A stretch of 64,000 nt of DNA, taken from positions 1-64,000 of IMG/VR virus record IMGVR_UViG_3300014047_000002. One strand, written 5' to 3'. The notes below the pieces were generated by a model. The model was not told the DNA's origin, did not search any database, and saw nothing but the letters and a program-made list of their open reading frames with translations. Made by a program: the position numbers and the translations under genes. This document shows, one piece after another, positions 1 to 64,000 of the stretch (within the stretch, counting starts at the first letter, position 1; the number at the start of each line of letters is the position of its first letter). The stretch comes from a virus. Its lineage: Duplodnaviria > Caudoviricetes.

Positions 1-156
1 TTAATTGTCTTCATTTTAAATTCATATTAATTTTAATATAATACTATAAATTTTAATATTTATTAATATACTTGTTTATAACAATTATTTTATAATACAA
101 TAAAATAGTTGAAAAGTTTTAACATATAAATATTTTATAAAAATAAATTTAATATT

Positions 157-2694
157 ATGCTTGATCCGAATTTAAGTTTAGAACAAAAAAGAGACTTATT
201 TAATAGAGCAAAAGATGCATATTATAATGGTGAGGAAATTATTTCAGATGCAGACTATGATCAGCTTGAAAAAGAATTAGGTCTTGAAAATAAAAGCTAT
301 GTTGGCAGTAAAAAAGGCAATTATACACAAAAGCACTCATTTATAATGGGTAGCTTAGCAAAAGTGCAGATTAAAGAAGACAAAAAAACAGGTGAAGTCA
401 ATTGGGAAGAGGCTGCAGCAAAGATTACTAAGTATCTTAATAAATCAAAAGGTACTACTGTATATGAAACTACGCCAAAGCTTGACGGATGTTCATTCTC
501 TCTTGAATTTAAGAATGATAATAATGAAGCAGTTTTAATTTCTTGCTCTACCCGTGGCGATGGTGCTTATGGAACAGATATATACAAATGGTTTGAAAAA
601 ACACTTTATGGAAAATATTGGGATAAGATTGATGATGCTGTAACATCTATATGTGAAGATGGTTCTAATGATATTCTTTGTATTAGAGGAGAAGTTCTTG
701 TTCCGCATGCATCATTTAAAGAATCTTATCAAGATTTCGCAAATCCTCGTGCATTTGTTGCAGGTTGTATTAATTCTAAGTGGGAGGATAAAAAAGAGCA
801 GAAAGAAATGTCTGGTGATTTACATTTTGTATGCTATGATTATCGCTTTGTAGATGGGATTTCTGGTAAATTTACAGAAATTTCTTGGATGAATCCAAAA
901 GATCCTACTTATAGAATGATTGCCCCATATTTGAACCATATCGGAGAACTTCCAGATGATGCATATTGTCAGGTGCATAATTATAGAGGTAAATTAACAG
1001 TGGAAGAATTACAGGAAATTTATAGTGAATACGATGATTATCGTCGTAATATATCTCCATATGCACTTGATGGTATTGTATTTAAACCTGCTGCATCTTC
1101 AAGACTTTATAATGATAAGAAAGAACGTCCGGATGATTGTATAGCCATGAAATTTATGCCGATGATGGAAGGTACTGAAATTATTGACATTAAATGGACA
1201 TGCGGTAAAGATGGTGAATATACGCCTATTGCATATATTAATCCTATTCAACTTGATGGCAAAGAAGTAAAGAAAGCCTCAATGCATAATTATAATTATG
1301 TTATGACAAAACACGTAGGTATTGGTTCTATTGTTCGTGTATCAATGGCAGGTGATATTATTCCATATATCTATGAAATTGTAGAAGCAAAAGGATGTTC
1401 AGATGAGCAAATAAAGAAACCTAAGGATGGATATGTAGAAACTGATCCAAAATCAGGAAATATGCATTTAATGAAGCAGTTTACTGATGATGGCAAAATG
1501 AAGAATAGCTTTGTGGCATCAGCAAAAACATTGAATATAAATGGTATTGGTCCGGCAATGGCTAATACCCTTTGGGATGCTTTACATAATATTGTTAATC
1601 CTCTTACAAATCTTGTACAATTAATTAATAAACGCGATACAATTATTGATACACTTGGAGATACAAAGTCTATTAGAAATATATGTGATGCATTACGTGA
1701 CTTTAGAGAACATATGACGCTTGAAGATATTATTGCAAGTTGTTGCTTTAAGAGCTGCGGTGAACGTGCAAGTCAAGTATGTGCAAAAATAATTAGAGGT
1801 GAAGTTGTAGATACTACAAGCATTCCTGGTGTTGCATATCAATGGGCATTAGATTTGAATTCTCCAGAAATTAAGATGGTTAAAGAATTTGCTGATGAAC
1901 TTGGAGTATCTTATGATATTCCTGCTGAAGGTCATGAAGATGATGAACAAGACAGAATTCCTATTATTATGACAGGTTCACCTTCTGATATTACAGATTT
2001 CAAGACAAAAGATGAATGGTTAAAAGCTCATCCACAATATGTAAATACGACATCTTGGAAGGAATGTAAAATCTTATTTACAGATGATCTTGAATCTAAT
2101 TCCGGTAAGATGAAGAAAGCAAAACAGAATGGAGTAGAAATTCGTTTATATGAAAATCTTTAGAGGATGAATGAAAATGAAGATAAAAAAATTCCTATTA
2201 TCATGACAGGTTCTCCAGCAGATGTGACAGATTATGAAACAAAGGAGGAATGGCTGAAAGCACATCCAGAATATAAAAATACAACATCGTGGAAAGAATG
2301 CAAAATATTGTTTACAAATGACCTTGATTCAGATTCAGGTAAAATGAAGAAAGCTAAAGAAAATGGGGTAGAAATCCGTTTATATGAATCACAGGAATAT
2401 ACACATGATGATATGGAATGCCTTAGAGTTATTGCAGAAGGTGAATTAGATTTTCTTAATCAAGAATGGGTAATAAATTGGAATGAAACAGACCTTATAG
2501 ACTATGTGAATGGTGATAGAGAACCAAATTATCTATACTTAGTAAAAGCAATTCTTGCTGATTGTGAAAGAGAATTAAGTTCAAATAAAGAAGTAAAAGA
2601 ATTACTTACCGCATATCCAAATACAGAATATAAAGAAGATATAGAAATTACACTATTACGAGCAATGCAAGAATATATTAAAGATATAATGTAA
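157..2694 (+). CDS. ligA: NAD-dependent DNA ligase with tandem C-terminal BRCT-like repeat (TAG at 2161-2163 read as Gln)
   Basis: Motifs ISDADYDQL, TPKLDG, TRGDG, RGEV, NPRAFVAG, LDGIVFK, GDIIP. The ORF at 2167 is in frame after TAG-AGG; ends TAA. Confidence 0.9.
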
Positions 2695-2698
2695 TTAT

Positions 2699-2725
2699 AA
2701 AGGATACTGAAATTCAGTATCCTTT
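2699..2725. terminator. Bidirectional intrinsic terminator
   Basis: Inverted repeat aaaggatactga-aat-tcagtatccttt between convergent genes. Confidence 0.75.
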
Positions 2726-2752
2726 AATTTTTATTATATTAATATATTGCTT

Positions 2753-4918
2753 TTATTTATTTTCCCATTCATTATATACTTTAAACTTTGGTTCATATTC
2801 TCCATCATATGGCATATTACTTTGTACGAAGCAACGTTTTCGTGTTTTTACATTACTTACATTCCAGTGAGAAATATCTTGGCAAAAATTAGAATATTCA
2901 AACATGCTATCCATTGTCTCTGCACTTATTGTATTCCATTTAGTTATATCAGAATTCCATTTATGCGCACGCATAAACATTCTTGAAAAATCTTTTACTT
3001 TGCTAACATCCCATTTACTAATGTCTCCATTAAACTCTTTTGCTTCATAAAACATACAACTCATTGTTTCTACATTAGATGTATCCCATCCAGATATATC
3101 ACCATCATAAGAAGAGAATTCAAACATACCAAACATATTTTTAACATTAGATGTATCCCACATAGATAAATCATGATCAAAAAAATTATTATAGGCGAAC
3201 ATTTCTGGCATTAACCTTACATTACTTACATCCCATGCCTGTATATCCTAATTAAATTCTGCTCTAAAAAACATCTATGACATATCTTTAACATTATCTG
3301 TATACCAATCATCTAATGGCTTATCATATTTAGAACCATAAAATAACATTGCCATATTAACAGCACTATATGTTTTCCAATTATTTAATGGTTTATTAAA
3401 ACGGCTATTTGCAAACATTGCTTTCATATTAACAACATTACCTACATCCCAATCATTAATATCAGTATTAAAAAATCGATTATCAGAAAACATATAAGAC
3501 ATATCAGTAACATTAGATACATTCCATTTACTAATATCCTAATTAAATGAACACTGAGAAAACATGCCTTTCATATTAACAACATTACCTACATCCCAAT
3601 TACTTATGTCCTTATTAAAATATGATTGGAAAAACATATATTCCATAGATATAGCATTACTAACATCCCATCGAGATATATCACCATTAAAATTTGATTT
3701 AAAAAACAATTTATCCAATTTTTTTATTTTTGAAACATCTATCCAATTTAAACTGCATTCATTTCCAAATACTTTTATACATTGTTTTATAAGTGCTCTT
3801 AATTCAGTTTTTCCTTTAGGTACATAAATTGCATCCATCATAAAAAGATCTGCATATTCTGCCGGAGGAATAATACCTTTAAGTATATATGCAATACCAT
3901 CTTCCATTCTATAATGCAGGGCTTTCATATCTTCTACTGTTTTCTATATTCCGGTAGTCTTTTTAACAGATCCAAAATCAAAAGCTTCTGATATATTATC
4001 CATATTAAATTTTGGCATATATGATTTCTTAATAGGACATTCAAATATATCTTTTATTTTTGTCACTTTACTTACATTCCACTTTGATATATTTTTATTA
4101 AAGCATGAGCAATAAAACATATTTTTCATATTAGTAACATTGCTAACATCCCAGTTACCAATATCACCATTAAATTCAGAATGATTAAACATATCTTCCA
4201 TATCAGTAACACTACTAACATCCCAATTAGATAGATCCCCTTTAAAATCAGGGTTTCTCATAAACATACCAGACATATCCTCTACACTACTAACATCCCA
4301 TTTAGATATATCACCATTAAACTCAGTAAATTTAAACATACCAGACATATCCTCTACACTACTTACATCCCAAGAAGATATATCATTATTAAATTTAGAT
4401 CCAAAAAACATACAGGACATATTAATAACATTAGATACATCCCATTTAGATATATTATTATTAAAATCGGAACCATAAAACATATGCGCCATATCTGCAA
4501 CGTTACTGACATTCCATTTACTAATATCACCTGTAAATTTTGATTGATAGAACATTTTATACATATCAATAACATTACTTACATTCCATTTAGATATATC
4601 GCCGTTAAAATCTGAAAAATAGAATAGTTCTGACATATCATCAATACTACTTACATCAATCCAATTAAGAGTACACTCATTACCAAACTATTTAATAAAA
4701 TACTCTATTAATTCTTTTAATCTAGTTTTACCAGATATTTTATAAATACCTACATTAGATTTTAATAACTTATAATCTTCATCTGTTAATTTTTCATATC
4801 CACTTATTTTTTCTCTTATATTCTATAACAATACATCATATACATTAACAGATTTCTTTTGATTATTAATATTATTAAAATCAAATGTTTCTACTATATG
4901 TTTTATATAATTATTCAT
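2753..4918 (-). CDS. BspA/DUF285-type repeat protein, two-module fusion (~721 aa, recoded)
   Basis: FNGDISxWDVSxVxxMxxMF repeats; four track ORFs are all in frame and separated only by TAG; starts [14 protein letters not shown]. Confidence 0.85.
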
Positions 4919-5553
4919 TAATCATTTTTAAATTTTGGCTTATATTCTTTTTTTATTGGACAGTTAGTAAACATATTATCCATATCAGTAACCTTACTAA
5001 CATCCCAGTTACTAATATCCTTATTAAACATAGAATGATAAAACATATCATGTATATCAGTGACATTACTTACATCCCACTAACTAATATCCTTATTAAA
5101 CTTAGAATATGCAAACATCCAACTCATATCAGTGACATTACTTACATCCCACTAACTAATATCCTCATTAAACTTAGACTATGTAAACATACTATTCATA
5201 TCAGTTACATTGCAGACATCCCACTGACTAATATCACCATTAAACTTAGAACTGTCAAACATATGATTCATATCAGTGACATTACTGACATTTATCCAGT
5301 TAAGATTACATTCATTATCAAACTATTTTATAAAATAACTTATTAACTCTTGTAATTCATCATGATCCGATACCTTATATATTCCTACACAATTCTTTAA
5401 TATATCATAATCATCTTTTGATAAGTTTTCTCTGTTATCAATTTTCTATATAATATATTGTAATACAGTAGCTACTGCATTAATTTTCTTATTCTATTTC
5501 TTAACTGAGTTAAAATCAAATGTTTCTACTATATGTTTTATATAATTATTCAT
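4918..5553 (-). CDS. BspA/DUF285-type repeat protein (recoded, missed by ORF track)
   Basis: Start [23 protein letters not shown] repeats, ends [11 protein letters not shown] overlapping the next ATG. Confidence 0.8.
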
Positions 5554-6422
5554 ACATACATATAATTAAATTTTGGTTTAAGTGGACAATCTTTGAACAT
5601 ATCTTTTAAATTACTTGATACGCTTACATTCCAATTATATATAGATTCTTTGTTATAATTTGATCTAGCAAACATCTTTTCCGCATTAATAATTTTATTA
5701 ATATTCCATTTAGATAAATCCTTATTAAATGCGGTATTTGAATAAAACATTTCCTAAAAACTTATAACACTTGATACATCCCATGAAGATATGTCCTAAT
5801 TAAATGATGTATTATATGCAAACATACGTGTCATATCAGTAACACTACTTACATCCCATTTACTAATATCTCCATTAAATTTAGTGGTTTCAAACATATC
5901 CCGCATATTTGTGACATTACTTACATCCCATGTACTAATGTTTCCATTAAAAGTAGACTACATAAACATCCTTTCCATATTTGTGACATTACTAACATCC
6001 CAAGAAGATAAGTCTCCCTAAAAAGCCTTAGAACATGAAAACATACCATACATATTTGTTGCATTAGATACATCCCATTTAGAAATATCACCATTGAATG
6101 TACTTCCCCAAAATAAATCAGAAAAATCTGTGATATTACTTACATCAATCCAATTAAGATTACATTCATTACCAAAATTTGCAATAAATGAACCTATTAT
6201 TGATTTTAATTCCTCTATATCTTTAACAGGATATATACCAGTAAATGAAATTAATATGTTATATTCATCTTTTGTTATTAAATCATCTATTGTTTTATCT
6301 TTTATTGCAACTTTATTTAAAATATTTTTTATTACAATATCTGATATATTTAAGTGTTTTTTATCTTTATTAATAGAATTGAAATCAAATGCTTCAACTA
6401 TATGTTTTATCTAATTATTCAT
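5550..6422 (-). CDS. BspA/DUF285-type repeat protein (recoded)
   Basis: Start MNN(Q)IKHIVEAFDF; in frame with track ORF 5550-5750; ATGA overlap with the downstream gene. Confidence 0.8.
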
Positions 6423-6539
6423 TTATATGGAATATATTTTTATATTTATTACAATGAAAAAATGCGGGACATGTTTCACAACAAACCCGCATCAATTTAT
6501 AAAAAAATTAATCTAATTTTACGATGAAAAACACAATTA

Positions 6540-6752
6540 TTAACCTTTCTCAAAGAACTTCTTCAATTGAGGCCTATATTTCCAAAGAATCATTACAACA
6601 GAAAACCATGACATAAGTCCTATAACTGCCACCATCCCTGGTTGCAATTCATCTTTTACTACTTTGTTTTTATTCTCTCTTTCTGCTACAATTAAAAGCA
6701 TTATGCCTAATACAGTAGCAATAATTACTCCAACTATATAAAATGTACCCAT
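6540..6752 (-). CDS. Small membrane protein
   Basis: Two hydrophobic segments; packed in operon. Confidence 0.6.
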   Translation of the reverse strand: MGTFYIVGVIIATVLGIMLLIVAERENKNKVVKDELQPGMVAVIGLMSWFSVVMILWKYRPQLKKFFEKG

Positions 6753-6754
6753 AA

Positions 6755-7237
6755 TTATTTCTTATTTTTGTTATTGGCATTATCAATAATTTCTGTAGTT
6801 CTCGGATTACGTAATGCTGCCCAATAAATTTCCTGACATGCTGGTAAATCCGTTGCATAGCAACATACATCACCTCCCCTTTCTAACCACCATATATTAT
6901 GTGCTTTCTGTACGCCATCAAACTTTCTGAATACTGCCAAATGCTTTGGATGTGCTAATACCCAATCATAAAATTCATTTAGAAGCATTTCAATCTCTTC
7001 TAATTGCTGAATATGACGTATTACTGTATAATGCTTGTTCTTTGTTGTAAAATATGCATTCAAATACTTATTTACTTCTTTAACAGTAAAAGGGTTATTC
7101 AAACGCAGTTGTTTACTCCATCTAAAAAAAGTATTACGATTATTATTAGAAATATAATGATATTCCTTATTACCGTCTACAACAATTTCAAATAATGTAC
7201 ATCGACGTTTCAGAACAGTTGTACTTTTATATCTCAT
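6755..7237 (-). CDS. Hypothetical protein
   Basis: Intact ORF directly after a TAnnTTTG promoter. Confidence 0.65.
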   Translation of the reverse strand: MRYKSTTVLKRRCTLFEIVVDGNKEYHYISNNNRNTFFRWSKQLRLNNPFTVKEVNKYLNAYFTTKNKHYTVIRHIQQLEEIEMLLNEFYDWVLAHPKHLAVFRKFDGVQKAHNIWWLERGGDVCCYATDLPACQEIYWAALRNPRTTEIIDNANNKNKK

Positions 7238-7255
7238 AACTTTAATTATTTACTG

Positions 7256-7263
7256 CAAATATA
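7256..7263 (-). promoter_or_regulatory. Bacteroidota-type -7 promoter element (early)
   Basis: TATATTTG(CA) matches TAnnTTTG. Confidence 0.65.
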
Positions 7264-7291
7264 ATAATTATTTTTGTAATATAAAAATATA

Positions 7292-7753
7292 TTAAGGTTT
7301 TTTAGGATTTCTTTTACCTTGTTTGAATTCATCAAAAGTTACATTTGGATCATCTTCTCTAAAAGGGTTCCATGCTATATAATGATCTTTCATATATTTT
7401 TGATATGCATCATAATTTTTATAGATATATGGAAGTATATCACCTTTTTTATGGTTCTCTAATCTGTTTTCAAGAATAAGTACCCAAAAATTACACCAAT
7501 CTTTTAAACCTACATATCCCTCTGCTTTTACTCCAAGTTTTTCACCATATATATCATCAAGCAACCCTACTGCCCAACCTGGTTCTTGTCTAAGTTGCTC
7601 TAATACTGAATCTTTAAATTCCTTGGGGTTTTCTATACACCATTTCTTTAACTCTTCATAATATGGTTTTGCTGCAGGATCTGCACTACCATGAGCAGAA
7701 AACATAAAAGATTCATGCCATTTATTATATAATTCTAAATATGTATTATTCAT
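7292..7753 (-). CDS. Hypothetical protein
   Basis: Intact ORF in a tightly packed operon. Confidence 0.65.
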   Translation of the reverse strand: MNNTYLELYNKWHESFMFSAHGSADPAAKPYYEELKKWCIENPKEFKDSVLEQLRQEPGWAVGLLDDIYGEKLGVKAEGYVGLKDWCNFWVLILENRLENHKKGDILPYIYKNYDAYQKYMKDHYIAWNPFREDDPNVTFDEFKQGKRNPKKP

Positions 7754-8361
7754 TAAAATCCTATTCTAACATTTTTAAATTCTTCATCTGTTGTTAGTTC
7801 TTTATATGTCATATTACCATATTCTATATGCCCATAATTATTATATAAATTATCGCTAACATCCTCATTATATAAGTTATACATTTCTCTTAAAGGAATG
7901 TTTAAATCTAACACATCTTCTATTGTATGCTTAGATATACTCCACCCATCATGTATAAGTCCTGTAAAAATATCTATACTCCATTTATCATCTTCTGTAC
8001 ACCATAAATTCTTCCCCCAATTACCGTTTACATATTGATCATATATTCTATCTACATGCTTAATCCAAATCCAAAATCGGCAAAACAACCAATGAAGTAA
8101 TTTTCTCCGTATATCTATAGTCCAACCATCTTTATCATCTTCTCCAATACCTACATTAAATGCCGGTTGAACTTGTGTATATCGTATATCATGTGGCCAA
8201 AGATATAATCCTGCTTTATATTTTTGTTTCTTAAATCTTACCCAAATATATCTATGTCCAGTAGATTTAACTTCTTGAAATTGTATTTTTTCTACAGCTA
8301 TATTATTATTTTTAATATAGTCAAAGTTATTTATATAATCTATTAAATGTTCATATGTCAT
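7753..8361 (-). CDS. Hypothetical protein
   Basis: Intact ORF, stop/start overlap. Confidence 0.65.
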   Translation of the reverse strand: MTYEHLIDYINNFDYIKNNNIAVEKIQFQEVKSTGHRYIWVRFKKQKYKAGLYLWPHDIRYTQVQPAFNVGIGEDDKDGWTIDIRRKLLHWLFCRFWIWIKHVDRIYDQYVNGNWGKNLWCTEDDKWSIDIFTGLIHDGWSISKHTIEDVLDLNIPLREMYNLYNEDVSDNLYNNYGHIEYGNMTYKELTTDEEFKNVRIGF

Positions 8362-8367
8362 ATAATC

Positions 8368-8838
8368 TCATTTATATTTTGTATTTGTAAATGGAGAAAT
8401 ATCATATCCATTTTCTTTCCAGTATTTGATAATATTATCATATATTTCTCCAGTAACATCTAATCGTCCACCTTGCCATCCAGATTGTATATCCAGTGAA
8501 TACCAACCACCGTCTTTTGTACGTGCAAACCATAAATTATACTTATCGTACTTTGGACATGATACTTCAACAAAATAATCAGTAGCATCAGCATATATCC
8601 AATCATTACATTTCTTTTCTTTTAGCCAACATTCTATAAGAGTATTATTTTCTTTATGATATACACCATTATTATCCCATACAGAAATATCTTTAATAAT
8701 AATATCCCTTGCATCATCATATTTTACTACTTGCTCTACTTTACAGATATAATGTCTTCCTGGAGAAAGTTTACCATCATCAAAGAAATGATAGAATTTG
8801 CCAACTTCTGGTATAGGTTTTAATTTCTGATTATTCAT
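8368..8838 (-). CDS. Hypothetical protein
   Basis: Intact ORF in operon. Confidence 0.65.
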   Translation of the reverse strand: MNNQKLKPIPEVGKFYHFFDDGKLSPGRHYICKVEQVVKYDDARDIIIKDISVWDNNGVYHKENNTLIECWLKEKKCNDWIYADATDYFVEVSCPKYDKYNLWFARTKDGGWYSLDIQSGWQGGRLDVTGEIYDNIIKYWKENGYDISPFTNTKYK

Positions 8839-9142
8839 CTCTGTATATTTTTATAATATTAAAATTTAAAATAGTATATGTATTATTATGCCAAAAATCA
8901 TATTCAGATGCCATTTTCCAAGTGTTCTTTTTTAATTTTTCATATCTATATCCCTTATAATTAATATGATGAGTATTATTTTCAACAATGAAATCTGCAT
9001 ATTTTTGTTCTAAAAATTTCTGAGCATCTTCTTTTGTTTCAAATCCACCTATATCATATACATGTACATATGTTTCTGTAGGATAACATCCTCTATCTTT
9101 ATATTGTATAGAATGCTCAATAATTATAAATTCTGTTTTCAC
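8831..9142 (-). CDS. Hypothetical protein
   Basis: Intact ORF in operon (GTG start). Confidence 0.55.
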   Translation of the reverse strand: MKTEFIIIEHSIQYKDRGCYPTETYVHVYDIGGFETKEDAQKFLEQKYADFIVENNTHHINYKGYRYEKLKKNTWKMASEYDFWHNNTYTILNFNIIKIYRDE

Positions 9143-9192
9143 TATTAAAAATATTAAATAACTACTAAAAAATGCAAAAGAGAATAATTAAA

Positions 9193-9471
9193 TTAATTAT
9201 TCTCTTTTTTATCTATATTTTTCTTTTCCCAATATTCAGGATGTTCTGTTTTCATTCTTTCAAGAATCCTCATATCTATTTCATGACTTAAATGATCTAC
9301 CATGACCTTTAAATTTTTCTTTGCTTGCTTGATAGCTAGTTTTTTCTGCTTTCTTGAAAGTTTACCATATATAGTAGAACCATCTGGTAAATGCAATACA
9401 TGTGATTTACCTTTTACTGCTGTTATCTTTTTTAATACAGTATCAATTTGTTTATCTGTAACAGTTATCAT
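9193..9471 (-). CDS. Hypothetical protein
   Basis: Intact ORF, ATGA overlap. Confidence 0.6.
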   Translation of the reverse strand: MITVTDKQIDTVLKKITAVKGKSHVLHLPDGSTIYGKLSRKQKKLAIKQAKKNLKVMVDHLSHEIDMRILERMKTEHPEYWEKKNIDKKENN

Positions 9472-9935
9472 TTATCAAATGGATTAATTTTAATATATTC
9501 TCTGACTTTACGGAATATACGCCAAGTATCTAAATAATATAGCATTACTCTTTGTAAATAAAGTATGCCATTTTCCTGATTTAATAATTCAAAATCCAAA
9601 GTAGTTATTGGAGTATCTATTACACTTTCAGCAAAATCATTTTTACGTTTCAGCATAATATATTCAACACAAGCATCTTTCTGAAGAAATTCAATAGGAT
9701 ATTGCTCATATGTATAAGCGAGATTTTTAAAAGCTTTTTGTGTTTTACATACTTCTACAAAATCTGCCCATACTTCACGATTAAATGTAATATTATACTT
9801 ATGAAATAATTTTATCAACTCTTCTGTATTATTATAAGATATTTTATCATCTGTATATTTTTGAAGAGTATGAAATAAACATTTATTTATAAGTTTTACA
9901 TATGCCTTATATTTGTTTTTCTCTTTACCTAACAT
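9468..9935 (-). CDS. Hypothetical protein
   Basis: Intact ORF in operon. Confidence 0.6.
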   Translation of the reverse strand: MLGKEKNKYKAYVKLINKCLFHTLQKYTDDKISYNNTEELIKLFHKYNITFNREVWADFVEVCKTQKAFKNLAYTYEQYPIEFLQKDACVEYIMLKRKNDFAESVIDTPITTLDFELLNQENGILYLQRVMLYYLDTWRIFRKVREYIKINPFDK

Positions 9936-9937
9936 AA

Positions 9938-10402
9938 TTATTTCTGTTTATATCCGAATTCTGCCAATCCAATAAATACATATTTCATAATCAAAACCCA
10001 TTTTATACCTGTATCTGTAGTACGTAAGAATCCTGGATTTGCTTTTATCTCTCCATTAATATATGTCAAAAGTTTTCTTCTGTCTACTAAATACAAAGTA
10101 TTATCAAATATAAATGCTATTAAATTGCATTCATTTGCTTTTTCATCTACTAATGGTCCATTTTCATAAGGTAATGCAACATTATTATTTCCTTCAGAAT
10201 TTTCTTTTGCATAAATACCAAATTTCTTTTCATCCCAATAAAGCCAATAATCTACATTCTTTGCATTATCTTCTTTATTTCCTTCTTCCATTTTTACAAA
10301 TGAAGGATTCTTTGACATTATATGATTTATAATATCTGCTACTTCTTTTGATTTCTTTGGTTTACTTGTAATAAATGCTTCTGCTGCTTGCAATACTCCC
10401 AT
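9938..10402 (-). CDS. Hypothetical protein, possible degenerate PD-(D/E)XK fold
   Basis: VDYW...IYAK pattern; weak. Confidence 0.5.
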   Translation of the reverse strand: MGVLQAAEAFITSKPKKSKEVADIINHIMSKNPSFVKMEEGNKEDNAKNVDYWLYWDEKKFGIYAKENSEGNNNVALPYENGPLVDEKANECNLIAFIFDNTLYLVDRRKLLTYINGEIKANPGFLRTTDTGIKWVLIMKYVFIGLAEFGYKQK

Positions 10403-10404
10403 AA

Positions 10405-10887
10405 TTATTTCTTTTCTTTTTTAAATGGTTTTATATATATGTATCTTGGATAACGGCCCAATACAAATAATGTAACTGGACATATCCACATAGTAGTTAT
10501 AACTTCTTTTGTAGATGATGAACCATCCTCATTTGTATAAAATTTCTTTACTTTATTAATATAACTTGCGCCTAATGTGAATTCTGAATATTCATAACGA
10601 CGATATTCATCATATCCTTGATAAGCATCTGGATCTAATGGTCGTTTTGATGCAATTATATCAACAGTAACATTATCTTTACCTTCTGCATATTTTTCAC
10701 ACAATCCATCAGCACCTGATACCATTTCAAGATTATCATGAGAAAATCCCCAATTAGGAAAATCATAATACCAGCGCTTTACCACAGAATCACGTTCAGC
10801 TTTAAAACGTAATCTATATTTCTTCTTTCTTATTAATACATTCTTTATAAGTATTAATATAGTTATTATTTTATCAATTATTTTCAT
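10405..10887 (-). CDS. DUF6717-like protein
   Basis: WYYDFPNW...LEMVSGAD...WICPVTLFVLGRYP, recognised from memory. Confidence 0.55.
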   Translation of the reverse strand: MKIIDKIITILILIKNVLIRKKKYRLRFKAERDSVVKRWYYDFPNWGFSHDNLEMVSGADGLCEKYAEGKDNVTVDIIASKRPLDPDAYQGYDEYRRYEYSEFTLGASYINKVKKFYTNEDGSSSTKEVITTMWICPVTLFVLGRYPRYIYIKPFKKEKK

Positions 10888-11062
10888 TGCTTTTTAGTGT
10901 AAATTTCATAATTAATGATTTTATAGGTCTTATAAAATATGCATGAACTATATTTGTATCTTCATCATAATCTATATGATCTAATTCCATATTACCATAT
11001 TCACATTTTTCTGGTATACCTTCCATTATAATATTATTCTGATTTTTCATTTTGGTTTTCAA
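10874..11062 (-). CDS. Hypothetical protein
   Basis: Short ORF overlapping both neighbours. Confidence 0.45.
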   Translation of the reverse strand: MKTKMKNQNNIIMEGIPEKCEYGNMELDHIDYDEDTNIVHAYFIRPIKSLIMKFTLKSNENN

Positions 11063-11774
11063 TTGCTTTTATTTCTCTTGTTTCTTCATCTAATATAAAT
11101 CCTTTTCTACAATCTAAACATGCCAAGAATTTTTCTATAATAGGCTGACTCTTTAATTGTGTATGTCCAAATATATTATAATATCTCTTAAATTGTGGAT
11201 GTTTTGCGGAACATTCTCTTATATCTCCCCAAACAATTGAACCATGAGGATGCCATCCGCCTCTACAATATCCTGCTCTGTTTATTAATTCACAAAGTAA
11301 ATCAGGATCTGTGAAAAGTATATCATTTAAGAAATCTATTATTTCCTCAGGTGTTTTAAATTCTGCCAAATACTCTCCGCAATCTTCTACCCATTTCTTT
11401 AAGAAAGCTGCATGTGTAAACAAATATGTTTTATACTTTAATTTCTTATAATAACCTACTTTAAATAAATGCATATTTTCTTTAAACAGATTTTCTATCT
11501 TTTTCATATTAGTAAAATCTGTTCTACATTCATGCATTTTCTTAAAGATATACTGTATAAAATCATGATTGCCCAATAGTAATATAACATTATCCATATG
11601 AGCCTTTTTAAATTCTAATATTTCCTGGAAATTTAATATTGCGTCTTTTCTTGTTATCCATTCCGCGGGATATGGATCTAGATAATCCCCTAAAAATATT
11701 ATTTGCTCATTTTCATGTCCTTTTACACAATCCTTCCAAAATGTTCTTCCGTGTATGTCTGGTATTATTATCAT
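11034..11774 (-). CDS. Calcineurin-like metallophosphoesterase
   Basis: DIHG, GDYLD, GNHD, THA and GHT motifs. Confidence 0.9.
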   Translation of the reverse strand: MIIIPDIHGRTFWKDCVKGHENEQIIFLGDYLDPYPAEWITRKDAILNFQEILEFKKAHMDNVILLLGNHDFIQYIFKKMHECRTDFTNMKKIENLFKENMHLFKVGYYKKLKYKTYLFTHAAFLKKWVEDCGEYLAEFKTPEEIIDFLNDILFTDPDLLCELINRAGYCRGGWHPHGSIVWGDIRECSAKHPQFKRYYNIFGHTQLKSQPIIEKFLACLDCRKGFILDEETREIKAIENQNEKSE

Positions 11775-11863
11775 AATAAAATAAAGATGATTAATATTAA
11801 TCCTATAATTTTATACAGAATTGATATTAACCATCTTTCTATTACTTTTATTTTTATTTTTTA

Positions 11864-12658
11864 TTAGGCCATTTTCAATCCTGTTTCCTTTTCATATTCA
11901 GTATTAAGATCTGCAGCCATTGTATCAAGTTCTGCTGAGAATGCCATAGACTTTGTAGCAGCATCTAAATTAACATCATAATTACGATAACTTGATACAG
12001 ATTTTGCAAGACAACTATAAGTATTGCCTATATTATCACGGGTATTATAAGCTCTCATCTTAAAACCATATGCATCTGCATCTTTTGTATCTCTAATATC
12101 GGTTCCAAGATACATGAATGACCATGAATATTTGTCTTCCTGGTGTTTAATCATTTCCTTAACCTTTGCTAATGTATATTCCTGCGAAGCATTTTCTTCG
12201 CCATCAGTCATAATAACAATAAGGTTTTTCTCTGGACGCTCTTCTTCAGGCATAGCTGCAAGCCATTGTCCAATCTTATCAATCGCTGTACCAATACCAT
12301 CATTCATAGCAGTACATCCACCTGGTGAATATGTACATTCATTATCATCTGTAGTTTCTGATTCATTAACAGTAGTTCCAGCATTAAGTACAGTAGAAAA
12401 TTTTCCACTATTAAATGGATGGAACCAAGAAACAGATTTACCTTCCTTTAATTCCTTAACGTCCTTAACGTCTTTCCCTCTATATACTTCTGTTACATTA
12501 CCATTAAATTTAAATAAAGATACTGCACATGTACCATTCTTTTCATCCTTCTGTTCTTTAATAAGTTTATTAAAGCCGCCAATAACATCATTTACTGATG
12601 AAGACATACTGCCACTTTCATCAATAACAAAACAAATGTGAATAAAATTACTTTTCAT
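11864..12658 (-). CDS. vWA-domain protein
   Basis: MIDAS DESGSM, T..DG, MTDGEEN. Confidence 0.85.
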   Translation of the reverse strand: MKSNFIHICFVIDESGSMSSSVNDVIGGFNKLIKEQKDEKNGTCAVSLFKFNGNVTEVYRGKDVKDVKELKEGKSVSWFHPFNSGKFSTVLNAGTTVNESETTDDNECTYSPGGCTAMNDGIGTAIDKIGQWLAAMPEEERPEKNLIVIMTDGEENASQEYTLAKVKEMIKHQEDKYSWSFMYLGTDIRDTKDADAYGFKMRAYNTRDNIGNTYSCLAKSVSSYRNYDVNLDAATKSMAFSAELDTMAADLNTEYEKETGLKMA

Positions 12659-12684
12659 TTAGTTTTCTGCATATTTTATTTTAA

Positions 12685-12713
12685 ATTATATTTAAAATAA
12701 TAGAAATTGTTTA
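12685..12713 (-). promoter_or_regulatory. Sigma70-like promoter TAAACA-N17-TATAAT
   Basis: Exact 17-nt spacing; the same motif occurs at 13984-14012. Confidence 0.55.
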
Positions 12714-12723
12714 TAAAATAAAA

Positions 12724-12753
12724 AATGGATAACATAATTTTATGTTATCCATT
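12724..12753 (-). terminator. Intrinsic terminator
   Basis: aatggataacataa / ttatgttatccatt inverted repeat with a T-tail on the minus strand. Confidence 0.7.
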
Positions 12754-12758
12754 ATTAG

Positions 12759-12832
12759 TTGCCACAACGAGACTCGAACTTCGTTCCTCCTCCGTGTTCT
12801 TGAGTTATGCTAAGCCCTTACACCATGCAGCT
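12759..12832 (-). ncRNA. Degenerate tRNA-like element
   Basis: Acceptor-like GCTGCA/TGTGGC, D-like GTGT..GCAT, TTCGAGT loop; no canonical anticodon loop. Confidence 0.4.
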
Positions 12833-13047
12833 ACAATCAATACTTCCAATATTACCCTTTATTTCAATTTAATATAATTGTATGCATTCATATATTAAAC
12901 CTACATATACTCTATAAATTCTATATTGAAGGGCAATTTTACTTTGAATGTCCGACGCTACATTGATGAGATCATAATTTTCTGCATACGAAAGATTTAT
13001 AACGTCACGTGTCCCCCGGCGTATCGTTTCAAATTACAATAATTATA

Positions 13048-13479
13048 TTAAGTATTTTCTTTAAAGTCTGTATAATAATATCCATTAATTTCTTTAACTA
13101 TTAATCCTGCACATTTATTAGCCCATGATTCTGTATAGAATGCATAATAATTTGGATATTTTTTCCTATCTCTTAAATATGCCCAACTGATACTAGGAAT
13201 ACCGATAATAAGCAAATATAAAGGTCCTAATAATTTACTTTGCTTTGTATGACCGTCTACCTCATGTGCTATTGTTGTGGGATATTTTGCACTTTGAGGA
13301 CTTACATATGCAAAATTACCTAATGATATACCACCACTCATTTTTTCAGCAACATAACATATACAGTAATTTCTATAACATAATTTTGTCAGTTTGCCCA
13401 TAAATGGCATCATTACCAGCGCAACTAAATTTTGTGGTAACTACCAAATAAACCAAAGAATAAATTTTATTTTTTCCAT
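13048..13479 (-). CDS. Membrane protein with HExxxH zincin-like motif (recoded)
   Basis: Extends upstream through TAG to give W(Q)LPQNL; HEVDGHTKQS. Confidence 0.7.
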
Positions 13480-13952
13480 ATTGTAAATCTGTAATTATAT
13501 TTATGTTTTTCATCTGCCAAATGTAGTGAGTCATATATCTTTTTCCATTCATCTCCCCATTCAGGGAAAAATGTATCAGCATCTTCACAAATATCATCCA
13601 CAATAGTCAAATACATAGTATCAGACATATTTATTGCCTGCTTATAAATCTGTCCTCCTCCTATAATAAAGACTTCATCATTTGTAGATACTTTTATTGC
13701 TTCATTAATAGATTTACAAACTTTTGCATCTTTAATATCCAAATCAGAATGACTTACCACAATATTTTCTCTATTTGGTAATGCACCTTTTTGGAAAGAA
13801 TAATATGTTTTGCTTCCCATAATAACAGTCTTTCCTGTTGTCATTTCCCTAAACATTCTCATGTCATTTGGTAGATGATATAAAAGGCTATTATTTTTAC
13901 CCAATGCATTATTCTTAGAAATACATGCAATTATCGAAATATTTTTCTTCAT
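13467..13952 (-). CDS. folA: Dihydrofolate reductase
   Basis: ALGKNNSL, DMRMF, VIMGSKT, LPNRENIV, IIGGGQIY, DTFFP. Confidence 0.95.
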   Translation of the reverse strand: MKKNISIIACISKNNALGKNNSLLYHLPNDMRMFREMTTGKTVIMGSKTYYSFQKGALPNRENIVVSHSDLDIKDAKVCKSINEAIKVSTNDEVFIIGGGQIYKQAINMSDTMYLTIVDDICEDADTFFPEWGDEWKKIYDSLHLADEKHKYNYRFTIWKK

Positions 13953-14012
13953 TTATGATCTAAATTATTTTATTATAATTATAATTATATTTTATATAAT
14001 TATCCTTGTTTA

Positions 14013-14978
14013 TCAATATTGTAGTATTGCTAATACCTTATATAGCTCGCTTTTTTTCTCATTATTAACCATTCCACTAGTAGATATAAACCATGATCTT
14101 ATATTAGAATTTTCAGTAGAAGTCCAATATGCAGCATTTTCTATAGAACTTATACATTCATCATTATATAACTATGATAGCTATAATAATTTATTGTTTA
14201 TATTATTTTTATTAACACTTATTACAGATATTTCGGCTCCACTTCCTAAATACCAATCACCTGCCTATGTACTTAATGTATGATAGCGAGCACAACAACA
14301 TGCAGCTGGCGCATAATTACTATCACCACTGTTTGTTATAGAAGTATCTGTTTGCCAATTAACCTAACCCGTTGCTAATAATAATATATTATTTGTATTT
14401 GTTTTACCATCTATATCTGTTACTACACTTTCATTTACTGCACCTAATTGTGATAAATTCCAATTATTATCAATGTCATATAATGATGGAATTTTATTAT
14501 AAGTACCAGTTATCCCATCACCTGTTAAAAATCCAAAACTATCTGCTGCAATGTATAATTTTTTTATATTTGGGTTTGCCGTGTCAGCACCAAACGTTCC
14601 GTAACACATTCCTTGAGGATCTAAAGAACCAGTTTCTGGTGTATCATAATTCATATATTTAAGTGACATCCATCTAGCTTTTTCATTATCACCAAAAAAA
14701 TTCTAACCAGCTATACAAATAGCAATAGGTGTTAATCCATCTGATACTGGTAATATATCTGAAGTATAACTTAAATTGCCATTATTATCAGAATATAATA
14801 TATCTAATGCTTTTGGTGGAGGTGGAGGTGGAGGTATATATGGATTATAATGTACATGTTCTTCCTATTTACAAAAACTTATAACATTATTTTTTTCTGC
14901 TTGTATTTCTGTAAATTCATCACTATTAATAAATGATTCATATACATTATGATTTGGCAAATTCTTTAAATATTTCAT
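14013..14978 (-). CDS. DUF1566/Lcl-like (C-type lectin fold) protein, recoded
   Basis: In frame through TAGs; poly-Pro linker, DGKTNT, PAACC, WYLG, YWTSTE; paralog of 14996-15967. Confidence 0.65.
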
Positions 14979-14995
14979 ATACTCTTTTGTTTTAT

Positions 14996-15967
14996 TTAAT
15001 ATTGTAAAAATGGAACTATATATCGTCCGCTATCCTTACCAACAATAGTAATATGTCCTGTTGTAGGATTTACACAGTATATATTATTTGAATCATATTC
15101 AGTGGAAGTTAAAAATTCATCATTACCAATGATATTGGTATATAATACAGTAGTTGGTTCATACACTTCTACTATTGATTCAAATATATCATGAATACCT
15201 TGGTATTGTGCAAGCACCATTGCATATTCACCACATGCAGGAAGATACCAATCGCCTGCCTATGTACCTAATGTATGATAACGTGCACAACATGCAGCAG
15301 CTGGTGACCAACCTTCACCTTCTTCATTTGCTATAGATGAAGCAGTTTCCCAATTTGTCTGTCTTGATATAGCTTTGAGCATTATTTCTGTATTATTCTT
15401 TCCATCTACATCTGTTACTGCATATGTATTTTTTTCACCTAATACAGTTAAATTCCATTCATTATTTGTATCAAATAAACTCGGTATTACAGAAGATGAA
15501 TTATTAGGATTATGATCTATTAAATATCCTGAACTTCCTCCTCCATTATATATGTTCTACATATTTGTTAAAGATAAATCAACTCCTTTATTACCGCATA
15601 CCATACCTTGCTCACGCTAACCAGTAAAAGGTTCCTCACTGCTTATCATTGTAAATGCCATCCATCTAGCAGGTTCATTATCTCCGAAGAAATTTGCTCC
15701 TGCTACACAAATAGCTATTGGTGTTTTTTCTTCAGATACTGGTAATATATCTGAGGTAAAACTCAAATTTCCATTAGCATCAGAATAGAGAATATCTAAT
15801 GGCTATGCTAATATTACCGGAGGTATATAAGGAATATAATGTACATGTAAATCTTTTTTACAATAACCTATTATATCCTTTTTTTCTTCTTGTATTTCTG
15901 TAAAAGTAGAACCATTAATAAATGCTTCATATGCATTATGATCAATTAATTTCTTTAAGTATTTCAT
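14996..15967 (-). CDS. DUF1566/Lcl-like protein paralog, recoded
   Basis: Start MKYLKKL; DGKNNT, PAACC, WYLPACGE, FLTSTE; ends LQY like its paralog. Confidence 0.65.
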
Positions 15968-16053
15968 ATACTTTATTTTATTTTAATATTGTAATAAATG
16001 TATTATAATCATCTAGGCCTTTAAAAGCTTTTATATAAATCATAATATTTGCT

Positions 16054-16767
16054 TTATTTCCTTTTTATTCTTGCTTCAAAATCTGCAATACAAGCATCCT
16101 TATTATAACGAATATTTTTCTTTATTTTCGAATACTCTGTACCTTTTTCTATTTCATCTTTAAATTGTTTTCTAATGAATGCTTCATCAGCTTCTTCATT
16201 ATTTCCTAATGCTCCTTTTGTATCTCTATTATATTGATTACCTCTTTCTGGAATATAACCTCTGAATGTTTTGCCATCCCAATATACCATGAATAAAATA
16301 GGTTCTTCCCAGTCACCTCCCATTTGTCCGAGAATATAAGGAATACCTGATTTGGTTGTTCTTATATCACCAATAGCATCACAATTCTCAGTATCATGAT
16401 AAATCTTTAATAAATCAATATTCATTTCTGGCAATTTAGAATTCTGTTTTATCTTTTTTTCATCTTTCCAATTACCAACCATTCTATATAAGAATTTTCC
16501 TGGACTTATTTTTGAACCTTCTTTATGATCCCGCCTGTCATATTCATCGGCACCATACTTCCAGAAAAATTCAGTAATTTTATCTTCCAATTCTTTTACT
16601 GAAATTTTTGGCGCTGTTCTACCAGCCTTTGGTGTATCCAAATCCATATTCAAATAATATGTCCTATGTGTACCATGCTTCTCTACTGCTTCATCTGATT
16701 CATTAATAGCATTTTTTACCCCCTTTGCTATTCTCATCATAATATTTTCATATAATTGCTTATTCAT
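16054..16767 (-). CDS. Hypothetical protein with LYENI...INES leader (possible head cargo)
   Basis: Intact ORF; late-type AATAAATA at 16916-16923. Confidence 0.7.
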   Translation of the reverse strand: MNKQLYENIMMRIAKGVKNAINESDEAVEKHGTHRTYYLNMDLDTPKAGRTAPKISVKELEDKITEFFWKYGADEYDRRDHKEGSKISPGKFLYRMVGNWKDEKKIKQNSKLPEMNIDLLKIYHDTENCDAIGDIRTTKSGIPYILGQMGGDWEEPILFMVYWDGKTFRGYIPERGNQYNRDTKGALGNNEEADEAFIRKQFKDEIEKGTEYSKIKKNIRYNKDACIADFEARIKRK

Positions 16768-16997
16768 GATAGTATTGCTTTAATTTTCTGTATTACTACT
16801 ATTATTCTTCTATTCTCCTGCATAATCTACATTAGTCGTTATGGTATTAAAAAAGATACCATCTAATTTTATAGGTTTATCATTATTATCCATATAGAAA
16901 ATAACATAATTTTAATATTTATTTTTATGAAAAGAGCATGCTATACTCACGTACAACATGCCCTAAATGAGATTTATGTTTGTAAAAAATTAAAGTG

Positions 16998-17330
16998 TTA
17001 TGTAATGTTATATTTTTCTCTTGCTTTCTCTAATGTATGAATATCATAATCAACAATTTCATCAAACCATTTCTCAAATTGCTTTAGCGTAAAATATCGC
17101 TGACCACAATTTGCCTGAATCCATACAGAAGTTTCTGTTTTTATACAGATATATACTTCTCCATATTCATACATCCTATGAGGTACAGTCATATTTCTAT
17201 AGCATAGCTTCTTATGCATAGTTCTCTTTGCTTTACATCTGCAAAATCGTCCGCAAGGATTATAATACGGACTATGATTTAATATAATATATCTTTCCGG
17301 ATGTTCCGGATTTTCATATGGTATATGCAT
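16998..17330 (-). CDS. Hypothetical protein
   Basis: Intact ORF in operon. Confidence 0.6.
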   Translation of the reverse strand: MHIPYENPEHPERYIILNHSPYYNPCGRFCRCKAKRTMHKKLCYRNMTVPHRMYEYGEVYICIKTETSVWIQANCGQRYFTLKQFEKWFDEIVDYDIHTLEKAREKYNIT

Positions 17331-17332
17331 AA

Positions 17333-17539
17333 TTAAAATGAAATTTTTGTATTTGACTCAATTTCTTCAACTCTGAATGGAATATCATCATTAAAGATAT
17401 TAGTCATTCTATTATTTGAGTCACAATGTTCCTGTAATGCATCCCAATTAGTGCCCATATCATATATTTCATTCTTTGAGCTAACTAATGCATAAATTGT
17501 ATTTACTGCTTTATATGTTTTTGTATTTTTATTGATCAT
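17333..17539 (-). CDS. Hypothetical protein
   Basis: Intact ORF in operon. Confidence 0.55.
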   Translation of the reverse strand: MINKNTKTYKAVNTIYALVSSKNEIYDMGTNWDALQEHCDSNNRMTNIFNDDIPFRVEEIESNTKISF

Positions 17540-17540
17540 A

Positions 17541-18263
17541 TTATTTCCAAGTATCTTTTATAAATTCTTCTGCTGCTTTCATTGCTTCATCTTTTGTAAG
17601 CCATTTCTGCTCACCTTCCCAGACAACATCCAGATTATTAACCTTTGCATACCAATGAATGCCGCCATCCCATGTAAGTAGACGTACATCTTCTAAGGTA
17701 GGTTTCTTAAGAACTGGATAGAGTAATTTATCCGACTCTACTGTTTCTACAATCTTATATTCAGGATTGGTTTCATTCATAATGAAAACCATGATATTCG
17801 CTTCAGGAAGATATAATTGAGTTTCATAAGAACGCTTAATGCGATCATCCTCACACCCATTCATAAGCTTTACACCAGCAATAGCCCGACCATACATAGT
17901 AGCCCGAGAATAATTCTCAATCATCTTTGAAAGAGTGTTTACAGTCTTTGTAAAGAATGACGTCATTTCACCTTCTGCATTATAACTGTTAAATGAATCA
18001 GATGTACCATCTACTTGTTTATAATATTTTTCAGTATCTCTATAATCATCCTCAGGCCACCATGCTTTATCTTTATTATCTTTCTGCCAATCCTTACAAA
18101 GCATACGCCAAATTTTCATTTGGTGACGCTGTGCAGCCATCCAAAGAGGCTGACAATACAATTTATAATGCTCATGTATCTGATCCTCGTTTGATGGAGC
18201 CAAATACCAATAACCAGTATCACCTCGTTGTTTTGTATTTACAATACGGACAAACTTATACAT
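17541..18263 (-). CDS. Hypothetical protein
   Basis: Intact 240-aa ORF. Confidence 0.7.
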   Translation of the reverse strand: MYKFVRIVNTKQRGDTGYWYLAPSNEDQIHEHYKLYCQPLWMAAQRHQMKIWRMLCKDWQKDNKDKAWWPEDDYRDTEKYYKQVDGTSDSFNSYNAEGEMTSFFTKTVNTLSKMIENYSRATMYGRAIAGVKLMNGCEDDRIKRSYETQLYLPEANIMVFIMNETNPEYKIVETVESDKLLYPVLKKPTLEDVRLLTWDGGIHWYAKVNNLDVVWEGEQKWLTKDEAMKAAEEFIKDTWK

Positions 18264-18268
18264 AGCTG

Positions 18269-18514
18269 TTATTTCTTAATAATTTTTTCTTTATAGATAT
18301 TCACAAGATACGAGAGGAAATTCTGAATAATAAACCGTACTACATACACAGGCCAAGTAAATGCCACTACAGCACCTAATATAATATCCCTGATATTCTT
18401 AATCGGCTTATCATCCTTTGAATTCTTAATTACAAACCATGCTAAACCAATAGCTACCAGGATGTAAATTAAAGCCATCAACGCGATTAAACCTATAATA
18501 ATATATACTTTCAT
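18269..18514 (-). CDS. Small membrane protein
   Basis: Two hydrophobic helices. Confidence 0.6.
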   Translation of the reverse strand: MKVYIIIGLIALMALIYILVAIGLAWFVIKNSKDDKPIKNIRDIILGAVVAFTWPVYVVRFIIQNFLSYLVNIYKEKIIKK

Positions 18515-18545
18515 ATCTTTAATATTTTAACGTGATATGGTGAGT

Positions 18546-18899
18546 TTATGCAAGCACTACAACAATCTTATTCTCACTTTGTGTATGAATCTTATTTACT
18601 TCATCAAGAGTTTCTTGTATAATCCTCGTGGTTTCTTTAAGGGCTGACAGAGGAATCATATAATCAGACTCATCTTCCTTATACATGGCATCCATTATAT
18701 TCTGCAGGAATTCTATATCAGAAACCTCTGCAGTAGGTTCCATATGTCTCATCAACTTAATCTTTGCAGTTTCCTCTTCAATCTTTGCATTCTCTTTTTG
18801 CAAATGTGAAAGGATCTCTTCGAGATCTACTACACCACTATGAACACATTGAGGATATTGTTCACTCAAGTCTTTTACTATTTTTTTCCAGATATTCAT
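18546..18899 (-). CDS. Hypothetical protein
   Basis: Intact ORF. Confidence 0.6.
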   Translation of the reverse strand: MNIWKKIVKDLSEQYPQCVHSGVVDLEEILSHLQKENAKIEEETAKIKLMRHMEPTAEVSDIEFLQNIMDAMYKEDESDYMIPLSALKETTRIIQETLDEVNKIHTQSENKIVVVLA

Positions 18900-18909
18900 A
18901 ATTTATATT

Positions 18910-19155
18910 TTATAATAGTTTATATGCATTGCGGGTAACTTCATACAAATATGATATACTTGTAGGATACTTTTTCGAAATTTTTTCGATTTCTTTTTCT
19001 GCATCCTCTTTACTTTTAAACATTGCGGCATTTTCAATATCGTTAGTAAATCGGATTGCTCCTGGATTTACACCTAACGGCATACGATACCCAAAAGATA
19101 TTTTTGTGATTTTATCTTTTGTTTCAATGATGTATAAAGTCTTTAATTCTATCAT
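18910..19155 (-). CDS. Hypothetical protein
   Basis: Intact ORF after early promoter. Confidence 0.6.
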   Translation of the reverse strand: MIELKTLYIIETKDKITKISFGYRMPLGVNPGAIRFTNDIENAAMFKSKEDAEKEIEKISKKYPTSISYLYEVTRNAYKLL

Positions 19156-19177
19156 AATCTCTTTATTTTTGTTACTG

Positions 19178-19185
19178 CAAAGATA
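19178..19185 (-). promoter_or_regulatory. Bacteroidota-type -7 promoter element
   Basis: TATCTTTG(CA). Confidence 0.65.
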
Positions 19186-19234
19186 AGAGTAATTTTTGGA
19201 ATAAAAAAATAAATCACCAAAAAATTTCGGTGAT

Positions 19235-19726
19235 TTAGCATTTTTTAATATTTTCTTCTTGAAATATATAATCCATTGTGGATTTCCAATCTATTGTTGC
19301 ATATCCTCTTTCATCCCGTTCTCCTTCTAAGAAATGCAACCATTCTCCATGAAAATCCGCAGCACCATTCTTCGGAGAATCATCAATAAGATAATCACCA
19401 ATCAATAAATCCTTATGATGTGATATAATCAGTTTCTTCTTTAATTCATCTCCAAAATATTTCTGTACCCACAAAAGCTTGTCACTCCATGCAGAAGGGT
19501 TATTCCAAGGAGCAGTAGTTAAAATATATACATCAAAATATAAACATAATGTTTTTACACAATCTATTGCATATTCCCTAGGTTTCATACGAGAAAATAT
19601 ACCAGGTATTTCATCAATCTTATAATAATTCAATTCTTCCTGTGTACATGCATCTATACCTGATTTAAAATCTACTATTGTATTATCTAAATCAATATAT
19701 ATTATTTTCTTTAATGGCTTCCGCAT
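19235..19726 (-). CDS. 5'(3')-deoxyribonucleotidase, NT5C-like HAD
   Basis: DLDNTIVDF, ILTTAPW, K..W, LIDDSP. Confidence 0.9.
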   Translation of the reverse strand: MRKPLKKIIYIDLDNTIVDFKSGIDACTQEELNYYKIDEIPGIFSRMKPREYAIDCVKTLCLYFDVYILTTAPWNNPSAWSDKLLWVQKYFGDELKKKLIISHHKDLLIGDYLIDDSPKNGAADFHGEWLHFLEGERDERGYATIDWKSTMDYIFQEENIKKC

Positions 19727-19786
19727 ATTATTAAATAATGTTTTATATTATATAAAAGTAAATATAAAAAGTTAATTTATAAATTA

Positions 19787-20947
19787 ATGAATTCATATAT
19801 TAAACATATAATAGAAGCATTTGATTTTGGTGCTATTGATAATACAAAAAAGAAAAAAGATAGCCATATTACAAATGTAGCAAAAAATTATATCAGGGAG
19901 GCTGGTATAAAAGATGCATAGGAAGTTGTTAAAAATCTGTTAAATAAAAAGAAAGTAGATATAGATCTTGACCAATATTATGCAGTATATAAATCATCAG
20001 ATACTATGTTAAAAGCATTAATAACATCTTATTGCAATTTATATGGTTGGGATCGTTCATTAAATTGGATAGATGTTTCTAATATTACTGATATGAGTGA
20101 CCTTTTCTTTCATACCAAGTTTAATGGTGATATATCTTCTTGGGATGTTAGTAATGTTCATGATATGAAAGGTATGTTTTGGGATACTCCTTTCAATGGA
20201 GATATTAGTAAATGGAATGTATCTAATGTAGAAAGAATGGTATTTATGTTTTATAATTCGAAATTTAATAAAGATATTAGTAGATGGGATGTTAGTAATG
20301 TTAATAATATGAGTGGTATGTTTAGAGATACATTATTTAATAAAGATATTAGTAGATGGGATGTTTCTAACGTTACCAACATGCAAGGAATGTTTGAACA
20401 TTCTCAATTTAATGGAGATATTTCTAATTGGGATGTCAGTAATGTTATCAATATGCAAAATATGTTCTGTAATTCAAAATTCAATGGAGATATTTCTAAC
20501 TGGGATGTATCAAATGTTGTTAATATGGAAGCAATGTTTCAAAAATCTAAATTTACTGGAGATATAAGTAAATGGAATACCAGTAAATGCAAGAAGATGA
20601 AGAGCATGTTTTATAGATCAAAATTCAATGGGGATATTTCTAACTGGGATATTTCACATGTTCATGAAATATCTTATATGTTTAAGAATTCAGAATTTAC
20701 CGGCGATATAAGTAAATGGAATCCTATACAAGTAACTACTATGCTAAAGATGTTTTAGAATTCAAAATTCAATGGAGATATAGGTTTATGGTATATGCCA
20801 AAATGTAGAAATTATGATTATATGTTTGACGGTGCAATAAACTTCAATTAGGATTTGTCAAAATGGAAGATAAAAGATAAAACAAGGCAATCATATATGT
20901 TCAGGAATTGCCCAATTCAAGATGAATATAAACCCCAAATAATTTAA
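19787..20947 (+). CDS. BspA/DUF285-type repeat protein (recoded)
   Basis: Start MNSYIKHIIEAFDF; in frame with track ORF 20006; reads through TAGs to TAA. Confidence 0.85.
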
Positions 20948-21081
20948 TATAATAAAGAAAGGAGGAAATTATTTTTCCTCCTTTTTCTTGTCTAATTTAG
21001 CCAATTGATTTCCAACTACTGTTCCAATTACCAAAAGTAAAGGTCCGCCAATAGCTAATATAGGTACTAAATAAATTGCAA

Positions 21082-21414
21082 TTATTCTACACATAGTATT
21101 TCTTTTTCAGGAATTATTTTTGCTCGTTTTGTGAATTCATCATTGAAATAGAAAATTCCTTTCTTTCCATTGTATTCACCACACCATCCAACTGTAACGA
21201 CTTTATCTCCATATTCATTCCTTGTGTCAGAATCTACAAAATCTACTAACCATCTATCTTGATAATCTTCTCTGAATACTAAATGGGTTTCCTGCTTATT
21301 ATGATACATACGCTTCATATTACCAAATTCCATTTTGGTCATATAAACATACTTATCTAATGTTACCGGTCCATTAAACCATTCCTTTAGTTTCTTTAAT
21401 ATTCTACACTTCAT
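21082..21414 (-). CDS. Hypothetical protein
   Basis: Intact ORF. Confidence 0.6.
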   Translation of the reverse strand: MKCRILKKLKEWFNGPVTLDKYVYMTKMEFGNMKRMYHNKQETHLVFREDYQDRWLVDFVDSDTRNEYGDKVVTVGWCGEYNGKKGIFYFNDEFTKRAKIIPEKEILCVE

Positions 21415-21766
21415 CTTTCCAACTTATTATTAAATAACCACGTCTCGCAATTTCACCTATGTTTATTAACTTCTCTACACCACCATATTCTTGTGAAAAA
21501 CATGTATTATACCCGCTTGCACCTAATTCTTGCTCAAAACATGCATCATACCCAAAATGCTTTAAATAATCAATAAACTCTTGAATATTTTTCTCTAATA
21601 AAATAAACGGCAATTCAACTTTTGTTAAACCTGATAAAGATGCTTCACCTATTGCTTTACTGATATTCTCTATAGTAATCTTATGTTCTTCTTCAAACTT
21701 TCTTATATTACTTTCCTTATATGCTTGAACATTTGCACGTGCAAGTTCTGCTGTAATAATCATCAT
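21404..21766 (-). CDS. Hypothetical protein (ends at TAG; about 10 aa longer if read through)
   Basis: Intact ORF overlapping the next start. Confidence 0.6.
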   Translation of the reverse strand: MMIITAELARANVQAYKESNIRKFEEEHKITIENISKAIGEASLSGLTKVELPFILLEKNIQEFIDYLKHFGYDACFEQELGASGYNTCFSQEYGGVEKLINIGEIARRGYLIISWKDEV

Positions 21767-21806
21767 ATTACTTCCTTTATAATACTTTTATATAATATAA
21801 AAAATA

Positions 21807-22103
21807 TTATTTTTTGTTTATCAATTTTACATCTTTTAATAATATTGGCTCATATACCCTTACTTGCCAACAACCTTTACAATAATTATTATGTCTTACA
21901 TGCTTAAACGGATCATACTCCACCTCTAATACAATATCTCCATAACAACAGGCTTCTTTATAATCGACAGCAAGATATGTACACCTATCAACTTCCTTGA
22001 TTATATTCCCCTTATTATCTACAACAAAACGACGTCCAAAAAGCATTCCCTCTTTTTGAATCACATCCCAATTCTCTGCAGTAGTTCCATGATAAAATCT
22101 CAT
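21807..22103 (-). CDS. Small ADP-ribosyltransferase-fold-like protein
   Basis: FYHGT...YLA...A..YG pattern. Confidence 0.5.
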   Translation of the reverse strand: MRFYHGTTAENWDVIQKEGMLFGRRFVVDNKGNIIKEVDRCTYLAVDYKEACCYGDIVLEVEYDPFKHVRHNNYCKGCWQVRVYEPILLKDVKLINKK

Positions 22104-22132
22104 AATAAATAATAAAATAGTTTAAATTTATA

Positions 22133-22939
22133 GTGAATAATTATATCAAAAGTTTAATAGAATCATTTGATTTTAATGTAGTTAAAAAAGATTCTGTACA
22201 TAACAGGGTTTATAATGATTTTAAAAATATCATTAAAAAATAGATTAAAACCGTAATTGATGATATGTTAACTGAAGAAATTACAAAAATAGATTAGATA
22301 GATCCTGTTATAATATAGTGCTTTAACAATAATATTCCTATATATACGCCTAAAGATAAAGATGAATTGAAAAAAATCCTCACTTATTTTTTAGAAATCT
22401 TTGGACTACAATGTAATTTAAACTGGTTAGATACTTCTCAAATTACTGATATGTCAGAATTATTTATGAACTGGGAATTCAATGGTGATATTAGTAAGTG
22501 GGATGTCGGTAATGTTACCGATATGAGCCGTATGTTTCAATGCTGTAAATTCAATGGTGATATATCAAACTGGAATGTAAGTAATGTTAAATTAATGTAT
22601 TATATGTTTGATAAATCCTCTTTTAATTAGGATATTAGCAATTGGGATGTCAGCAATGTTACAGATATGGAATCAATGTTCTGCAGTTCAAAATTTAATT
22701 AGGATATTAGCAGATGGGATGTATCAAAGGTTACTAATATGAGTTTTATGTTTTATGAAACCGATTTTAATGGTGATATTAGTAAGTGGGATATAAGTAA
22801 AGTAGAAGATATGGGTAATATGTTTGCTTATTCTAAATTTAACAGAGATATTAGTAATTGGGATATGTCTAATGTTAATTATATAAGTTATATGTTTTAG
22901 AATTGCCCAATAAAAGATGAATATAAACCAAAATTTTAA
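22133..22939 (+). CDS. BspA/DUF285-type repeat protein (recoded)
   Basis: GTG start MNNYIKSLIESFDF; FN(TAG)DIS repeats; ends YKPKF-TAA. Confidence 0.8.
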
Positions 22940-23013
22940 TAATAAATTAAGGATACCAAATCTCTGGTATCCTTTCTTTTATTTAATAAATATAAAAATT
23001 GGGTAATTGATAA

Positions 23014-24141
23014 ATGTATAATAAATTTTTATATAATAAGATTATAAATGATGTTTCTAAAATAGTAAAGAAGTCTATCAATGAAGCATTTGATTTTGGT
23101 ACTGTTAAGTAGGATAATACACATGATAGAATTTTAAACAATATAAAGAAAATATATATGGATGTTATCTCAGGTGTATTGAATCGAACTATTAAATCGC
23201 CAAAGGATATTGAACCATATATAAAAGAAATGTTTAATAAGGCCACCAATATTTACAAACCTAAAGATAATAATGAATGTAAAAAACTTGTAAAAAGGTG
23301 GTTACGGATTTTTGGAAATAAATGCAGTCTCAACTGGATCGATGTTTCTAATGTTACTGATATGAGCAATATGTTTAAAGATTCTGATTTTAATGGTGAT
23401 ATTAGCCTGTGGGATATAAGTAATGTTACTAATATGAATTTTATGTTTGCCGGTTCTAAATTTAATGGAGATATTAGTAAATGGAATGTCAGTAATGTTA
23501 CTGATATGGGTTTTATGTTTTATTGTTCCAAATTTAATGGTGATATTAGTAATTGGAATGTGTCTAATGTTACTGATATGAGTAGAATGTTTGCAAATAC
23601 TAAATTCAATGGAAATATTAGTAAATGGGATGTCAGTAATGTTACTGATATGAGTAGAATGTTTTTTGAGTCTGAATTTAATGGTAATATTAGTAATTGG
23701 AATGTAAGCAATGTTACTGATATGAGTGAAATGTTTGCACATTCTAAATTTAATGAAGATATTAGCAAATGGAATGTAAGTGATGTTACTGGTATGTTTG
23801 GTATGTTTGAAGGTTCTAAATTCAATGGTAACATAAGTAACTGGAATGTAAGTAATGTTACTAATATGGGCATAATGTTTAAGAATTCTGAATTTAATGG
23901 AAATATTAGCAAATGGAATGTAAGTAAGGTTACTGATATGTATGGTATGTTTAAGAATTCTGAATTTAATGGAAATATTAGCAAATGGAATGTAAGTAAT
24001 GTTACTGATATGACCTGGATGTTTGCAAATACTAAATTCAATAGAGATATAAGTAAATGGAATGTAAGTAATGTAATAAAATATGAAGATATATTTGAAG
24101 AATGTCCGATAAAAGACGAATACAAACCTTATTTTAAATAA
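23014..24141 (+). CDS. BspA/DUF285-type repeat protein (recoded N-terminus)
   Basis: MYNKFLYNKIINDVSKIVKKSINEAFDF..., one TAG, about 11 22-aa repeats. Confidence 0.85.
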
Positions 24142-24450
24142 TAAATTAAGGATACCAAAATTCTTGGTATCCTTTATATTTCAAAATAATGCAATCGATT
24201 CCTGTTCCTTCTCTTCATCACTCGGTTTTCAATTCTTGAAATTCCATTTAAGGTATTATTGCTTTATATTAACTGTTGATAATCTCCCTGATATTACTTA
24301 CAACATTCTCTATTGTATATCCTTGTACCTTTCCATCATGAGCAATATTACCACTTGTTAACAATCCATTCTTTAATTTTGTCGCAACCCTTTCCAATAT
24401 ATTAAGCTGTCCCTCTATCTCATCAATATATCGTTTTTCCATATTATAAC

Positions 24451-24750
24451 TTATGATTTAATTACTGCTCTGCTTTTTATTTCTGATAATCTCTGCGATA
24501 ATAATGGATGAAGCTCTTTCATACTACCATATGGAATAGTTGTCCATAAATTATTATGTCTGGGACCATAAAATTTCTGAATACTTACTATATTATGTTT
24601 ACCATATAATCTGAATCGTAAACAATGTGTGGATTTATTATAAGTAATCTGATCTATCTTATCATCAGAATATTCATCAAGCCAGGATCTATCATTATAT
24701 CCCTGTATTACCCAATCGCCAAAATATCTTATTGATTCTTCTTTATTCAT
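24451..24750 (-). CDS. Hypothetical protein
   Basis: Start reassigned to MNKEESIRY, overlapping the GIY-YIG stop. Confidence 0.55.
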   Translation of the reverse strand: MNKEESIRYFGDWVIQGYNDRSWLDEYSDDKIDQITYNKSTHCLRFRLYGKHNIVSIQKFYGPRHNNLWTTIPYGSMKELHPLLSQRLSEIKSRAVIKS

Positions 24751-25693
24751 TATTCTTATTATAATCTGATTCATACATCCAAATAAATCCTTTATATGAA
24801 TGAGAATGTGGTAAATGCTTACATACTTTTGCAATAACACTTCTATTATATCCTACTTCTCTCTCACATTCTGATAAAGAATCCCATATTTTTATTAATT
24901 GATTATCTAATGTTAGCTATACAATCTTTTCATTTTTTATTATAACATGATGATCCTTATTATCTGCATATTCTAATCTATACATAGGATATTTCTTGCA
25001 TACTATATTATTAGCTAACATATTTTTTATTGTAGATTTTGATATTTGTTTTTCGAAATAAGCAAAGCATTCTTTCCGTGAATCAAATTGTTTTATTAAC
25101 TCATCACCATCATAAAAATTTATTTTAACACCTTGCCTAGTAAAACGTCCCTTTAAGCTATCTTTCATTTTCTAAATACTTTCTTCAGATTTCTGTATAA
25201 AAATTTTTTTAACAGACATTTTCTTTCGCGCTTCTAGTGATTGCATTTTATCTTTATTTAATATTGCATTTATTCTTAATTTCTCCCTAGTTTCATCTGA
25301 CAATAATTCATTTCTATGAGCATTATACCATTTACGGAATTCTTTTGATTTCTCACTACATGGCATACCAACTGTACCCTTGCCACCTAATGTTTGATTA
25401 TATCCATTATTATAAGTATCATACTTATTAATATAGTATATTTCCTTTTCATTCAATAAATCTTTTACTTGACTACATGGTAATAAAGGTGTTTCATATA
25501 ATACTTCATAAGAGAAATTTTCTGCACCATATTTGGCAATAGCAGTATCAATCCCTGAATTCTTCTTTACACGACCTACATGATCCTAATAACGTGACTT
25601 TGGATTTATAGTTTGACCAATATAACTATGTCCGTTGATATTATTTGTAAATTTATAAATAATACCACAACGGATTTCTTGTGATTTATCCAT
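24743..25693 (-). CDS. Free-standing GIY-YIG homing endonuclease with NUMOD-type domains (recoded)
   Basis: GIIYKFTN...SYIGQT, E.YYI..Y...NGYNQTLGG, C-terminal YKGFIW; track ORFs joined by TAG. Confidence 0.85.
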
Positions 25694-25811
25694 ATTAATT
25701 TAAATTTGTTTTACTCATTATATTTATCAATGAAAAAGTGCTATAAGAAAACCTTATAGCACTAAATTTGAGTAAAACAAATGTATATAAATTATATACA
25801 TATTATTTATA

Positions 25812-26996
25812 TCAATCTTCAATGATTTCATTGATAACTCCAGATCCGACTGTGCGCCCGCCCTCTCGAACAGCAAAACGCAATCCAGGATTCAAAGCAA
25901 CTGCATAAATCAATTCAACGTTAATCTCAACATTATCACCAGGCATTACCATTTCAACACCTGCTGGCAATGTGATTTCACCAGTGCAGTCCATTGTGCG
26001 GAGATAGAACTGAGGACGATACTTGTTTCCGAATGGAGTATGACGACCACCCTCTTCCTTCTTCAAGACATAGATAGAAGCCTTGAACTTCTTATAAGGT
26101 TTAATCTGTCCTGGATGGCAAAGAACCATACCACGTTTAATCTCATTCTTATCGATACCGCGAAGCAGCAAACCAACGTTATCACCTGCCTGACCTTCTG
26201 GAAGAATCTTACGGAACATTTCAACACCTGTTACTACACATTTCTTGTCTTCACCAAGACCAAGCAATTCAACTTCATCACCAACCTTGATGATACCAGT
26301 TTCAATACGACCTGTTGCAACAGTACCACGACCTGTAATTGAGAATACATCTTCAACAGGCATCAAGAAAGGCTTATCTGTAGCACGAGGAGGTTCCTGA
26401 ATCCATTCATCAACAGTATTCATCAATTCCATTACCTTCTCTTCCCATTTAGCTACACCATTCAGTGCACCAAGAGCAGAACCACGGATAATTGGTGTAT
26501 CCTCTTCGAATTCATACTGCTCCAAAATCTCGCGAACCTCCATTTCAACAAGCTCAAGCATCTCCTCATCATCAACCATATCGCACTTATTCAAGAATAC
26601 CACCAAACGAGGAACATTTACCTGACGTGCAAGCAATACGTGTTCACGTGTCTGAGGCATAGGACCATCAGTTGCTGCAACAACCAAGATAGCACCATCC
26701 ATCTGAGCAGCACCAGTAACCATGTTCTTCACATAATCAGCGTGGCCCGGACAGTCAACGTGTGCATAGTGACGCTTTTCTGTTTCATACTCTACGTGTG
26801 CAGTATTAATTGTAATACCACGCTCCTTCTCTTCTGGAGCATTGTCAATCTGATCAAATGACTTAACTTCTGACAGACCTTTCTTAGCCAATACTGTTGT
26901 AATGGCGGCTGTCAAAGTAGTCTTGCCGTGATCAACATGGCCAATAGTACCGATGTTAACATGCGGCTTAGATCTTTCAAAAATTTCTTTTGCCAT
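25812..26996 (-). CDS. tuf: Elongation factor Tu
   Basis: [33 protein letters not shown]; full length, no TAG. Confidence 0.98.
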
Positions 26997-27062
26997 TTTT
27001 ATTAGTTTTTATTTTTACCATTTATTTTATTCCTTATTGAATAAAAAGTTTATTCTAAAATA

Positions 27063-27093
27063 AAAGTCCTATATAAATTTTATATAGGACTTT
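27063..27093 (-). terminator. Intrinsic terminator closing the Y-like RNA array
   Basis: aaagtcctatataa / ttatataggacttt inverted repeat. Confidence 0.75.
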
Positions 27094-27099
27094 ATGTAT

Positions 27100-27173
27100 C
27101 AAGAGACTAATTTTAAAAACGTAAATTATGGTGACGTTAAAAAGATATGTTTGCTGTTAATCTAGTCTCTCAT
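27100..27173 (-). ncRNA. Y-RNA-like unit 4 (ACAGCAAA motif)
   Basis: Terminal stem GAGAGACTAG/TTAGTCTCTT, with ACAGCAAA after the 5' arm. Confidence 0.6.
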
Positions 27174-27180
27174 ATAAGTT

Positions 27181-27239
27181 CAGAAGTCAAGAATTACGAT
27201 TTAAAAGATCGGTCCTAAAATTTGCTGTACGACTTCCAT
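27181..27239 (-). ncRNA. Y-RNA-like unit 3 with Lys(UUU)-like anticodon hairpin
   Basis: Stem GGAAGTCG/TGACTTCT, ACAGCAAA, internal CGAT-CTTTTAA-ATCG. Confidence 0.6.
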
Positions 27240-27256
27240 ATATGTTTCTCAAAAAA

Positions 27257-27349
27257 CAAGAGTCAAATTTTTATGGATTTGAACCATATAATTTAAAAAC
27301 CACAATTTTAAATATTAACCAAATAAAAATTTGCTGTAATGACTCTCAT
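27257..27349 (-). ncRNA. Y-RNA-like unit 2 with His(GUG)-like anticodon arm and T-arm
   Basis: Stem GAGAGTCA/TGACTCTT, ACAGCAAA, TTAAAA-TTGTGGT-TTTTAA, TATGG-TTCAAAT-CCATA. Confidence 0.6.
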
Positions 27350-27389
27350 GTATCTTTATTCATGATATAGGGAATTAATCCCTATATCA

Positions 27390-28793
27390 TTACGCTACTG
27401 CAATCTGCTTCTCGAGGTACTTCTGGTACTCGCTCAAAAGCTTATCCAAGAAGGTATTAGCATTAAAGCCTGCCTCCAAGAACTTGAGCAACATTGGATT
27501 ATATCCACTGATGAAAATGTTGCCATATGCATCAGTCTCTGGACATGTAGTTGCACGTGAGTTGAAATTCCACCATACAATCTTTGTTGAGAAGTTATTC
27601 TGACGGAACAATGCCATTGTAGCATCCTTTGACATGCTAGAGCCATAATCGAACTCCATATCAGAAAGAACTACAATATACTCTGGCGCATTCTGACGAT
27701 CAAGCTGCTGAAGCATACGCATAACAGCACCAAAATCAGTATTGCTGCAATCACCTGTATACATAGAGTTAATCTCCTTTGCATACTGTGAATACTCCTG
27801 GCGGATTGAACGTGAATAACCCCAATAGCTTGTCTTAGGCTTATCAACACCAAGCTCAATCAACTGAGGACGGCTTGAGAAGCTGATTACCTTATTAGGT
27901 GCATATGTACTGCACTTAGCAAGATAATGTCCGATAGACAAAGCCTTGCCAAAGCTGTCATTACCATCCTGCATAGAGCCAGATGTATCTACTACAGGAA
28001 TCCAGCTACCTGAGATCTTCTCCAACTTGTCGAAGAAAATATCGGCATTAGCCTGAAGGGTATCAGCTGCCTTATACAAGTCATAAGGAGTAGTAGTTGT
28101 AACGTTCAACTTCTTCTCACCAGCCTTAACTGCCTCCATATACTTTGCATAACGCTCCTTCAAAGTCTCCTTTGTAGAGAATGCATGAGCATACTTGATA
28201 GAAGCCAATGAAGGCACATGCTCAAAATTAATCTCATCATCATTATGACGAGAAAGCTTCTGCTCGACAGTAGTATCAGCCTTAATGAAATGGCCATACT
28301 GCTGCTTATTCATGCCCCAATAGTTTGCAATCTCACGAGCGACCATCAAATTCTTAGAGCTATAGCGTGGCATCCACTTCTTGGCAAGCTCATTGCCCTT
28401 CTGAATCTCTGCAAACAAGAAATCCAAAGCCTGGTGGAACATCTCACGGTCCTGGCGGAACATTGCCCAAATATCATCATAGCGACCAGCCATAATAATC
28501 TCAGCGAATGTATTACCAGCATTCTTCATCAATGCACGACCCAAATCTCGTCTACCAAGTCCAAAACGTGGATCACGAATGAACATAGCAAACAGACGTG
28601 CTTTTTCATCAGTACCGATTGAAGGAACTTCCTCCAAATGCTTCTGATAATATTCTGTCATAAACAGAACATCTAAAAGTGCGTTACTTGTTGAAGAATA
28701 TGCGATGTCGCCATTCTCAGTCAACTTTGTGTTTCCAAAAATCTGATCAAGTGTTGCCATATCTTTGTCGTTTTTACTGTTGTTAGTTTTCAT
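27390..28793 (-). CDS. DUF2828-family protein (helical N-terminus plus vWA, Ro60/TROVE-like architecture)
   Basis: TENGDIAYSST, RDPRFGLGRR, GRYDD, AKKWMPR, VPSLA, DTSGSM, TDF, LSDMEFD, IVWWN, SGYNP. Start may be the ATG at ~28760. Confidence 0.8.
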   Translation of the reverse strand: MKTNNSKNDKDMATLDQIFGNTKLTENGDIAYSSTSNALLDVLFMTEYYQKHLEEVPSIGTDEKARLFAMFIRDPRFGLGRRDLGRALMKNAGNTFAEIIMAGRYDDIWAMFRQDREMFHQALDFLFAEIQKGNELAKKWMPRYSSKNLMVAREIANYWGMNKQQYGHFIKADTTVEQKLSRHNDDEINFEHVPSLASIKYAHAFSTKETLKERYAKYMEAVKAGEKKLNVTTTTPYDLYKAADTLQANADIFFDKLEKISGSWIPVVDTSGSMQDGNDSFGKALSIGHYLAKCSTYAPNKVISFSSRPQLIELGVDKPKTSYWGYSRSIRQEYSQYAKEINSMYTGDCSNTDFGAVMRMLQQLDRQNAPEYIVVLSDMEFDYGSSMSKDATMALFRQNNFSTKIVWWNFNSRATTCPETDAYGNIFISGYNPMLLKFLEAGFNANTFLDKLLSEYQKYLEKQIAVA

Positions 28794-28801
28794 TTAAAAA
28801 T

Positions 28802-28958
28802 CAAGAGACTTTATAATTAAATTTTTAACGACGTCCTATCCGCTAGACGAACCCTACATTATTATATTTTATATGTGAGTAGGGTAGAGGATTCGAACCT
28901 CTGTTTTCGGCTTGGAATGCTATTTTAATTAGAGAATTATTTGCTGTGAGTCTCTCAT
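28802..28958 (-). ncRNA. YrlA-like RNA unit 1 with circularly permuted tRNA domain
   Basis: Stem GAGAGACT/AGTCTCTT plus ACAGCAAA; inside, in order, T-arm AGAGG-TTCGAAT-CCTCT, acceptor ACCCTAC/GTAGGGT closed by a loop, then D-arm. Confidence 0.7.
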
Positions 28959-28986
28959 TATTTGTTTATGTTTATGTTTTACTCTG

Positions 28987-28994
28987 CAAAGGTA
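28987..28994 (-). promoter_or_regulatory. Bacteroidota-type -7 promoter element
   Basis: TACCTTTG(CA) just upstream of unit 1. Confidence 0.65.
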
Positions 28995-29063
28995 TAAAAA
29001 GTTTTTGAATTGAAAAAATTTTTATTAAGTTTTTTCCTGTTTTTAATACTTTTTTGCAAAAAG

Positions 29064-29315
29064 TTAATTTAACTGTATCATTTCTTCACGTTCAATAGCA
29101 CGACGTATCCATCTCATCAATATAACAGACTTCTCATATGATGGCATGAATGTTGCTGTTTCGCCTACATCATGCTTATCTGACAAATCAATTTCATATT
29201 GATACTGTGTACCATCCTCTGTTGTTGCAATATAAACTGCAATACCACCAGACTTTATACAATCCAATTTAGATGGACTCTTTACTATTGTTTTTAAATC
29301 GTGTTTTAAATTCAT
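29064..29315 (-). CDS. Hypothetical protein
   Basis: Intact ORF, ATGA overlap. Confidence 0.6.
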   Translation of the reverse strand: MNLKHDLKTIVKSPSKLDCIKSGGIAVYIATTEDGTQYQYEIDLSDKHDVGETATFMPSYEKSVILMRWIRRAIEREEMIQLN

Positions 29316-29551
29316 TTTTCTTCTTCTATTATTTTTTCTGGTAATGTCTCACGTATAATATCCTCTATCTGACCTTTTACTGCTTCATCACCAGTCATAT
29401 GTTCATCAACAGCATTCAATCTCACAATCTTACAACCTTTACCAATACCTGCAATAGCTCGAACTAAATCAGCAAAGTAATTATCAGCTCTTGTTACATG
29501 AGCTTGATCATGCTTGAATGTTTGAATATCTAATTCTATAAATACTTTCAT
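29312..29551 (-). CDS. Hypothetical protein
   Basis: Intact ORF. Confidence 0.6.
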   Translation of the reverse strand: MKVFIELDIQTFKHDQAHVTRADNYFADLVRAIAGIGKGCKIVRLNAVDEHMTGDEAVKGQIEDIIRETLPEKIIEEEK

Positions 29552-29599
29552 ATTAAAAATATTTTATATTGATACACACAAAATAAACAAAATAAAAAT

Positions 29600-29998
29600 G
29601 ATCAGTCAACCATGTTCCTGATCGTGTCCCGATATGTTTTTTACTATAATCAAGGCTTATAGCTGCACAAGCAACGAGGGCGGGATTTCAACATTAACCT
29701 CATAAAGATGGAAACTAAGTGTATTTTTTCAGAGACCTTAGAAACCCTCTGTATTCGCACCTGCTAGCAAGTCTAGTAGATTACTTTTATTATTTAACGT
29801 CGAGTAGCCACTCCATTTCCTGTTTAAGGAACCCCCATAACTCGATTACTGTATTTTTCACAGAAAAAATATAACTGTATTTGCACCGATCTAATTTCTA
29901 AACTGCTCAATAACTGTCATATGCCCATTATTGATTAAACTAACAGAATATTGCTTTATTAAAGTCATTTCGAACTGACTTAAGTATGTGGGCTGATC
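29600..29998 (-). ncRNA. Candidate ~400-nt structured RNA
   Basis: No ORF, raised GC, ends pair (GATCAGCCCAC/GTTGACTGATC), T-loop-like hairpin AGTCAG-TTCGAAA-TGACT. Confidence 0.4.
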
Positions 29999-30044
29999 GG
30001 ACCAACCTTATAACAATATTTTTCCCTTATAGTTTAGGTAGTTG

Positions 30045-30129
30045 TTGCGGCAGCTGGATTCGAACCAGCACTATGCAATTACTGTCTTCAGGTTATGAGC
30101 CTGACATCTTACCATTAGACTACACCGCG
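30045..30129 (-). tRNA. tRNA-Met(CAT), initiator-like, long variable region
   Basis: Cloverleaf; loop CTCATAA; C1:A72 mismatch. Confidence 0.85.
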
Positions 30130-30198
30130 ATATTTAATTACATATATTATTCATAAAAATAAAATAGTCTATATAAATTAGATATAAAAATGCTAACG

Positions 30199-30272
30199 TA
30201 GCGAGAAAGGGGTTCGAACCCTTGACCTCCGGAGTATGAATCCGACGCTCTAGCCAACTGAGCTATCTCGCT
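30199..30272 (-). tRNA. tRNA-Met/Ile2(CAT)
   Basis: Cloverleaf; loop TTCATAC. Confidence 0.9.
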
Positions 30273-30486
30273 AAATTATCAGTACATAAGCAGGACGTTT
30301 TCAAGGACTTTCACCTTTAGTTTTATACTTCTCTCAGATTTCGCTGAACGCTCAACATAATGTTGGAAACCCTGGATAGACTTGTTAAACGGTAATTATT
30401 TTACATACTAAACTAAAGTATGATTAAGCTACTATTTGTGCTCACCTGCCATTCTCGGGCTAACGTTTTATATGTACTATACTTTG

Positions 30487-30564
30487 AGCGGTATACGGGA
30501 ATCGGACCCGTGCATGCCTTCGGAGTGGAAGTCCGATATGCGCCTCCAGCTACACCAATACCGC
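30487..30564 (-). tRNA. tRNA-Gly(TCC)
   Basis: Loop CTTCCAC; T73; T-loop TCCGATT. Confidence 0.85.
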
Positions 30565-30569
30565 ATTAA

Positions 30570-31469
30570 TTAATCATATAATATTTCCCAAAAATTATTT
30601 CCATACTTATTAATAGTATATTCTATCATTTCTTTTAAATCATCATAAAATAATACTTTAATATCTGGATTCTATTCTGATTTTATTCGTGATTTCTCAT
30701 CAAAATATCCTTTAATTTCAATAATTTGATTATTAACAATAAAATCTGGAAAATATTTCAATGTCTTTTTATTTAATTTATAATATCGTATTTCTTCACA
30801 TCTCTTAATCGATATATCATGTTCTAAACACCATACTAAATATGCAAGTTCCCATGAACTATCACAATGTATACCTTTATATATTCCATGATGATGTTTC
30901 TTTATAGAATTTGGATGATAGCCACCAAAATTATTCTCTTTTGCTACAGCGCTTAATTTATCATGCATATCTTTTATTTTGCAATCATCAGAACAGTATT
31001 TAGATCTTTTTCGAATTAATGTACTAAATATATTCCCGCAATATTTACAAATACGACTATGATTTTTTACTAAATTTGGATCATCTACCTAAACCCATTT
31101 TTTATCTACTAATCGCATTCCTGCAATCCAAGTAGATTTACCTTTTAAAGAATTTGCTATCTTCTCGTTTTTGCTTTCTTTATTTGTATTTAAAGCTGTT
31201 AATTGTTTAGCACATTTATCAGAACATGTTTTTTTATATTTTCCTTGTTCAAATTGTTTATGTCTTACCTATATAGTATATTCTTTACCACATATAGGGC
31301 ATTTTAATATATGTTCTTCTAAAGGATTTCTTTTCTCAAAATTTTCTTTCTTTCGTTTTTGAAATTCCTCTTGATGACTATTAGGATTCATTGAACAATG
31401 AACAATATGTGCTCCTAATGACTAACCACTTTTAAACTCTTTATTACAAAATCTACAAATATGACACAT
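30570..31469 (-). CDS. Zn-finger plus PD-(D/E)XK endonuclease, homing-endonuclease-like (recoded)
   Basis: MCHICRFC...H...C; CDSSWE, YFPDF, IEIKG; in frame through TAGs. Confidence 0.8.
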
Positions 31470-31549
31470 AATAAAAATATAGTATCTTTATTATATTTAT
31501 CATAGCAGAATAAAAAATTCGAATTTAGAAATGCTAAAAAATGTTAAAG

Positions 31550-31621
31550 AGCGGCGTACCGGATTCGGACCGGCTCCTGAATCGTGGCAGGATCCTATGC
31601 AACCATTAACACCTACACCGC
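31550..31621 (-). tRNA. tRNA-Gly(GCC)
   Basis: Loop CTGCCAC; T-loop TCCGAAT. Confidence 0.85.
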
Positions 31622-31801
31622 ATAAAATGTTCGTTTTTATAACCGTTAACGAAACCGAAAAAGCTACTTACGATTAGCAAAAAGTTTGTCAATCCAAATT
31701 AAAGACAGGGACTTACTACGTTACGTTGAGTCGCGACCTACTTACAATATTTTATTTTTTTAACGTGCAGATAATCCAGCATGTGGTATGTACACGATAA
31801 G

Positions 31802-31873
31802 AGCCACCTGGTGGAATCGAACCGCCATCTCAAGATTACAAATCATGTGTAATAACCGTTATACTAAGGTGGC
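31802..31873 (-). tRNA. tRNA-Thr(TGT)
   Basis: Loop TTTGTAA. Confidence 0.85.
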
Positions 31874-32359
31874 AAATATAAAAGGCTAATTATATATTAT
31901 CAGCTGCTTAGCCTTTTATATAAAAATATGAAGACAACCTGATAAATTCTTCATCAAATTGGTTAAAGAGTCGTTCAGCATAGGTAGATAGGCTAGCATA
32001 TATTACCACAAAGCCTACTAAGCCTCCCAATTTATTTTACCTATCATTTCCGCTTACGTCAGGTACGTGTCCCTATTACGGGCTCGGAGTTACATGATCT
32101 GAAATTGAATCAGATATTAAAGCCATATCTTTATCATGTATTATAATAATTCAATCATCACAAAAATATGTCCACCAAGTATCATCTTCAAAGCTCTTAA
32201 GCACTTTCTTCTTATCCCATTTATTTATAATACAAAGTTTCCATAAGGATTTCTTTGATAATGGACCAGAACAACCATGAGGAATAGTTCCTAATAAAGA
32301 ATTAAGTACCTCTAAATGCTTAGTATTTCTAATCTTGTGCATAATTGTATTAATTATAG

Positions 32360-32444
32360 ACTCCCTAGTTGGATTCGAACCAACGCGTCTCTTTCGAGAT
32401 TAGGTTTTGCAGACCCACCCCATCGACCACTCGAGCATAGGGAG
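32360..32444 (-). tRNA. tRNA-Cys(GCA), long variable arm
   Basis: Loop CTGCAAA; T73; variable hairpin TCTC-GAAA-GAGA. Confidence 0.85.
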
Positions 32445-32453
32445 TATGTTAAA

Positions 32454-32681
32454 TTATTCATTTTTTATTTTATCCAATAATGTATATACCATTAACCAAG
32501 AACCTAATGACATAAATATAAACCAAAGTACAGAATCTAAATTTTTCAATAAAAATACAAATACTGAATTTATAGAAACTCCTAATCTAAGGTTTAATAT
32601 AATATAATCAGCTAAAAGCAATACAAATGCAATAAATACTCCTATTATATAAAATGTTTCAAATATATTCATATTTCCCAA
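32454..32681 (-). CDS. Small membrane protein
   Basis: Hydrophobic ORF. Confidence 0.5.
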   Translation of the reverse strand: MGNMNIFETFYIIGVFIAFVLLLADYIILNLRLGVSINSVFVFLLKNLDSVLWFIFMSLGSWLMVYTLLDKIKNE

Positions 32682-32917
32682 GTATATGTTTGTACAATAT
32701 CACCGCAACATTCACAAGGATGATCATCACACTCATAATCGCCAAACATAGGAATTAATGCCTGTAGAACATAATTGAATTGATCTGGATTATTTAGCAT
32801 CCAATCATGAATTTTATCCATAATATGAAAACGTTCTTCATCAGTCATATGGATTTCTTCAACACCATCAACATTTAAACTAAATGCTGTACAACCTGTA
32901 ACTTTTTCTAACTTCAT
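32669..32917 (-). CDS. Hypothetical protein with CxCCG motif
   Basis: Intact ORF. Confidence 0.6.
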   Translation of the reverse strand: MKLEKVTGCTAFSLNVDGVEEIHMTDEERFHIMDKIHDWMLNNPDQFNYVLQALIPMFGDYECDDHPCECCGDIVQTYTWEI

Positions 32918-32942
32918 ATAATAATATTTAATTAGTGTTTAG

Positions 32943-33102
32943 TGGACCCTATGGGACTCAAACCCATGACCTCCTGAGTGTCGGTGTAATCAGTTTCGAA
33001 CTGCTTATTAATATTCCATTAATTTACACCGAAATGTTTATTTCAGTGTTTACATCTCACTGTATGCAAATCAGGTGCTCTAGTCAGCTGAGCTAAGGGC
33101 CC
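32943..33102 (-). tRNA. tRNA-Ala(TGC) interrupted by an 86-nt insert (32980-33065)
   Basis: Exons nearly identical to the intact Ala at 34140; removing the insert restores TTTGCAC. Confidence 0.85.
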
Positions 33103-33187
33103 AAAATTCTAATACTTCAGAGTTACTTTTTTGATATATAGGTACCTTCAACCAATATCCTACCTCCAGGGGTGATTAGATAACCCT

Positions 33188-34075
33188 TTATTTTTTTATA
33201 ATAATATTATAATGTTCTAATACTTTATAATTTATTTTATTAGGATATTCTCCATATTTTTTATTCCAATTTATTACATTTGTTTTTAATTCATCTATTG
33301 TTATTGAACATTTAATATATTTTGATGAATTCTCTATATGTTGTAATAATTTACAATTAGCTGGATGTGATATTAAATATGGATCTATTAAATGTTTAAA
33401 ACCTTCTTCACATGAATACTTATGATCACGTGATACACCTAATAAATTATCACCTCTATTCTTTGCTTTATACCAACCAAACTATTTTATTAAATTGAAA
33501 TCAAATTCATTAGGAAAATCATTCAATGAAAAAGTAAATTTACAAAAATACTTATATATTTGCTTTTGCTTTTTACCTTTTAATTTATATTGTAAATAAC
33601 ATTCATCTGAACAATATGATCTACGAGAATTTGTTAATAAAGATTTACCACAAAATTTACAAAAAGTATTTCTTACTTTTAATCCTTTAGATTTTACATA
33701 TTCTTTTAATGTTTGCTAAATTTTTATATTTTTATCCTCTTTATTAATTTTTGATGCAGTTAATTGTTTAGCACATTTATCAGAACATGTTTTTTTATAT
33801 TTTCCAATTTCATATTTATGTGGTGTTATATTTACTTCATATTCTTTACCACATATAATACAATTACATATATAATTTTGCTTTTTGGATTTTATATGAG
33901 AATGTATTTTCTATACAGTAGAATTTTTTATTTCTTCATATTTTGGATTCGCTTTACACCAACGTACATGATTTGCAAAAACACGTTTATTCATATATAA
34001 TGTTTCATGACAATATGGACAAACATTTTCTACTACTTCTTTACATTTATCATTACCAAAACAATTCTTACACAT
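33188..34075 (-). CDS. Zn-finger plus HNH endonuclease (recoded, missed by ORF track)
   Basis: CPYC...H...C; SRDHKYS...HPANC...HIENSSK. Confidence 0.8.
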
Positions 34076-34139
34076 ATTAAATATTAATACTTTTATTATT
34101 TATCTATGTGGAGAAAGTGAAAATCGAACTTTACTCATT

Positions 34140-34216
34140 TGGTGGACCGTATCGGACTTAAACCGATGACCTCCTGAGTGCAAATCAGGTGCTCTAGTCA
34201 ACTGAGCTAACGGCCC
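34140..34216 (-). tRNA. tRNA-Ala(TGC), CCA encoded
   Basis: G3:U70; loop TTTGCAC. Confidence 0.9.
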
Positions 34217-35414
34217 AAATTACGCATGAGACTCTTTACTCATGCTTACAATTTCAAGTCTTTCTCTTAATCATTTTCGAAAGATACTTCGGCTTGTTTT
34301 CTCACCTAGAAATACGTCACTTTAGATATTACGTCTAATACCCGAGCAAATTTTTCATTTCTCATTGTAGTGGTTCCGAGTGCTAGCCACTTCTCATGTG
34401 GCATCCCAAAACGTGCAAATCAAAAGTTGTCCAGAATTGCAAACTGTACTGCATGTATCTATAAGTTTTTCAACTTAACGGTTAATAGCAGCTATCACCC
34501 GAACAGAGTTTTCATTTTTAAAAATTAATTTATTACCTTGACCGTTTTCAAGAGCTCGATTCTATGCTTCACTTAGCTGTGTCACTTTGCCCTATTCACA
34601 ACATGCTATCATAGCAATCACTCAGCTAACGGTATGCGGTATAGCAAATTTCACCGCATTCATACGAGGCTTCTTTATTTCCATCATCGTATCTCTTCTG
34701 AGCACATAAGAAATAACCCCTTAGTGTTTTCTGCTAGGCTAATAAATTTATATATTATATATTCATTTATAAAAATGTCTATTTAATTAGTGCCTTCGTT
34801 TGATTCGAACAAACATACCAAACTCCTATTCATATGTATTGTCTTAAGCTACATATTTTCGATTGGCTTGGCCCGCTTGTACAGGGCGGCTACAGTTACC
34901 AATATACTGTGATAAACCGGCAAATTAGCACTTTAGTAGTTTCTCACTGGTTCCGTAATTATAGGCCGGTTTCCTTTCCCATATATTAAATTTAATTTCA
35001 TTTGTGGAGTACTTCGGATTCGAACTTAAAAGGTAAACTCCTATTGATGCTATCTCAAGTAAAAACCTTCGCACAGAGTACACTTTATAAAATCATGATT
35101 TCATAAAATGCTAGCTTCCAGCCTATTTAACTACTACTGTACCCCAGTTGTTTGTAGCGACGACGGGAGTCGAACCCGCAATCTCCGGCTAAAACCACCG
35201 GTATTATCTCTCTTAAATAGAATAACTTGGTTCCTCGCTTTATCCATGGCTTGCTTGACCGCTAACTTCTATTTATTGTCATTATGCCTCTAAATACCTC
35301 TCTTATACACCAAATTTACCCGTCGATAAACAACCATATAAATTTGTTATTTAGACTAACGCTTGCCAGCAACATAAAAAGAAATTTCCATCTAACTGCG
35401 TCACTGAGTTTTTG

Positions 35415-35554
35415 CGGGGGAGGAGGGATTCGAACCCACCACCATCGGATTAGCTACATAGGCAGGAATCGAACCTGCTTGCCAACTATGTAGGAGATTT
35501 AACAGTTTACTCTGTATACAGTCCGCCGCTCTACGCCATGCGAGCTACTCCCCC
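35415..35554 (-). tRNA. tRNA-Asn(GTT) interrupted by a 65-nt insert (35453-35517); could be misread as Tyr
   Basis: GCGGA-CTGT|TAA-TCCG; G73 and a short variable loop fit Asn. Confidence 0.75.
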
Positions 35555-35972
35555 AAATTTGGTTTTACAGATAACCAAAAACTGTATTGGCGGTAGAGAT
35601 TCAGCAACATTAAGTCTTTCTGACATTAACTTTAACACCCAGGTATCTACCAGTTCCCTGACCTTAGGCCTCCAGGATTTTTCCAGATGGTGGATCGAAA
35701 GGGACTCTAACCCTAATTGGCATCACGGCTTTCCCGATAAATCCGTGTGGGGATTCCAGCTAATCATGCACAACCCAACTAAAAATAAATTGAAACCCTT
35801 GCAAGTAATACTCAGATAAACCCATCCTGTTTGGACCGTTCAGGGAATTCCGAAAAAGAAGCTATAAATGAATACAACTTCAGTTAACGTCAAATACCAG
35901 ACTTCCCGCGAATAATATGCTTTCGAGACATACCTAATTAACTTCCTATTATCCTCATATAATTTCAATTTG

Positions 35973-36044
35973 CGCCCCGGGTAGGGTTCGAACCTACGAC
36001 CAATTGATTAACAGTCAACTGCTCTACCACTGAGCTACCGAGAC
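35973..36044 (-). tRNA. tRNA-Asn(GTT)
   Basis: Loop CTGTTAA; G73. Confidence 0.9.
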
Positions 36045-36335
36045 AAATTAATAAAAGATATATACCAGCGACTGCGAGTTGAATTTCACTTCCCGACCTT
36101 GGCCACTACCATTTCATCACTCCATTTTGCAACCACCTTTCTTTTACTCTCTACAGATATTACGAAAATATCAACGAATGTTTAATCAGTATTAACGAAT
36201 TTCTTCTCCTGAAGTTTGTCCTCCACATTCTAAGTTACTCAGTTTCGCTACTCTTTCATTTGTAATTTAATACAGATGATACTCTATGCACCATGAACTT
36301 ACTGTTCTTCCAATCTTTATATCTTTTATAAGAAA

Positions 36336-36411
36336 TGTAGGCACCGGATTCTACTTCTACCGATTTCATAAGATTCAGAGTCAAATGAACTATCAAATTG
36401 TTCTAACCTAC
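36336..36411 (-). pseudogene. Degenerate tRNA-Gln(CTG)
   Basis: D-arm and loop CTCTGAA present; T-loop disrupted. Confidence 0.5.
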
Positions 36412-36480
36412 GCATCTATAACTTACTTTGAGTTGCAGTTCATGACCTGACTGATTTCTTTTATAGATGTTTTATATTTG

Positions 36481-36552
36481 TAGTCCGTAGGGGAATCGGA
36501 CCCCTCTTGGCAGGTTGAAAACCTGTAGTCCTAACCGATAGACGAACGGACC
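36481..36552 (-). tRNA. tRNA-Glu(TTC)
   Basis: Loop TTTTCAA; T-loop TCCGATT. Confidence 0.9.
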
Positions 36553-36725
36553 AAGTTAAAGTTCTGTTCCATCTCGCTCAATGTATTCAAGCTAAAGCCT
36601 TTGGGAAGTCTTTCTTTATGTACACTCGATTATGACACTTCCAGCAAGTAATATATGGTATAATTTCCGGATAACCTATATTGCTAATGCCAACATTTTC
36701 CTATCATTCTAGGTAATGAACTTTG

Positions 36726-36799
36726 TAGGGTTAACGAGGATCGAACTCGTATCTTCAGCGTGAAAGGCTGACCACCTAACCTATTAGTGAGATAACCCC
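36726..36799 (-). tRNA. tRNA-Glu(TTC)
   Basis: Loop CTTTCAC. Confidence 0.85.
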
Positions 36800-37261
36800 A
36801 AATTACTAATAAGGATTCTGTTGTATTGAAGCGTTACGCCACTATCACGTAATAAACACCAAGGCTTCAATATATGTTTACTGAACTATGTAATAAAGGG
36901 TATTACACCCTCAGGTTGCAATGCATCCTGCTTACAGTGGTTTTTCACCTAACCTCCCTTATCAGTGGTCATATATCAAGATTCTCAATCTGCAAAGAAA
37001 AACACTGGATGGATTTCCACCATCAATCTGAGCTCATTAGCGGATTAGCTAATCTTCCGTGGACCAATACCCAAATATCGCCTCAAAATTTGAGACATTA
37101 TTTAATAAAAAACGTCTCATGAGGTTTCAGTGTTTATAAAATAAAGTAGATTACCGTCAGAATTCAACTGACTTATGACATTTCAAAGCTTCATCCTGTA
37201 TGTTTCAACATTTAGCTGTCCTTGTGGCTTTTCTACTCCCCACCGGAATAACCTACTTTTG

Positions 37262-37425
37262 AGCCCCAAGCCGGATTCGAACCAGCAACCTGCGCATTGG
37301 ACTATATAAAGGATTCGAACCTTTATTCACATGAATTCCCATCTGAATTTAAATATAGTCTGGTTTTTATAATGGTTACCTTCCATCTATACAAGTGCGC
37401 TGCTCTACCATTGAGCCATTGGGGC
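37262..37425 (-). tRNA. tRNA-Thr(TGT) interrupted by a 92-nt insert (37299-37390)
   Basis: GCGCA-CTTGT|AA-TGCGC flank the insert. Confidence 0.85.
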
Positions 37426-37537
37426 AAATTTAAATGCAAGTTATAATTGAGTCTTTATAACAATTTTCATGCGCTCCTGCTTTCCGGAAATTAGCATGCT
37501 GTACTCTACCTTACTCGACTTGTACGAATTGCATTTG

Positions 37538-37624
37538 TAACGGGAGCAGGATTCGAACCTGCGTGCGCCTTTTGGACGCCCTAGCTTATGAGACTAGTGA
37601 GATAGACCTCTCCTCCATCCCGCA
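37538..37624 (-). tRNA. tRNA-Met(CAT), initiator-like, long variable arm
   Basis: Loop CTCATAA; 1:72 mismatch; variable hairpin GCGTC-CAAAA-GGCGC. Confidence 0.85.
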
Positions 37625-37789
37625 ATGTTATTAAAAATAGCTATACAGAATATTCTTTTCTTGAACTAACGCGACTGATTACCGTACGATGGACTTTCAC
37701 CATATTAGATAACGTTTCCGGATTATTAACTAATATATTCTATCTTCCTGTATCATAGATAATGTACAACTTTCTATGTTTGCTATTTG

Positions 37790-37864
37790 TGGTGGCCGTG
37801 GGAGTTGAACCCGACTATCTCCAGCTTATAAGGCTGGTGCTTATACCTGTTAAGCTTCGCCACT
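37790..37864 (-). tRNA. tRNA-Ile(TAT)
   Basis: CCAGC-CTTATAA-GCTGG; some acceptor and T-stem mismatches. Confidence 0.75.
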
Positions 37865-38127
37865 ATCAGTATTTTCACAGATTAATACGAACTGTATATG
37901 AGCTTTGGTTAAACTTATAGAGGGGTAACATGCTACTTCATATAAGATTCATGAATATCTATCAACATTTCGAACTGCTCATAGAACAACCATTTAGCTA
38001 TAAACTTCTCCATGAATTTTGCATGGCATGCAAGTGGATTGATGATGGGACTCGAACCCACATGGAGCTGATCAACACTCCGCACCTAATGTATCTGCTA
38101 GCAACAGGCCTGATCCATCAATCTTTG

Positions 38128-38249
38128 TGGTAATGGCAGGATTCAAACCTACGTAAAAATGGTTAGGGATAGAAATTCCATTCTCGTCGCTTTCCCTTTA
38201 TCTATCATCGGTTGGGCTACCGCGCTCTAATCAGCTGAGCTACATTACC
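38128..38249 (-). ncRNA. tRNA-like RNA with expanded central region
   Basis: Perfect acceptor GGTAATG/CATTACC, D- and T-arms; ~65 nt replaces the anticodon/variable region. Confidence 0.55.
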
Positions 38250-38391
38250 AAATAAACAATCTACACGTATCCTTTTACTCATCACCAAATGTTGACTAGT
38301 ACATAATGATATTTCAAAAATACTCCTTTGATATATAACTTTTGCAACAATTATATACCTGCCTCTACTCCCAAACATCCTCGATTGCTTG

Positions 38392-38467
38392 TGGGGCTTG
38401 ATGGATTCGAACCATCGACCTTTACCTTGTAAGGGTACTGCTACTGAACCAGCTGAGCTAAAGCCCC
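38392..38467 (-). tRNA. tRNA-Val(TAC)
   Basis: Loop CTTACAA. Confidence 0.9.
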
Positions 38468-38772
38468 AAATGTGCGTCTTACCATACCTTACCGCACTTT
38501 ATATCGGATTTCAGAGTCTCCTTCATGTATGGCTTCCAGTGCATGTCCTATCTGATTAGGTTTGAATTATGTAAACATAATTTTTACTCAAATACCTGCA
38601 GAGTCAAAAGTCTGATACACATTTCGCGGTCACCTAAGCTCAAGCTTCGCATTTTTTATCTTCTTATTATAATTCTGTATCAGTCGAATTATATACTGAG
38701 GAGTTTGTAACTTAATTTAATAACATCTGAATTACCAAACTTTTCCGAAAATAATCAGATGGGGCCCAAAAT

Positions 38773-39384
38773 TTATTTCGCTTCAGTCACATTGCCTATT
38801 TTATTATAATATTCTTTCCAATTAGATAATGTTTTATCTAATGAATGTTGCTATAAATCTTCTTGTGTATATTTTTCTTTTGTATGAATTATTCTATGAC
38901 AATTAGGACAAACTAATATTAAATTATCCATATCATCTGAACCTCCATGTTTTTTCTATATAATATGATGTATATCACAAGTAGATTCATTCCAACCACA
39001 TAAAGAACAACCTGCATTTGCTCGATGCAATATTTTAGATATTGTTCTTTTTGATAAATCCATAATAGAACTTATATTTTCTAAATTCTATAAATGTACC
39101 ACATGCCTTTTACAATGATTACAATATATATGTCGATTTTTTCGTATTGGTGTATTAGTTATAAAAGATTCACCACACTTTTCACATATATAATTATATT
39201 CTTTTACTACTTTTGGTTTTTTATTTTCATTATGAAATTTCTTTAGAGTTTCAGAAGTTTTTTTATTCATTTCTGATGTATGTACTCTTTGTTTATTACC
39301 AAAAGCAATGGCACATGATTTAGAACAAAAACGTCCAGAACCATAAGAACCATCATGTTCTTTACCACAATTTTCACAAATCAT
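38773..39384 (-). CDS. Zn-finger plus HNH endonuclease (recoded)
   Basis: After the TAG: CSLCG...DIHHI...GGSDDMDNLILVCPNCHRIIH. Confidence 0.85.
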
Positions 39385-39447
39385 AATTCAAATATAAATC
39401 TTTTAATATTTATTTCGAACCTGTTTCGTCAAAATGTAAATTTGTAG

Positions 39448-39739
39448 TGGGAGTGGAGGGATTCGAACCCCCGAAGCCGAATGGCGCCAGATTTCAAAGC
39501 TGATAACTTGCTTTCGACTATCTCATTTCCATGCAATTATTGTTTAGGAAGCTCGTCTATAGTCTGTACACATTTTATTTAGCTCGGGATTATTATTGTT
39601 TATTTTACGTGGATAATACCTTCCCCGAATTAGCGAACTTATTCATCTATATGTTTCCATAAAGAGCTGCATTCCACATGAAGAAATGTTATCATTTATC
39701 TTACAGTCTGGTCCTAACTACCGCATTAGGAACACTCCC
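39448..39739 (-). tRNA. tRNA-Tyr(GTA) split by a group I intron
   Basis: CCAGA-CTGT|AAA-TCTGG, long variable arm, A73. Confidence 0.85.
39495..39702 (-). mobile_element. Group I intron (208 nt, no ORF)
   Basis: 5' exon ends in U, intron ends in G; core motifs AATTCGGGGAA (P), ATCCCGAGC (Q), ACAGACTA (R), GAGATAGTC (S). Confidence 0.85.
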
Positions 39740-40004
39740 AAAATAGTGGAAATTAGACTGGAATTTCCACAAACCAGCCAAACGTTTTGAACTTCAGGTA
39801 TTGTTTGGAAAAACCTATAGGAAACCATGAAAGTTTCCTAAGTTATTAGGTCAACCTTTAACCGCTATGTTAAAAGTTTTAGAAAACTGCCAGATTCACA
39901 TCCAAATTTTCAAGGTATTAATAGCATTAACCTTCTGTCTTCTCTCGCTCTTCTTCACCTATCAATAAAAATTATCAATACCCATTATATTGATAATAGT
40001 TAAG

Positions 40005-40076
40005 TAGCCCGTATGAGAATCGAACTCATCTTTCCAGGTTGAAAACCTGACGTCCTAACCGATAGACGAACGGGCC
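40005..40076 (-). tRNA. tRNA-Glu(TTC)
   Basis: Loop TTTTCAA. Confidence 0.9.
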
Positions 40077-40351
40077 ATCTGGTGCAGATTTAAAATGTGC
40101 TGACTATTGGATGCACTGTGAAAATCTCTTACTCATTTGGTACTGCACCTAAGAGATTACCTTGCCAAGTTGATTTGGGATCCAGGTGGGAATCGAACCA
40201 CGCCAGGTGAACTTCTCACATACCGCACCACCAGTATACTCAAAGCCTGCTATCCATATTGCCCCAGTCTAGTGTTTGACTGTTTTTCACCACACCCATT
40301 TACCATGGGGGACAAGGCCCGACCTACAGCAGCTTATCAGTTTGAATCTTG

Positions 40352-40454
40352 CTCCTCATACGGGAATCGAACCCGTGACCTGCCGGAACTACGGAATAAA
40401 ATTGACCTTCATTCTTTGCCCCGGTTCTTCTACCAACTTGAAGATATATGAGGA
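40352..40454 (-). ncRNA. tRNA-like RNA with extended anticodon arm
   Basis: TCCTCAT/ATGAGGA acceptor, D- and T-arms; 34 nt between CCGG stems. Confidence 0.55.
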
Positions 40455-40675
40455 TAACCAATGAACATTAAAAACTGAATCAAAACTCGTTCATCATGCA
40501 GTCATGCTCTTTCGGGGAGTCATCTGTCAAAGTTTTATAGTGCGCAATATTAAGAATGTCTATTCCATCGCGGTTAATACTTATTTCAATCTACTCTGAT
40601 GGCATCCTTAGAAAGGCTGTATAATCCAATGCAACTAAGTTTCTCATCACCATTAGTTTTACTGGACAACCTTAG

Positions 40676-40755
40676 TGAGTATGGATGGACTTGAACCACC
40701 GACGCATCTCCGCCCTTGTGGGCTTCAACTCATTAACCACCTGTGAAACATACCC
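40676..40755 (-). ncRNA. Atypical tRNA-like RNA
   Basis: Acceptor, D- and T-arms; GCCC-ACAA-GGGC instead of a 7-nt loop. Confidence 0.45.
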
Positions 40756-41117
40756 AACTTTATTGATTTTACTTATGGGAGGTGATCCCCATTCAGATGC
40801 TCTTTATCTCCGCACCATAAAGGCCGTTTGAACTCCTAGCAAATTCCACCGCTTGCTTTCCATGCAGCACTGATTTATAAAATCAATTTTGTTAATCTTA
40901 TATTTAAAAGGTTATACTTTCCGCTTAGTTGTTACTTTCTGATAAAGAATCGATTACTTTCTAATATCATACCGGCATACGTTCTCTTAATAAGGTATTA
41001 CTACCAATATTGGTGAGAATTACTGCATTGCATCGGGTTTATTAACCTCTTAAACAATTTGGTTATTTTGTGTGTATCAATATGTCAAAGAACTATTGTT
41101 TATTGTTTTGAACAGTG

Positions 41118-41125
41118 CAAAGATA
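41118..41125 (-). promoter_or_regulatory. Bacteroidota-type -7 promoter driving the tRNA array
   Basis: TATCTTTG(CA). Confidence 0.65.
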
Positions 41126-41195
41126 CGAACTATTTTTGAATCAAAAAAATTTTTTGAAGAAAAAGTTCAATTCTTTAACGTTGTTTAACAATTAG

Positions 41196-41295
41196 TGTAC
41201 ACAGGAGGGCTCGAACCTCCAACCGCATTTGCCTAGAATTTTCGCGCGGTACCAGCGTTTGAAGCTAGCGCGTTTACCACTTTCGCCACATGTAC
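41196..41295 (-). tRNA. tRNA-Leu(CAA), very long variable arm
   Basis: Loop TTCAAAC; ~31-nt variable region. Confidence 0.8.
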
Positions 41296-41315
41296 ATCTT
41301 TATATATTATATTAA

Positions 41316-41519
41316 TTATTTTCCTTTTTTAATAAACGTTGCTATCTCTTTAGCTCGCTTTAATATTTTTTCAAAATCTTGGTAATCCTTACCTTGCACC
41401 ATTGGTTTATAATATTGCAATGCTGCACTAATTCCCAAAAAATTAATTCTTTCTTCTTTTGTAAAACCTTCAAATAAGGTACTACTTACATTTGTATCGT
41501 CTCCGTTTGTTGTAATCAT
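41316..41519 (-). CDS. Hypothetical protein
   Basis: Intact ORF. Confidence 0.5.
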   Translation of the reverse strand: MITTNGDDTNVSSTLFEGFTKEERINFLGISAALQYYKPMVQGKDYQDFEKILKRAKEIATFIKKGK

Positions 41520-41541
41520 ATTCTAAATTATTTAAATCATG

Positions 41542-41614
41542 CAGGGGGAGTTGGATTCGAACCAACAACTTCATGATTAAGCACTCGTGCGCTCTACCGT
41601 TGAGCTATCCCCCC
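41542..41614 (-). tRNA. tRNA with an 8-nt anticodon loop (Lys CTT-like)
   Basis: CACGA-GTGCTTAA-TCATG; other arms canonical. Confidence 0.6.
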
Positions 41615-41619
41615 AATGG

Positions 41620-41925
41620 TTATATTGAAAATCCTCGCCATAACCATCGAATGTGCTTCGTGTGTTCAGGACCTTTAACTTAAAGCTTTGACAAAACCCC
41701 ATTGTGTTATCCAATTCACCAACGCGCCATAATTATAGTTTGTTAGTAGAGGCGCGTACGAGATTCGAACTCGTTATAATGGGAATTTCATGATGTACAC
41801 GAACGCGCTATCCTGACACTCCGCTTTGACTGTGACTCTAAAGCTCTTGACACAATGCTTATGCTAAAATCTAGGATTCTGATAATGCTAATTGTAAATC
41901 TAAAGCTTTCGTCAATATGTCAATT
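41620..41925 (-). ncRNA. ~300-nt RNA with permuted tRNA domain and AGCTTTA repeats
   Basis: Order CCCAT, T-arm, ACGCGCC/GGCGCGT, D-arm, ATGGG at 41698-41783; boundaries approximate. Confidence 0.6.
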
Positions 41926-41940
41926 TATATTATTCTATTT

Positions 41941-42141
41941 TTAATATCTACTCTTAAAGAACCAGATAAGTAATGCTATGATTATTATCCATAAAAGCAC
42001 TCCACCATAAAGAGGAAGTAGTACCAACCACCATGACCAATCAATATAATGTGTAAGCTTTAATACTATGAATACTATACCAAGCAAACCAAAAAATCCG
42101 ATTCCACTGCTTGAGCTGCTTGAACTACTTGAACCTGGCAT
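41941..42141 (-). CDS. Small membrane protein (LKL...IDWSWW..L.P type)
   Basis: Ser-rich N-terminus, two TM helices. Confidence 0.7.
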   Translation of the reverse strand: MPGSSSSSSSSSGIGFFGLLGIVFIVLKLTHYIDWSWWLVLLPLYGGVLLWIIIIALLIWFFKSRY

Positions 42142-42158
42142 TGTTTAAATCATTAATT

Positions 42159-42962
42159 TTACTTTCCGAAATGAATGAAATCAACAAGTGCATCAACATT
42201 CAAATTCTCAGCCATAACTTCTTGGTCATTTACCTCCTTCAAAGCGGCGATAACGGCCTTAAGAACACGGCTTCTACGATCCAAAAGATCTGCCTTCTGA
42301 CGCTGTGACCATTCACCAGTAAACTTCTGGAATGTGTAATCACCAGTCTCTACTGTTCTCTTCTTCTGTACAACAGCTGCACGATAGTTCTCAGGAATAT
42401 TTGCAGGATTAATATTTGGATCCTTCAAAATAACATCCTCTGTTTCTGTAGTACGTGTAACACCCTTTACCATCTCTGTCTCAAGTACCTCACGATCCTT
42501 ATACTCCACATTCTTAGAAGGTGTCCAAACCTCAGAATCAGAATAAACAGGAATACGCTCATACATTGTAACAAGCTCCTTAGAAGTAAGAATGCTCTTC
42601 AAACGCATCAAATCAAGTGCAGTCAACTCACCAAATGAAACACCATCAACAACGAGTTCAACTTTCTTTGCACCAGCAGAATTTGTAGCCTCTACCTGGA
42701 AAACTTCCTTCAAGTAATTCTTTGCTACCTTATCACCAAACCAATCAAGCTGTTCCTTAACAGTAGTCTGTACATTTGTAGTACCCTGCTTGGTTGGGTC
42801 CTCAGAATAACCCTCACGAGGTGTAAATGTTTTCTTCTCACCACGGAAAGCACCCTGACTCTTCTTAAAATACTCAGCATACTCATTTACTTCTTTATTA
42901 TAAACTGATGCTGAATGATCAACCTTGGCAAGCAAGGTATTCATCTTTACTGCGTTACTCAT
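42159..42962 (-). CDS. Conserved uncharacterised protein (DUF7873-like, from memory)
   Basis: KMNTLLA, ELVVDG, IPV, GDYTFQKFTG, LKAVIAALKEVN; codon usage of a highly expressed gene. Confidence 0.65.
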   Translation of the reverse strand: MSNAVKMNTLLAKVDHSASVYNKEVNEYAEYFKKSQGAFRGEKKTFTPREGYSEDPTKQGTTNVQTTVKEQLDWFGDKVAKNYLKEVFQVEATNSAGAKKVELVVDGVSFGELTALDLMRLKSILTSKELVTMYERIPVYSDSEVWTPSKNVEYKDREVLETEMVKGVTRTTETEDVILKDPNINPANIPENYRAAVVQKKRTVETGDYTFQKFTGEWSQRQKADLLDRRSRVLKAVIAALKEVNDQEVMAENLNVDALVDFIHFGK

Positions 42963-43143
42963 AAATCTAAATTATTTTATTTGTTAATGTTTAAATGTTA
43001 TATTGTATTTCAAATTAAATGTTTACTTAATTTTTAAATTTTTTATATCTTTATTTCTAAGTAAATATCTCATTTATTTGAGTTACGAATTAATATATTC
43101 TATCTAATTATTAAAGTCTGTTTTTTAATTGCTAAAACATATT

Positions 43144-43344
43144 AAAAAGAAAAGACCTCAAAACTTTTTACAGCCTGAGGTCCAAGGGGAATATATGTTG
43201 AATAACCGGTTATGAATTGCAACACTATTTTTTGAACCTCGCTGTACATGCTCCTTCCGCACATTCATATATATAATTAGCTGCGCCGACTGTTGTATTG
43301 CCTGCGTAGTTAACTGTATTATATGTATTCACGAAATGTTGCAT
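43144..43344 (-). promoter_or_regulatory. Leader ORF plus terminator/antiterminator (attenuator)
   Basis: ATG 43344, TAG 43225-43227, TAA 43210-43212; terminator GACCTCA/TGAGGTC with T-tail; GAGGTTCAA can pair with TTGGACCTC. Confidence 0.55.
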
Positions 43345-43452
43345 GATATTACAATTTATTTTATATAATATATATTCAAAAAACATTCAAAAGTTTTCAC
43401 ATTTTATTAAAAAATTTAATAAATGCTAATTTTTTAACATTTTTTTGCAAAA

Positions 43453-44274
43453 TTATTTAAAAAACTTTATTATTCTTTGCTTTCCAAACAATTTTTGTTT
43501 ATATATTTTATTAGTATTCATCAGTTTTGATTCCCTTTTTATTATTTCATGATTTGGATAAACGGGAGTAGGATTACCATGATAGCAAACATCCATATAT
43601 GAACTTGCTAATAATTGTATATTACTAAAACATATATTTAATGAATCTATATGCTTTGAAAGTACATATGTAAACCAACACTAATCCTAATCATCATATT
43701 TTACTTCATTATATAATGTATTATTTACATCTTCTAAAAAAGTTGCAGTTTTATCACATATACGATAACATTGTATAGTACATTCTATAAGCCCTGTATG
43801 ATTTATATTAAAACCATTTTCTGATGTATATCTAATAAAACGCTCCATATATTTTTTATCTAAACCCCTGCCTGTAATCCATACATTATATTCATTTATA
43901 AAATCATCTCGATAATTATGAATCATTAATAAAGCATCATAATTATTATCATCAATATATTCTACTATAGGTGTAAGTTTTTTATGTATCTGTATAGATG
44001 CGTCAACACGTATAACATATTTAGATTCTGTACTGCACACATCTAATAATTTTGAATATTTTGTAATATATGTTTTCTGAAAACCTGTCAATTTATCTGT
44101 ATTAAATGCCGCCATATACATAATTTTCCAGACATTACTTTTTAAATCAGGATTATCGGTAATACAAATATATTCTGCATTTTCATCTACTTCCTCTGGT
44201 TCTCGTAACAAATCATAATTATTAAATAACATTGTAACAATGCTATATTTAATGGGCTACTTTTTTGTTTTCAT
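43453..44274 (-). CDS. Glycosyltransferase-like protein (DUF616-like), recoded
   Basis: YD.L.EP, YICITDN, K, RVDASI, H..R; extends through TAGs. Confidence 0.7.
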
Positions 44275-46172
44275 TATTTTGTATATCCTGCTTTCTTTTT
44301 TAATTCTCCCATAACTTTTAATGCTTCTGTAATTGTCATAGGATGATGAAGTTGACAATGTAAACGTTCAGAATCTGGCAAATTAAACCAATCTTTTTTT
44401 GTATATGGTATTGTCCATACAGTTTTATTTTTTACTTCTCTTAATGATGCTGCAATTTCATCTATATTCTGATTTTTCTTATATTCATTCCACATTTTTG
44501 TAAGTTCTTTCATCTTCTTTACATCATTAGTAACACGATCTGCTTCACTTACATCATATGTTTTTACCTAATATATTGGATTAGTAAAATCAACTGTTGC
44601 AAAGGGGGTATCTATATATTTTAATAAAAGATTTTCTCCATTTAATGATTGTATAAATCTTTCCTGAGGAAGATTCATCTCTAATAAACGACTATAGAAA
44701 ACAGAAGACATTACAACATCATCATATACATTTTCTATATCTGCTAATTTCTTTTGTATATATACTGCTTTCAATATTTCCATATTTCTCTTTGAAAAAA
44801 TCATACACGCTCCAGAAGCATAAAAATTAAAGCAACTCCAATATGCAGCAAATATTTTAAATGTATATAATATAGAATCATCTGTTTCATCAGCCAAAAA
44901 AGAATTCAATAAATCAACATTAACCCATGTAGAAGTATTTGTTCTAACAATATAATCATATGTATGACCGGTAGCTTCTAACATCTTTACACCTTCTATA
45001 TAACGTATAATTAATTGAGAAATATTATCTTTACCTTCAACATTCTTAATATAAATTATATGTTTATCTGAATCCATATATGATTCCTTATTAGTATCTA
45101 CAATAGTCCAGAAATCACAATTTGAAAATTCTCCATCAATTATAGGCTTTGCCCATGTTTCTCTACAACATTCATCAAGAGTATTATATAAATTATAGTT
45201 ACTTGCTGTAGAAGACATATTAATAAACAATATTTTCTTATAATCCTTACATGGAAGTAAACGAGTATTTATATCAACTTTTGGATGTATATATTGACGA
45301 GGTAGAGATTTAACATCTACTTTATTACCAGGCGTATTAAAAAGCATAACTGCTTCTGCTTTTGGTGAATTTGGATCAAATTGTTCAAAAGTATATACTG
45401 CTTTATCAATTAAATCATAAAAATTATCAAAACATTTCTTTGATGACCACATATTTAATTTTTTACGAATATCTGCACGTACCCATGAAAGATGATGCAT
45501 TTTTACTTCATTCCATTCAAATATATGATAATCTACAGTAAAATGTCGAAATTTATAATTTTTACCATCTGCACCCTTTCTTATTTCTTCTCTATCATAT
45601 GGACGTAAATAACGACGAGTAGGATCTGAAGGCTTATTAAAATCTACACTTTCAAATCCATACCTATATTTAGTCTTCGTTACAAACGGAACAAACATCC
45701 CATCTTTAAAAGGATAAATGAGCACATGATTATAATCATGATAATAATTTATATACTAACAATATGTCTACTCATAATCATTTGCATCTATTGCTACCAA
45801 TCCTCTTAAAAATGATGCATGTGTATAATATTCATCAGAATCAATAACTATAATATGGCTGCACCCATGCTGTTCAGCATCTTCTATGATTTTATTTCTC
45901 TTATCTGTTTCCTATTCACGTGCATGTTTATTTAAATCCAACTTAATAGAGATAATTGTATCAATTAAACCATCTTTTTGTAATCTTTCTAATTCCTGTT
46001 TATCTATTGCTGGAAGCGGATCTCCATGATATGATACATCCTATACACCTACAGAAACATAATCAATTAAATCACGTAATTCAGAAATAATATTATAGAG
46101 ATGTTCGGTACCTTCAAATGCAACGATACCCAACGCAAGTTTCTTGATATTCTACCAATTCTATTTCGCCAT
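44274..46172 (-). CDS. Two-domain glycosyltransferase-like protein (~632 aa), recoded
   Basis: IDSDEYY DxD motif, MHHLSWVR, YDYIVRTN, DDV; track ORFs joined by TAG. Confidence 0.75.
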
Positions 46173-46240
46173 ATTTTACTTTATTCATTTATAGTTTAAA
46201 AATTATATATAATAAATATTTAAAAGTTTTGGTAATTTAA

Positions 46241-47875
46241 ATGAACGAATCCTTTGATTTCAATAAAGTTAGAGATAATAAACCTTCAATAGCAGGAGTT
46301 ATTAAAAAAACAGCAATAACATTAATAGAAGAAAATGTATTGCCATTATTTAATAATCTTCGCCCTGATTATAAAGAACGCTATAGATTTATTCCTGAGC
46401 ATCGTTTTATTGGGAATAAATGTGAATTATTATATCAGAATAAGGTTATTATAGATTTTACTTTTGGATATGATTATATAGAAGAATTGAATGTTTATGA
46501 TACTACTAGATTAACAGTTGTAGGATATAATGGTTATATTCAGGATGTAAGTGTTATATTTTATGTTATCCGTCAAATTCCAATACCTATAAAAACATTA
46601 AATTTCTGTTATGATAGCAGTAAATATCCGGCATATAAATTTGAAGGCGATATTGCTCATGATGAAATGAGAGATCTTACAAGAATAATGGAGGATTATA
46701 CAGATAGTTTACCTGAACACATTACATTTAATAGCAAATATATAGACTTATATAATTTACGTTTTGAAAATGAAAATGCTATTAAAAAATTCCTTTATAA
46801 AATAAGAAAAGATAATGGTGAACAAAAATATGAAATAAAGCAATGCATCTTTATTACAGAGACTCCTCCAGAATTTAGAGGCTTGCCTGGTACTTCTCGT
46901 AGTAAAGGTACAACTTCTAAATTAATAAGGAAATATATCAAAGCACCAGTAAACACATTATTAGAAGGATTTGATTTTGATTCTATTGATAAAAAGAAGA
47001 TAATGCCAAGTTTATCTATGAAAGATAAGGTATTATTATTTGATAACTTTTTAAAAGACCTTTATAATAAACATATTTTAACAGGAATGCAATATGGTAA
47101 CAAATATTTTTCAGATGCATGGTCAAAGGCAAAATCAGATTAGGAATTTAATGGAACCTATTATAAATGTGAGGCTGATGGAGATCATTTAAATGTAGAA
47201 TTAAATTATATAAATTTATATTTTCAGTCTCCAGAAGATTATAATCAATTCTGTGAAGATATTAAAATATTCAAAGATATAAGAATTGATGGTTAGCTAA
47301 GTATCTATATGAAAACATTAAGTTTACGTATGCAACGATTAGAAAACTTTGGAGAATTAGGGAAAACTATTACTTTTGTAAAAGAGTTAGATATAAACAA
47401 TCTTATATTACATGATTTTGAAGGAATGCCAGAGGTTGAATCATTTAAAGCAAATAGAACGACTATATTCACATTTAATCATTTTAAATATAATGATAGT
47501 GTAAATAATATAGAATTATATTATAAACCTGGACAGCATTGTGTTATTGATTGGAATGGATTTCCTAAGAAAATTTATGGATTATTTTCATATACACTTG
47601 ACACTGATATAGATTCTACTTCTGGAGGCTATATAATAGCATTTCAAAAACATTTAACAACATTTAAAGGGTTTCCAGAAGATTTTATGTTTGTAACAAA
47701 TCCCACAGATATTATGAAAGTTGGACAACCGAATTTTATAGATATTAATATGCCAAAATGGGAAAGAGATAAAATAAAAGAACATATAATGGATCTACTC
47801 CTTTAGGAATTCCCTAATAAACAGAAAAGAGATAAATTATATAAGAGATTAACAAAAATATATCGTTACAGATAA
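46241..47875 (+). CDS. Late hypothetical protein with two xExFDF modules, recoded
   Basis: ORFs at 46241 and 47309 are in frame via TAG; AATAAATA upstream. Confidence 0.7.
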
Positions 47876-47877
47876 TT

Positions 47878-48447
47878 ATGGCTCAAAATATAAATAAAGA
47901 TTATAAAAAGAAACATAAACCGCTATCTGAATAGAAATCACATTTCCATCAAGGTTATTATATTCCAAGAAACAGAGAAAAATGTTTAACTGCAGAAAAT
48001 ATATACAGATCTAGTTGGGAAGCAAAATTCTTCAGATGGTGTGATGATTGCCCTTAGGTTATTCGATGGGCAAGTGAGCCTGTTGCAATAAAATATAAAA
48101 ATCCCGTTGCTAATTTAGAATATTGTGTTAAAAATAATTTAAACCCAAATGATCCAAGATACTGGAAAATATGTAATTATTATACAGATGTATGGATTGA
48201 ATTATAGACACAATCAGGAAATATAAGAAAGATTTTTATAGAGATAAAGCCATATGCACAAACACAGATGCCAAAACCTTTACAAGAAGGTGCATCATTA
48301 AAAGAGCATAAAGCATTTAACAGAGAGGCAGAAACATATTTAGTGAATAAAGCAAAATGGGAAGCTGCTGCAAAAGAATTTAATGCAAGAGGTGCAGAAT
48401 TTATGGTAGTAACAGAAAAGACATTATCAAAGTTAGGATTATTATAA
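47878..48447 (+). CDS. Head completion nuclease (T4 gp4-like), recoded, missed by ORF track
   Basis: YRSSWE, WCD, WASE, YYTD, IEIKP, VNKAKWEAA, VVTE. Confidence 0.85.
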
Positions 48448-48465
48448 AAATTAAAGGTGAGAAAA

Positions 48466-49632
48466 TTAATTCTCACCTTTCTTTATATTAAACATAATCA
48501 ATAAACTTATAAAGTATAATACTGCAAGTATTCCGAATAATGATTCATAACTCCAATGTAAAGTATTCAATACTAAATTAGAAATCTGATTACCGGATAA
48601 TCCTGCCCATGCCCATGCAGATAATGCAAATCCATGTATTGTACTTATTTGTGTCATACCAAATTTACTCTGTAAAAGTGTTGGAAGTGTAGAAAAACCT
48701 CCACCATAACCTGCATTAATAATACATAACATTGCCGGTATAAACAATAACCAAATACATCCCATCAACATTCCTATAAAAGAACTTGCAAAGATTACTA
48801 TATAAATCCATTCTTTCCTATCTACAAAATCCGAAGATGTTGAATAACCAAATCTTCCTATTGTATTAAACAATGCAGTAAATGCTGCAAGAATTCCTAT
48901 ATTAGTTAATCCGGCATAAAGTCCGATAGATTTCTCAAATGAAATCAATGCCAAACCACATGTAATATTCAAATAGAAAATCAGCCATATTTTCAAATAT
49001 GTATAATCTGAAATAATATGCCAATAATCTTTTATATTATGTTTTATTTGTGGTTCTTTCCAATCCAACGGTTTTCTTATCAAATATGTTGCACATGACA
49101 TTAATACAATACTAATTAACGCCATAATTATTAATGTATGATAAATGGAATGAGCATTATTACACCATTCAATAAAAGGTGAAAATAATACCTTTGATAA
49201 TCCAAATCCAGAAATAGCAATACCTGTAGCCAATCCTTTATGCTTACTAAACCAAAGCATCAATGTTTTTACCGGTGACAAATATCCTATTCCTAATCCA
49301 ATACCCATTAAACATCCATAACTAAGCATAAGACCTAACACGCTATGCATCATAATAGATACAACAGATAATCCTAAGCCTCCTGTAAAACATAGCATGG
49401 ATATAAATGATGATTGCTTTACATTTTTTTCAACAAACGTTCCACCAAACGCTGCAGACATACCCAAGAAAAATATAGCAAGAGAAAAAGCAAACTCTAT
49501 ACTAGACACTGTACAACCTATTTCTTGAGCAATCTCATCTTTTAAAAGTGACCAGCAATAAACACTGCCGATACATGAATGCAGTAAGAGTGCGGGTACT
49601 GCTGCCCTTAACCATTTATTTTCAAGACTCAT
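48466..49632 (-). CDS. MFS transporter, oxalate/formate antiporter (OFA) family
   Basis: IGSVYCWS, GIGLGIGY, WF..HKGLATG...GFG, YGGGFS; about 12 TM segments. Confidence 0.85.
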   Translation of the reverse strand: MSLENKWLRAAVPALLLHSCIGSVYCWSLLKDEIAQEIGCTVSSIEFAFSLAIFFLGMSAAFGGTFVEKNVKQSSFISMLCFTGGLGLSVVSIMMHSVLGLMLSYGCLMGIGLGIGYLSPVKTLMLWFSKHKGLATGIAISGFGLSKVLFSPFIEWCNNAHSIYHTLIIMALISIVLMSCATYLIRKPLDWKEPQIKHNIKDYWHIISDYTYLKIWLIFYLNITCGLALISFEKSIGLYAGLTNIGILAAFTALFNTIGRFGYSTSSDFVDRKEWIYIVIFASSFIGMLMGCIWLLFIPAMLCIINAGYGGGFSTLPTLLQSKFGMTQISTIHGFALSAWAWAGLSGNQISNLVLNTLHWSYESLFGILAVLYFISLLIMFNIKKGEN

Positions 49633-50113
49633 TCGTTAATGTTTTAGTATATAAATTATTCATATATTCTACCATTTCCTCCCTTGAATTAAATAATTCT
49701 TTCATATCTGGCAAAACCAATTTACATTTTTCTTTACCATCATAATAAAATATATCTCGTCCAAATACTGATTCTACTTTATATTCTGGTTCACCAAAAG
49801 CTAATCCAACATTCAGTAAATATTGTTTTAACCATGGAAAATTAGTATCTTCTGCTACTTTATAACCTGACACTGCTTCATCTTCATCTTGTGGATTAAC
49901 TTGTACAAATTCATCATCCCAATTAAAGATATAACATAATACTAAGAAATATAATTCATCATTCAATAAATCATCCAATTCTATTGTATCATGCATTTCA
50001 GACTCATCATCAAATTCACAGATAATATGAACTTTATACCATTCTCTTTGTGGTTTTCTTAATTGCACAATTTTTACTTTACTTGCATACTTCGTCTCTA
50101 GATATTCCGTCAT
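49622..50113 (-). CDS. Hypothetical protein
   Basis: Intact ORF in operon. Confidence 0.6.
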   Translation of the reverse strand: MTEYLETKYASKVKIVQLRKPQREWYKVHIICEFDDESEMHDTIELDDLLNDELYFLVLCYIFNWDDEFVQVNPQDEDEAVSGYKVAEDTNFPWLKQYLLNVGLAFGEPEYKVESVFGRDIFYYDGKEKCKLVLPDMKELFNSREEMVEYMNNLYTKTLTNES

Positions 50114-50546
50114 AATCTTCGTAATTTAAATCCCAATCTTTTCTAAAATCCCACATAAAGGCTTCATAGTCCTGAAGCCTCCAACAACGCTCTTCATTAA
50201 TTTCTTTTAGTCGATCTTTACATGCTTGTCTATGAGGTCCTAAGTTAGTTAATGCTAATTGTTTATCATATTCCTCAATACATAAATCAAATATTATATT
50301 CTTTATCTTTTCTATATTTGTTTTACGTATATCCAAATAATCCAATTTATCACTTGGCTCATGATTATGATAAACTGTATCTCTATAATATTCTGGTTCT
50401 GACATTAATTCATATTTAAAGTTATTAATAGATTTTTTAAAATCTTTTAAATAATTTCTATGTATTTTATGAATATCTTTTAAAAAACTTTTATTAATTT
50501 GATTAAATCTATTATATAATTCTAATAGTTTTTTATCTTTTTTCAT
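50079..50546 (-). CDS. Hypothetical protein
   Basis: Intact ORF in operon. Confidence 0.6.
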   Translation of the reverse strand: MKKDKKLLELYNRFNQINKSFLKDIHKIHRNYLKDFKKSINNFKYELMSEPEYYRDTVYHNHEPSDKLDYLDIRKTNIEKIKNIIFDLCIEEYDKQLALTNLGPHRQACKDRLKEINEERCWRLQDYEAFMWDFRKDWDLNYEDYDGISRDEVCK

Positions 50547-50851
50547 TTTAATATAGTTTCTTTTAATAAAATAAGTGTATGATTTAATCCATAATCATTT
50601 ATATCATATACACAATAATATTCATCATCCATATCATCAAATAATTCCCTATTTCCATTCTGCCAATATGGATTTGTTTTTTTATCTAATGTTACCTCTC
50701 TTTTAAATCTCTTTTTCGCTTTTTCTTTATCAGTAGTAGTTATTAATAAATTTATTGCATCACACCCATCTTTAACTTCAACTTTTACTACTGTATAGAT
50801 TTTCGTCTGTTCCATAAAAAGGTTCCTCACAATTTTTATCATCAAATACAA
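50543..50851 (-). CDS. Hypothetical protein (start may be ~50815)
   Basis: Intact ORF in operon. Confidence 0.55.
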   Translation of the reverse strand: MYLMIKIVRNLFMEQTKIYTVVKVEVKDGCDAINLLITTTDKEKAKKRFKREVTLDKKTNPYWQNGNRELFDDMDDEYYCVYDINDYGLNHTLILLKETILK

Positions 50852-51332
50852 ATTTCACCTCACCAAAACCTGTATCATCTACCTCTCCATCTTCCTCAAA
50901 AAATAATTTATCTTTTAAATATATGTCTCCATCTTTTACAATTAAGTCAAATCCAAAACGATACATATATTTACTGATTTCCTTCATTATCCATTTTGCT
51001 TGTTTTTTACGATCATCATCCCAGCAAACAGAAGGTTGCCAATTTTCTGCTCCGCGAAATCCCATCTCTGATAATTTCTTTCTTGCAGATTCCAATGTTT
51101 CATTAGATAATGACATATCTTGAATAACTTTATAGAAATCATATGGACGATATGAATGTTTACCAGCTAAAAAATCTTCAAAATGTGTTACATCATAATC
51201 TTCTACCCCGAACTTTCTTGTCATAAGTTCTTTAAGTTCATCCTTTGTTAAATTCCAATCTGTAAATGTATCAACAACAGAACTAAAACGCGCATATTTT
51301 CCGTTTGGTTGTTTTGTAATAACGGCTCCCAT
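50778..51332 (-). CDS. Hypothetical protein
   Basis: N-terminal KQPNGKYARFSSVVD; intact ORF. Confidence 0.65.
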   Translation of the reverse strand: MGAVITKQPNGKYARFSSVVDTFTDWNLTKDELKELMTRKFGVEDYDVTHFEDFLAGKHSYRPYDFYKVIQDMSLSNETLESARKKLSEMGFRGAENWQPSVCWDDDRKKQAKWIMKEISKYMYRFGFDLIVKDGDIYLKDKLFFEEDGEVDDTGFGEVKFVFDDKNCEEPFYGTDENLYSSKS

Positions 51333-51343
51333 ATTATTAATTA

Positions 51344-51661
51344 TTAATTATTAAACATCAAATAATCTTGATATACAATTTTAAAAAGTAAATTACATTC
51401 ATCTATAGCACCTTGGTAATGTACTTTATTCTTATTTTCTTGATTATCCTTACATTCTTTTATAGTATCAGTAAGCCAATCAAATATATTATGTATATTA
51501 AAATTTTTTTGCGTTTGAAGAAAACAATCAAAATCATCATTAATTGATATTCTTCCAGAAAAATAATCAATATCATAATCATTATCTGAAAGATCACACA
51601 TAAGTTGCCAGTGATTCTTCTGAGCAAAATTATACATTCGTATAGTCTCTAATGTTCTCAT
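51344..51661 (-). CDS. Hypothetical protein
   Basis: Intact ORF. Confidence 0.55.
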   Translation of the reverse strand: MRTLETIRMYNFAQKNHWQLMCDLSDNDYDIDYFSGRISINDDFDCFLQTQKNFNIHNIFDWLTDTIKECKDNQENKNKVHYQGAIDECNLLFKIVYQDYLMFNN

Positions 51662-51667
51662 ATTCTT

Positions 51668-51949
51668 TTAATCCTTTAAATCTACTATATCTTCTAAATC
51701 TACTAAAAACGTTTTTATTTTGTTTTTCTTTTTAATAGTAATTTCCAATTTTTTCTTTGCTGCTTTTAAAGCTTTTTGTTTACATTCCTCATTAGGAAAA
51801 TAAAATATTGCCGGTCCATGTGATCCTGGAAAATCTGGATATTCTACACAATTCTTTTCAATATTATATGTTTGAGGATAAAAAGAATTATCATATAATT
51901 TCTTAAAAAGCTTTAAATGCTGATACTCTTCTTCAGATATATTTTTCAT
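51668..51949 (-). CDS. Hypothetical protein
   Basis: Intact ORF. Confidence 0.55.
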   Translation of the reverse strand: MKNISEEEYQHLKLFKKLYDNSFYPQTYNIEKNCVEYPDFPGSHGPAIFYFPNEECKQKALKAAKKKLEITIKKKNKIKTFLVDLEDIVDLKD

Positions 51950-52202
51950 CTCTGATTTCTGGATTTAATAATTGACTGTTTAACTTCTTCTTTTTATATT
52001 CTAATTTATTAATTTTAGAATCTAATTGATATATTTCTTCTTTTATTTTCTTATGAAGTTTTTGTTTTGCTTCAATAATAGTTTCAGAATATAAATCTTT
52101 ATTTTCTTGATAATTATCAGTATTTAGATCTATCATTATAGATTCAATCCAATACTGATTATTCTTTTTATTTGAATTAATAACCCAATATTTCTTTTTC
52201 AT
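51933..52202 (-). CDS. Hypothetical coiled-coil protein
   Basis: Intact ORF. Confidence 0.55.
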   Translation of the reverse strand: MKKKYWVINSNKKNNQYWIESIMIDLNTDNYQENKDLYSETIIEAKQKLHKKIKEEIYQLDSKINKLEYKKKKLNSQLLNPEIRDEKYI

Positions 52203-52203
52203 A

Positions 52204-52464
52204 TTATTCCTCTGAAGTTGATTTAATCACTGTTTCATCATTATCATTAACAGTAATTCTACCATCAAGACATGCGGTAATAAAATTATGTATTGCTTCA
52301 CCACTTGCCTTTGCATTCTTTTCAAGAGAATCTTCAAACCACTTAATACGTTCTTTGAGCTTTTTATTCTCCTCTTCTAATTCCTTATTTTCATCTATAA
52401 GTTGTTCTACTGCGCTGGTAATATCCCATAAAGGTAATAATCTCTCTAATATTTTTGATTCCAT
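52204..52464 (-). CDS. Hypothetical coiled-coil protein
   Basis: Intact ORF. Confidence 0.55.
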   Translation of the reverse strand: MESKILERLLPLWDITSAVEQLIDENKELEEENKKLKERIKWFEDSLEKNAKASGEAIHNFITACLDGRITVNDNDETVIKSTSEE

Positions 52465-52470
52465 AATAAA

Positions 52471-52770
52471 TTATCTTTTATGTTTAAGCCATTCCAAAAA
52501 TTCACTAAGGTTTACTCTTACTTCCTCAACACCTATCCCTGTTTCGCTACATTCATCAAAGAAACTAATAGTTACTACAATAATATCATTATATTCAATA
52601 TAGCTGATACCTGTAACATGTGGTTCTTCTTCAGACATTTGTGATATATCTAATTCATAATCATCTATAATTCGTTTAATATCTTTTTTAAGATATTTCT
52701 CTAAATAAGTATAAAGTTCCCTTGTTTTCTTAATACAAAGCTCAAACTCTTTAATTGTACTTTCTTTCAT
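52471..52770 (-). CDS. Hypothetical protein
   Basis: Intact ORF. Confidence 0.55.
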   Translation of the reverse strand: MKESTIKEFELCIKKTRELYTYLEKYLKKDIKRIIDDYELDISQMSEEEPHVTGISYIEYNDIIVVTISFFDECSETGIGVEEVRVNLSEFLEWLKHKR

Positions 52771-52781
52771 AATTAATTATT

Positions 52782-53027
52782 TTACATTGATGTTGATCCT
52801 AACCATGAAAATGAATTTCTTGCAGCTGCTTCTGCTCTATCAGAAACCTCACGTTCACATTCATGAAATTTACTATAAGTATCATCAAAATTAGGATATT
52901 GTAAATTATGAGTATCTAAATACTCTTTAAATGCTTCATATTTTTTACAAAGAGCACGTACCCTACATTCATAGGTTCTATGTCTAAATCCTGTATATTC
53001 TCCTGTACAATATGTACGTTCTTTCAT
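52782..53027 (-). CDS. Hypothetical protein
   Basis: Intact ORF. Confidence 0.55.
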   Translation of the reverse strand: MKERTYCTGEYTGFRHRTYECRVRALCKKYEAFKEYLDTHNLQYPNFDDTYSKFHECEREVSDRAEAAARNSFSWLGSTSM

Positions 53028-53257
53028 TATTCTATAGGTTTTAATTTATCTTCAAAATATTTGCTTAATAACCATTCTTCTTTACCATTATCATAAACAT
53101 GACATAATTCATAGTAAATACAAGTATGAAGTTTACCATCTTCCAATTTAACTGTCCAAGTACTTACAGACATAACTCTACATTTCCATGGTTTATCTTC
53201 ATCACAATCTTGATAATAAACAAGATCACCAATACTATATTTTGTTTTTATATCCAT
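53027..53257 (-). CDS. Hypothetical protein
   Basis: Intact ORF. Confidence 0.55.
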   Translation of the reverse strand: MDIKTKYSIGDLVYYQDCDEDKPWKCRVMSVSTWTVKLEDGKLHTCIYYELCHVYDNGKEEWLLSKYFEDKLKPIE

Positions 53258-53260
53258 AAA

Positions 53261-54577
53261 TTAATCACCCCCATCTGCTGCTTTAATATTAATCTTAGGT
53301 ATCATCATATGCTTAATTACACAAGTATCTGTAATTAAGTTTTTAATTTCATCTGTATCTTTATAAGCCATCGGTGACTCATCGATAGTACCTTTGCAAA
53401 CAGTTGTAGAATATACATTTATCATAGATTCTTTATATTCTTCCATTGAAATATTCTGCTTAGCCTTAGAGCGGGACATTTTTCTTCCGGCACCATGTGC
53501 ACATGAATTTAGCCATTCTGAATTTGAAAGACCTTCACAAATTGCAATACCATCTCTCATATTAAATGGTACCAGCATTTCCTCACCTTCATATGCTCGT
53601 ATTGCAGACTTTCTTAAAATATGGTCATGAAGATCAATAAAATTATGAGTGGATGTAATTGTTCTTATCTCTTTAATTCCATATTTAATAAGAATGTCCT
53701 TAATTATCTTTTGCACAGTCATATGATTATATTGTGCATAAAGCTGTGCAAAACACATATCACAAAGATAGCCTTTCATATATTCTCCTGAAAGATAACC
53801 ATTAATATGATTTACAGAAAGTCCTTTAATAAATTCTTCTTTAGCTTTTTGAAATTCCTTGTTATTAGAATGTGTTTTCTTATATTCCTGTTTAAAATTC
53901 TTTAATGCTTCTTTCATCTCTTCCTTTGGCATAGGCTGATTTGCTTTTTGCATCCAATATTTACAAACCTTTACACCAAAATTACGAGATCCAAAATGTA
54001 ATGTTACTCCTGCTAAATCATCCTCTGTAGATTCGTCATATTCAATAAAATGATTACCTCCACCTACTGTTCCTAATGATTTATAAAAAGTGCCTTCATC
54101 CATATTCAACCTCTTAAGCTGCTCAGTAATCCATTTTTCTGTTACTTGATCCGGAAGATTCATCAGCATTTCAGGCCAGAAATTACGATATTTGTTAAAT
54201 CCTTGAGTAAGAAATTGTCTAAACTGTCTTTCATCAATAATTACATGATCATTAAGTTCAAAGCCAAATGGAACATTATTTTTTATACGATGTTCAAATT
54301 CAGAATATTTAACCTTTGGAACTTTCTTATCCAATATCATCATTGATACAGTACATCCAATATCAACACCAATATGTTCTGGACAAATATAATCGCCAAT
54401 AGTTGTAACTAATCCACATGGACCTGATGGTCCTACATGTACATCTGGCATACATACAACAGTTTGATTAGCAAATGCTGGACAATTAATTATATCATAT
54501 ACTTGTCCATATACATCTGCCTCTATAGTATCAGCAAATATTTTTGCTGTTGTATATTTTCCTGTTAACTCTATCAT
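53261..54577 (-). CDS. rtcB: RtcB RNA ligase
   Basis: MPDVH, GVDIGC, GTVGGGNHFIE, HFGSRN, HN, RK, HGAGR.MSR, DESPMAYK. Confidence 0.95.
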   Translation of the reverse strand: MIELTGKYTTAKIFADTIEADVYGQVYDIINCPAFANQTVVCMPDVHVGPSGPCGLVTTIGDYICPEHIGVDIGCTVSMMILDKKVPKVKYSEFEHRIKNNVPFGFELNDHVIIDERQFRQFLTQGFNKYRNFWPEMLMNLPDQVTEKWITEQLKRLNMDEGTFYKSLGTVGGGNHFIEYDESTEDDLAGVTLHFGSRNFGVKVCKYWMQKANQPMPKEEMKEALKNFKQEYKKTHSNNKEFQKAKEEFIKGLSVNHINGYLSGEYMKGYLCDMCFAQLYAQYNHMTVQKIIKDILIKYGIKEIRTITSTHNFIDLHDHILRKSAIRAYEGEEMLVPFNMRDGIAICEGLSNSEWLNSCAHGAGRKMSRSKAKQNISMEEYKESMINVYSTTVCKGTIDESPMAYKDTDEIKNLITDTCVIKHMMIPKINIKAADGGD

Positions 54578-55026
54578 TTTTTATATAATCTCTTAAATTG
54601 CTCCAATTCTTTAATAGTTGCATTTTTTCTACTATTAAGATTTGATATTTCTTTATCAATATCATTAATACTATCATTAATATCATTTATGGCCATATTT
54701 ATTACACTATCTTTATTAGTTCCAATAATATAACCATCGTAATATACAATAGATTTATTTTTTGACTCTAAAGTATTTCCACTATGACATGTACCAAAAT
54801 TAATAGCTTTTATTTTATTACTATTTAATGAAATATAATAACATCCTCTTGCCATATGCCACGGACGTGATACTTTTATTTCTAATATATCATTTCTTTT
54901 CAAAAAATAAAGAATATCACCATCTTTAATATCTACAAATCGTTTATCACCATCAACATATTTTGTAGGACTATAATAATTATTATAATATGTTGCATAA
55001 CAATCATAAAATAAACTACTACTCAT
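54574..55026 (-). CDS. Hypothetical protein
   Basis: Intact ORF. Confidence 0.6.
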   Translation of the reverse strand: MSSSLFYDCYATYYNNYYSPTKYVDGDKRFVDIKDGDILYFLKRNDILEIKVSRPWHMARGCYYISLNSNKIKAINFGTCHSGNTLESKNKSIVYYDGYIIGTNKDSVINMAINDINDSINDIDKEISNLNSRKNATIKELEQFKRLYKK

Positions 55027-55037
55027 ATTTTAAATCT

Positions 55038-55487
55038 TTATAATTCTTCGATTTTTAATCTTACTGTCATTGCACGTCTATCACCCTTTCTGAATTCATA
55101 TTCATTAGTTTCATAATTCAATTGATCATACTCCCAAAATCGTTGAGAATCTGGACCATAAGGAAAACAAATAGCGTACAATTTAATATTTCTCCATATT
55201 ATTGAAATTTTTAAATTATTCTTTTCAAATCCATCAATAAATCCAAAATAATCTATTGAATTTTCATCATAATCAGAATCTTTATTCATAAGATCCTTAA
55301 TTATTACATCTTCTTCTATTATTGTACATTTTACCCTGATAACCTGCTCAGGTGATCTACCATATAGATTGGCAAATTTTTTATCTATGCCAAAGCTATC
55401 ATATACCATTTCACCCGTCTTGATATGTTTATGCTTTGCACAATTTATCTCAAAAGATGTGCCAACTTTATAATCATTAATTGTCAT
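55038..55487 (-). CDS. Hypothetical protein
   Basis: Intact ORF. Confidence 0.6.
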   Translation of the reverse strand: MTINDYKVGTSFEINCAKHKHIKTGEMVYDSFGIDKKFANLYGRSPEQVIRVKCTIIEEDVIIKDLMNKDSDYDENSIDYFGFIDGFEKNNLKISIIWRNIKLYAICFPYGPDSQRFWEYDQLNYETNEYEFRKGDRRAMTVRLKIEEL

Positions 55488-55582
55488 TTAATATTTTATA
55501 ATCAGTATTTTTAGGATAACTGTCTATTATTCCAAATAAATTAATAAAATTATAATACTCTATTAATTTTTTAATATCAATA

Positions 55583-56161
55583 TTAATATCTTTTAGTTCC
55601 ATCTTGACATAAATCATTATATTGTTTTAGTTCTTCACATTTATTTGGTAAATTATGACATTTTAATAAATGTTGAAAGCGTAATTCAAAATTTAATGCC
55701 ATCGGATTCTGAAACCATTTTCTATTTAATACTTTTATTGCACGTATTGCTTCTGTTTCTGTAATACCATCTTCATAATTAGTTTGTACAAAATGGTATA
55801 ACTGAGAATCCCACATATCACCATCATCATCAATTATAACATAGTTATCAATTTCTGAATGATTATTAAGATACTGCTGGATTTCCCCACCTCTACCATT
55901 ACCTAAACCTACCCATGGTGTTACATCATAAAGGTTATCAATTAACCAATATAGCATTTTATTCCTTGGACATCTTTTTTCTTTATAAACCATACTTTTT
56001 CTAGTTTCTTCAACAGTCTGCATACGCCAAGAAGATGAAACAACAATTTTTGCTGCTGTTTCATCTACTATCCTCTTAATCAATTTTATTTTATCTGCTT
56101 TAAGATACCATTTTGGAGGAATTGTAATAACGCCATCGAAATCTAGAAATATTACTTTCAT
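55583..56161 (-). CDS. HAD phosphatase, Swiss-army-knife RNA-repair type
   Basis: IFLDFDGV, IVVSSSWR, RGGEI, YVIIDD. Confidence 0.85.
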   Translation of the reverse strand: MKVIFLDFDGVITIPPKWYLKADKIKLIKRIVDETAAKIVVSSSWRMQTVEETRKSMVYKEKRCPRNKMLYWLIDNLYDVTPWVGLGNGRGGEIQQYLNNHSEIDNYVIIDDDGDMWDSQLYHFVQTNYEDGITETEAIRAIKVLNRKWFQNPMALNFELRFQHLLKCHNLPNKCEELKQYNDLCQDGTKRY

Positions 56162-56397
56162 AAAGTTAAAATAGTATTTACAAGCTGCTTACGCTCTTCA
56201 ACAAGTTCATTTAGTTGTTCATCCAATTTCTTCAATTTTTTATTTAATCGTTGGCGTAAGTATTCTTTTGCGTCTTTTTCATTTTCAAATGTCCACGGTT
56301 TTGCATATTCATAGTATGATGAGTTAGGATCCAAAAATACTTCATTAATTTCTACTTTTTGGACATTTACTTGAAAAAATTTCTTTTTCTTTTCCAT
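56158..56397 (-). CDS. Hypothetical protein
   Basis: Intact ORF. Confidence 0.55.
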   Translation of the reverse strand: MEKKKKFFQVNVQKVEINEVFLDPNSSYYEYAKPWTFENEKDAKEYLRQRLNKKLKKLDEQLNELVEERKQLVNTILTL

Positions 56398-56398
56398 T

Positions 56399-56800
56399 TT
56401 ATAAAATTATACTTAATATAATAATGATAAAAGTTATAAATATTTGAATAAAATGTATTAACTGATCTTCTACAAGATTCAATTCAAACTTATTCGCTTT
56501 TAAATCATCTACATATGCATGTACTAAACCGTTTATAATAATACATCCTATTAATGCAATACATGATACTGTTGGTACCAAAAACATAACTGGTAACATT
56601 ATCATAATACTCCAAGAGAATGCATGTATTATCAAAGCGGCAATATAATCATTCTTATACTTTTCTATATCAACGTTTGCATCTTTACATAAGCGCTCCC
56701 AATAATTCTTTTGTTTTAAATTACTGAGACATACCGGTTGAAATACAAAATCATCAATAATATGGCATAAAACCATTAATAAAAATACTTTCAAAAACAT
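56399..56800 (-). CDS. DUF3307-like membrane protein
   Basis: H.IDDF.FQ, H..VD..K, DQLIH. Confidence 0.75.
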   Translation of the reverse strand: MFLKVFLLMVLCHIIDDFVFQPVCLSNLKQKNYWERLCKDANVDIEKYKNDYIAALIIHAFSWSIMIMLPVMFLVPTVSCIALIGCIIINGLVHAYVDDLKANKFELNLVEDQLIHFIQIFITFIIIILSIIL

Positions 56801-56921
56801 ACAATATTCATTAAATTTGTATAATTAATCTTTAGATTATTATAAAAAAATAATAATTGTCTAAAATACAATTACATATTAACAAAATTTAATAAATATT
56901 ATAAAGGTAAATTTATACAAA

Positions 56922-57176
56922 ATGATGTTGGTTGTCGAACTAATGTAGAATTTTATATATATTGTGCAAGGATACAGTATATGGCTTTACAACAAGATTA
57001 CTGGTAAGTCTTCGGAAATCGCTAAAAAACGCCTTGATATTTGTAATAAATGTGAACATAATAAAAATGGAGTTTGTGAAATTTGTGGTTGCATATTAAA
57101 AGCCAAAGTCAGAGCAATCTATCCTATTGATGATTTTGGCATAAGTATAGAAGGTTGTCCAGAACGAAAGTGGTAA
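56922..57176 (+). CDS. Small Cys-rich protein (DUF6171-like); start uncertain
   Basis: RLDICNKC...CEICGC...K...CP..KW. Confidence 0.6.
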
Positions 57177-57279
57177 AGGAAATTTAGAAGAAATAGAGAA
57201 TGCATATTAATTAGATATGCATTCTTTTTATACTTTAAATTATATCATACAATAAATATTAAAATATTAATTTACCATA

Positions 57280-57822
57280 ATGACACATAATAATAAAGTT
57301 CTTTATGAAAATATAATAAATGGTTTATCTAAAAATTTATTAAAATGTATAAATGAATCACAAATAGATTTATTATTAGATACAGAAAAAGAGATATTAG
57401 ATAATAAAGATTTTCAAAATTGGTTTAAAAATTCTAAATGTGTAGATGAGGATAACATGACGCCATTAGTGCTTTTTTATGGTGGTGAAATTGGTTCTAC
57501 TGATAACTATTGGTTTTCTGATAGTAATATTGTAGCTAAATATTTTGGTGCTGATAATAGAAACCGTTTTAGAAAAACACGTTTTCATAAAGCATTTATT
57601 AAAATGTTAAATCCATTAATTATTGATTGGGGATATGATGCATGGTCATTTCATTATGATGATAATGATAATATTGTTGATACAGAAACAATGGCAGTAA
57701 CAGCAAAAGAAAAAGGCTATGATGGATTAATTATTAAAAATGTATATGAAGGTGAAAATGAACAATATTTATGTGATGATTATGTAGTATTTAATGATAA
57801 ACAAATTTATTGGATAAAATAA
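57280..57822 (+). CDS. ADP-ribosyltransferase-like (ART-PolyVal type) protein with INES leader
   Basis: FQNWFKNSK..D...PLV, WFSD...A..F, NPL, GYDGLII, YVVF...QI. Confidence 0.6.
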   Translation: MTHNNKVLYENIINGLSKNLLKCINESQIDLLLDTEKEILDNKDFQNWFKNSKCVDEDNMTPLVLFYGGEIGSTDNYWFSDSNIVAKYFGADNRNRFRKTRFHKAFIKMLNPLIIDWGYDAWSFHYDDNDNIVDTETMAVTAKEKGYDGLIIKNVYEGENEQYLCDDYVVFNDKQIYWIK

Positions 57823-58079
57823 ATTTGATATTTTTAAACTTCATCTATCAATTATTATTTAAATTTTGTATAAATTATACTTTTTCACAAAATTTAACTA
57901 AACAAATGCAAACTTTTTTCTTTGGTGTTGTATAATTCATATGAGCTTTGCGAATGTGAAAAAATATTTTTATATTATATCCTAAATAACTTTTTTGTAA
58001 AAATATAATTTTATTCTTTTCTCATTTTACTATATAAAAATTATGCTTATAAATAATAAAATATTATATAGTTTTATAC

Positions 58080-58997
58080 ATGATTAATTATCTTTAGAAT
58101 ATTTCTGGTAAGACCCCTATTAGTATGCTTCCAGAAGTTATTAACCATAATAATGAAGCAATAGAATCTGAATTTAATTGGATTTATGATTCTTCTACAA
58201 ATAGATTAACGAAATCTGTGTATGCTCCTACAGGAAGTGTTAAAGCACATTTTGGTGAATTTGTTAATCTTGCAGCAGAATATATTACTGTTAAAAATAT
58301 AGATTCTTTAAAAAGTGCATTAAAGAGTGCAGTTTAGAAGATGGAACATAATACATTTTCTGATTGCTGGTCATCTGATGCAATACAGCAGGCATATGAA
58401 ACTGCTAATAATGAATTAGTATTATGTCACGATGCATCTGTTATAGCATATAAACAATCAAATGTTTATCAAACATTGGCAAGTTTATAGTCAGATGTTA
58501 ATCAATTAAAGCAAACAGTACAAGCATTAAATAACCCGCAAAATAATGTTTATAGTGCAGGTAATATATTAGATGATAATACATATGAAAATGATAATAC
58601 AGTAACATATGATCGTAATTTATTATTCGCTTCACCTTTGCAATTAAAACGTAAAAAACTTCCAAAATTACATTTTAATGATTTAACTTCAGGAAATTTA
58701 TATTCTTATTATACAGTTGTCAATGGTGAAGTAACTATTGATGATATTAATACTGCATGTATAGAAACAGAAAATATCGGATTGAATGTATTCATTAATT
58801 TTAATGATACTGATACAAATGATTATTATCGTATTTTATTAGATAGGAAGAATAAGAAATATGTAAAGATAAAAAAGAATCCTTTAAATATTTTGGAAAT
58901 CAGATCAGCTTCATATTCAGAAGAATATGGAACTGTATGGAAACTATATAATTATTCAGTTGTAAATCCAAGCGATATAATATTGGAAAATAAATAA
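58080..58997 (+). CDS. Putative virion protein, recoded
   Basis: Track ORFs in frame via TAG; TATAAATA upstream. Confidence 0.7.
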
Positions 58998-59016
58998 AAA
59001 AACATAATGTGAGTAT

Positions 59017-60990
59017 ATGGCAAATAGAAAAACTCCTCTAATAAAAGCATTAAGACATTTAGGTGATAATTATAGTTCTGGTGGAACAATGTATGTATTT
59101 CCATCAGCAAGTGAAGATATTGGGTTAAATCTTAATAGCAACGTTAATGGCGTAGCTTTATCACATTATGCTTTATTAAATATTCCACCATTACCAAATA
59201 GTGCATATACAGAATCTCCTATAGTTTCAAATAATGCAGAAGGCGCGGCTAAATCTATAGCATTATCATTATAGAATTATATGATGAATTTTGAAACATT
59301 ATTATTAAACGATGAAAATTATAATTTAGCAGATTTGAATACTGTTACAGAAAAGGTATTCTGGCATTGGGCAAAGAAAGTAGGAATTATTAATATAAAG
59401 AACTATGATAAAGTAGAGGGATATGAAAATATCTATTATGATAAGAAATTTAATGCCGATCATAATAGATTCCAACAGGATGAAACAGTAGTAAAATGTT
59501 TTGGAAGTATTGATGCCGGTAATTCGCTTTCTAGCGATTTTGGTATGTTCAATGAAACTTATATAAACATACCAACAAGTTATGGTGCTGGACCAGTATT
59601 CTTTAAATCTTCTTATGATAATAATTATCGTTCAAAGCAATATCGTTCTTCTAATGGCGGTACTACATTAGAAGGTAGAGATTATGATACACAATATAAT
59701 TCGTATCTCGGTGATGAAACTCCGATGTATGATGGTAATAATGGGTATAATACTGTTTCTTCCGCAGCAAATGGCCCTGATGGCTTAGAAATAGTAAAAG
59801 ATATTGATACATTGCAACGTATTGCTCGTAGGCATTTTAGCCAATTAGAAGGAGCAGCAAAAGATACAGATGCTAATATTAATATAAGCAGTTATGATGA
59901 TATAAATGTAGATATTAATAATATATTTAATATTGATACGGAATTTGAATTTAATGCGATATTATTATATTATTCAATATATAATCAAGATGATAATATC
60001 AAAACACCTCAGGCTACTAACTTATTTGGTATTATTTTCTTAGATAGTCCGCGTATCAGTAATACAGAAGATGATACATTCCAAATACCAACGTTTAAAA
60101 AAGTAAAATCTACTTCAGAACGTTTTGGTAATAGTTATTCATTCCGTGTTAATATAAAGACATTATCTGTATATGATAATACAGATGCGATTATATAGGA
60201 TAATACCACAATGTCTTCTATGGCATCTATGGATTTCTCTGATGTAATATATTAGTTAAACCGTGCTATTGATATAATGAATACAAATGTAAATGCTACA
60301 TAGAAAATAACATCACAATATAATTCTATTATATCATTTTACGATTCATAGACACAGAAAATTGATGATATATCTACAGCATTACATTCATATCTTAATG
60401 GAACGCATACAGCATTTTTAGATACAAGTACATTATTTGTAAATACAATTAAAGTAAATTCTAAAAATACAAGTAATAATTTAGAATTTTATGTTATAGA
60501 CGTATCTGATAATACAGAGGATTTATATTATGGTAATCCTGTAATGACAATAGATAGTTCTGGTACACATACAGATTACTTATATACAGATACAATTTAT
60601 AATAGTAAGAATTTTATTATAGAGCAAGATACTACACCAAATGATGAGTTTGTATTAACAGATCCAAATACTGTAACATCATATACAAATGTTTTGGATT
60701 TATTATTTAATACGTCTACAAATCTTGTAGTAAAGGTAAAATAGGATAATAATTATTCTATAGAAAATGAAATATATCATTAGAAGATATATAATCAATT
60801 CTATGTTTCTAATAAGTCGAAAATATTTGAAAAAGCTGCAGATGATGCTGCAAATATTAATTACTTATTGAATAATAATGGAGTTAATTATGCAGGACTT
60901 GTACCAATGCTTATTGCATAGATTCAGCGTATGTGTATAGATATATCAACATTAAAAGCAGAAGTAGAAACATTAAAAAATAATGAATGA
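59017..60990 (+). CDS. Putative tail/baseplate protein with S74-chaperone-like C-terminus, recoded (~657 aa)
   Basis: Three track ORFs in frame; ends GVNYAGLVPMLIA(Q)IQ followed by coiled coil. Confidence 0.7.
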
Positions 60991-61003
60991 TTTTTAAGAG
61001 ATT

Positions 61004-63220
61004 ATGAATAATAAGAACGTAAATAGTTTTTCTGAGAATATGCGTAAGACTATTACTGCATAGACTAATATATTGTCATTATTGTCATCTATACAGAAAT
61101 CAATGACAAGTAATGATACATTTGTATAGTATGAACATGATGATATTAATGGAAATGATACGAAGGTATATGAATTGCCAAGTTATAATACAATCATTAA
61201 TAAACTTTCTGCTATTGAAAAATCTATTAGTAATATCAGCTCAGGCAAAGGTACAATAAATTTAACAGATGGAACACGTAGACAAATTAAATTAACAAAT
61301 ATTCCAGAAACTCCTGCTCAAATTACAGGATTAGAAGATCCATCTACATTTAAATTGGATACTAACTGGTTCTTTGAAGATTTAATGTTTCCTGGTGCAA
61401 CTGTACAAATTGATTTAACAGGCAAGATAGAAGATTCCGCTGATCGTGTAAGAGTTTCACGTGTCATATTAGATTCTCGTGAAACTGCTGCTCAAGAATT
61501 ATGGAATACAAATTTATCGGTGAATGCTTATGATTATATTTCTTTAAAGGCGTTATTAACATATAATAATGTTCGTTATTCTGAAGATATTGAAACTATT
61601 GAATTACCATTAGTCAGTAATACTGCTGCCGGCGAATTTTAGGTAGTAAAAGATCCAGAAATTATAAATGGTAATACATGGTATAAAGTAGATACTATTA
61701 ATTATTCAACAATCTCTTCAGATGGAGAGGGTGAATTTAAGAATAATATATTATCTGTTGGAGATGTACTTGCATATGAAAATACATTATATACAATACA
61801 GGAAATAGATTAGAATACTAATAAAATACGTATAAAAGTTATAAGTGGTACTGCAATACCCGGCTTATATACAATATTCAGATATTATCAGGATCCATTT
61901 AGAGATAAAACAATAAATGTAAGATTCGGAGCTAATGAATATAATATCATTTATATTAAAGGTGTAAATGAGGATTTTAATTTATTAAGTAATTCTTGGT
62001 CAACTCCTATTAAATTCTCCTCAAATGATTTGATATATGAAAATGATGGAAGTCAGAATTTCTTGAATTTTTATAATGCAAATATTGTTGACTGGGGTGC
62101 AAATATGATTGCAGACGCAAAACAACGTGCAATCAAAGCATATTATGGAACTATTCCAAATGCACCGGTACTTATAGGAAATGATTTACGTGTAGTGCAA
62201 ATTAATACACAGATTAATGCAGCTATTGATACAGCTGAAGTAAAGAAAACAGCAGCAGAGATAGAAACAGCAAAATCACAGATTAGTTCATTAAAAGCAA
62301 CTATTGCTTCTCAAAAGACAGAATTATAGAGTATCACAGAAATGGATAAGTATAATTCTATGCAGCAACAGATTGCAACGAATATGACAGATTTACAGAA
62401 TTTACAAGCAAGTTATTCAACACTTGTATCAAACTTAAAGAATATTGTAAAAGATAATCAGGCTGTTAATGTAAATCCTAAATATCATGTACGCGGTTTC
62501 TTTGCTATTCCTGAATATAAGTATAGAGATGCAGCACAAACAATTCCTGAAGAAATAATTGGATTTGAAATTGCATACAGATATATTTGTAATGATAATA
62601 CCGGTGTTAAATTAAATACATTTAATTATACAGATGTAACCGGCACATCACAAGTTACAGGTACATTTACTGACTGGTCAATTATGCAAGGTAAATTAAA
62701 GACTCGCGTATATAATAATGCAACAGGTTTATATGAATGGTCAACAGAAAATGTAGCAGATGGCACAGAAATTAATATTAACCAAATAGATATACCTATT
62801 ACAAAAGGTGAAAAAGTAGAAATAAAAGTACGTTCTATATCAGAAGCTGGTTATCCTGAGAATCCATTACGTTCTGTATGGTCAAATAGTGTTATTATTG
62901 AATTCCCTGACACATTATCAACAAATAATGAAATAGCAGATTTGATTACCGAAGTAAATGATGATGCAATGGAGATTGCAATTAATAATACATTAAATTC
63001 TATAGGTGTATAGGCACATATGGATGATTCTATTGCAAATACAAATTCAGTGAATGGTTTATACTATAAACATGAAGCAAAGAATATTTCATATGAGAAT
63101 GAAACAGATACAGGAATTGAATCAATAAGCATGCAAGATAAAATTAATGATATTGATAATCGATTATCATCATTAGAATAGACACTTAGAGCAATACAAG
63201 AAGAACTTCAAGCAAGATAA
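61004..63220 (+). CDS. Putative virion structural protein, recoded (~738 aa)
   Basis: Three track ORFs in frame via TAG; central coiled coil. Confidence 0.7.
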
Positions 63221-63225
63221 AAATA

Positions 63226-63258
63226 AATGCAGTACTAAAAATAAGGTACTGCATTTTT
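63226..63258 (+). terminator. Intrinsic terminator
   Basis: aaatgcagtac / gtactgcattt with T-tail. Confidence 0.7.
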
Positions 63259-63295
63259 AGTCTATAAATAATATAAGTTTAAATTTATAAATGTA

Positions 63296-64000
63296 ATGGC
63301 AGATAAAGTTAATTATAAGGCACTAATAAAGTTCTCAGAAACATCAAGAACTGCTATTTTAGACGTAAATGAATTATTTAATATTAGTACTAATGACATA
63401 TATAGTACAAATATAATATTTGATGAAAATAATGATTTATTTACACCAGAAGTTATATAGTTTTTAGAAACAAATGGATTTAGAATAAATGGACATCATA
63501 TTTTAAAAGATGGTGAATTTAATATTTATAAAAATGAAGATATTCCAGAAAGCTATATTACAGAGCATGCAGAAGAAACATATTTAAATAAAAAAATTAA
63601 TTATAGTATCTATACTTATAATACAGATATAGATGCTATATATACTTTGTCTTTTGATAAATTTAATTTACCTGATAATTTTTCTGAATTATATTTTACT
63701 TTCGATATATAGGTAAAAAGTGCAGAAAATAGTAATATTTTATCATTTCCTGTATCTGTTAATATTGTCAGTATTACTTCAAAATTATTACAGCTTTATA
63801 ACTATTAGGCTAATATAATTGGAGATGATACTGGAAGTTTTATGGTACTTAGGACAAATCCTAAACTTACTGGTAATATAAAGCTTGTTGTTACAGAGGA
63901 TTATAAATTATATTTAGATACATTTAAAGTTAGCAGTGCAAGTATTTTGAATGAACGAAAATATCGTCATCAATCAGTTGCTGCTAATGGTAATTATGCA
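63296..64000 (+). CDS. Putative virion protein, 5' part (truncated by window), recoded
   Basis: TATAAATA at 63263; frame open apart from TAGs. Confidence 0.6.

Follow-up and report, generated by a model that had tools for sequence, protein, structure and literature searches.

Lak-type enigmatic tRNA introns share one build, a terminal C matching C74 and a common predicted excision rule

Two known systems with introns in or near the anticodon loop serve for comparison. The BHB introns of archaea and eukaryotes are short, do not self-splice, and have cut sites set by structure: two 3-nt bulges are cut by the EndA/Sen endonuclease, and the exons are sealed by RtcB or Trl1 ligase. To our knowledge, the bacterial hosts of phages such as the one studied here lack BHB splicing machinery. 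Group I introns splice themselves and occupy anticodon loops in tRNAs of bacterial type, both bacterial and phage, for example cyanobacterial tRNA-Leu and tRNA-fMet; many of them are mobile and accompanied by homing endonucleases, and they measure 200 nt or more, carry a P3-P9 core and end in G. Outside introns, tRNA mimics within longer RNAs (MALAT1/mascRNA, plant mitochondrial t-elements and mitochondrial tRNA punctuation) position RNase P and RNase Z. Closest to the present locus are the "enigmatic introns" of Lak phage tRNAs, described in the text, Fig. 4 and Table S6 of Devoto et al. 2019 (PMC6784885), where the intron of a Thr gene was said to perhaps "encode a tRNA", no Rfam hit was obtained, and presence/absence polymorphism was noted; they were restated in a 2026 survey of 262 jumbo-phage genomes (PMC13037316).

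We analysed a 64,000-nucleotide stretch of a caudoviral IMG/VR record (IMGVR_UViG_3300014047_000002, positions 1 to 64,000), hereafter the window. Its genome has 28% G+C, with TAG codons inside ORFs read with code 15, and its tRNA array holds 15-20 tRNA genes in 27-42 kb. As in the giant Lak phages of the gut (PMC6784885), an AT-rich sequence, TAG recoding, a large tRNA array and anticodon-loop inserts occur together. An earlier note, made from the sequence alone, had placed inserts in minus-strand genes for tRNA-Ala, tRNA-Asn and tRNA-Thr, and aragorn, folding and structural parsing recovered all three where it had put them:

32942..33102, minus strand: split tRNA-Ala(UGC) gene with G3:U70 (aragorn -i and Rfam tRNA); exon 1 at 33102-33066, exon 2 at 32979-32942
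32980..33065, minus strand: Ala intron, 86 nt (fold and structural parse); AUA 33065-33063, hairpin P1 33062-33044, linker 33043-33033, P2 5′ strand 33032-33025, GG segment 33024-33006, T arm 33005-32989, P2 3′ strand 32988-32981, final C 32980
35414..35554, minus strand: split tRNA-Asn(GUU) gene, with the intron separating anticodon bases 35 and 36
35453..35517, minus strand: Asn intron, 65 nt, the smallest version of the class (fold and structural parse); AU 35517-35516, P1 35515-35502 with loop AGUAAA, linker 35501-35494, P2 5′ strand 35493-35486, 7-nt GG segment 35485-35479, T arm 35478-35462, P2 3′ strand 35461-35454, final C 35453
37261..37425, minus strand: split tRNA-Thr(UGU) gene (Rfam, aragorn, spliced product)
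37299..37390, minus strand: Thr intron, 92 nt (fold and structural parse); AUA 37390-37388, P1 37387-37371, linker 37370-37361, P2 5′ strand 37360-37353, GG-bearing hairpin segment 37352-37325, T arm 37324-37308, P2 3′ strand 37307-37300, final C 37299

Hits of the Rfam tRNA model extend across the split Ala gene (32943-33102, 49.2 bits) and the split Asn gene (35415-35554, 36 bits); the split Thr gene is matched in part at 37308-37418, with 22.7 bits, below the 29-bit gathering score. Aragorn miscalled the Asn gene as Ser(GCU) and the Thr gene as Gly, the nested T arm being read in the latter. Minimum-energy folds of the three inserts give a 5′ hairpin and a long stem around a T arm, with z-scores of -3.5, -2.2 and -2.1.

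From 5′ to 3′, each intron consists of NUA, the hairpin P1, an A-rich linker, the 5′ strand of the 8-bp helix P2, a segment containing GG, a T stem and loop, the 3′ strand of P2 and one unpaired C, directly followed by exon 2. The claim that three inserts of differing sequence have one architecture thus holds on folding and parsing, and the build recurs in nine further inserts from three related phage records (G001, G008 and G010) and, final C included, in 18 distinct metagenome variants; close variants of the Asn intron are found in metagenome contigs L085, L147 and L152. For 11 members from the window and related phage records, we combined the structural parse with pairing statistics. In P2, 88/88 cells are paired, against 22-40/88 in slid controls; the 11 members have 10 distinct P2 sequences, and each position shows 3-5 pair types. 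P1, a hairpin of 4-5 bp with a G-C closing pair and an A....A loop, is paired in 44/44 cells, and a scan of four records found hairpins of this type almost nowhere outside the introns. The T arm combines a 5-bp stem (52/55 cells paired) with a 7-nt loop that is of UUCGA type in 8 of the 11 (variants UCCGACU, AGCGAAA and AGCGAUA); in the Ala intron, P2 is paired at 8/8 positions and the T stem at 4/5. GG is present in the middle segment of 10/11 members, against 3.4 expected from genome composition, and the last intron base is C in all 11. Covariation and constant ends are what the earlier note had expected of relatives. Intron length ranges from 65 to 141 nt; a leader of NUA, hairpin and linker is present throughout (24-33 nt), and the middle segment measures 7-78 nt and has no constant arm.

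Several details of the first description needed adjustment. The reported 7-bp acceptor stem followed by N-C keeps its terminal C, but the "N" always pairs with the base preceding the stem, giving 8 bp and a single C. An ATA start is correct for these inserts, but the family-wide form is NUA (UUA, CUA and ACA also occur); GTAA is frequent in the hairpin loop but not universal, with AGAGAA, AAGGAA and AAACAA beside AGUAAA. The nested element has the acceptor stem, the T arm with T loop and the D-loop-like GG for an elbow that are expected of a tRNA; it has no anticodon arm with the usual 7-nt loop, nor is there a 7-bp acceptor whose discriminator stays unpaired.

Excision at NUA...C yields canonical tRNAs for 11/11 members, and in 10/11 the spliced anticodon fits the isotype of whichever intronless tRNA has the most similar body. 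The loop halves always add up to 7 nt with the anticodon restored, even though the insertion site varies within the loop (33/34, 35/36 and 36/37, for example 33/34 in Arg UCU and 35/36 in Asn). Removal of the 86 nt from the Ala gene recreates the junction of an intronless paralogue in the window; the product is a tRNA-Ala whose best match is that same gene. The Asn junction is exact, since a near-identical intronless tRNA-Asn on phage contig L080 joins at CUGU|UAA. Canonical loops on removal of ATA...NC, as the earlier note had proposed, were borne out for Ala, Asn and Thr by intronless comparisons and products spliced by the rule, and applied to metagenome members the rule recovers Tyr, Asn and Phe tRNAs. 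The intronless isoacceptors in the window are:

34140..34216, minus strand: intronless tRNA-Ala(UGC), paralogous to the gene with the Ala intron
35972..36044, minus strand: intronless tRNA-Asn(GUU)
31801..31873, minus strand: intronless tRNA-Thr(UGU), the closest match in body sequence to the split Thr gene in G008

The distance of the predicted cuts from the anticodon stem varies between 2 and 5 nt, and exon-intron pairing was absent in the parse of the 11 members; given this and the varying insertion position, recognition must lie in the intron. The same build is seen in published introns: those of A1 Phe, A1 Thr, A1 "Tyr" and A2 Gly in Table S6, parsed by eye, show NUA, hairpin, linker, 13-bp stack and C, and the leader of A1 "Tyr" is matched letter for letter in four IMG/VR records. 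By the splice rule, G73 and body similarity, this published "Tyr(GTA)" gene is an Asn(GUU) gene; true Tyr genes with the intron occur elsewhere in metagenomes. The window inserts, by phage type, nested tRNA-like element and build, thus belong to the Lak-type enigmatic tRNA introns and are not the new class that had been proposed, having been described already in PMC6784885 and restated in PMC13037316. That description gave neither a common architecture nor a splice rule or mechanism, and the Ala intron is absent from its list; the common build and splice rule, the varying insertion site and the correspondence of the final C to C74 are new here.

Could these be cassettes that spread as DNA with the help of nearby homing endonucleases, are never removed from RNA, and sit in tolerated copies of dead or dying tRNA genes? 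HNH-type endonuclease-like ORFs lie within the tRNA array, and one separates the intronless from the split tRNA-Ala gene exactly:

33188..34075, minus strand: homing-endonuclease-like ORF (code 15); phrog_23051 3.9e-24, HNH family phrog_1271 1.5e-5, and no match in Pfam

Such spread would also fit the presence/absence polymorphism among near-identical tRNAs (L080 here; PMC6784885) and the identical leader found in Asn, Phe and Tyr genes, where it sits behind different exon ends. All three split genes of this genome have an intact isoacceptor, as the earlier note said, and loss of their function would be tolerable here, which also counts against removal of the introns from RNA. The further suggestion that split genes are reserve copies does not generalize: in G001 and G008, split genes for Thr(UGU), Lys(UUU), Arg(UCU), Arg(CCU) and Phe(GAA) are the only ones found for their anticodons. 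These sole copies read A/U-ending codons, those most needed by an AT-rich phage, and speak against dying genes, as do the perfect cloverleaves, the invariable 7-nt loops and the isotype-correct anticodons. An orthologue of the split Thr gene with a diverged intron is available (G001, L059:7665-7817), and across orthologous split Asn and Thr genes the acceptor stems differ but are compensated. A purely DNA-level element would, moreover, have no need of a covarying tRNA-like RNA fold. We regard purely selfish DNA as improbable; as read from compensated stems and sole copies, the exons are under selection, and we infer that the introns are removed from RNA.

The absence of group I and BHB features, an earlier observation, was borne out by Rfam searches and the parse. 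The Rfam group I core (RF00028, P3-P9) gave no match at E<=10 over 32900-37450 or at E<=1 over 26000-43000. The introns end in C and not in G, and show neither guide pairing with the 5′ exon nor a core; size also excludes group I, since an intron of this class (65-141 nt) can be only 65 nt. As to BHB, the bases before the 3′ cut, from which a central 4-bp helix would have to be built, are already engaged in the 8-bp P2, their partner strand lies 24-33 nt downstream of the 5′ cut and not next to it, and cut distances vary. EndA/Sen (PF01974) had no match at E<=0.1 on the phage side, in the window's own record, G001, G008 and G010 (18-82% complete). Known small ribozymes (hammerhead, twister, pistol, hatchet, HDV-like) were likewise not found by Rfam at E<=10, the only families matched in the region being tRNA and, at chance level, unrelated ones.

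What the introns do resemble at their 3′ end is the tRNA gene itself. Ordinary tRNA genes have C74 without CCA in 239/246 cases from nine related phage records and in 59/59 sampled from Bacteroidota, the phylum of the hosts; because the final C of the intron corresponds to C74, the intron ends where this tRNA-gene signature ends. The 8-bp and 5-bp helices resemble those of bacterial tRNA-Sec, in which an 8/5 acceptor/T helix also forms a 13-bp stack followed by one unpaired base. The earlier proposal of a 3′ cut measured by the mini-tRNA is compatible with the invariant length, 13 bp plus C counted from the T loop, and with C74 in host and phage genes. Canonical RNase Z cuts after N73, not C74, and C74 could serve RNase P binding instead. 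Elbow, 13-bp stack and C74 are recognized by RNase P, by RNase Z and by the CCA-adding enzyme, and they persist across middle segments of 7-78 nt, as would be expected if the tRNA gene carried a mini-tRNA as payload, released by RNase P and RNase Z, with exon rejoining secondary or partial. The released RNA might divert host anticodon nucleases or tRNA-sensing defences as a decoy, or act together with the Ro60-like DUF2828/vWA protein encoded at the edge of the tRNA array in the window. Bacterial Y RNAs (YrlA) have a tRNA-like module without an anticodon, but no Rfam Y RNA match was obtained; a CCA-adding enzyme is listed in the part of the Lak A1 gene table consulted. The payload reading leaves the conserved 5′ hairpin and AUA unexplained, as well as the consistent 7-nt loop with correct anticodon, and is compatible with splicing more than opposed to it. 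We consider it quite unlikely.

We favour RNA-level introns specific to Lak megaphages, removed by proteins and not by self-splicing, with cut sites set by intron structure; taken jointly with the enzymes and cassette mobility set out here, this is a proposal on which our confidence is evenly poised. The 3′ module would imitate a pre-tRNA's top half: its 8-bp stem, resembling an acceptor, stacks on the 5-bp T stem, and the GG segment holds the T loop as an elbow. As it mimics this half and ends in a C74-like base, an RNase Z-type tRNA 3′-end endonuclease would cut directly after the final C. An RNase P cut of the mini-tRNA would leave hairpin and linker on exon 1, and we therefore postulate a separate nuclease for the 5′ site: the candidate reader of N|AUA, 2-3 nt upstream of the G-C-closed hairpin, is an endonuclease acting on single strands, either similar to RNase E/G/Y or encoded by the phage. 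The tRNA body would keep the halves together until an RNA ligase seals them, Rnl2-type if the ends are 3′-OH/5′-P, RtcB if they are cyclic phosphate/5′-OH. As DNA, the intron would be a portable cassette, entering various loop positions and tRNAs near free-standing homing-endonuclease genes. Other tRNA-like processing signals also place an acceptor/T-arm/elbow mimic within a longer RNA; here, by contrast, the mimic lies inside another tRNA, ligation is needed after the 3′ cut, and the 5′ leader hairpin marking the other cut has no counterpart.

RNA ligases close to tRNA arrays support this route: RtcB in the window and a PF09414 RNA ligase inside the array of G001, with a T4 Rnl2-type enzyme listed in the part of the Lak A1 gene table consulted, which does not mention RtcB. 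The relevant genes of the window are:

53261..54577, minus strand: RtcB RNA ligase, candidate sealing enzyme; PF01139 2.6e-58, phrog_1075 "tRNA splicing ligase" 2.7e-98
55583..56161, minus strand: RNA-repair protein with a HAD domain of "Swiss Army Knife" type, near RtcB on the same strand; PF18143 3.4e-22

The earlier note had the phage RtcB rejoin the exons, a claim that now looks weak. Among the intron-bearing records, RtcB was found in that of the window only, with no match in G001 (60% complete), G008 (82%) or G010 (45%), and RtcB as exon ligase is doubtful also in the light of the Lak A1 entry. A cut by a tRNA 3′-processing metallonuclease would leave a 5′-phosphate, unusable by RtcB. 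G008 has neither an RtcB nor an Rnl match at 82% completeness, and a host ligase would be needed there; Bacteroides thetaiotaomicron, our control genome, has RtcB, and hosts may possibly supply it to intron-bearing phages.

RtcB would have its natural place if a metal-independent endonuclease or a small, so far undescribed self-cleaving fold of the intron cut both sites to 2′,3′-cyclic phosphate and 5′-OH ends, with RtcB then joining the exons and perhaps circularizing the intron. RtcB, the RNA-repair HAD protein and two conserved ORFs beside RtcB, which have no recognizable fold, lie about 16-20 kb from the split genes; seven other large phage records with big tRNA arrays and other intron types contain RtcB relatives; and hairpin loop, linker and elbow could form a compact tertiary fold. 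Yet no known ribozyme family appears even at E<=10, the minimal member has just two helices and a T arm in 65 nt, the other carriers and the Lak A1 entry do not point to RtcB, and G002-G007, which have RtcB relatives, are without this class. We hold such cyclic-phosphate cleavage to be unlikely.

For the protein-cut introns that we prefer, the regular build turns the enigmatic introns into an exact, testable rule for excision boundaries. Tentatively, and with less confidence than in RNA-level removal as such, they may represent a third tRNA splicing route in bacteria and giant phages, in which a tRNA-shaped intron recruits RNase Z to cut after a C74-like base, a second nuclease acts at the AUA-hairpin, and an RNA ligase completes the reaction. 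If this is true, tRNA 3′ ends in Bacteroidota and in the phages infecting them would arise from a cut after C74, not N73.

The window carries a dense minus-strand tRNA array at about 27-42 kb, in an AT-rich phage (28% G+C) with TAG codons in frame inside its ORFs; the source record, a fragment of 99 kb, covers about 18% of a genome according to CheckV. Both aragorn in intron mode and the Rfam tRNA model recovered three split tRNA genes in the array, at the places where the earlier note had put them:

32942-33102, minus strand, split tRNA-Ala with an 86-nt insert
35414-35554, minus strand, split gene with a 65-nt insert, Asn by the splice rule described below
37261-37425, minus strand, split gene with a 92-nt insert, Thr by the same rule

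Folded alone, each insert forms a 5′ hairpin and a long stem around a T arm, with an energy 2.1-3.5 SD below that of shuffled sequences. The insert boundaries proposed earlier (32980-33065, 35453-35517 and 37299-37390) held in three independent tests, one with an Ala paralogue, one with an intronless Asn gene, and one with family members spliced by a common rule. The intronless paralogue tRNA-Ala (34140-34216) is identical across the junction to the split gene minus its 86 nt. With a 19-nt exon probe, an intronless tRNA-Asn was retrieved from phage contig L080; it is near-identical to the split Asn exons, differing by compensated acceptor-stem changes. Its junction reads exactly CUGU/UAA, which leaves no room for sliding and places the Asn insert between anticodon bases 35 and 36.

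The array has other unusual features. A class II tRNA-Tyr(GUA) gene (39447-39739, minus) has a 208-nt insert after base 37 that lacks the hairpin and mini-tRNA build and any Rfam match, and is a larger, different intron type. A tRNA at 41541-41614 (minus; Rfam 53.6 bits) has an 8-nt anticodon loop, read by aragorn as anticodon 'gctt', a tRNA-like gene of 122 nt (38128-38249, minus) has an extra region of about 50 nt, and a Leu(CAA)-like gene (41195-41295, minus) measures 100 nt. Among the tRNAs called in the window there is no CUA suppressor, though TAG is a sense codon. Genes for a phage EF-Tu (PF00009/PF03143/PF03144) and for a Ro60-like protein (DUF2828/DUF7788) border the array (25812-28793, minus). 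Long minus-strand spacers between tRNA genes (34220-35400, 36050-36480, 36800-37260 and 40170-40390) are free of ORFs and repeatedly end in T-arm-plus-acceptor-like sequence, and weak Rfam matches to the tmRNA 3′ end fall in inter-tRNA spacers at 35164-35178 and 40360-40377. The ORF-free spacers may correspond to what is described in Lak phages as 'highly expressed intergenic regions'.

Relatives were gathered with exon and leader probes against IMG/VR, through RtcB relatives, and by whole-record tRNA scans followed by fetching of the arrays; members were identified by aragorn -i and a structural parse. Three related phage records contributed members: G001 (Asn, Thr, Lys(UUU) and Arg(UCU)), G008 (Phe, Arg(CCU) and Thr), and the B-Lak-like record G010 (Asn, with a 141-nt insert, and Phe). 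Searching metagenomes for a 14-nt leader word together with UUCGA added 26 family matches, 18 of them distinct, in genes for tRNA-Asn, tRNA-Phe and genuine class II tRNA-Tyr. A search of INPHARED phage records gave generic tRNA-Asn matches only, none of them in a Lak genome. The intron class was absent from six large records with RtcB relatives (G002-G007), which have other short intron types. Further short tRNA insert types in other large phages (of about 115, 54-70 and 51 nt) are conserved in sequence and unrelated to the class, and lie at these loci:

L006 and L049, inserts in tRNA-Thr
L062:18566-18702
L068:12653-12796 and 13417-13561
L072:7402-7524 and 12044-12169

When the 11 parsed members were spliced as 'NUA ... 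C', aragorn called a canonical tRNA in every case. The loop halves always rebuild a 7-nt loop with an isotype-correct anticodon, and in 10 of the 11 the anticodon of the product was that of the best intronless body match, in a comparison set of roughly 240 or more intronless tRNAs from related phage records. Shifting both cuts by 1-2 nt gave Ser(GCU), Ala(UGC), Tyr(GUA) and Lys(CUU) anticodons, which clash with Asn, Thr, Asn and Arg bodies, respectively, and these alternative boundaries were rejected. The predicted splice rule has three parts: the 5′ cut falls at N/AUA ahead of a G-C-closed hairpin, the 3′ cut falls after 13 bp from the T loop plus C, and the exons play no part in recognition. 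Judged from the predicted spliced products, the rule corrects anticodon errors of tRNA finders, with Ser(GCU) becoming Asn, Gly(UCC) becoming Thr and Lys(CUU) becoming Arg(UCU), and the published 'Tyr' intron gene (Devoto et al. 2019) is reassigned to Asn.

Pairs were counted in the structural parse of the 11 members, as a MAFFT alignment left the 5′ strands of the long helix (P2) out of register. The insert starts with NUA, base 3 being A in all members and base 2 being U in 10 of 11, followed by a hairpin (P1) of 4-5 bp that is paired in 44/44 cells, is closed by G-C in every member, and has A as the first and last loop base throughout (AGUAAA is the commonest loop). After an A-rich linker of 8-12 nt comes P2, an 8-bp helix paired in 88/88 cells with 3-5 pair types per position and 10 different sequences; slid controls paired in 22-40 of 88 cells. 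P2 encloses a middle segment of 7-78 nt, with GG in 10 of 11 members versus 3.4 expected from composition, and a T stem of 5 bp, paired in 52/55 cells, whose 7-nt loop is of UUCGA type in eight of the 11 and otherwise UCCGACU, AGCGAAA or AGCGAUA. The 3′ strand of P2 is followed by a single unpaired C and then exon 2, so that the constant parts fix the distance from T loop to 3′ cut at 13 stacked base pairs plus one base. Earlier expectations of covariation and constant ATA...NC ends were right for the helix and the final C, while the start proved to be NUA rather than a fixed AUA. The P1-type hairpin was nearly exclusive to introns of the class in the four records scanned, and the search for it exposed the Phe member of G010. 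The position of the insert relative to the anticodon stem varies, at 33/34 in Arg(UCU), 35/36 in Asn and 36/37 in most others; identical leaders are preceded by different exon ends, and no exon-intron pairing was found among the members.

Judging by sequence and predicted folds, the inserts are probably removed at the RNA level. Besides the restored loops, the split Asn and Thr genes keep the folds of both exons and intron across orthologues whose sequences have drifted apart, and in G001 and G008 only split genes were found to supply Thr(UGU), Lys(UUU), Arg(UCU), Arg(CCU) and Phe(GAA). Metatranscriptomes from ruminants, pigs and wastewater contained about 0.25-0.36 of the sampled words, shares that carry no weight for or against splicing.

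To our knowledge, in line with the textbook view, tRNA introns spliced by proteins do not occur in bacteria, whose tRNA introns of known mechanism are all self-splicing ribozymes of group I or, rarely, group II; the short inserts of Lak-type phages can belong to neither group. An Rfam search of the inserts at E<=10 returned only tRNA and chance-level matches to unrelated families, and hence no group I or group II intron or known self-cleaving ribozyme was seen in them. Group I introns end in G, whereas these inserts, the smallest of 65 nt, end in C. An archaeal-type BHB motif is precluded by P2, which takes up the bases ahead of the 3′ cut and pairs them with a strand distant from the 5′ cut; EndA had no match in the four intron-bearing records. 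The earlier note had likewise seen neither a group I core nor a BHB motif.

The end of the insert resembles that of ordinary tRNA genes. Across nine related phage records (G000-G006, G008 and G010, where G000 is the present record), the base after the discriminator (C74) was C in 239 of 246 tRNA genes, compared with a genomic C content of 15%, and CCA was encoded in only nine. Bacteroidota tRNA genes from GTDB genomes (loci L172-L251) had C74 in 59/59 cases, six with CCA. Given this near-universality in phage and Bacteroidota genes, the final C of the intron corresponds to the C74 signature, and the 3′ splice site to the end of that signature. A 7-bp acceptor stem followed by N and C, as first described, matches a normal tRNA gene end, except that N is always paired here. 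The pattern suggests that, in Bacteroidota, a templated C74 serves tRNA 3′ maturation or the binding of RNase P.

The elbow, the 13-bp stack and C74 are features recognized by RNase P, RNase Z and the CCA-adding enzyme, and bacterial tRNA-Sec likewise has 13 bp followed by a single unpaired base. With such features inside the intron, the simplest account of the 3′ site would be cleavage by a tRNA 3′ endonuclease right behind the final C. An RNase P cut would fall at the 5′ end of P2 and not at the 5′ splice site, so the conserved AUA plus hairpin would have to guide a second, different nuclease; N/AUA, with U at +2 and single-stranded beside a hairpin, might be read as an RNase E-type site. 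Such metallonucleases leave 3′-OH and 5′-phosphate ends, which an Rnl2-type ligase, but not RtcB, can join. The annotation of Lak A1 lists T4 Rnl2 and a CCA-adding enzyme, and within the tRNA array of G001 a PF09414 RNA ligase (223 aa) is directly followed by a TnpB gene (IS605 OrfB/Cas12f-like), the two spanning L059:10638-12590 on the plus strand. No Rnl2-type, PF09414 or RtcB match was found in G008, and the T4 Rnl1 family (PF09511) had none in the four records, the control genomes being equally without a match, which makes that search uninformative. The present record has RtcB and an RNA-repair HAD protein in one run of genes:

53261-56161, minus strand, same-strand run of a HAD 'Swiss Army Knife' RNA-repair gene, two conserved ORFs of 149-150 aa, then RtcB

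The two ORFs (54574-55026 and 55038-55487) have 89 metagenome relatives each and confident AlphaFold models (pLDDT 88.8 and 92.5). They matched no Pfam family and had only a marginal PHROG match, of unknown function; neither the protein atlas nor a Foldseek search of the PDB (no match at E<=0.001) offered a lead, and the VIA Z-scores, 4.4 and 3.5 at best, were uninformative. Having no family or informative fold to back them, they were set aside as candidates for the intron nuclease.

Three zinc-finger/HNH-type homing-endonuclease-like ORFs, all matching phrog_1271, sit among the tRNA genes, each flanked by two of the same or related isotype:

30570-31469, minus strand
33188-34075, minus strand, exactly between the intact and split tRNA-Ala genes
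38773-39384, minus strand, PF01844 (3.7e-11), directly following the tRNA-Tyr with the 208-nt insert

The insert is polymorphic for presence among near-identical tRNAs (L080 versus the split Asn), as Devoto et al. 2019 (PMC6784885) also reported for Lak tRNA introns. In metagenome variants the same leader occurs in different tRNAs. Together with the HNH ORFs, these observations fit a cassette that is portable at the DNA level and whose spread free-standing homing endonucleases assist, much as they are known to do for certain phage group I introns.

The inserts had been put forward as a candidate new tRNA intron class, but the kind was already published, unexplained, in a section on 'tRNAs with highly conserved introns' with Tyr, Phe, Thr and Gly cases (Devoto et al. 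2019, PMC6784885). That paper noted a possible tRNA within the Thr intron, as the earlier note had guessed, and an excision point one base off that of tRNAscan, and gave no mechanism. A 2026 survey of 262 jumbo-phage genomes (PMC13037316) says of introns of this kind that they 'could encode another tRNA', and a 2026 review touches on introns in passing only; our literature search found no paper that gives a mechanism for them. The Ala insert is apparently unlisted in earlier literature, and we believe that the common splice rule, exon-independent recognition, the reassignment of 'Tyr' to Asn and the link to C74 are not in print. With the rule, the 'enigmatic' observation of 2019 yields exact predictions that RT-PCR, tRNA-seq and in vitro cleavage can address. 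At 65 nt, an RNA cassette that is self-contained and excisable might also find use as a tool. The rule ties the intron end to a C74-without-CCA signature that is universal in the host-phylum genes sampled. In some Lak-type genomes no phage copy other than the split one was found of the tRNAs most needed by an AT-rich genome and, if the split genes are spliced, this would occur by an enzymatic route not yet known in Bacteroidota or their phages.

Follow-up and report, generated by a model that had tools for sequence, protein, structure and literature searches.

The closest described counterparts of the locus reported here are the leader-peptide attenuators of the amino-acid operons (trpL, hisL, pheL and thrL), in which, as here, a short open reading frame (ORF) lies 5' of an intrinsic terminator and mutually exclusive helices can form. 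A second group comprises the translation-stress attenuators and upstream ORFs (uORFs) known from Term-seq and related work, such as Bacillus subtilis bmrB-bmrCD, the vmlR leader and the Escherichia coli topAI uORF. In a third, the fate of the ribosome at a stop codon sets expression: at tnaC, RF2-dependent stalling blocks Rho, and at prfB a UGA frameshift site reports the level of RF2. We know of no documented case of leader-peptide attenuation in Bacteroidota, and translation-coupled transcription control has, to our knowledge, hardly been described for Bacteroidota hosts; nor are we aware of any earlier leader-peptide-type attenuator in a Lak-type megaphage or in any phage of a Bacteroidota host.

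The locus lies on the minus strand of a 64-kb stretch of phage DNA (hereafter the window), which covers positions 1 to 64,000 of a 99-kb IMG/VR record with a CheckV completeness of 18%, so that the whole genome would be roughly 0.5 Mb. An earlier, sequence-only reading of the window had proposed an attenuator in which an amber codon in the leader ORF senses the genetic code. The anatomy of that proposal proved to be real and statistically unusual, its code-sensor claims were not supported, and with moderate to low confidence we regard the element as a candidate ribosome-mediated attenuator in a Lak-type megaphage.

Results

The recoded phage and its tRNA genes

Many long reading frames in the record stay open only if TAG encodes an amino acid, and its genes end at TAA or TGA. 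In nearly all cases a long frame continues after the TAG, and about three TAGs in the 99-kb record are followed by a short tail. Lak phages read TAG as glutamine (Borges et al., bioRxiv 10.1101/2021.08.26.457843) and, judged from its sequence, the window is that of a Lak-type Prevotella gut megaphage with TAG=Gln (code 15). TAG-free and TAG-containing gene blocks are mixed here as they are in the genomes of that study, which proposed an early-to-late code switch in Lak and crAss-like phages; the relatives of the present phage are Lak-A, Lak-B and Lak-C. A term search of Borges et al. (10.1101/2021.08.26.457843) found neither 'attenuat' nor 'terminator' in the text. A TAG close to the end of a gene is rare in the record, the small ORF described below and a 120-aa ORF (21374-21766, minus strand; a terminal TAG, then 10 codons, then TAA) being among very few cases.

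A minus-strand tRNA array, in which some of the tRNAs have introns, extends from 41614 down to 27262. A tRNA scan of the 99-kb record found no suppressor tRNA with a CUA anticodon, and at the gathering threshold Rfam reported only tRNAs in the window. In the first tRNA past the DUF7873 gene (41541-41614, minus strand; Rfam 53.6 bits) the anticodon loop is 8 nt long, and ARAGORN gives this tRNA a four-base anticodon, 'gctt', without amino-acid identity. In intron mode the same program called five minus-strand tRNA genes whose anticodon region is interrupted by an insert (Table 1), that of the Tyr tRNA being 208 nt long, and Rfam added two tRNA-like calls, 37790-37864 (Ile-UAU-like) and 38128-38249.

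Table 1. Features of the locus and its surroundings, in window coordinates.
Feature	Position	Strand	Details
Two upstream same-strand genes	43453..46172	-	632 aa (7 TAG) and 273 aa (3 TAG), joined by an ATGA overlap
Candidate host-type -7 box (Bacteroidota TAnnTTTG), TAATTTTG	43448..43455	-	whole-record pattern scan
Small ORF	43210..43344	-	39 codons to TAG; 44 codons to TAA if TAG=Gln
H1, long imperfect hairpin (predicted)	43247..43345	-	start codon to codon 33; -26.1 kcal/mol, z -3.2, 1/200 shuffles
Antiterminator 5' strand (predicted)	43232..43246	-	ORF codons 33-38; 9-nt core 43240-43232
In-frame TAG	43225..43227	-	invariant in the 28 members inspected, of 59 in two near-identical clusters, the sequences all being at least 90% identical
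Antiterminator 3' strand (predicted)	43169..43185	-	same sequence as the terminator 5' arm and loop
Intrinsic terminator	43142..43183	-	12-pair hairpin 43183-43153, -14.6 kcal/mol (RNAfold), U-rich tail to 43142
AT-rich spacer	42963..43141	-	179 nt, between the U-run and the DUF7873 start
Downstream gene	42159..42962	-	267 aa, Pfam DUF7873, no TAG codon
Intron-mode tRNA calls (Ala, Ser, Gly, Tyr, Leu)	32942-33102, 35414-35554, 37261-37425, 39447-39739, 41195-41295	-	ARAGORN
Recurrent promoter-like motif sites	41125, 28994, 19185, 7263	-	also in loci L010 and L025

The small ORF and its TAG codon

The ORF starts at ATG 43344-43342 and its 39 codons (MQHFVNT...ARFKK) run to TAG 43227-43225, after which TGT TGC AAT TCA leads to TAA 43212-43210. 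For the leader, the TAG, the four codons, the TAA and the terminator, the sequence-only reading had every coordinate right on the minus strand. It had missed an in-frame ATG further upstream, at 43386, which yields calls of 53 or 58 aa; the source gene callers report either 53 aa, stopping at the TAG, or 58 aa, in which Q is followed by CCNS. The divergent homologue P0031 begins at the MQ start and not at a start of the 43386 type.

The coding score of the ORF frame is far above those of the other two frames but, set against chunks of real coding sequence, ranks only at the 2nd percentile. GC3 is 0.32 in the ORF against 0.16 for the genome, the locus has a GC content of 38% amid a background of 20-28%, and only 6% of composition-matched shuffles of the ORF are stop-free. 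No PHROGs family was found for the ORF or for the four neighbouring genes tested, the ESM Atlas gave no usable match for the ORF, the ESM recognition value was low, and Rfam 15 covariance models run over 42900-43700 at E<=10 returned nothing relevant (two chance hits). A type I toxin was ruled out, as the peptide is not hydrophobic. An FN3-like resemblance (TVG.xNYI..C.G..CT, in repeat proteins) was likewise not accepted as evidence of origin, since it reflects summed repeats, a single pair giving E 0.002.

An in-frame TAG within an ORF that ends at TAA/TGA, in a genome in which TAG is otherwise sense, is what is found in an ordinary recoded gene, and the TAG of the small ORF looks like an ordinary sense codon of a recoded phage. 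Reading through it to the TAA would be the simplest reading in the lineage of the window, and the point at which translation stops may be more important than the peptide tail. The claim that the UAG decides transcription is not supported, given the routine use of TAG as a sense codon here, the two upstream same-strand genes carrying 10 TAGs between them.

Alternative folds at the end of the ORF

The record holds 24 terminator-like hairpins, the strong ones of which sit just past stop codons. At the small ORF the terminator arms, GACCTCA/TGAGGTC, are followed by TTTTCTTTTT, which ends at 43142, and the hairpin, similar to those at other gene ends in the record, starts 27 nt past the TAA. On the same strand, GAGGTTCAA (43240-43232) can pair with TTGGACCTC (43185-43177). 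This 9-nt pairing with the 5' arm of the terminator, which had been pointed out from the sequence, is real, and in RNAfold it forms the core of a longer, 15-bp helix that contains a 2-nt bulge, joins 43246-43232 to 43185-43169 and encloses a 46-nt loop. The minimum-energy fold is the one with the antiterminator, at -51.2 kcal/mol; the fold in which the terminator is forced reaches -45.8 kcal/mol, a margin of 5.4 kcal/mol. When the upstream 165 nt were put through 1000 dinucleotide shuffles, one shuffle matched this margin. When a transcript ending before the 3' arm of the terminator was folded, the antiterminator helix was already complete.

The helix over 43246-43169 (H2) has a z-score of -4.1, no shuffle out of 200 equalling it. 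Upstream of it, the ~100 nt of the imperfect hairpin H1, which had escaped the sequence-only reading, are the ORF body itself, and the AUG of the ORF sits within its basal 5-bp stem. The duplex energy of the competing helix, -20 kcal/mol, was reached by 4 of 1000 dinucleotide-shuffled versions of that 165-nt upstream region and by 13 of 3300 natural 165-nt pieces of the genome (~0.2-0.4%), several of the latter being the locus itself. A competing upstream structure was present at three others of the 24 hairpins, all weak (~-8 to -9 kcal/mol), and no competitor helix was found at any other strong terminator of the 99-kb record. Allowing for the ~17-24 terminators per record, the chance probability becomes roughly 0.05, which is borderline.

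Taken together, the shuffle, natural-segment and terminator comparisons indicate that the alternative pairing is real and unusual: a short ORF stands immediately 5' of an intrinsic terminator, with mutually exclusive helices beyond chance. The antiterminator 5' strand coincides with codons 33-38 of the ORF, a predicted geometry that fits ribosome control of the choice of helix. The margin of the helix, its rarity among shuffles and the lack of a competitor at the other strong terminators make it plausible that an attenuator-like switch is linked to the end of the small ORF.

Homologues and sequence variation

Searches of 5.8 and 1.8 billion proteins with HMMER and word-based methods found no homologues beyond two lineages. 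The first consists of copies at least 90% identical on hundreds of contigs, of up to 715 kb; the second is P0031, a protein of 43 aa and 68% identity encoded on a 299-kb contig, which is the sole divergent homologue. That the leader is restricted to two closely related lineages is a further point against the sensor proposal. The 90%-identity cluster of P0001 (the 53-aa peptide) also lists two 330-aa 3-hydroxybutyryl-CoA dehydrogenase proteins, P0005 and P0006; these are unrelated in sequence, so their membership is a database clustering artefact.

P0031 has one codon fewer and ends KK-IVLQS. Past the A-run, the nucleotides of the window give K-IVLQ-F when read one base out of frame, which matches the P0031 tail. 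As the IVLQS tail corresponds to the window nucleotides in a shifted frame, TAG would be no codon there, and the tail would derive from the same DNA carrying, relative to the window, an extra A and lacking a T, a compensated frameshift. We infer this shift from the protein sequence, in which four consecutive residues match, making chance very unlikely. Both lineages would then end at the same TAA, P0031 by inference from its protein. The ORF is open in two 68%-identical lineages despite an in-frame codon deletion and the putative compensated frameshift, which we count in favour of a switch that depends on its translation. On this evidence the TAG would not be a conserved regulatory codon. The sequence-only reading had made its case depend on a TAG conserved in position in related phages, and in P0031 it would lie out of frame.

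Four JGI metagenome loci were retrieved, three of which span the locus while the fourth holds only the first 29 codons of the ORF. The three spanning loci are 97-99% identical, in coding and intergenic DNA alike, and the DNA relatives thus carry no covariation signal. When nine amino-acid polymorphisms and the DNA variants were mapped onto the folds, none fell in the 9-bp core or in the terminator arms; four fell in the outer 6-bp extension of the helix, where three of them break a pair, and the 2-3 pairs lost there without compensation count against the switch, the numbers being too small to decide. The locus gave no blastn match among GenBank phages, tblastn against phages gave nothing, and degenerate-pattern scans for the peptide gave nothing in IMG/VR or GTDB genomes. 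In a DNA search of Lak-like IMG/VR records the leader was absent, AT-rich upstream similarity being all that was found, and the P0031 lineage was absent from IMG/VR, JGI, GTDB genomes and GenBank phages.

Upstream genes and promoter-like sites

A hairpin scan found no terminator between the two upstream genes and the small ORF. The TAATTTTG box overlaps the TAA of the upstream gene and fits the pattern less well than do the genome's clear promoter-like sites. With no terminator upstream and a weak box, the small ORF would be either the last cistron of the late-coded unit or a unit of its own immediately after that block. For the 273-aa gene no Lak homologue was found; the 632-aa gene has a homologue in Lak-A1, where it lies ~265 kb from DUF7873 and has its own terminator directly after it. 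A PDB sequence search of the neighbour genes gave nothing, and DUF7873 was the sole Pfam match among the neighbouring genes (the ORF not included).

The recurrent promoter-like motif of the record consists of a T-run, ATTC, an A-run, a spacer of ~9-10 nt and TA(T/C)CTTTGCA, a Bacteroidota-type -7 box. It is also present 5' of genes in Lak-A1 and in a Lak-B-like record, and it looks like a host-type promoter of Lak phages. An AT-rich, promoter-like stretch in a Lak-B-like IMG/VR record (L010, ~1290-1450; record G001, ~7290-7450, minus strand) resembles the region 5' of the small ORF, with 77% identity over 60 nt. About 40 nt past that stretch, with no ORF between, stands a terminator hairpin, GTCCTG...CAGGAC with a T-run, and the two may represent a very short transcript or a gene-end terminator.

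The downstream DUF7873 gene

Past the DUF7873 gene, on the same strand, come a 66-aa ORF and then the tRNA array. The DUF7873 protein is 76-78% identical to those of the Prevotella phages Lak-A, Lak-B and Lak-C. In Lak-A1, Lak-B5 and Lak-C1 the gene is monocistronic, with a divergent gene upstream and a convergent gene downstream, and neither a small ORF nor a terminator was found in its 103-119-nt upstream region in these three genomes or in the IMG/VR relatives. Since DUF7873 is a lone unit in Lak, its promoter must lie in that upstream region. The spacer of the window is weakly alignable to the same region (p 0.014-0.09), which makes it the likely site of the DUF7873 promoter and 5' UTR. 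The spacer contains a sigma-70-like match (43135-43107), and k-mer counting found no convincing shared phage promoter motif in it.

On this comparison the DUF7873 gene probably has its own promoter. With the leader absent and DUF7873 standing alone in Lak, the arrangement in the window is lineage-specific and DUF7873 is most likely independent of the leader; judged from the spacer and the Lak monocistrons, it does not appear to depend on a leader promoter as the controlled gene of an attenuator would. The proposed control of an operon beginning at 42962 is thus not borne out, DUF7873 being a lone gene without a leader in Lak-A, Lak-B and Lak-C.

The spacer contains short direct repeats and differs in length between strains, a near-identical relative (L020, ~2885-2895; window ~43010) carrying an extra 9-nt copy, AATATAACA. 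In a 42%-identical relative (L009) the DUF7873 gene lies directly after a tRNA-like 3' end, and distant homologues (25%) are found in Pseudanabaena phages.

Discussion

The reading we tentatively favour, at somewhat less than an even chance, is a translation-dependent terminator which closes a small TAG-containing gene at the end of a late-coded minus-strand block. In naked RNA, 43246-43232, the closing codons of the ORF, would pair with 43185-43169 before the 3' arm of the terminator is made; the terminator would thereby be masked and RNA polymerase would read on, this being the default state. A ribosome translating to the end of the ORF would cover or unwind 43246-43232 and allow the terminator to form. 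The element would be a leader-peptide-type attenuator that reports whether the small ORF has been translated to its end, and its output would be how much upstream transcription spills into the DUF7873 gene and the tRNA region, which itself would have its own promoter. The TAG would be a mere sense codon arising from a pair of compensating 1-nt indels, not a sensing element. Translation of the ORF and masking by the ribosome are predictions of this model, as are the positions of the promoters. Counted against the switch are the absence of the element 5' of DUF7873 in Lak-A, Lak-B, Lak-C and the IMG/VR relatives, the probable promoter of the regulated gene itself, which makes the benefit of such control less evident, and, for the ORF, the low coding score, the low ESM value and an AUG that sits in a stem.

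A serious, if somewhat unlikely, explanation is that we are looking at an ordinary small gene whose terminator keeps the late-coded block and the DUF7873/tRNA unit apart, the helix being incidental or without regulatory consequence. Terminators of this record normally stand just past stops, and here one begins 27 nt past the TAA; DUF7873 has its own promoter region in Lak-A, Lak-B and Lak-C, and a similar spacer is kept in the window; the outer helix tolerates pair-breaking variants, and the helix itself is borderline once the terminators examined are corrected for. However, the predicted helix wins by 5.4 kcal/mol and forms first, which would leave an insulating terminator largely inactive without a ribosome, and the other strong terminators have no such competitor. 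Together with the terminator, the two long hairpins could also form a structured non-coding RNA, ~200 nt in length, which might be a small RNA or derive from the 3' UTR of the upstream operon; the ORF would then be incidental. We consider this distinctly unlikely, as both lineages keep the ORF open although they differ by a 3-nt deletion, the shifted frame would return to the same TAA, frame 0 scores far above the other two, and no Rfam match was obtained even at E<=10. What speaks for such an RNA are the z-scores of H1 (-3.2) and H2 (-4.1), a GC content above background with GC3 twice the genomic value, the low coding score of a protein without recognisable family, a tail past RFKK that is conserved as nucleotides and not as peptide, and the lack of a terminator between the upstream genes and the locus.

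The remaining explanations give the decoding of the ORF itself a regulatory role. In its general form, an attenuator that gauges decoding capacity, through amber suppression at the UAG or the supply of phage tRNAs, and gates transcription of the tRNA region would create a feedback loop between translation and tRNAs, and we regard this as quite improbable. The code sensor proper, in which a stop at UAG leads to termination while reading UAG as Gln takes the ribosome 15 nt on to the UAA and leads to read-through, is in our view very improbable. It can be accommodated by the geometry: the ribosome footprint is ~30 nt, and on this textbook value, having UAG in the A site would put ~43245-43216 under the ribosome, almost the whole of 43246-43232, and with UAA in the A site the covered stretch would be ~43230-43201, leaving the strand exposed. 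Nevertheless, a ribosome anywhere in the 46-nt loop should hinder closure of the helix, and the two stop positions may give the same outcome. The element does stand at the border of TAG-containing and TAG-free genes, but the next downstream gene, being TAG-free, has no need of a code switch and has its own promoter region; this is also a single case in the record, in a genome in which TAG is ordinary. The invariance of the TAG among the 28 members inspected of 59 (two clusters) comes only from sequences at least 90% identical, and in P0031, which would still end at the same TAA, it appears to be out of frame. A tRNA-supply attenuator would instead have leader codons read by the downstream phage tRNAs, slow decoding stalling the ribosome 5' of the antiterminator strand and giving read-through. 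The tRNA array does lie downstream on the same strand, and 30 of the 39 leader codons (77%; 43228-43344) can be read by its tRNAs, against an average of 49 +/- 8% for other 39-codon gene chunks, none of 1501 of which reaches 77%; for stop-free shuffles of matched composition the mean is 60 +/- 6%, and 0.6% of them attain 77%. This observation is post hoc, however; the GC-richer composition accounts for part of the excess, and with exact cognates only, the excess over composition-matched shuffles is gone (p 0.27). There is no single-codon run of the classical kind, DUF7873 and its promoter region intervene, as do promoter-like sites within the array (e.g., 41125), and with 18% of the phage genome in hand the tRNA set is incomplete. 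Such an attenuator is conceivable, not likely, and we would give it only the slenderest of chances.

If the favoured translation-dependent terminator is functional, a switch would sit at the boundary of recoded genes and a large phage tRNA region. As regards recoding, the outcome is negative, though still useful. Nothing in this analysis demonstrates a coupling of the element to the genetic code. In a phage with TAG=Gln an amber codon beside a regulatory helix is to be expected by chance, and as this one is not conserved it offers no evidence for a code sensor.

The idea that the decoding of a stop codon sets the outcome, which the sequence-only reading invoked, is that of tnaC and prfB; there the stop codons are strictly conserved in frame, whereas the TAG here is, as far as the P0031 protein indicates, not in frame in the second lineage, and tnaC is Rho-dependent whereas the present terminator is intrinsic. 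The bmrB-bmrCD, vmlR and topAI elements are alike in that read-through is set by ribosome stalling in a short ORF, as is proposed here, and no run of codons is needed. However, those elements stand immediately before their target genes and have antibiotics as their signal, and here the downstream gene looks independently transcribed. From the amino-acid-operon attenuators the locus differs in having no run of regulatory codons, its ORF containing one TAG, and also in its ~180-nt spacer, with a probable separate promoter, before the downstream gene, in belonging to a phage of a Bacteroidota host and in a conservation limited to two close lineages. It also has no anti-antiterminator (1:2) pairing, so that the naked RNA is predicted to read through and not to terminate. 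As in the trp leader at high tryptophan, the ribosome that finishes the ORF would cover the antiterminator strand.
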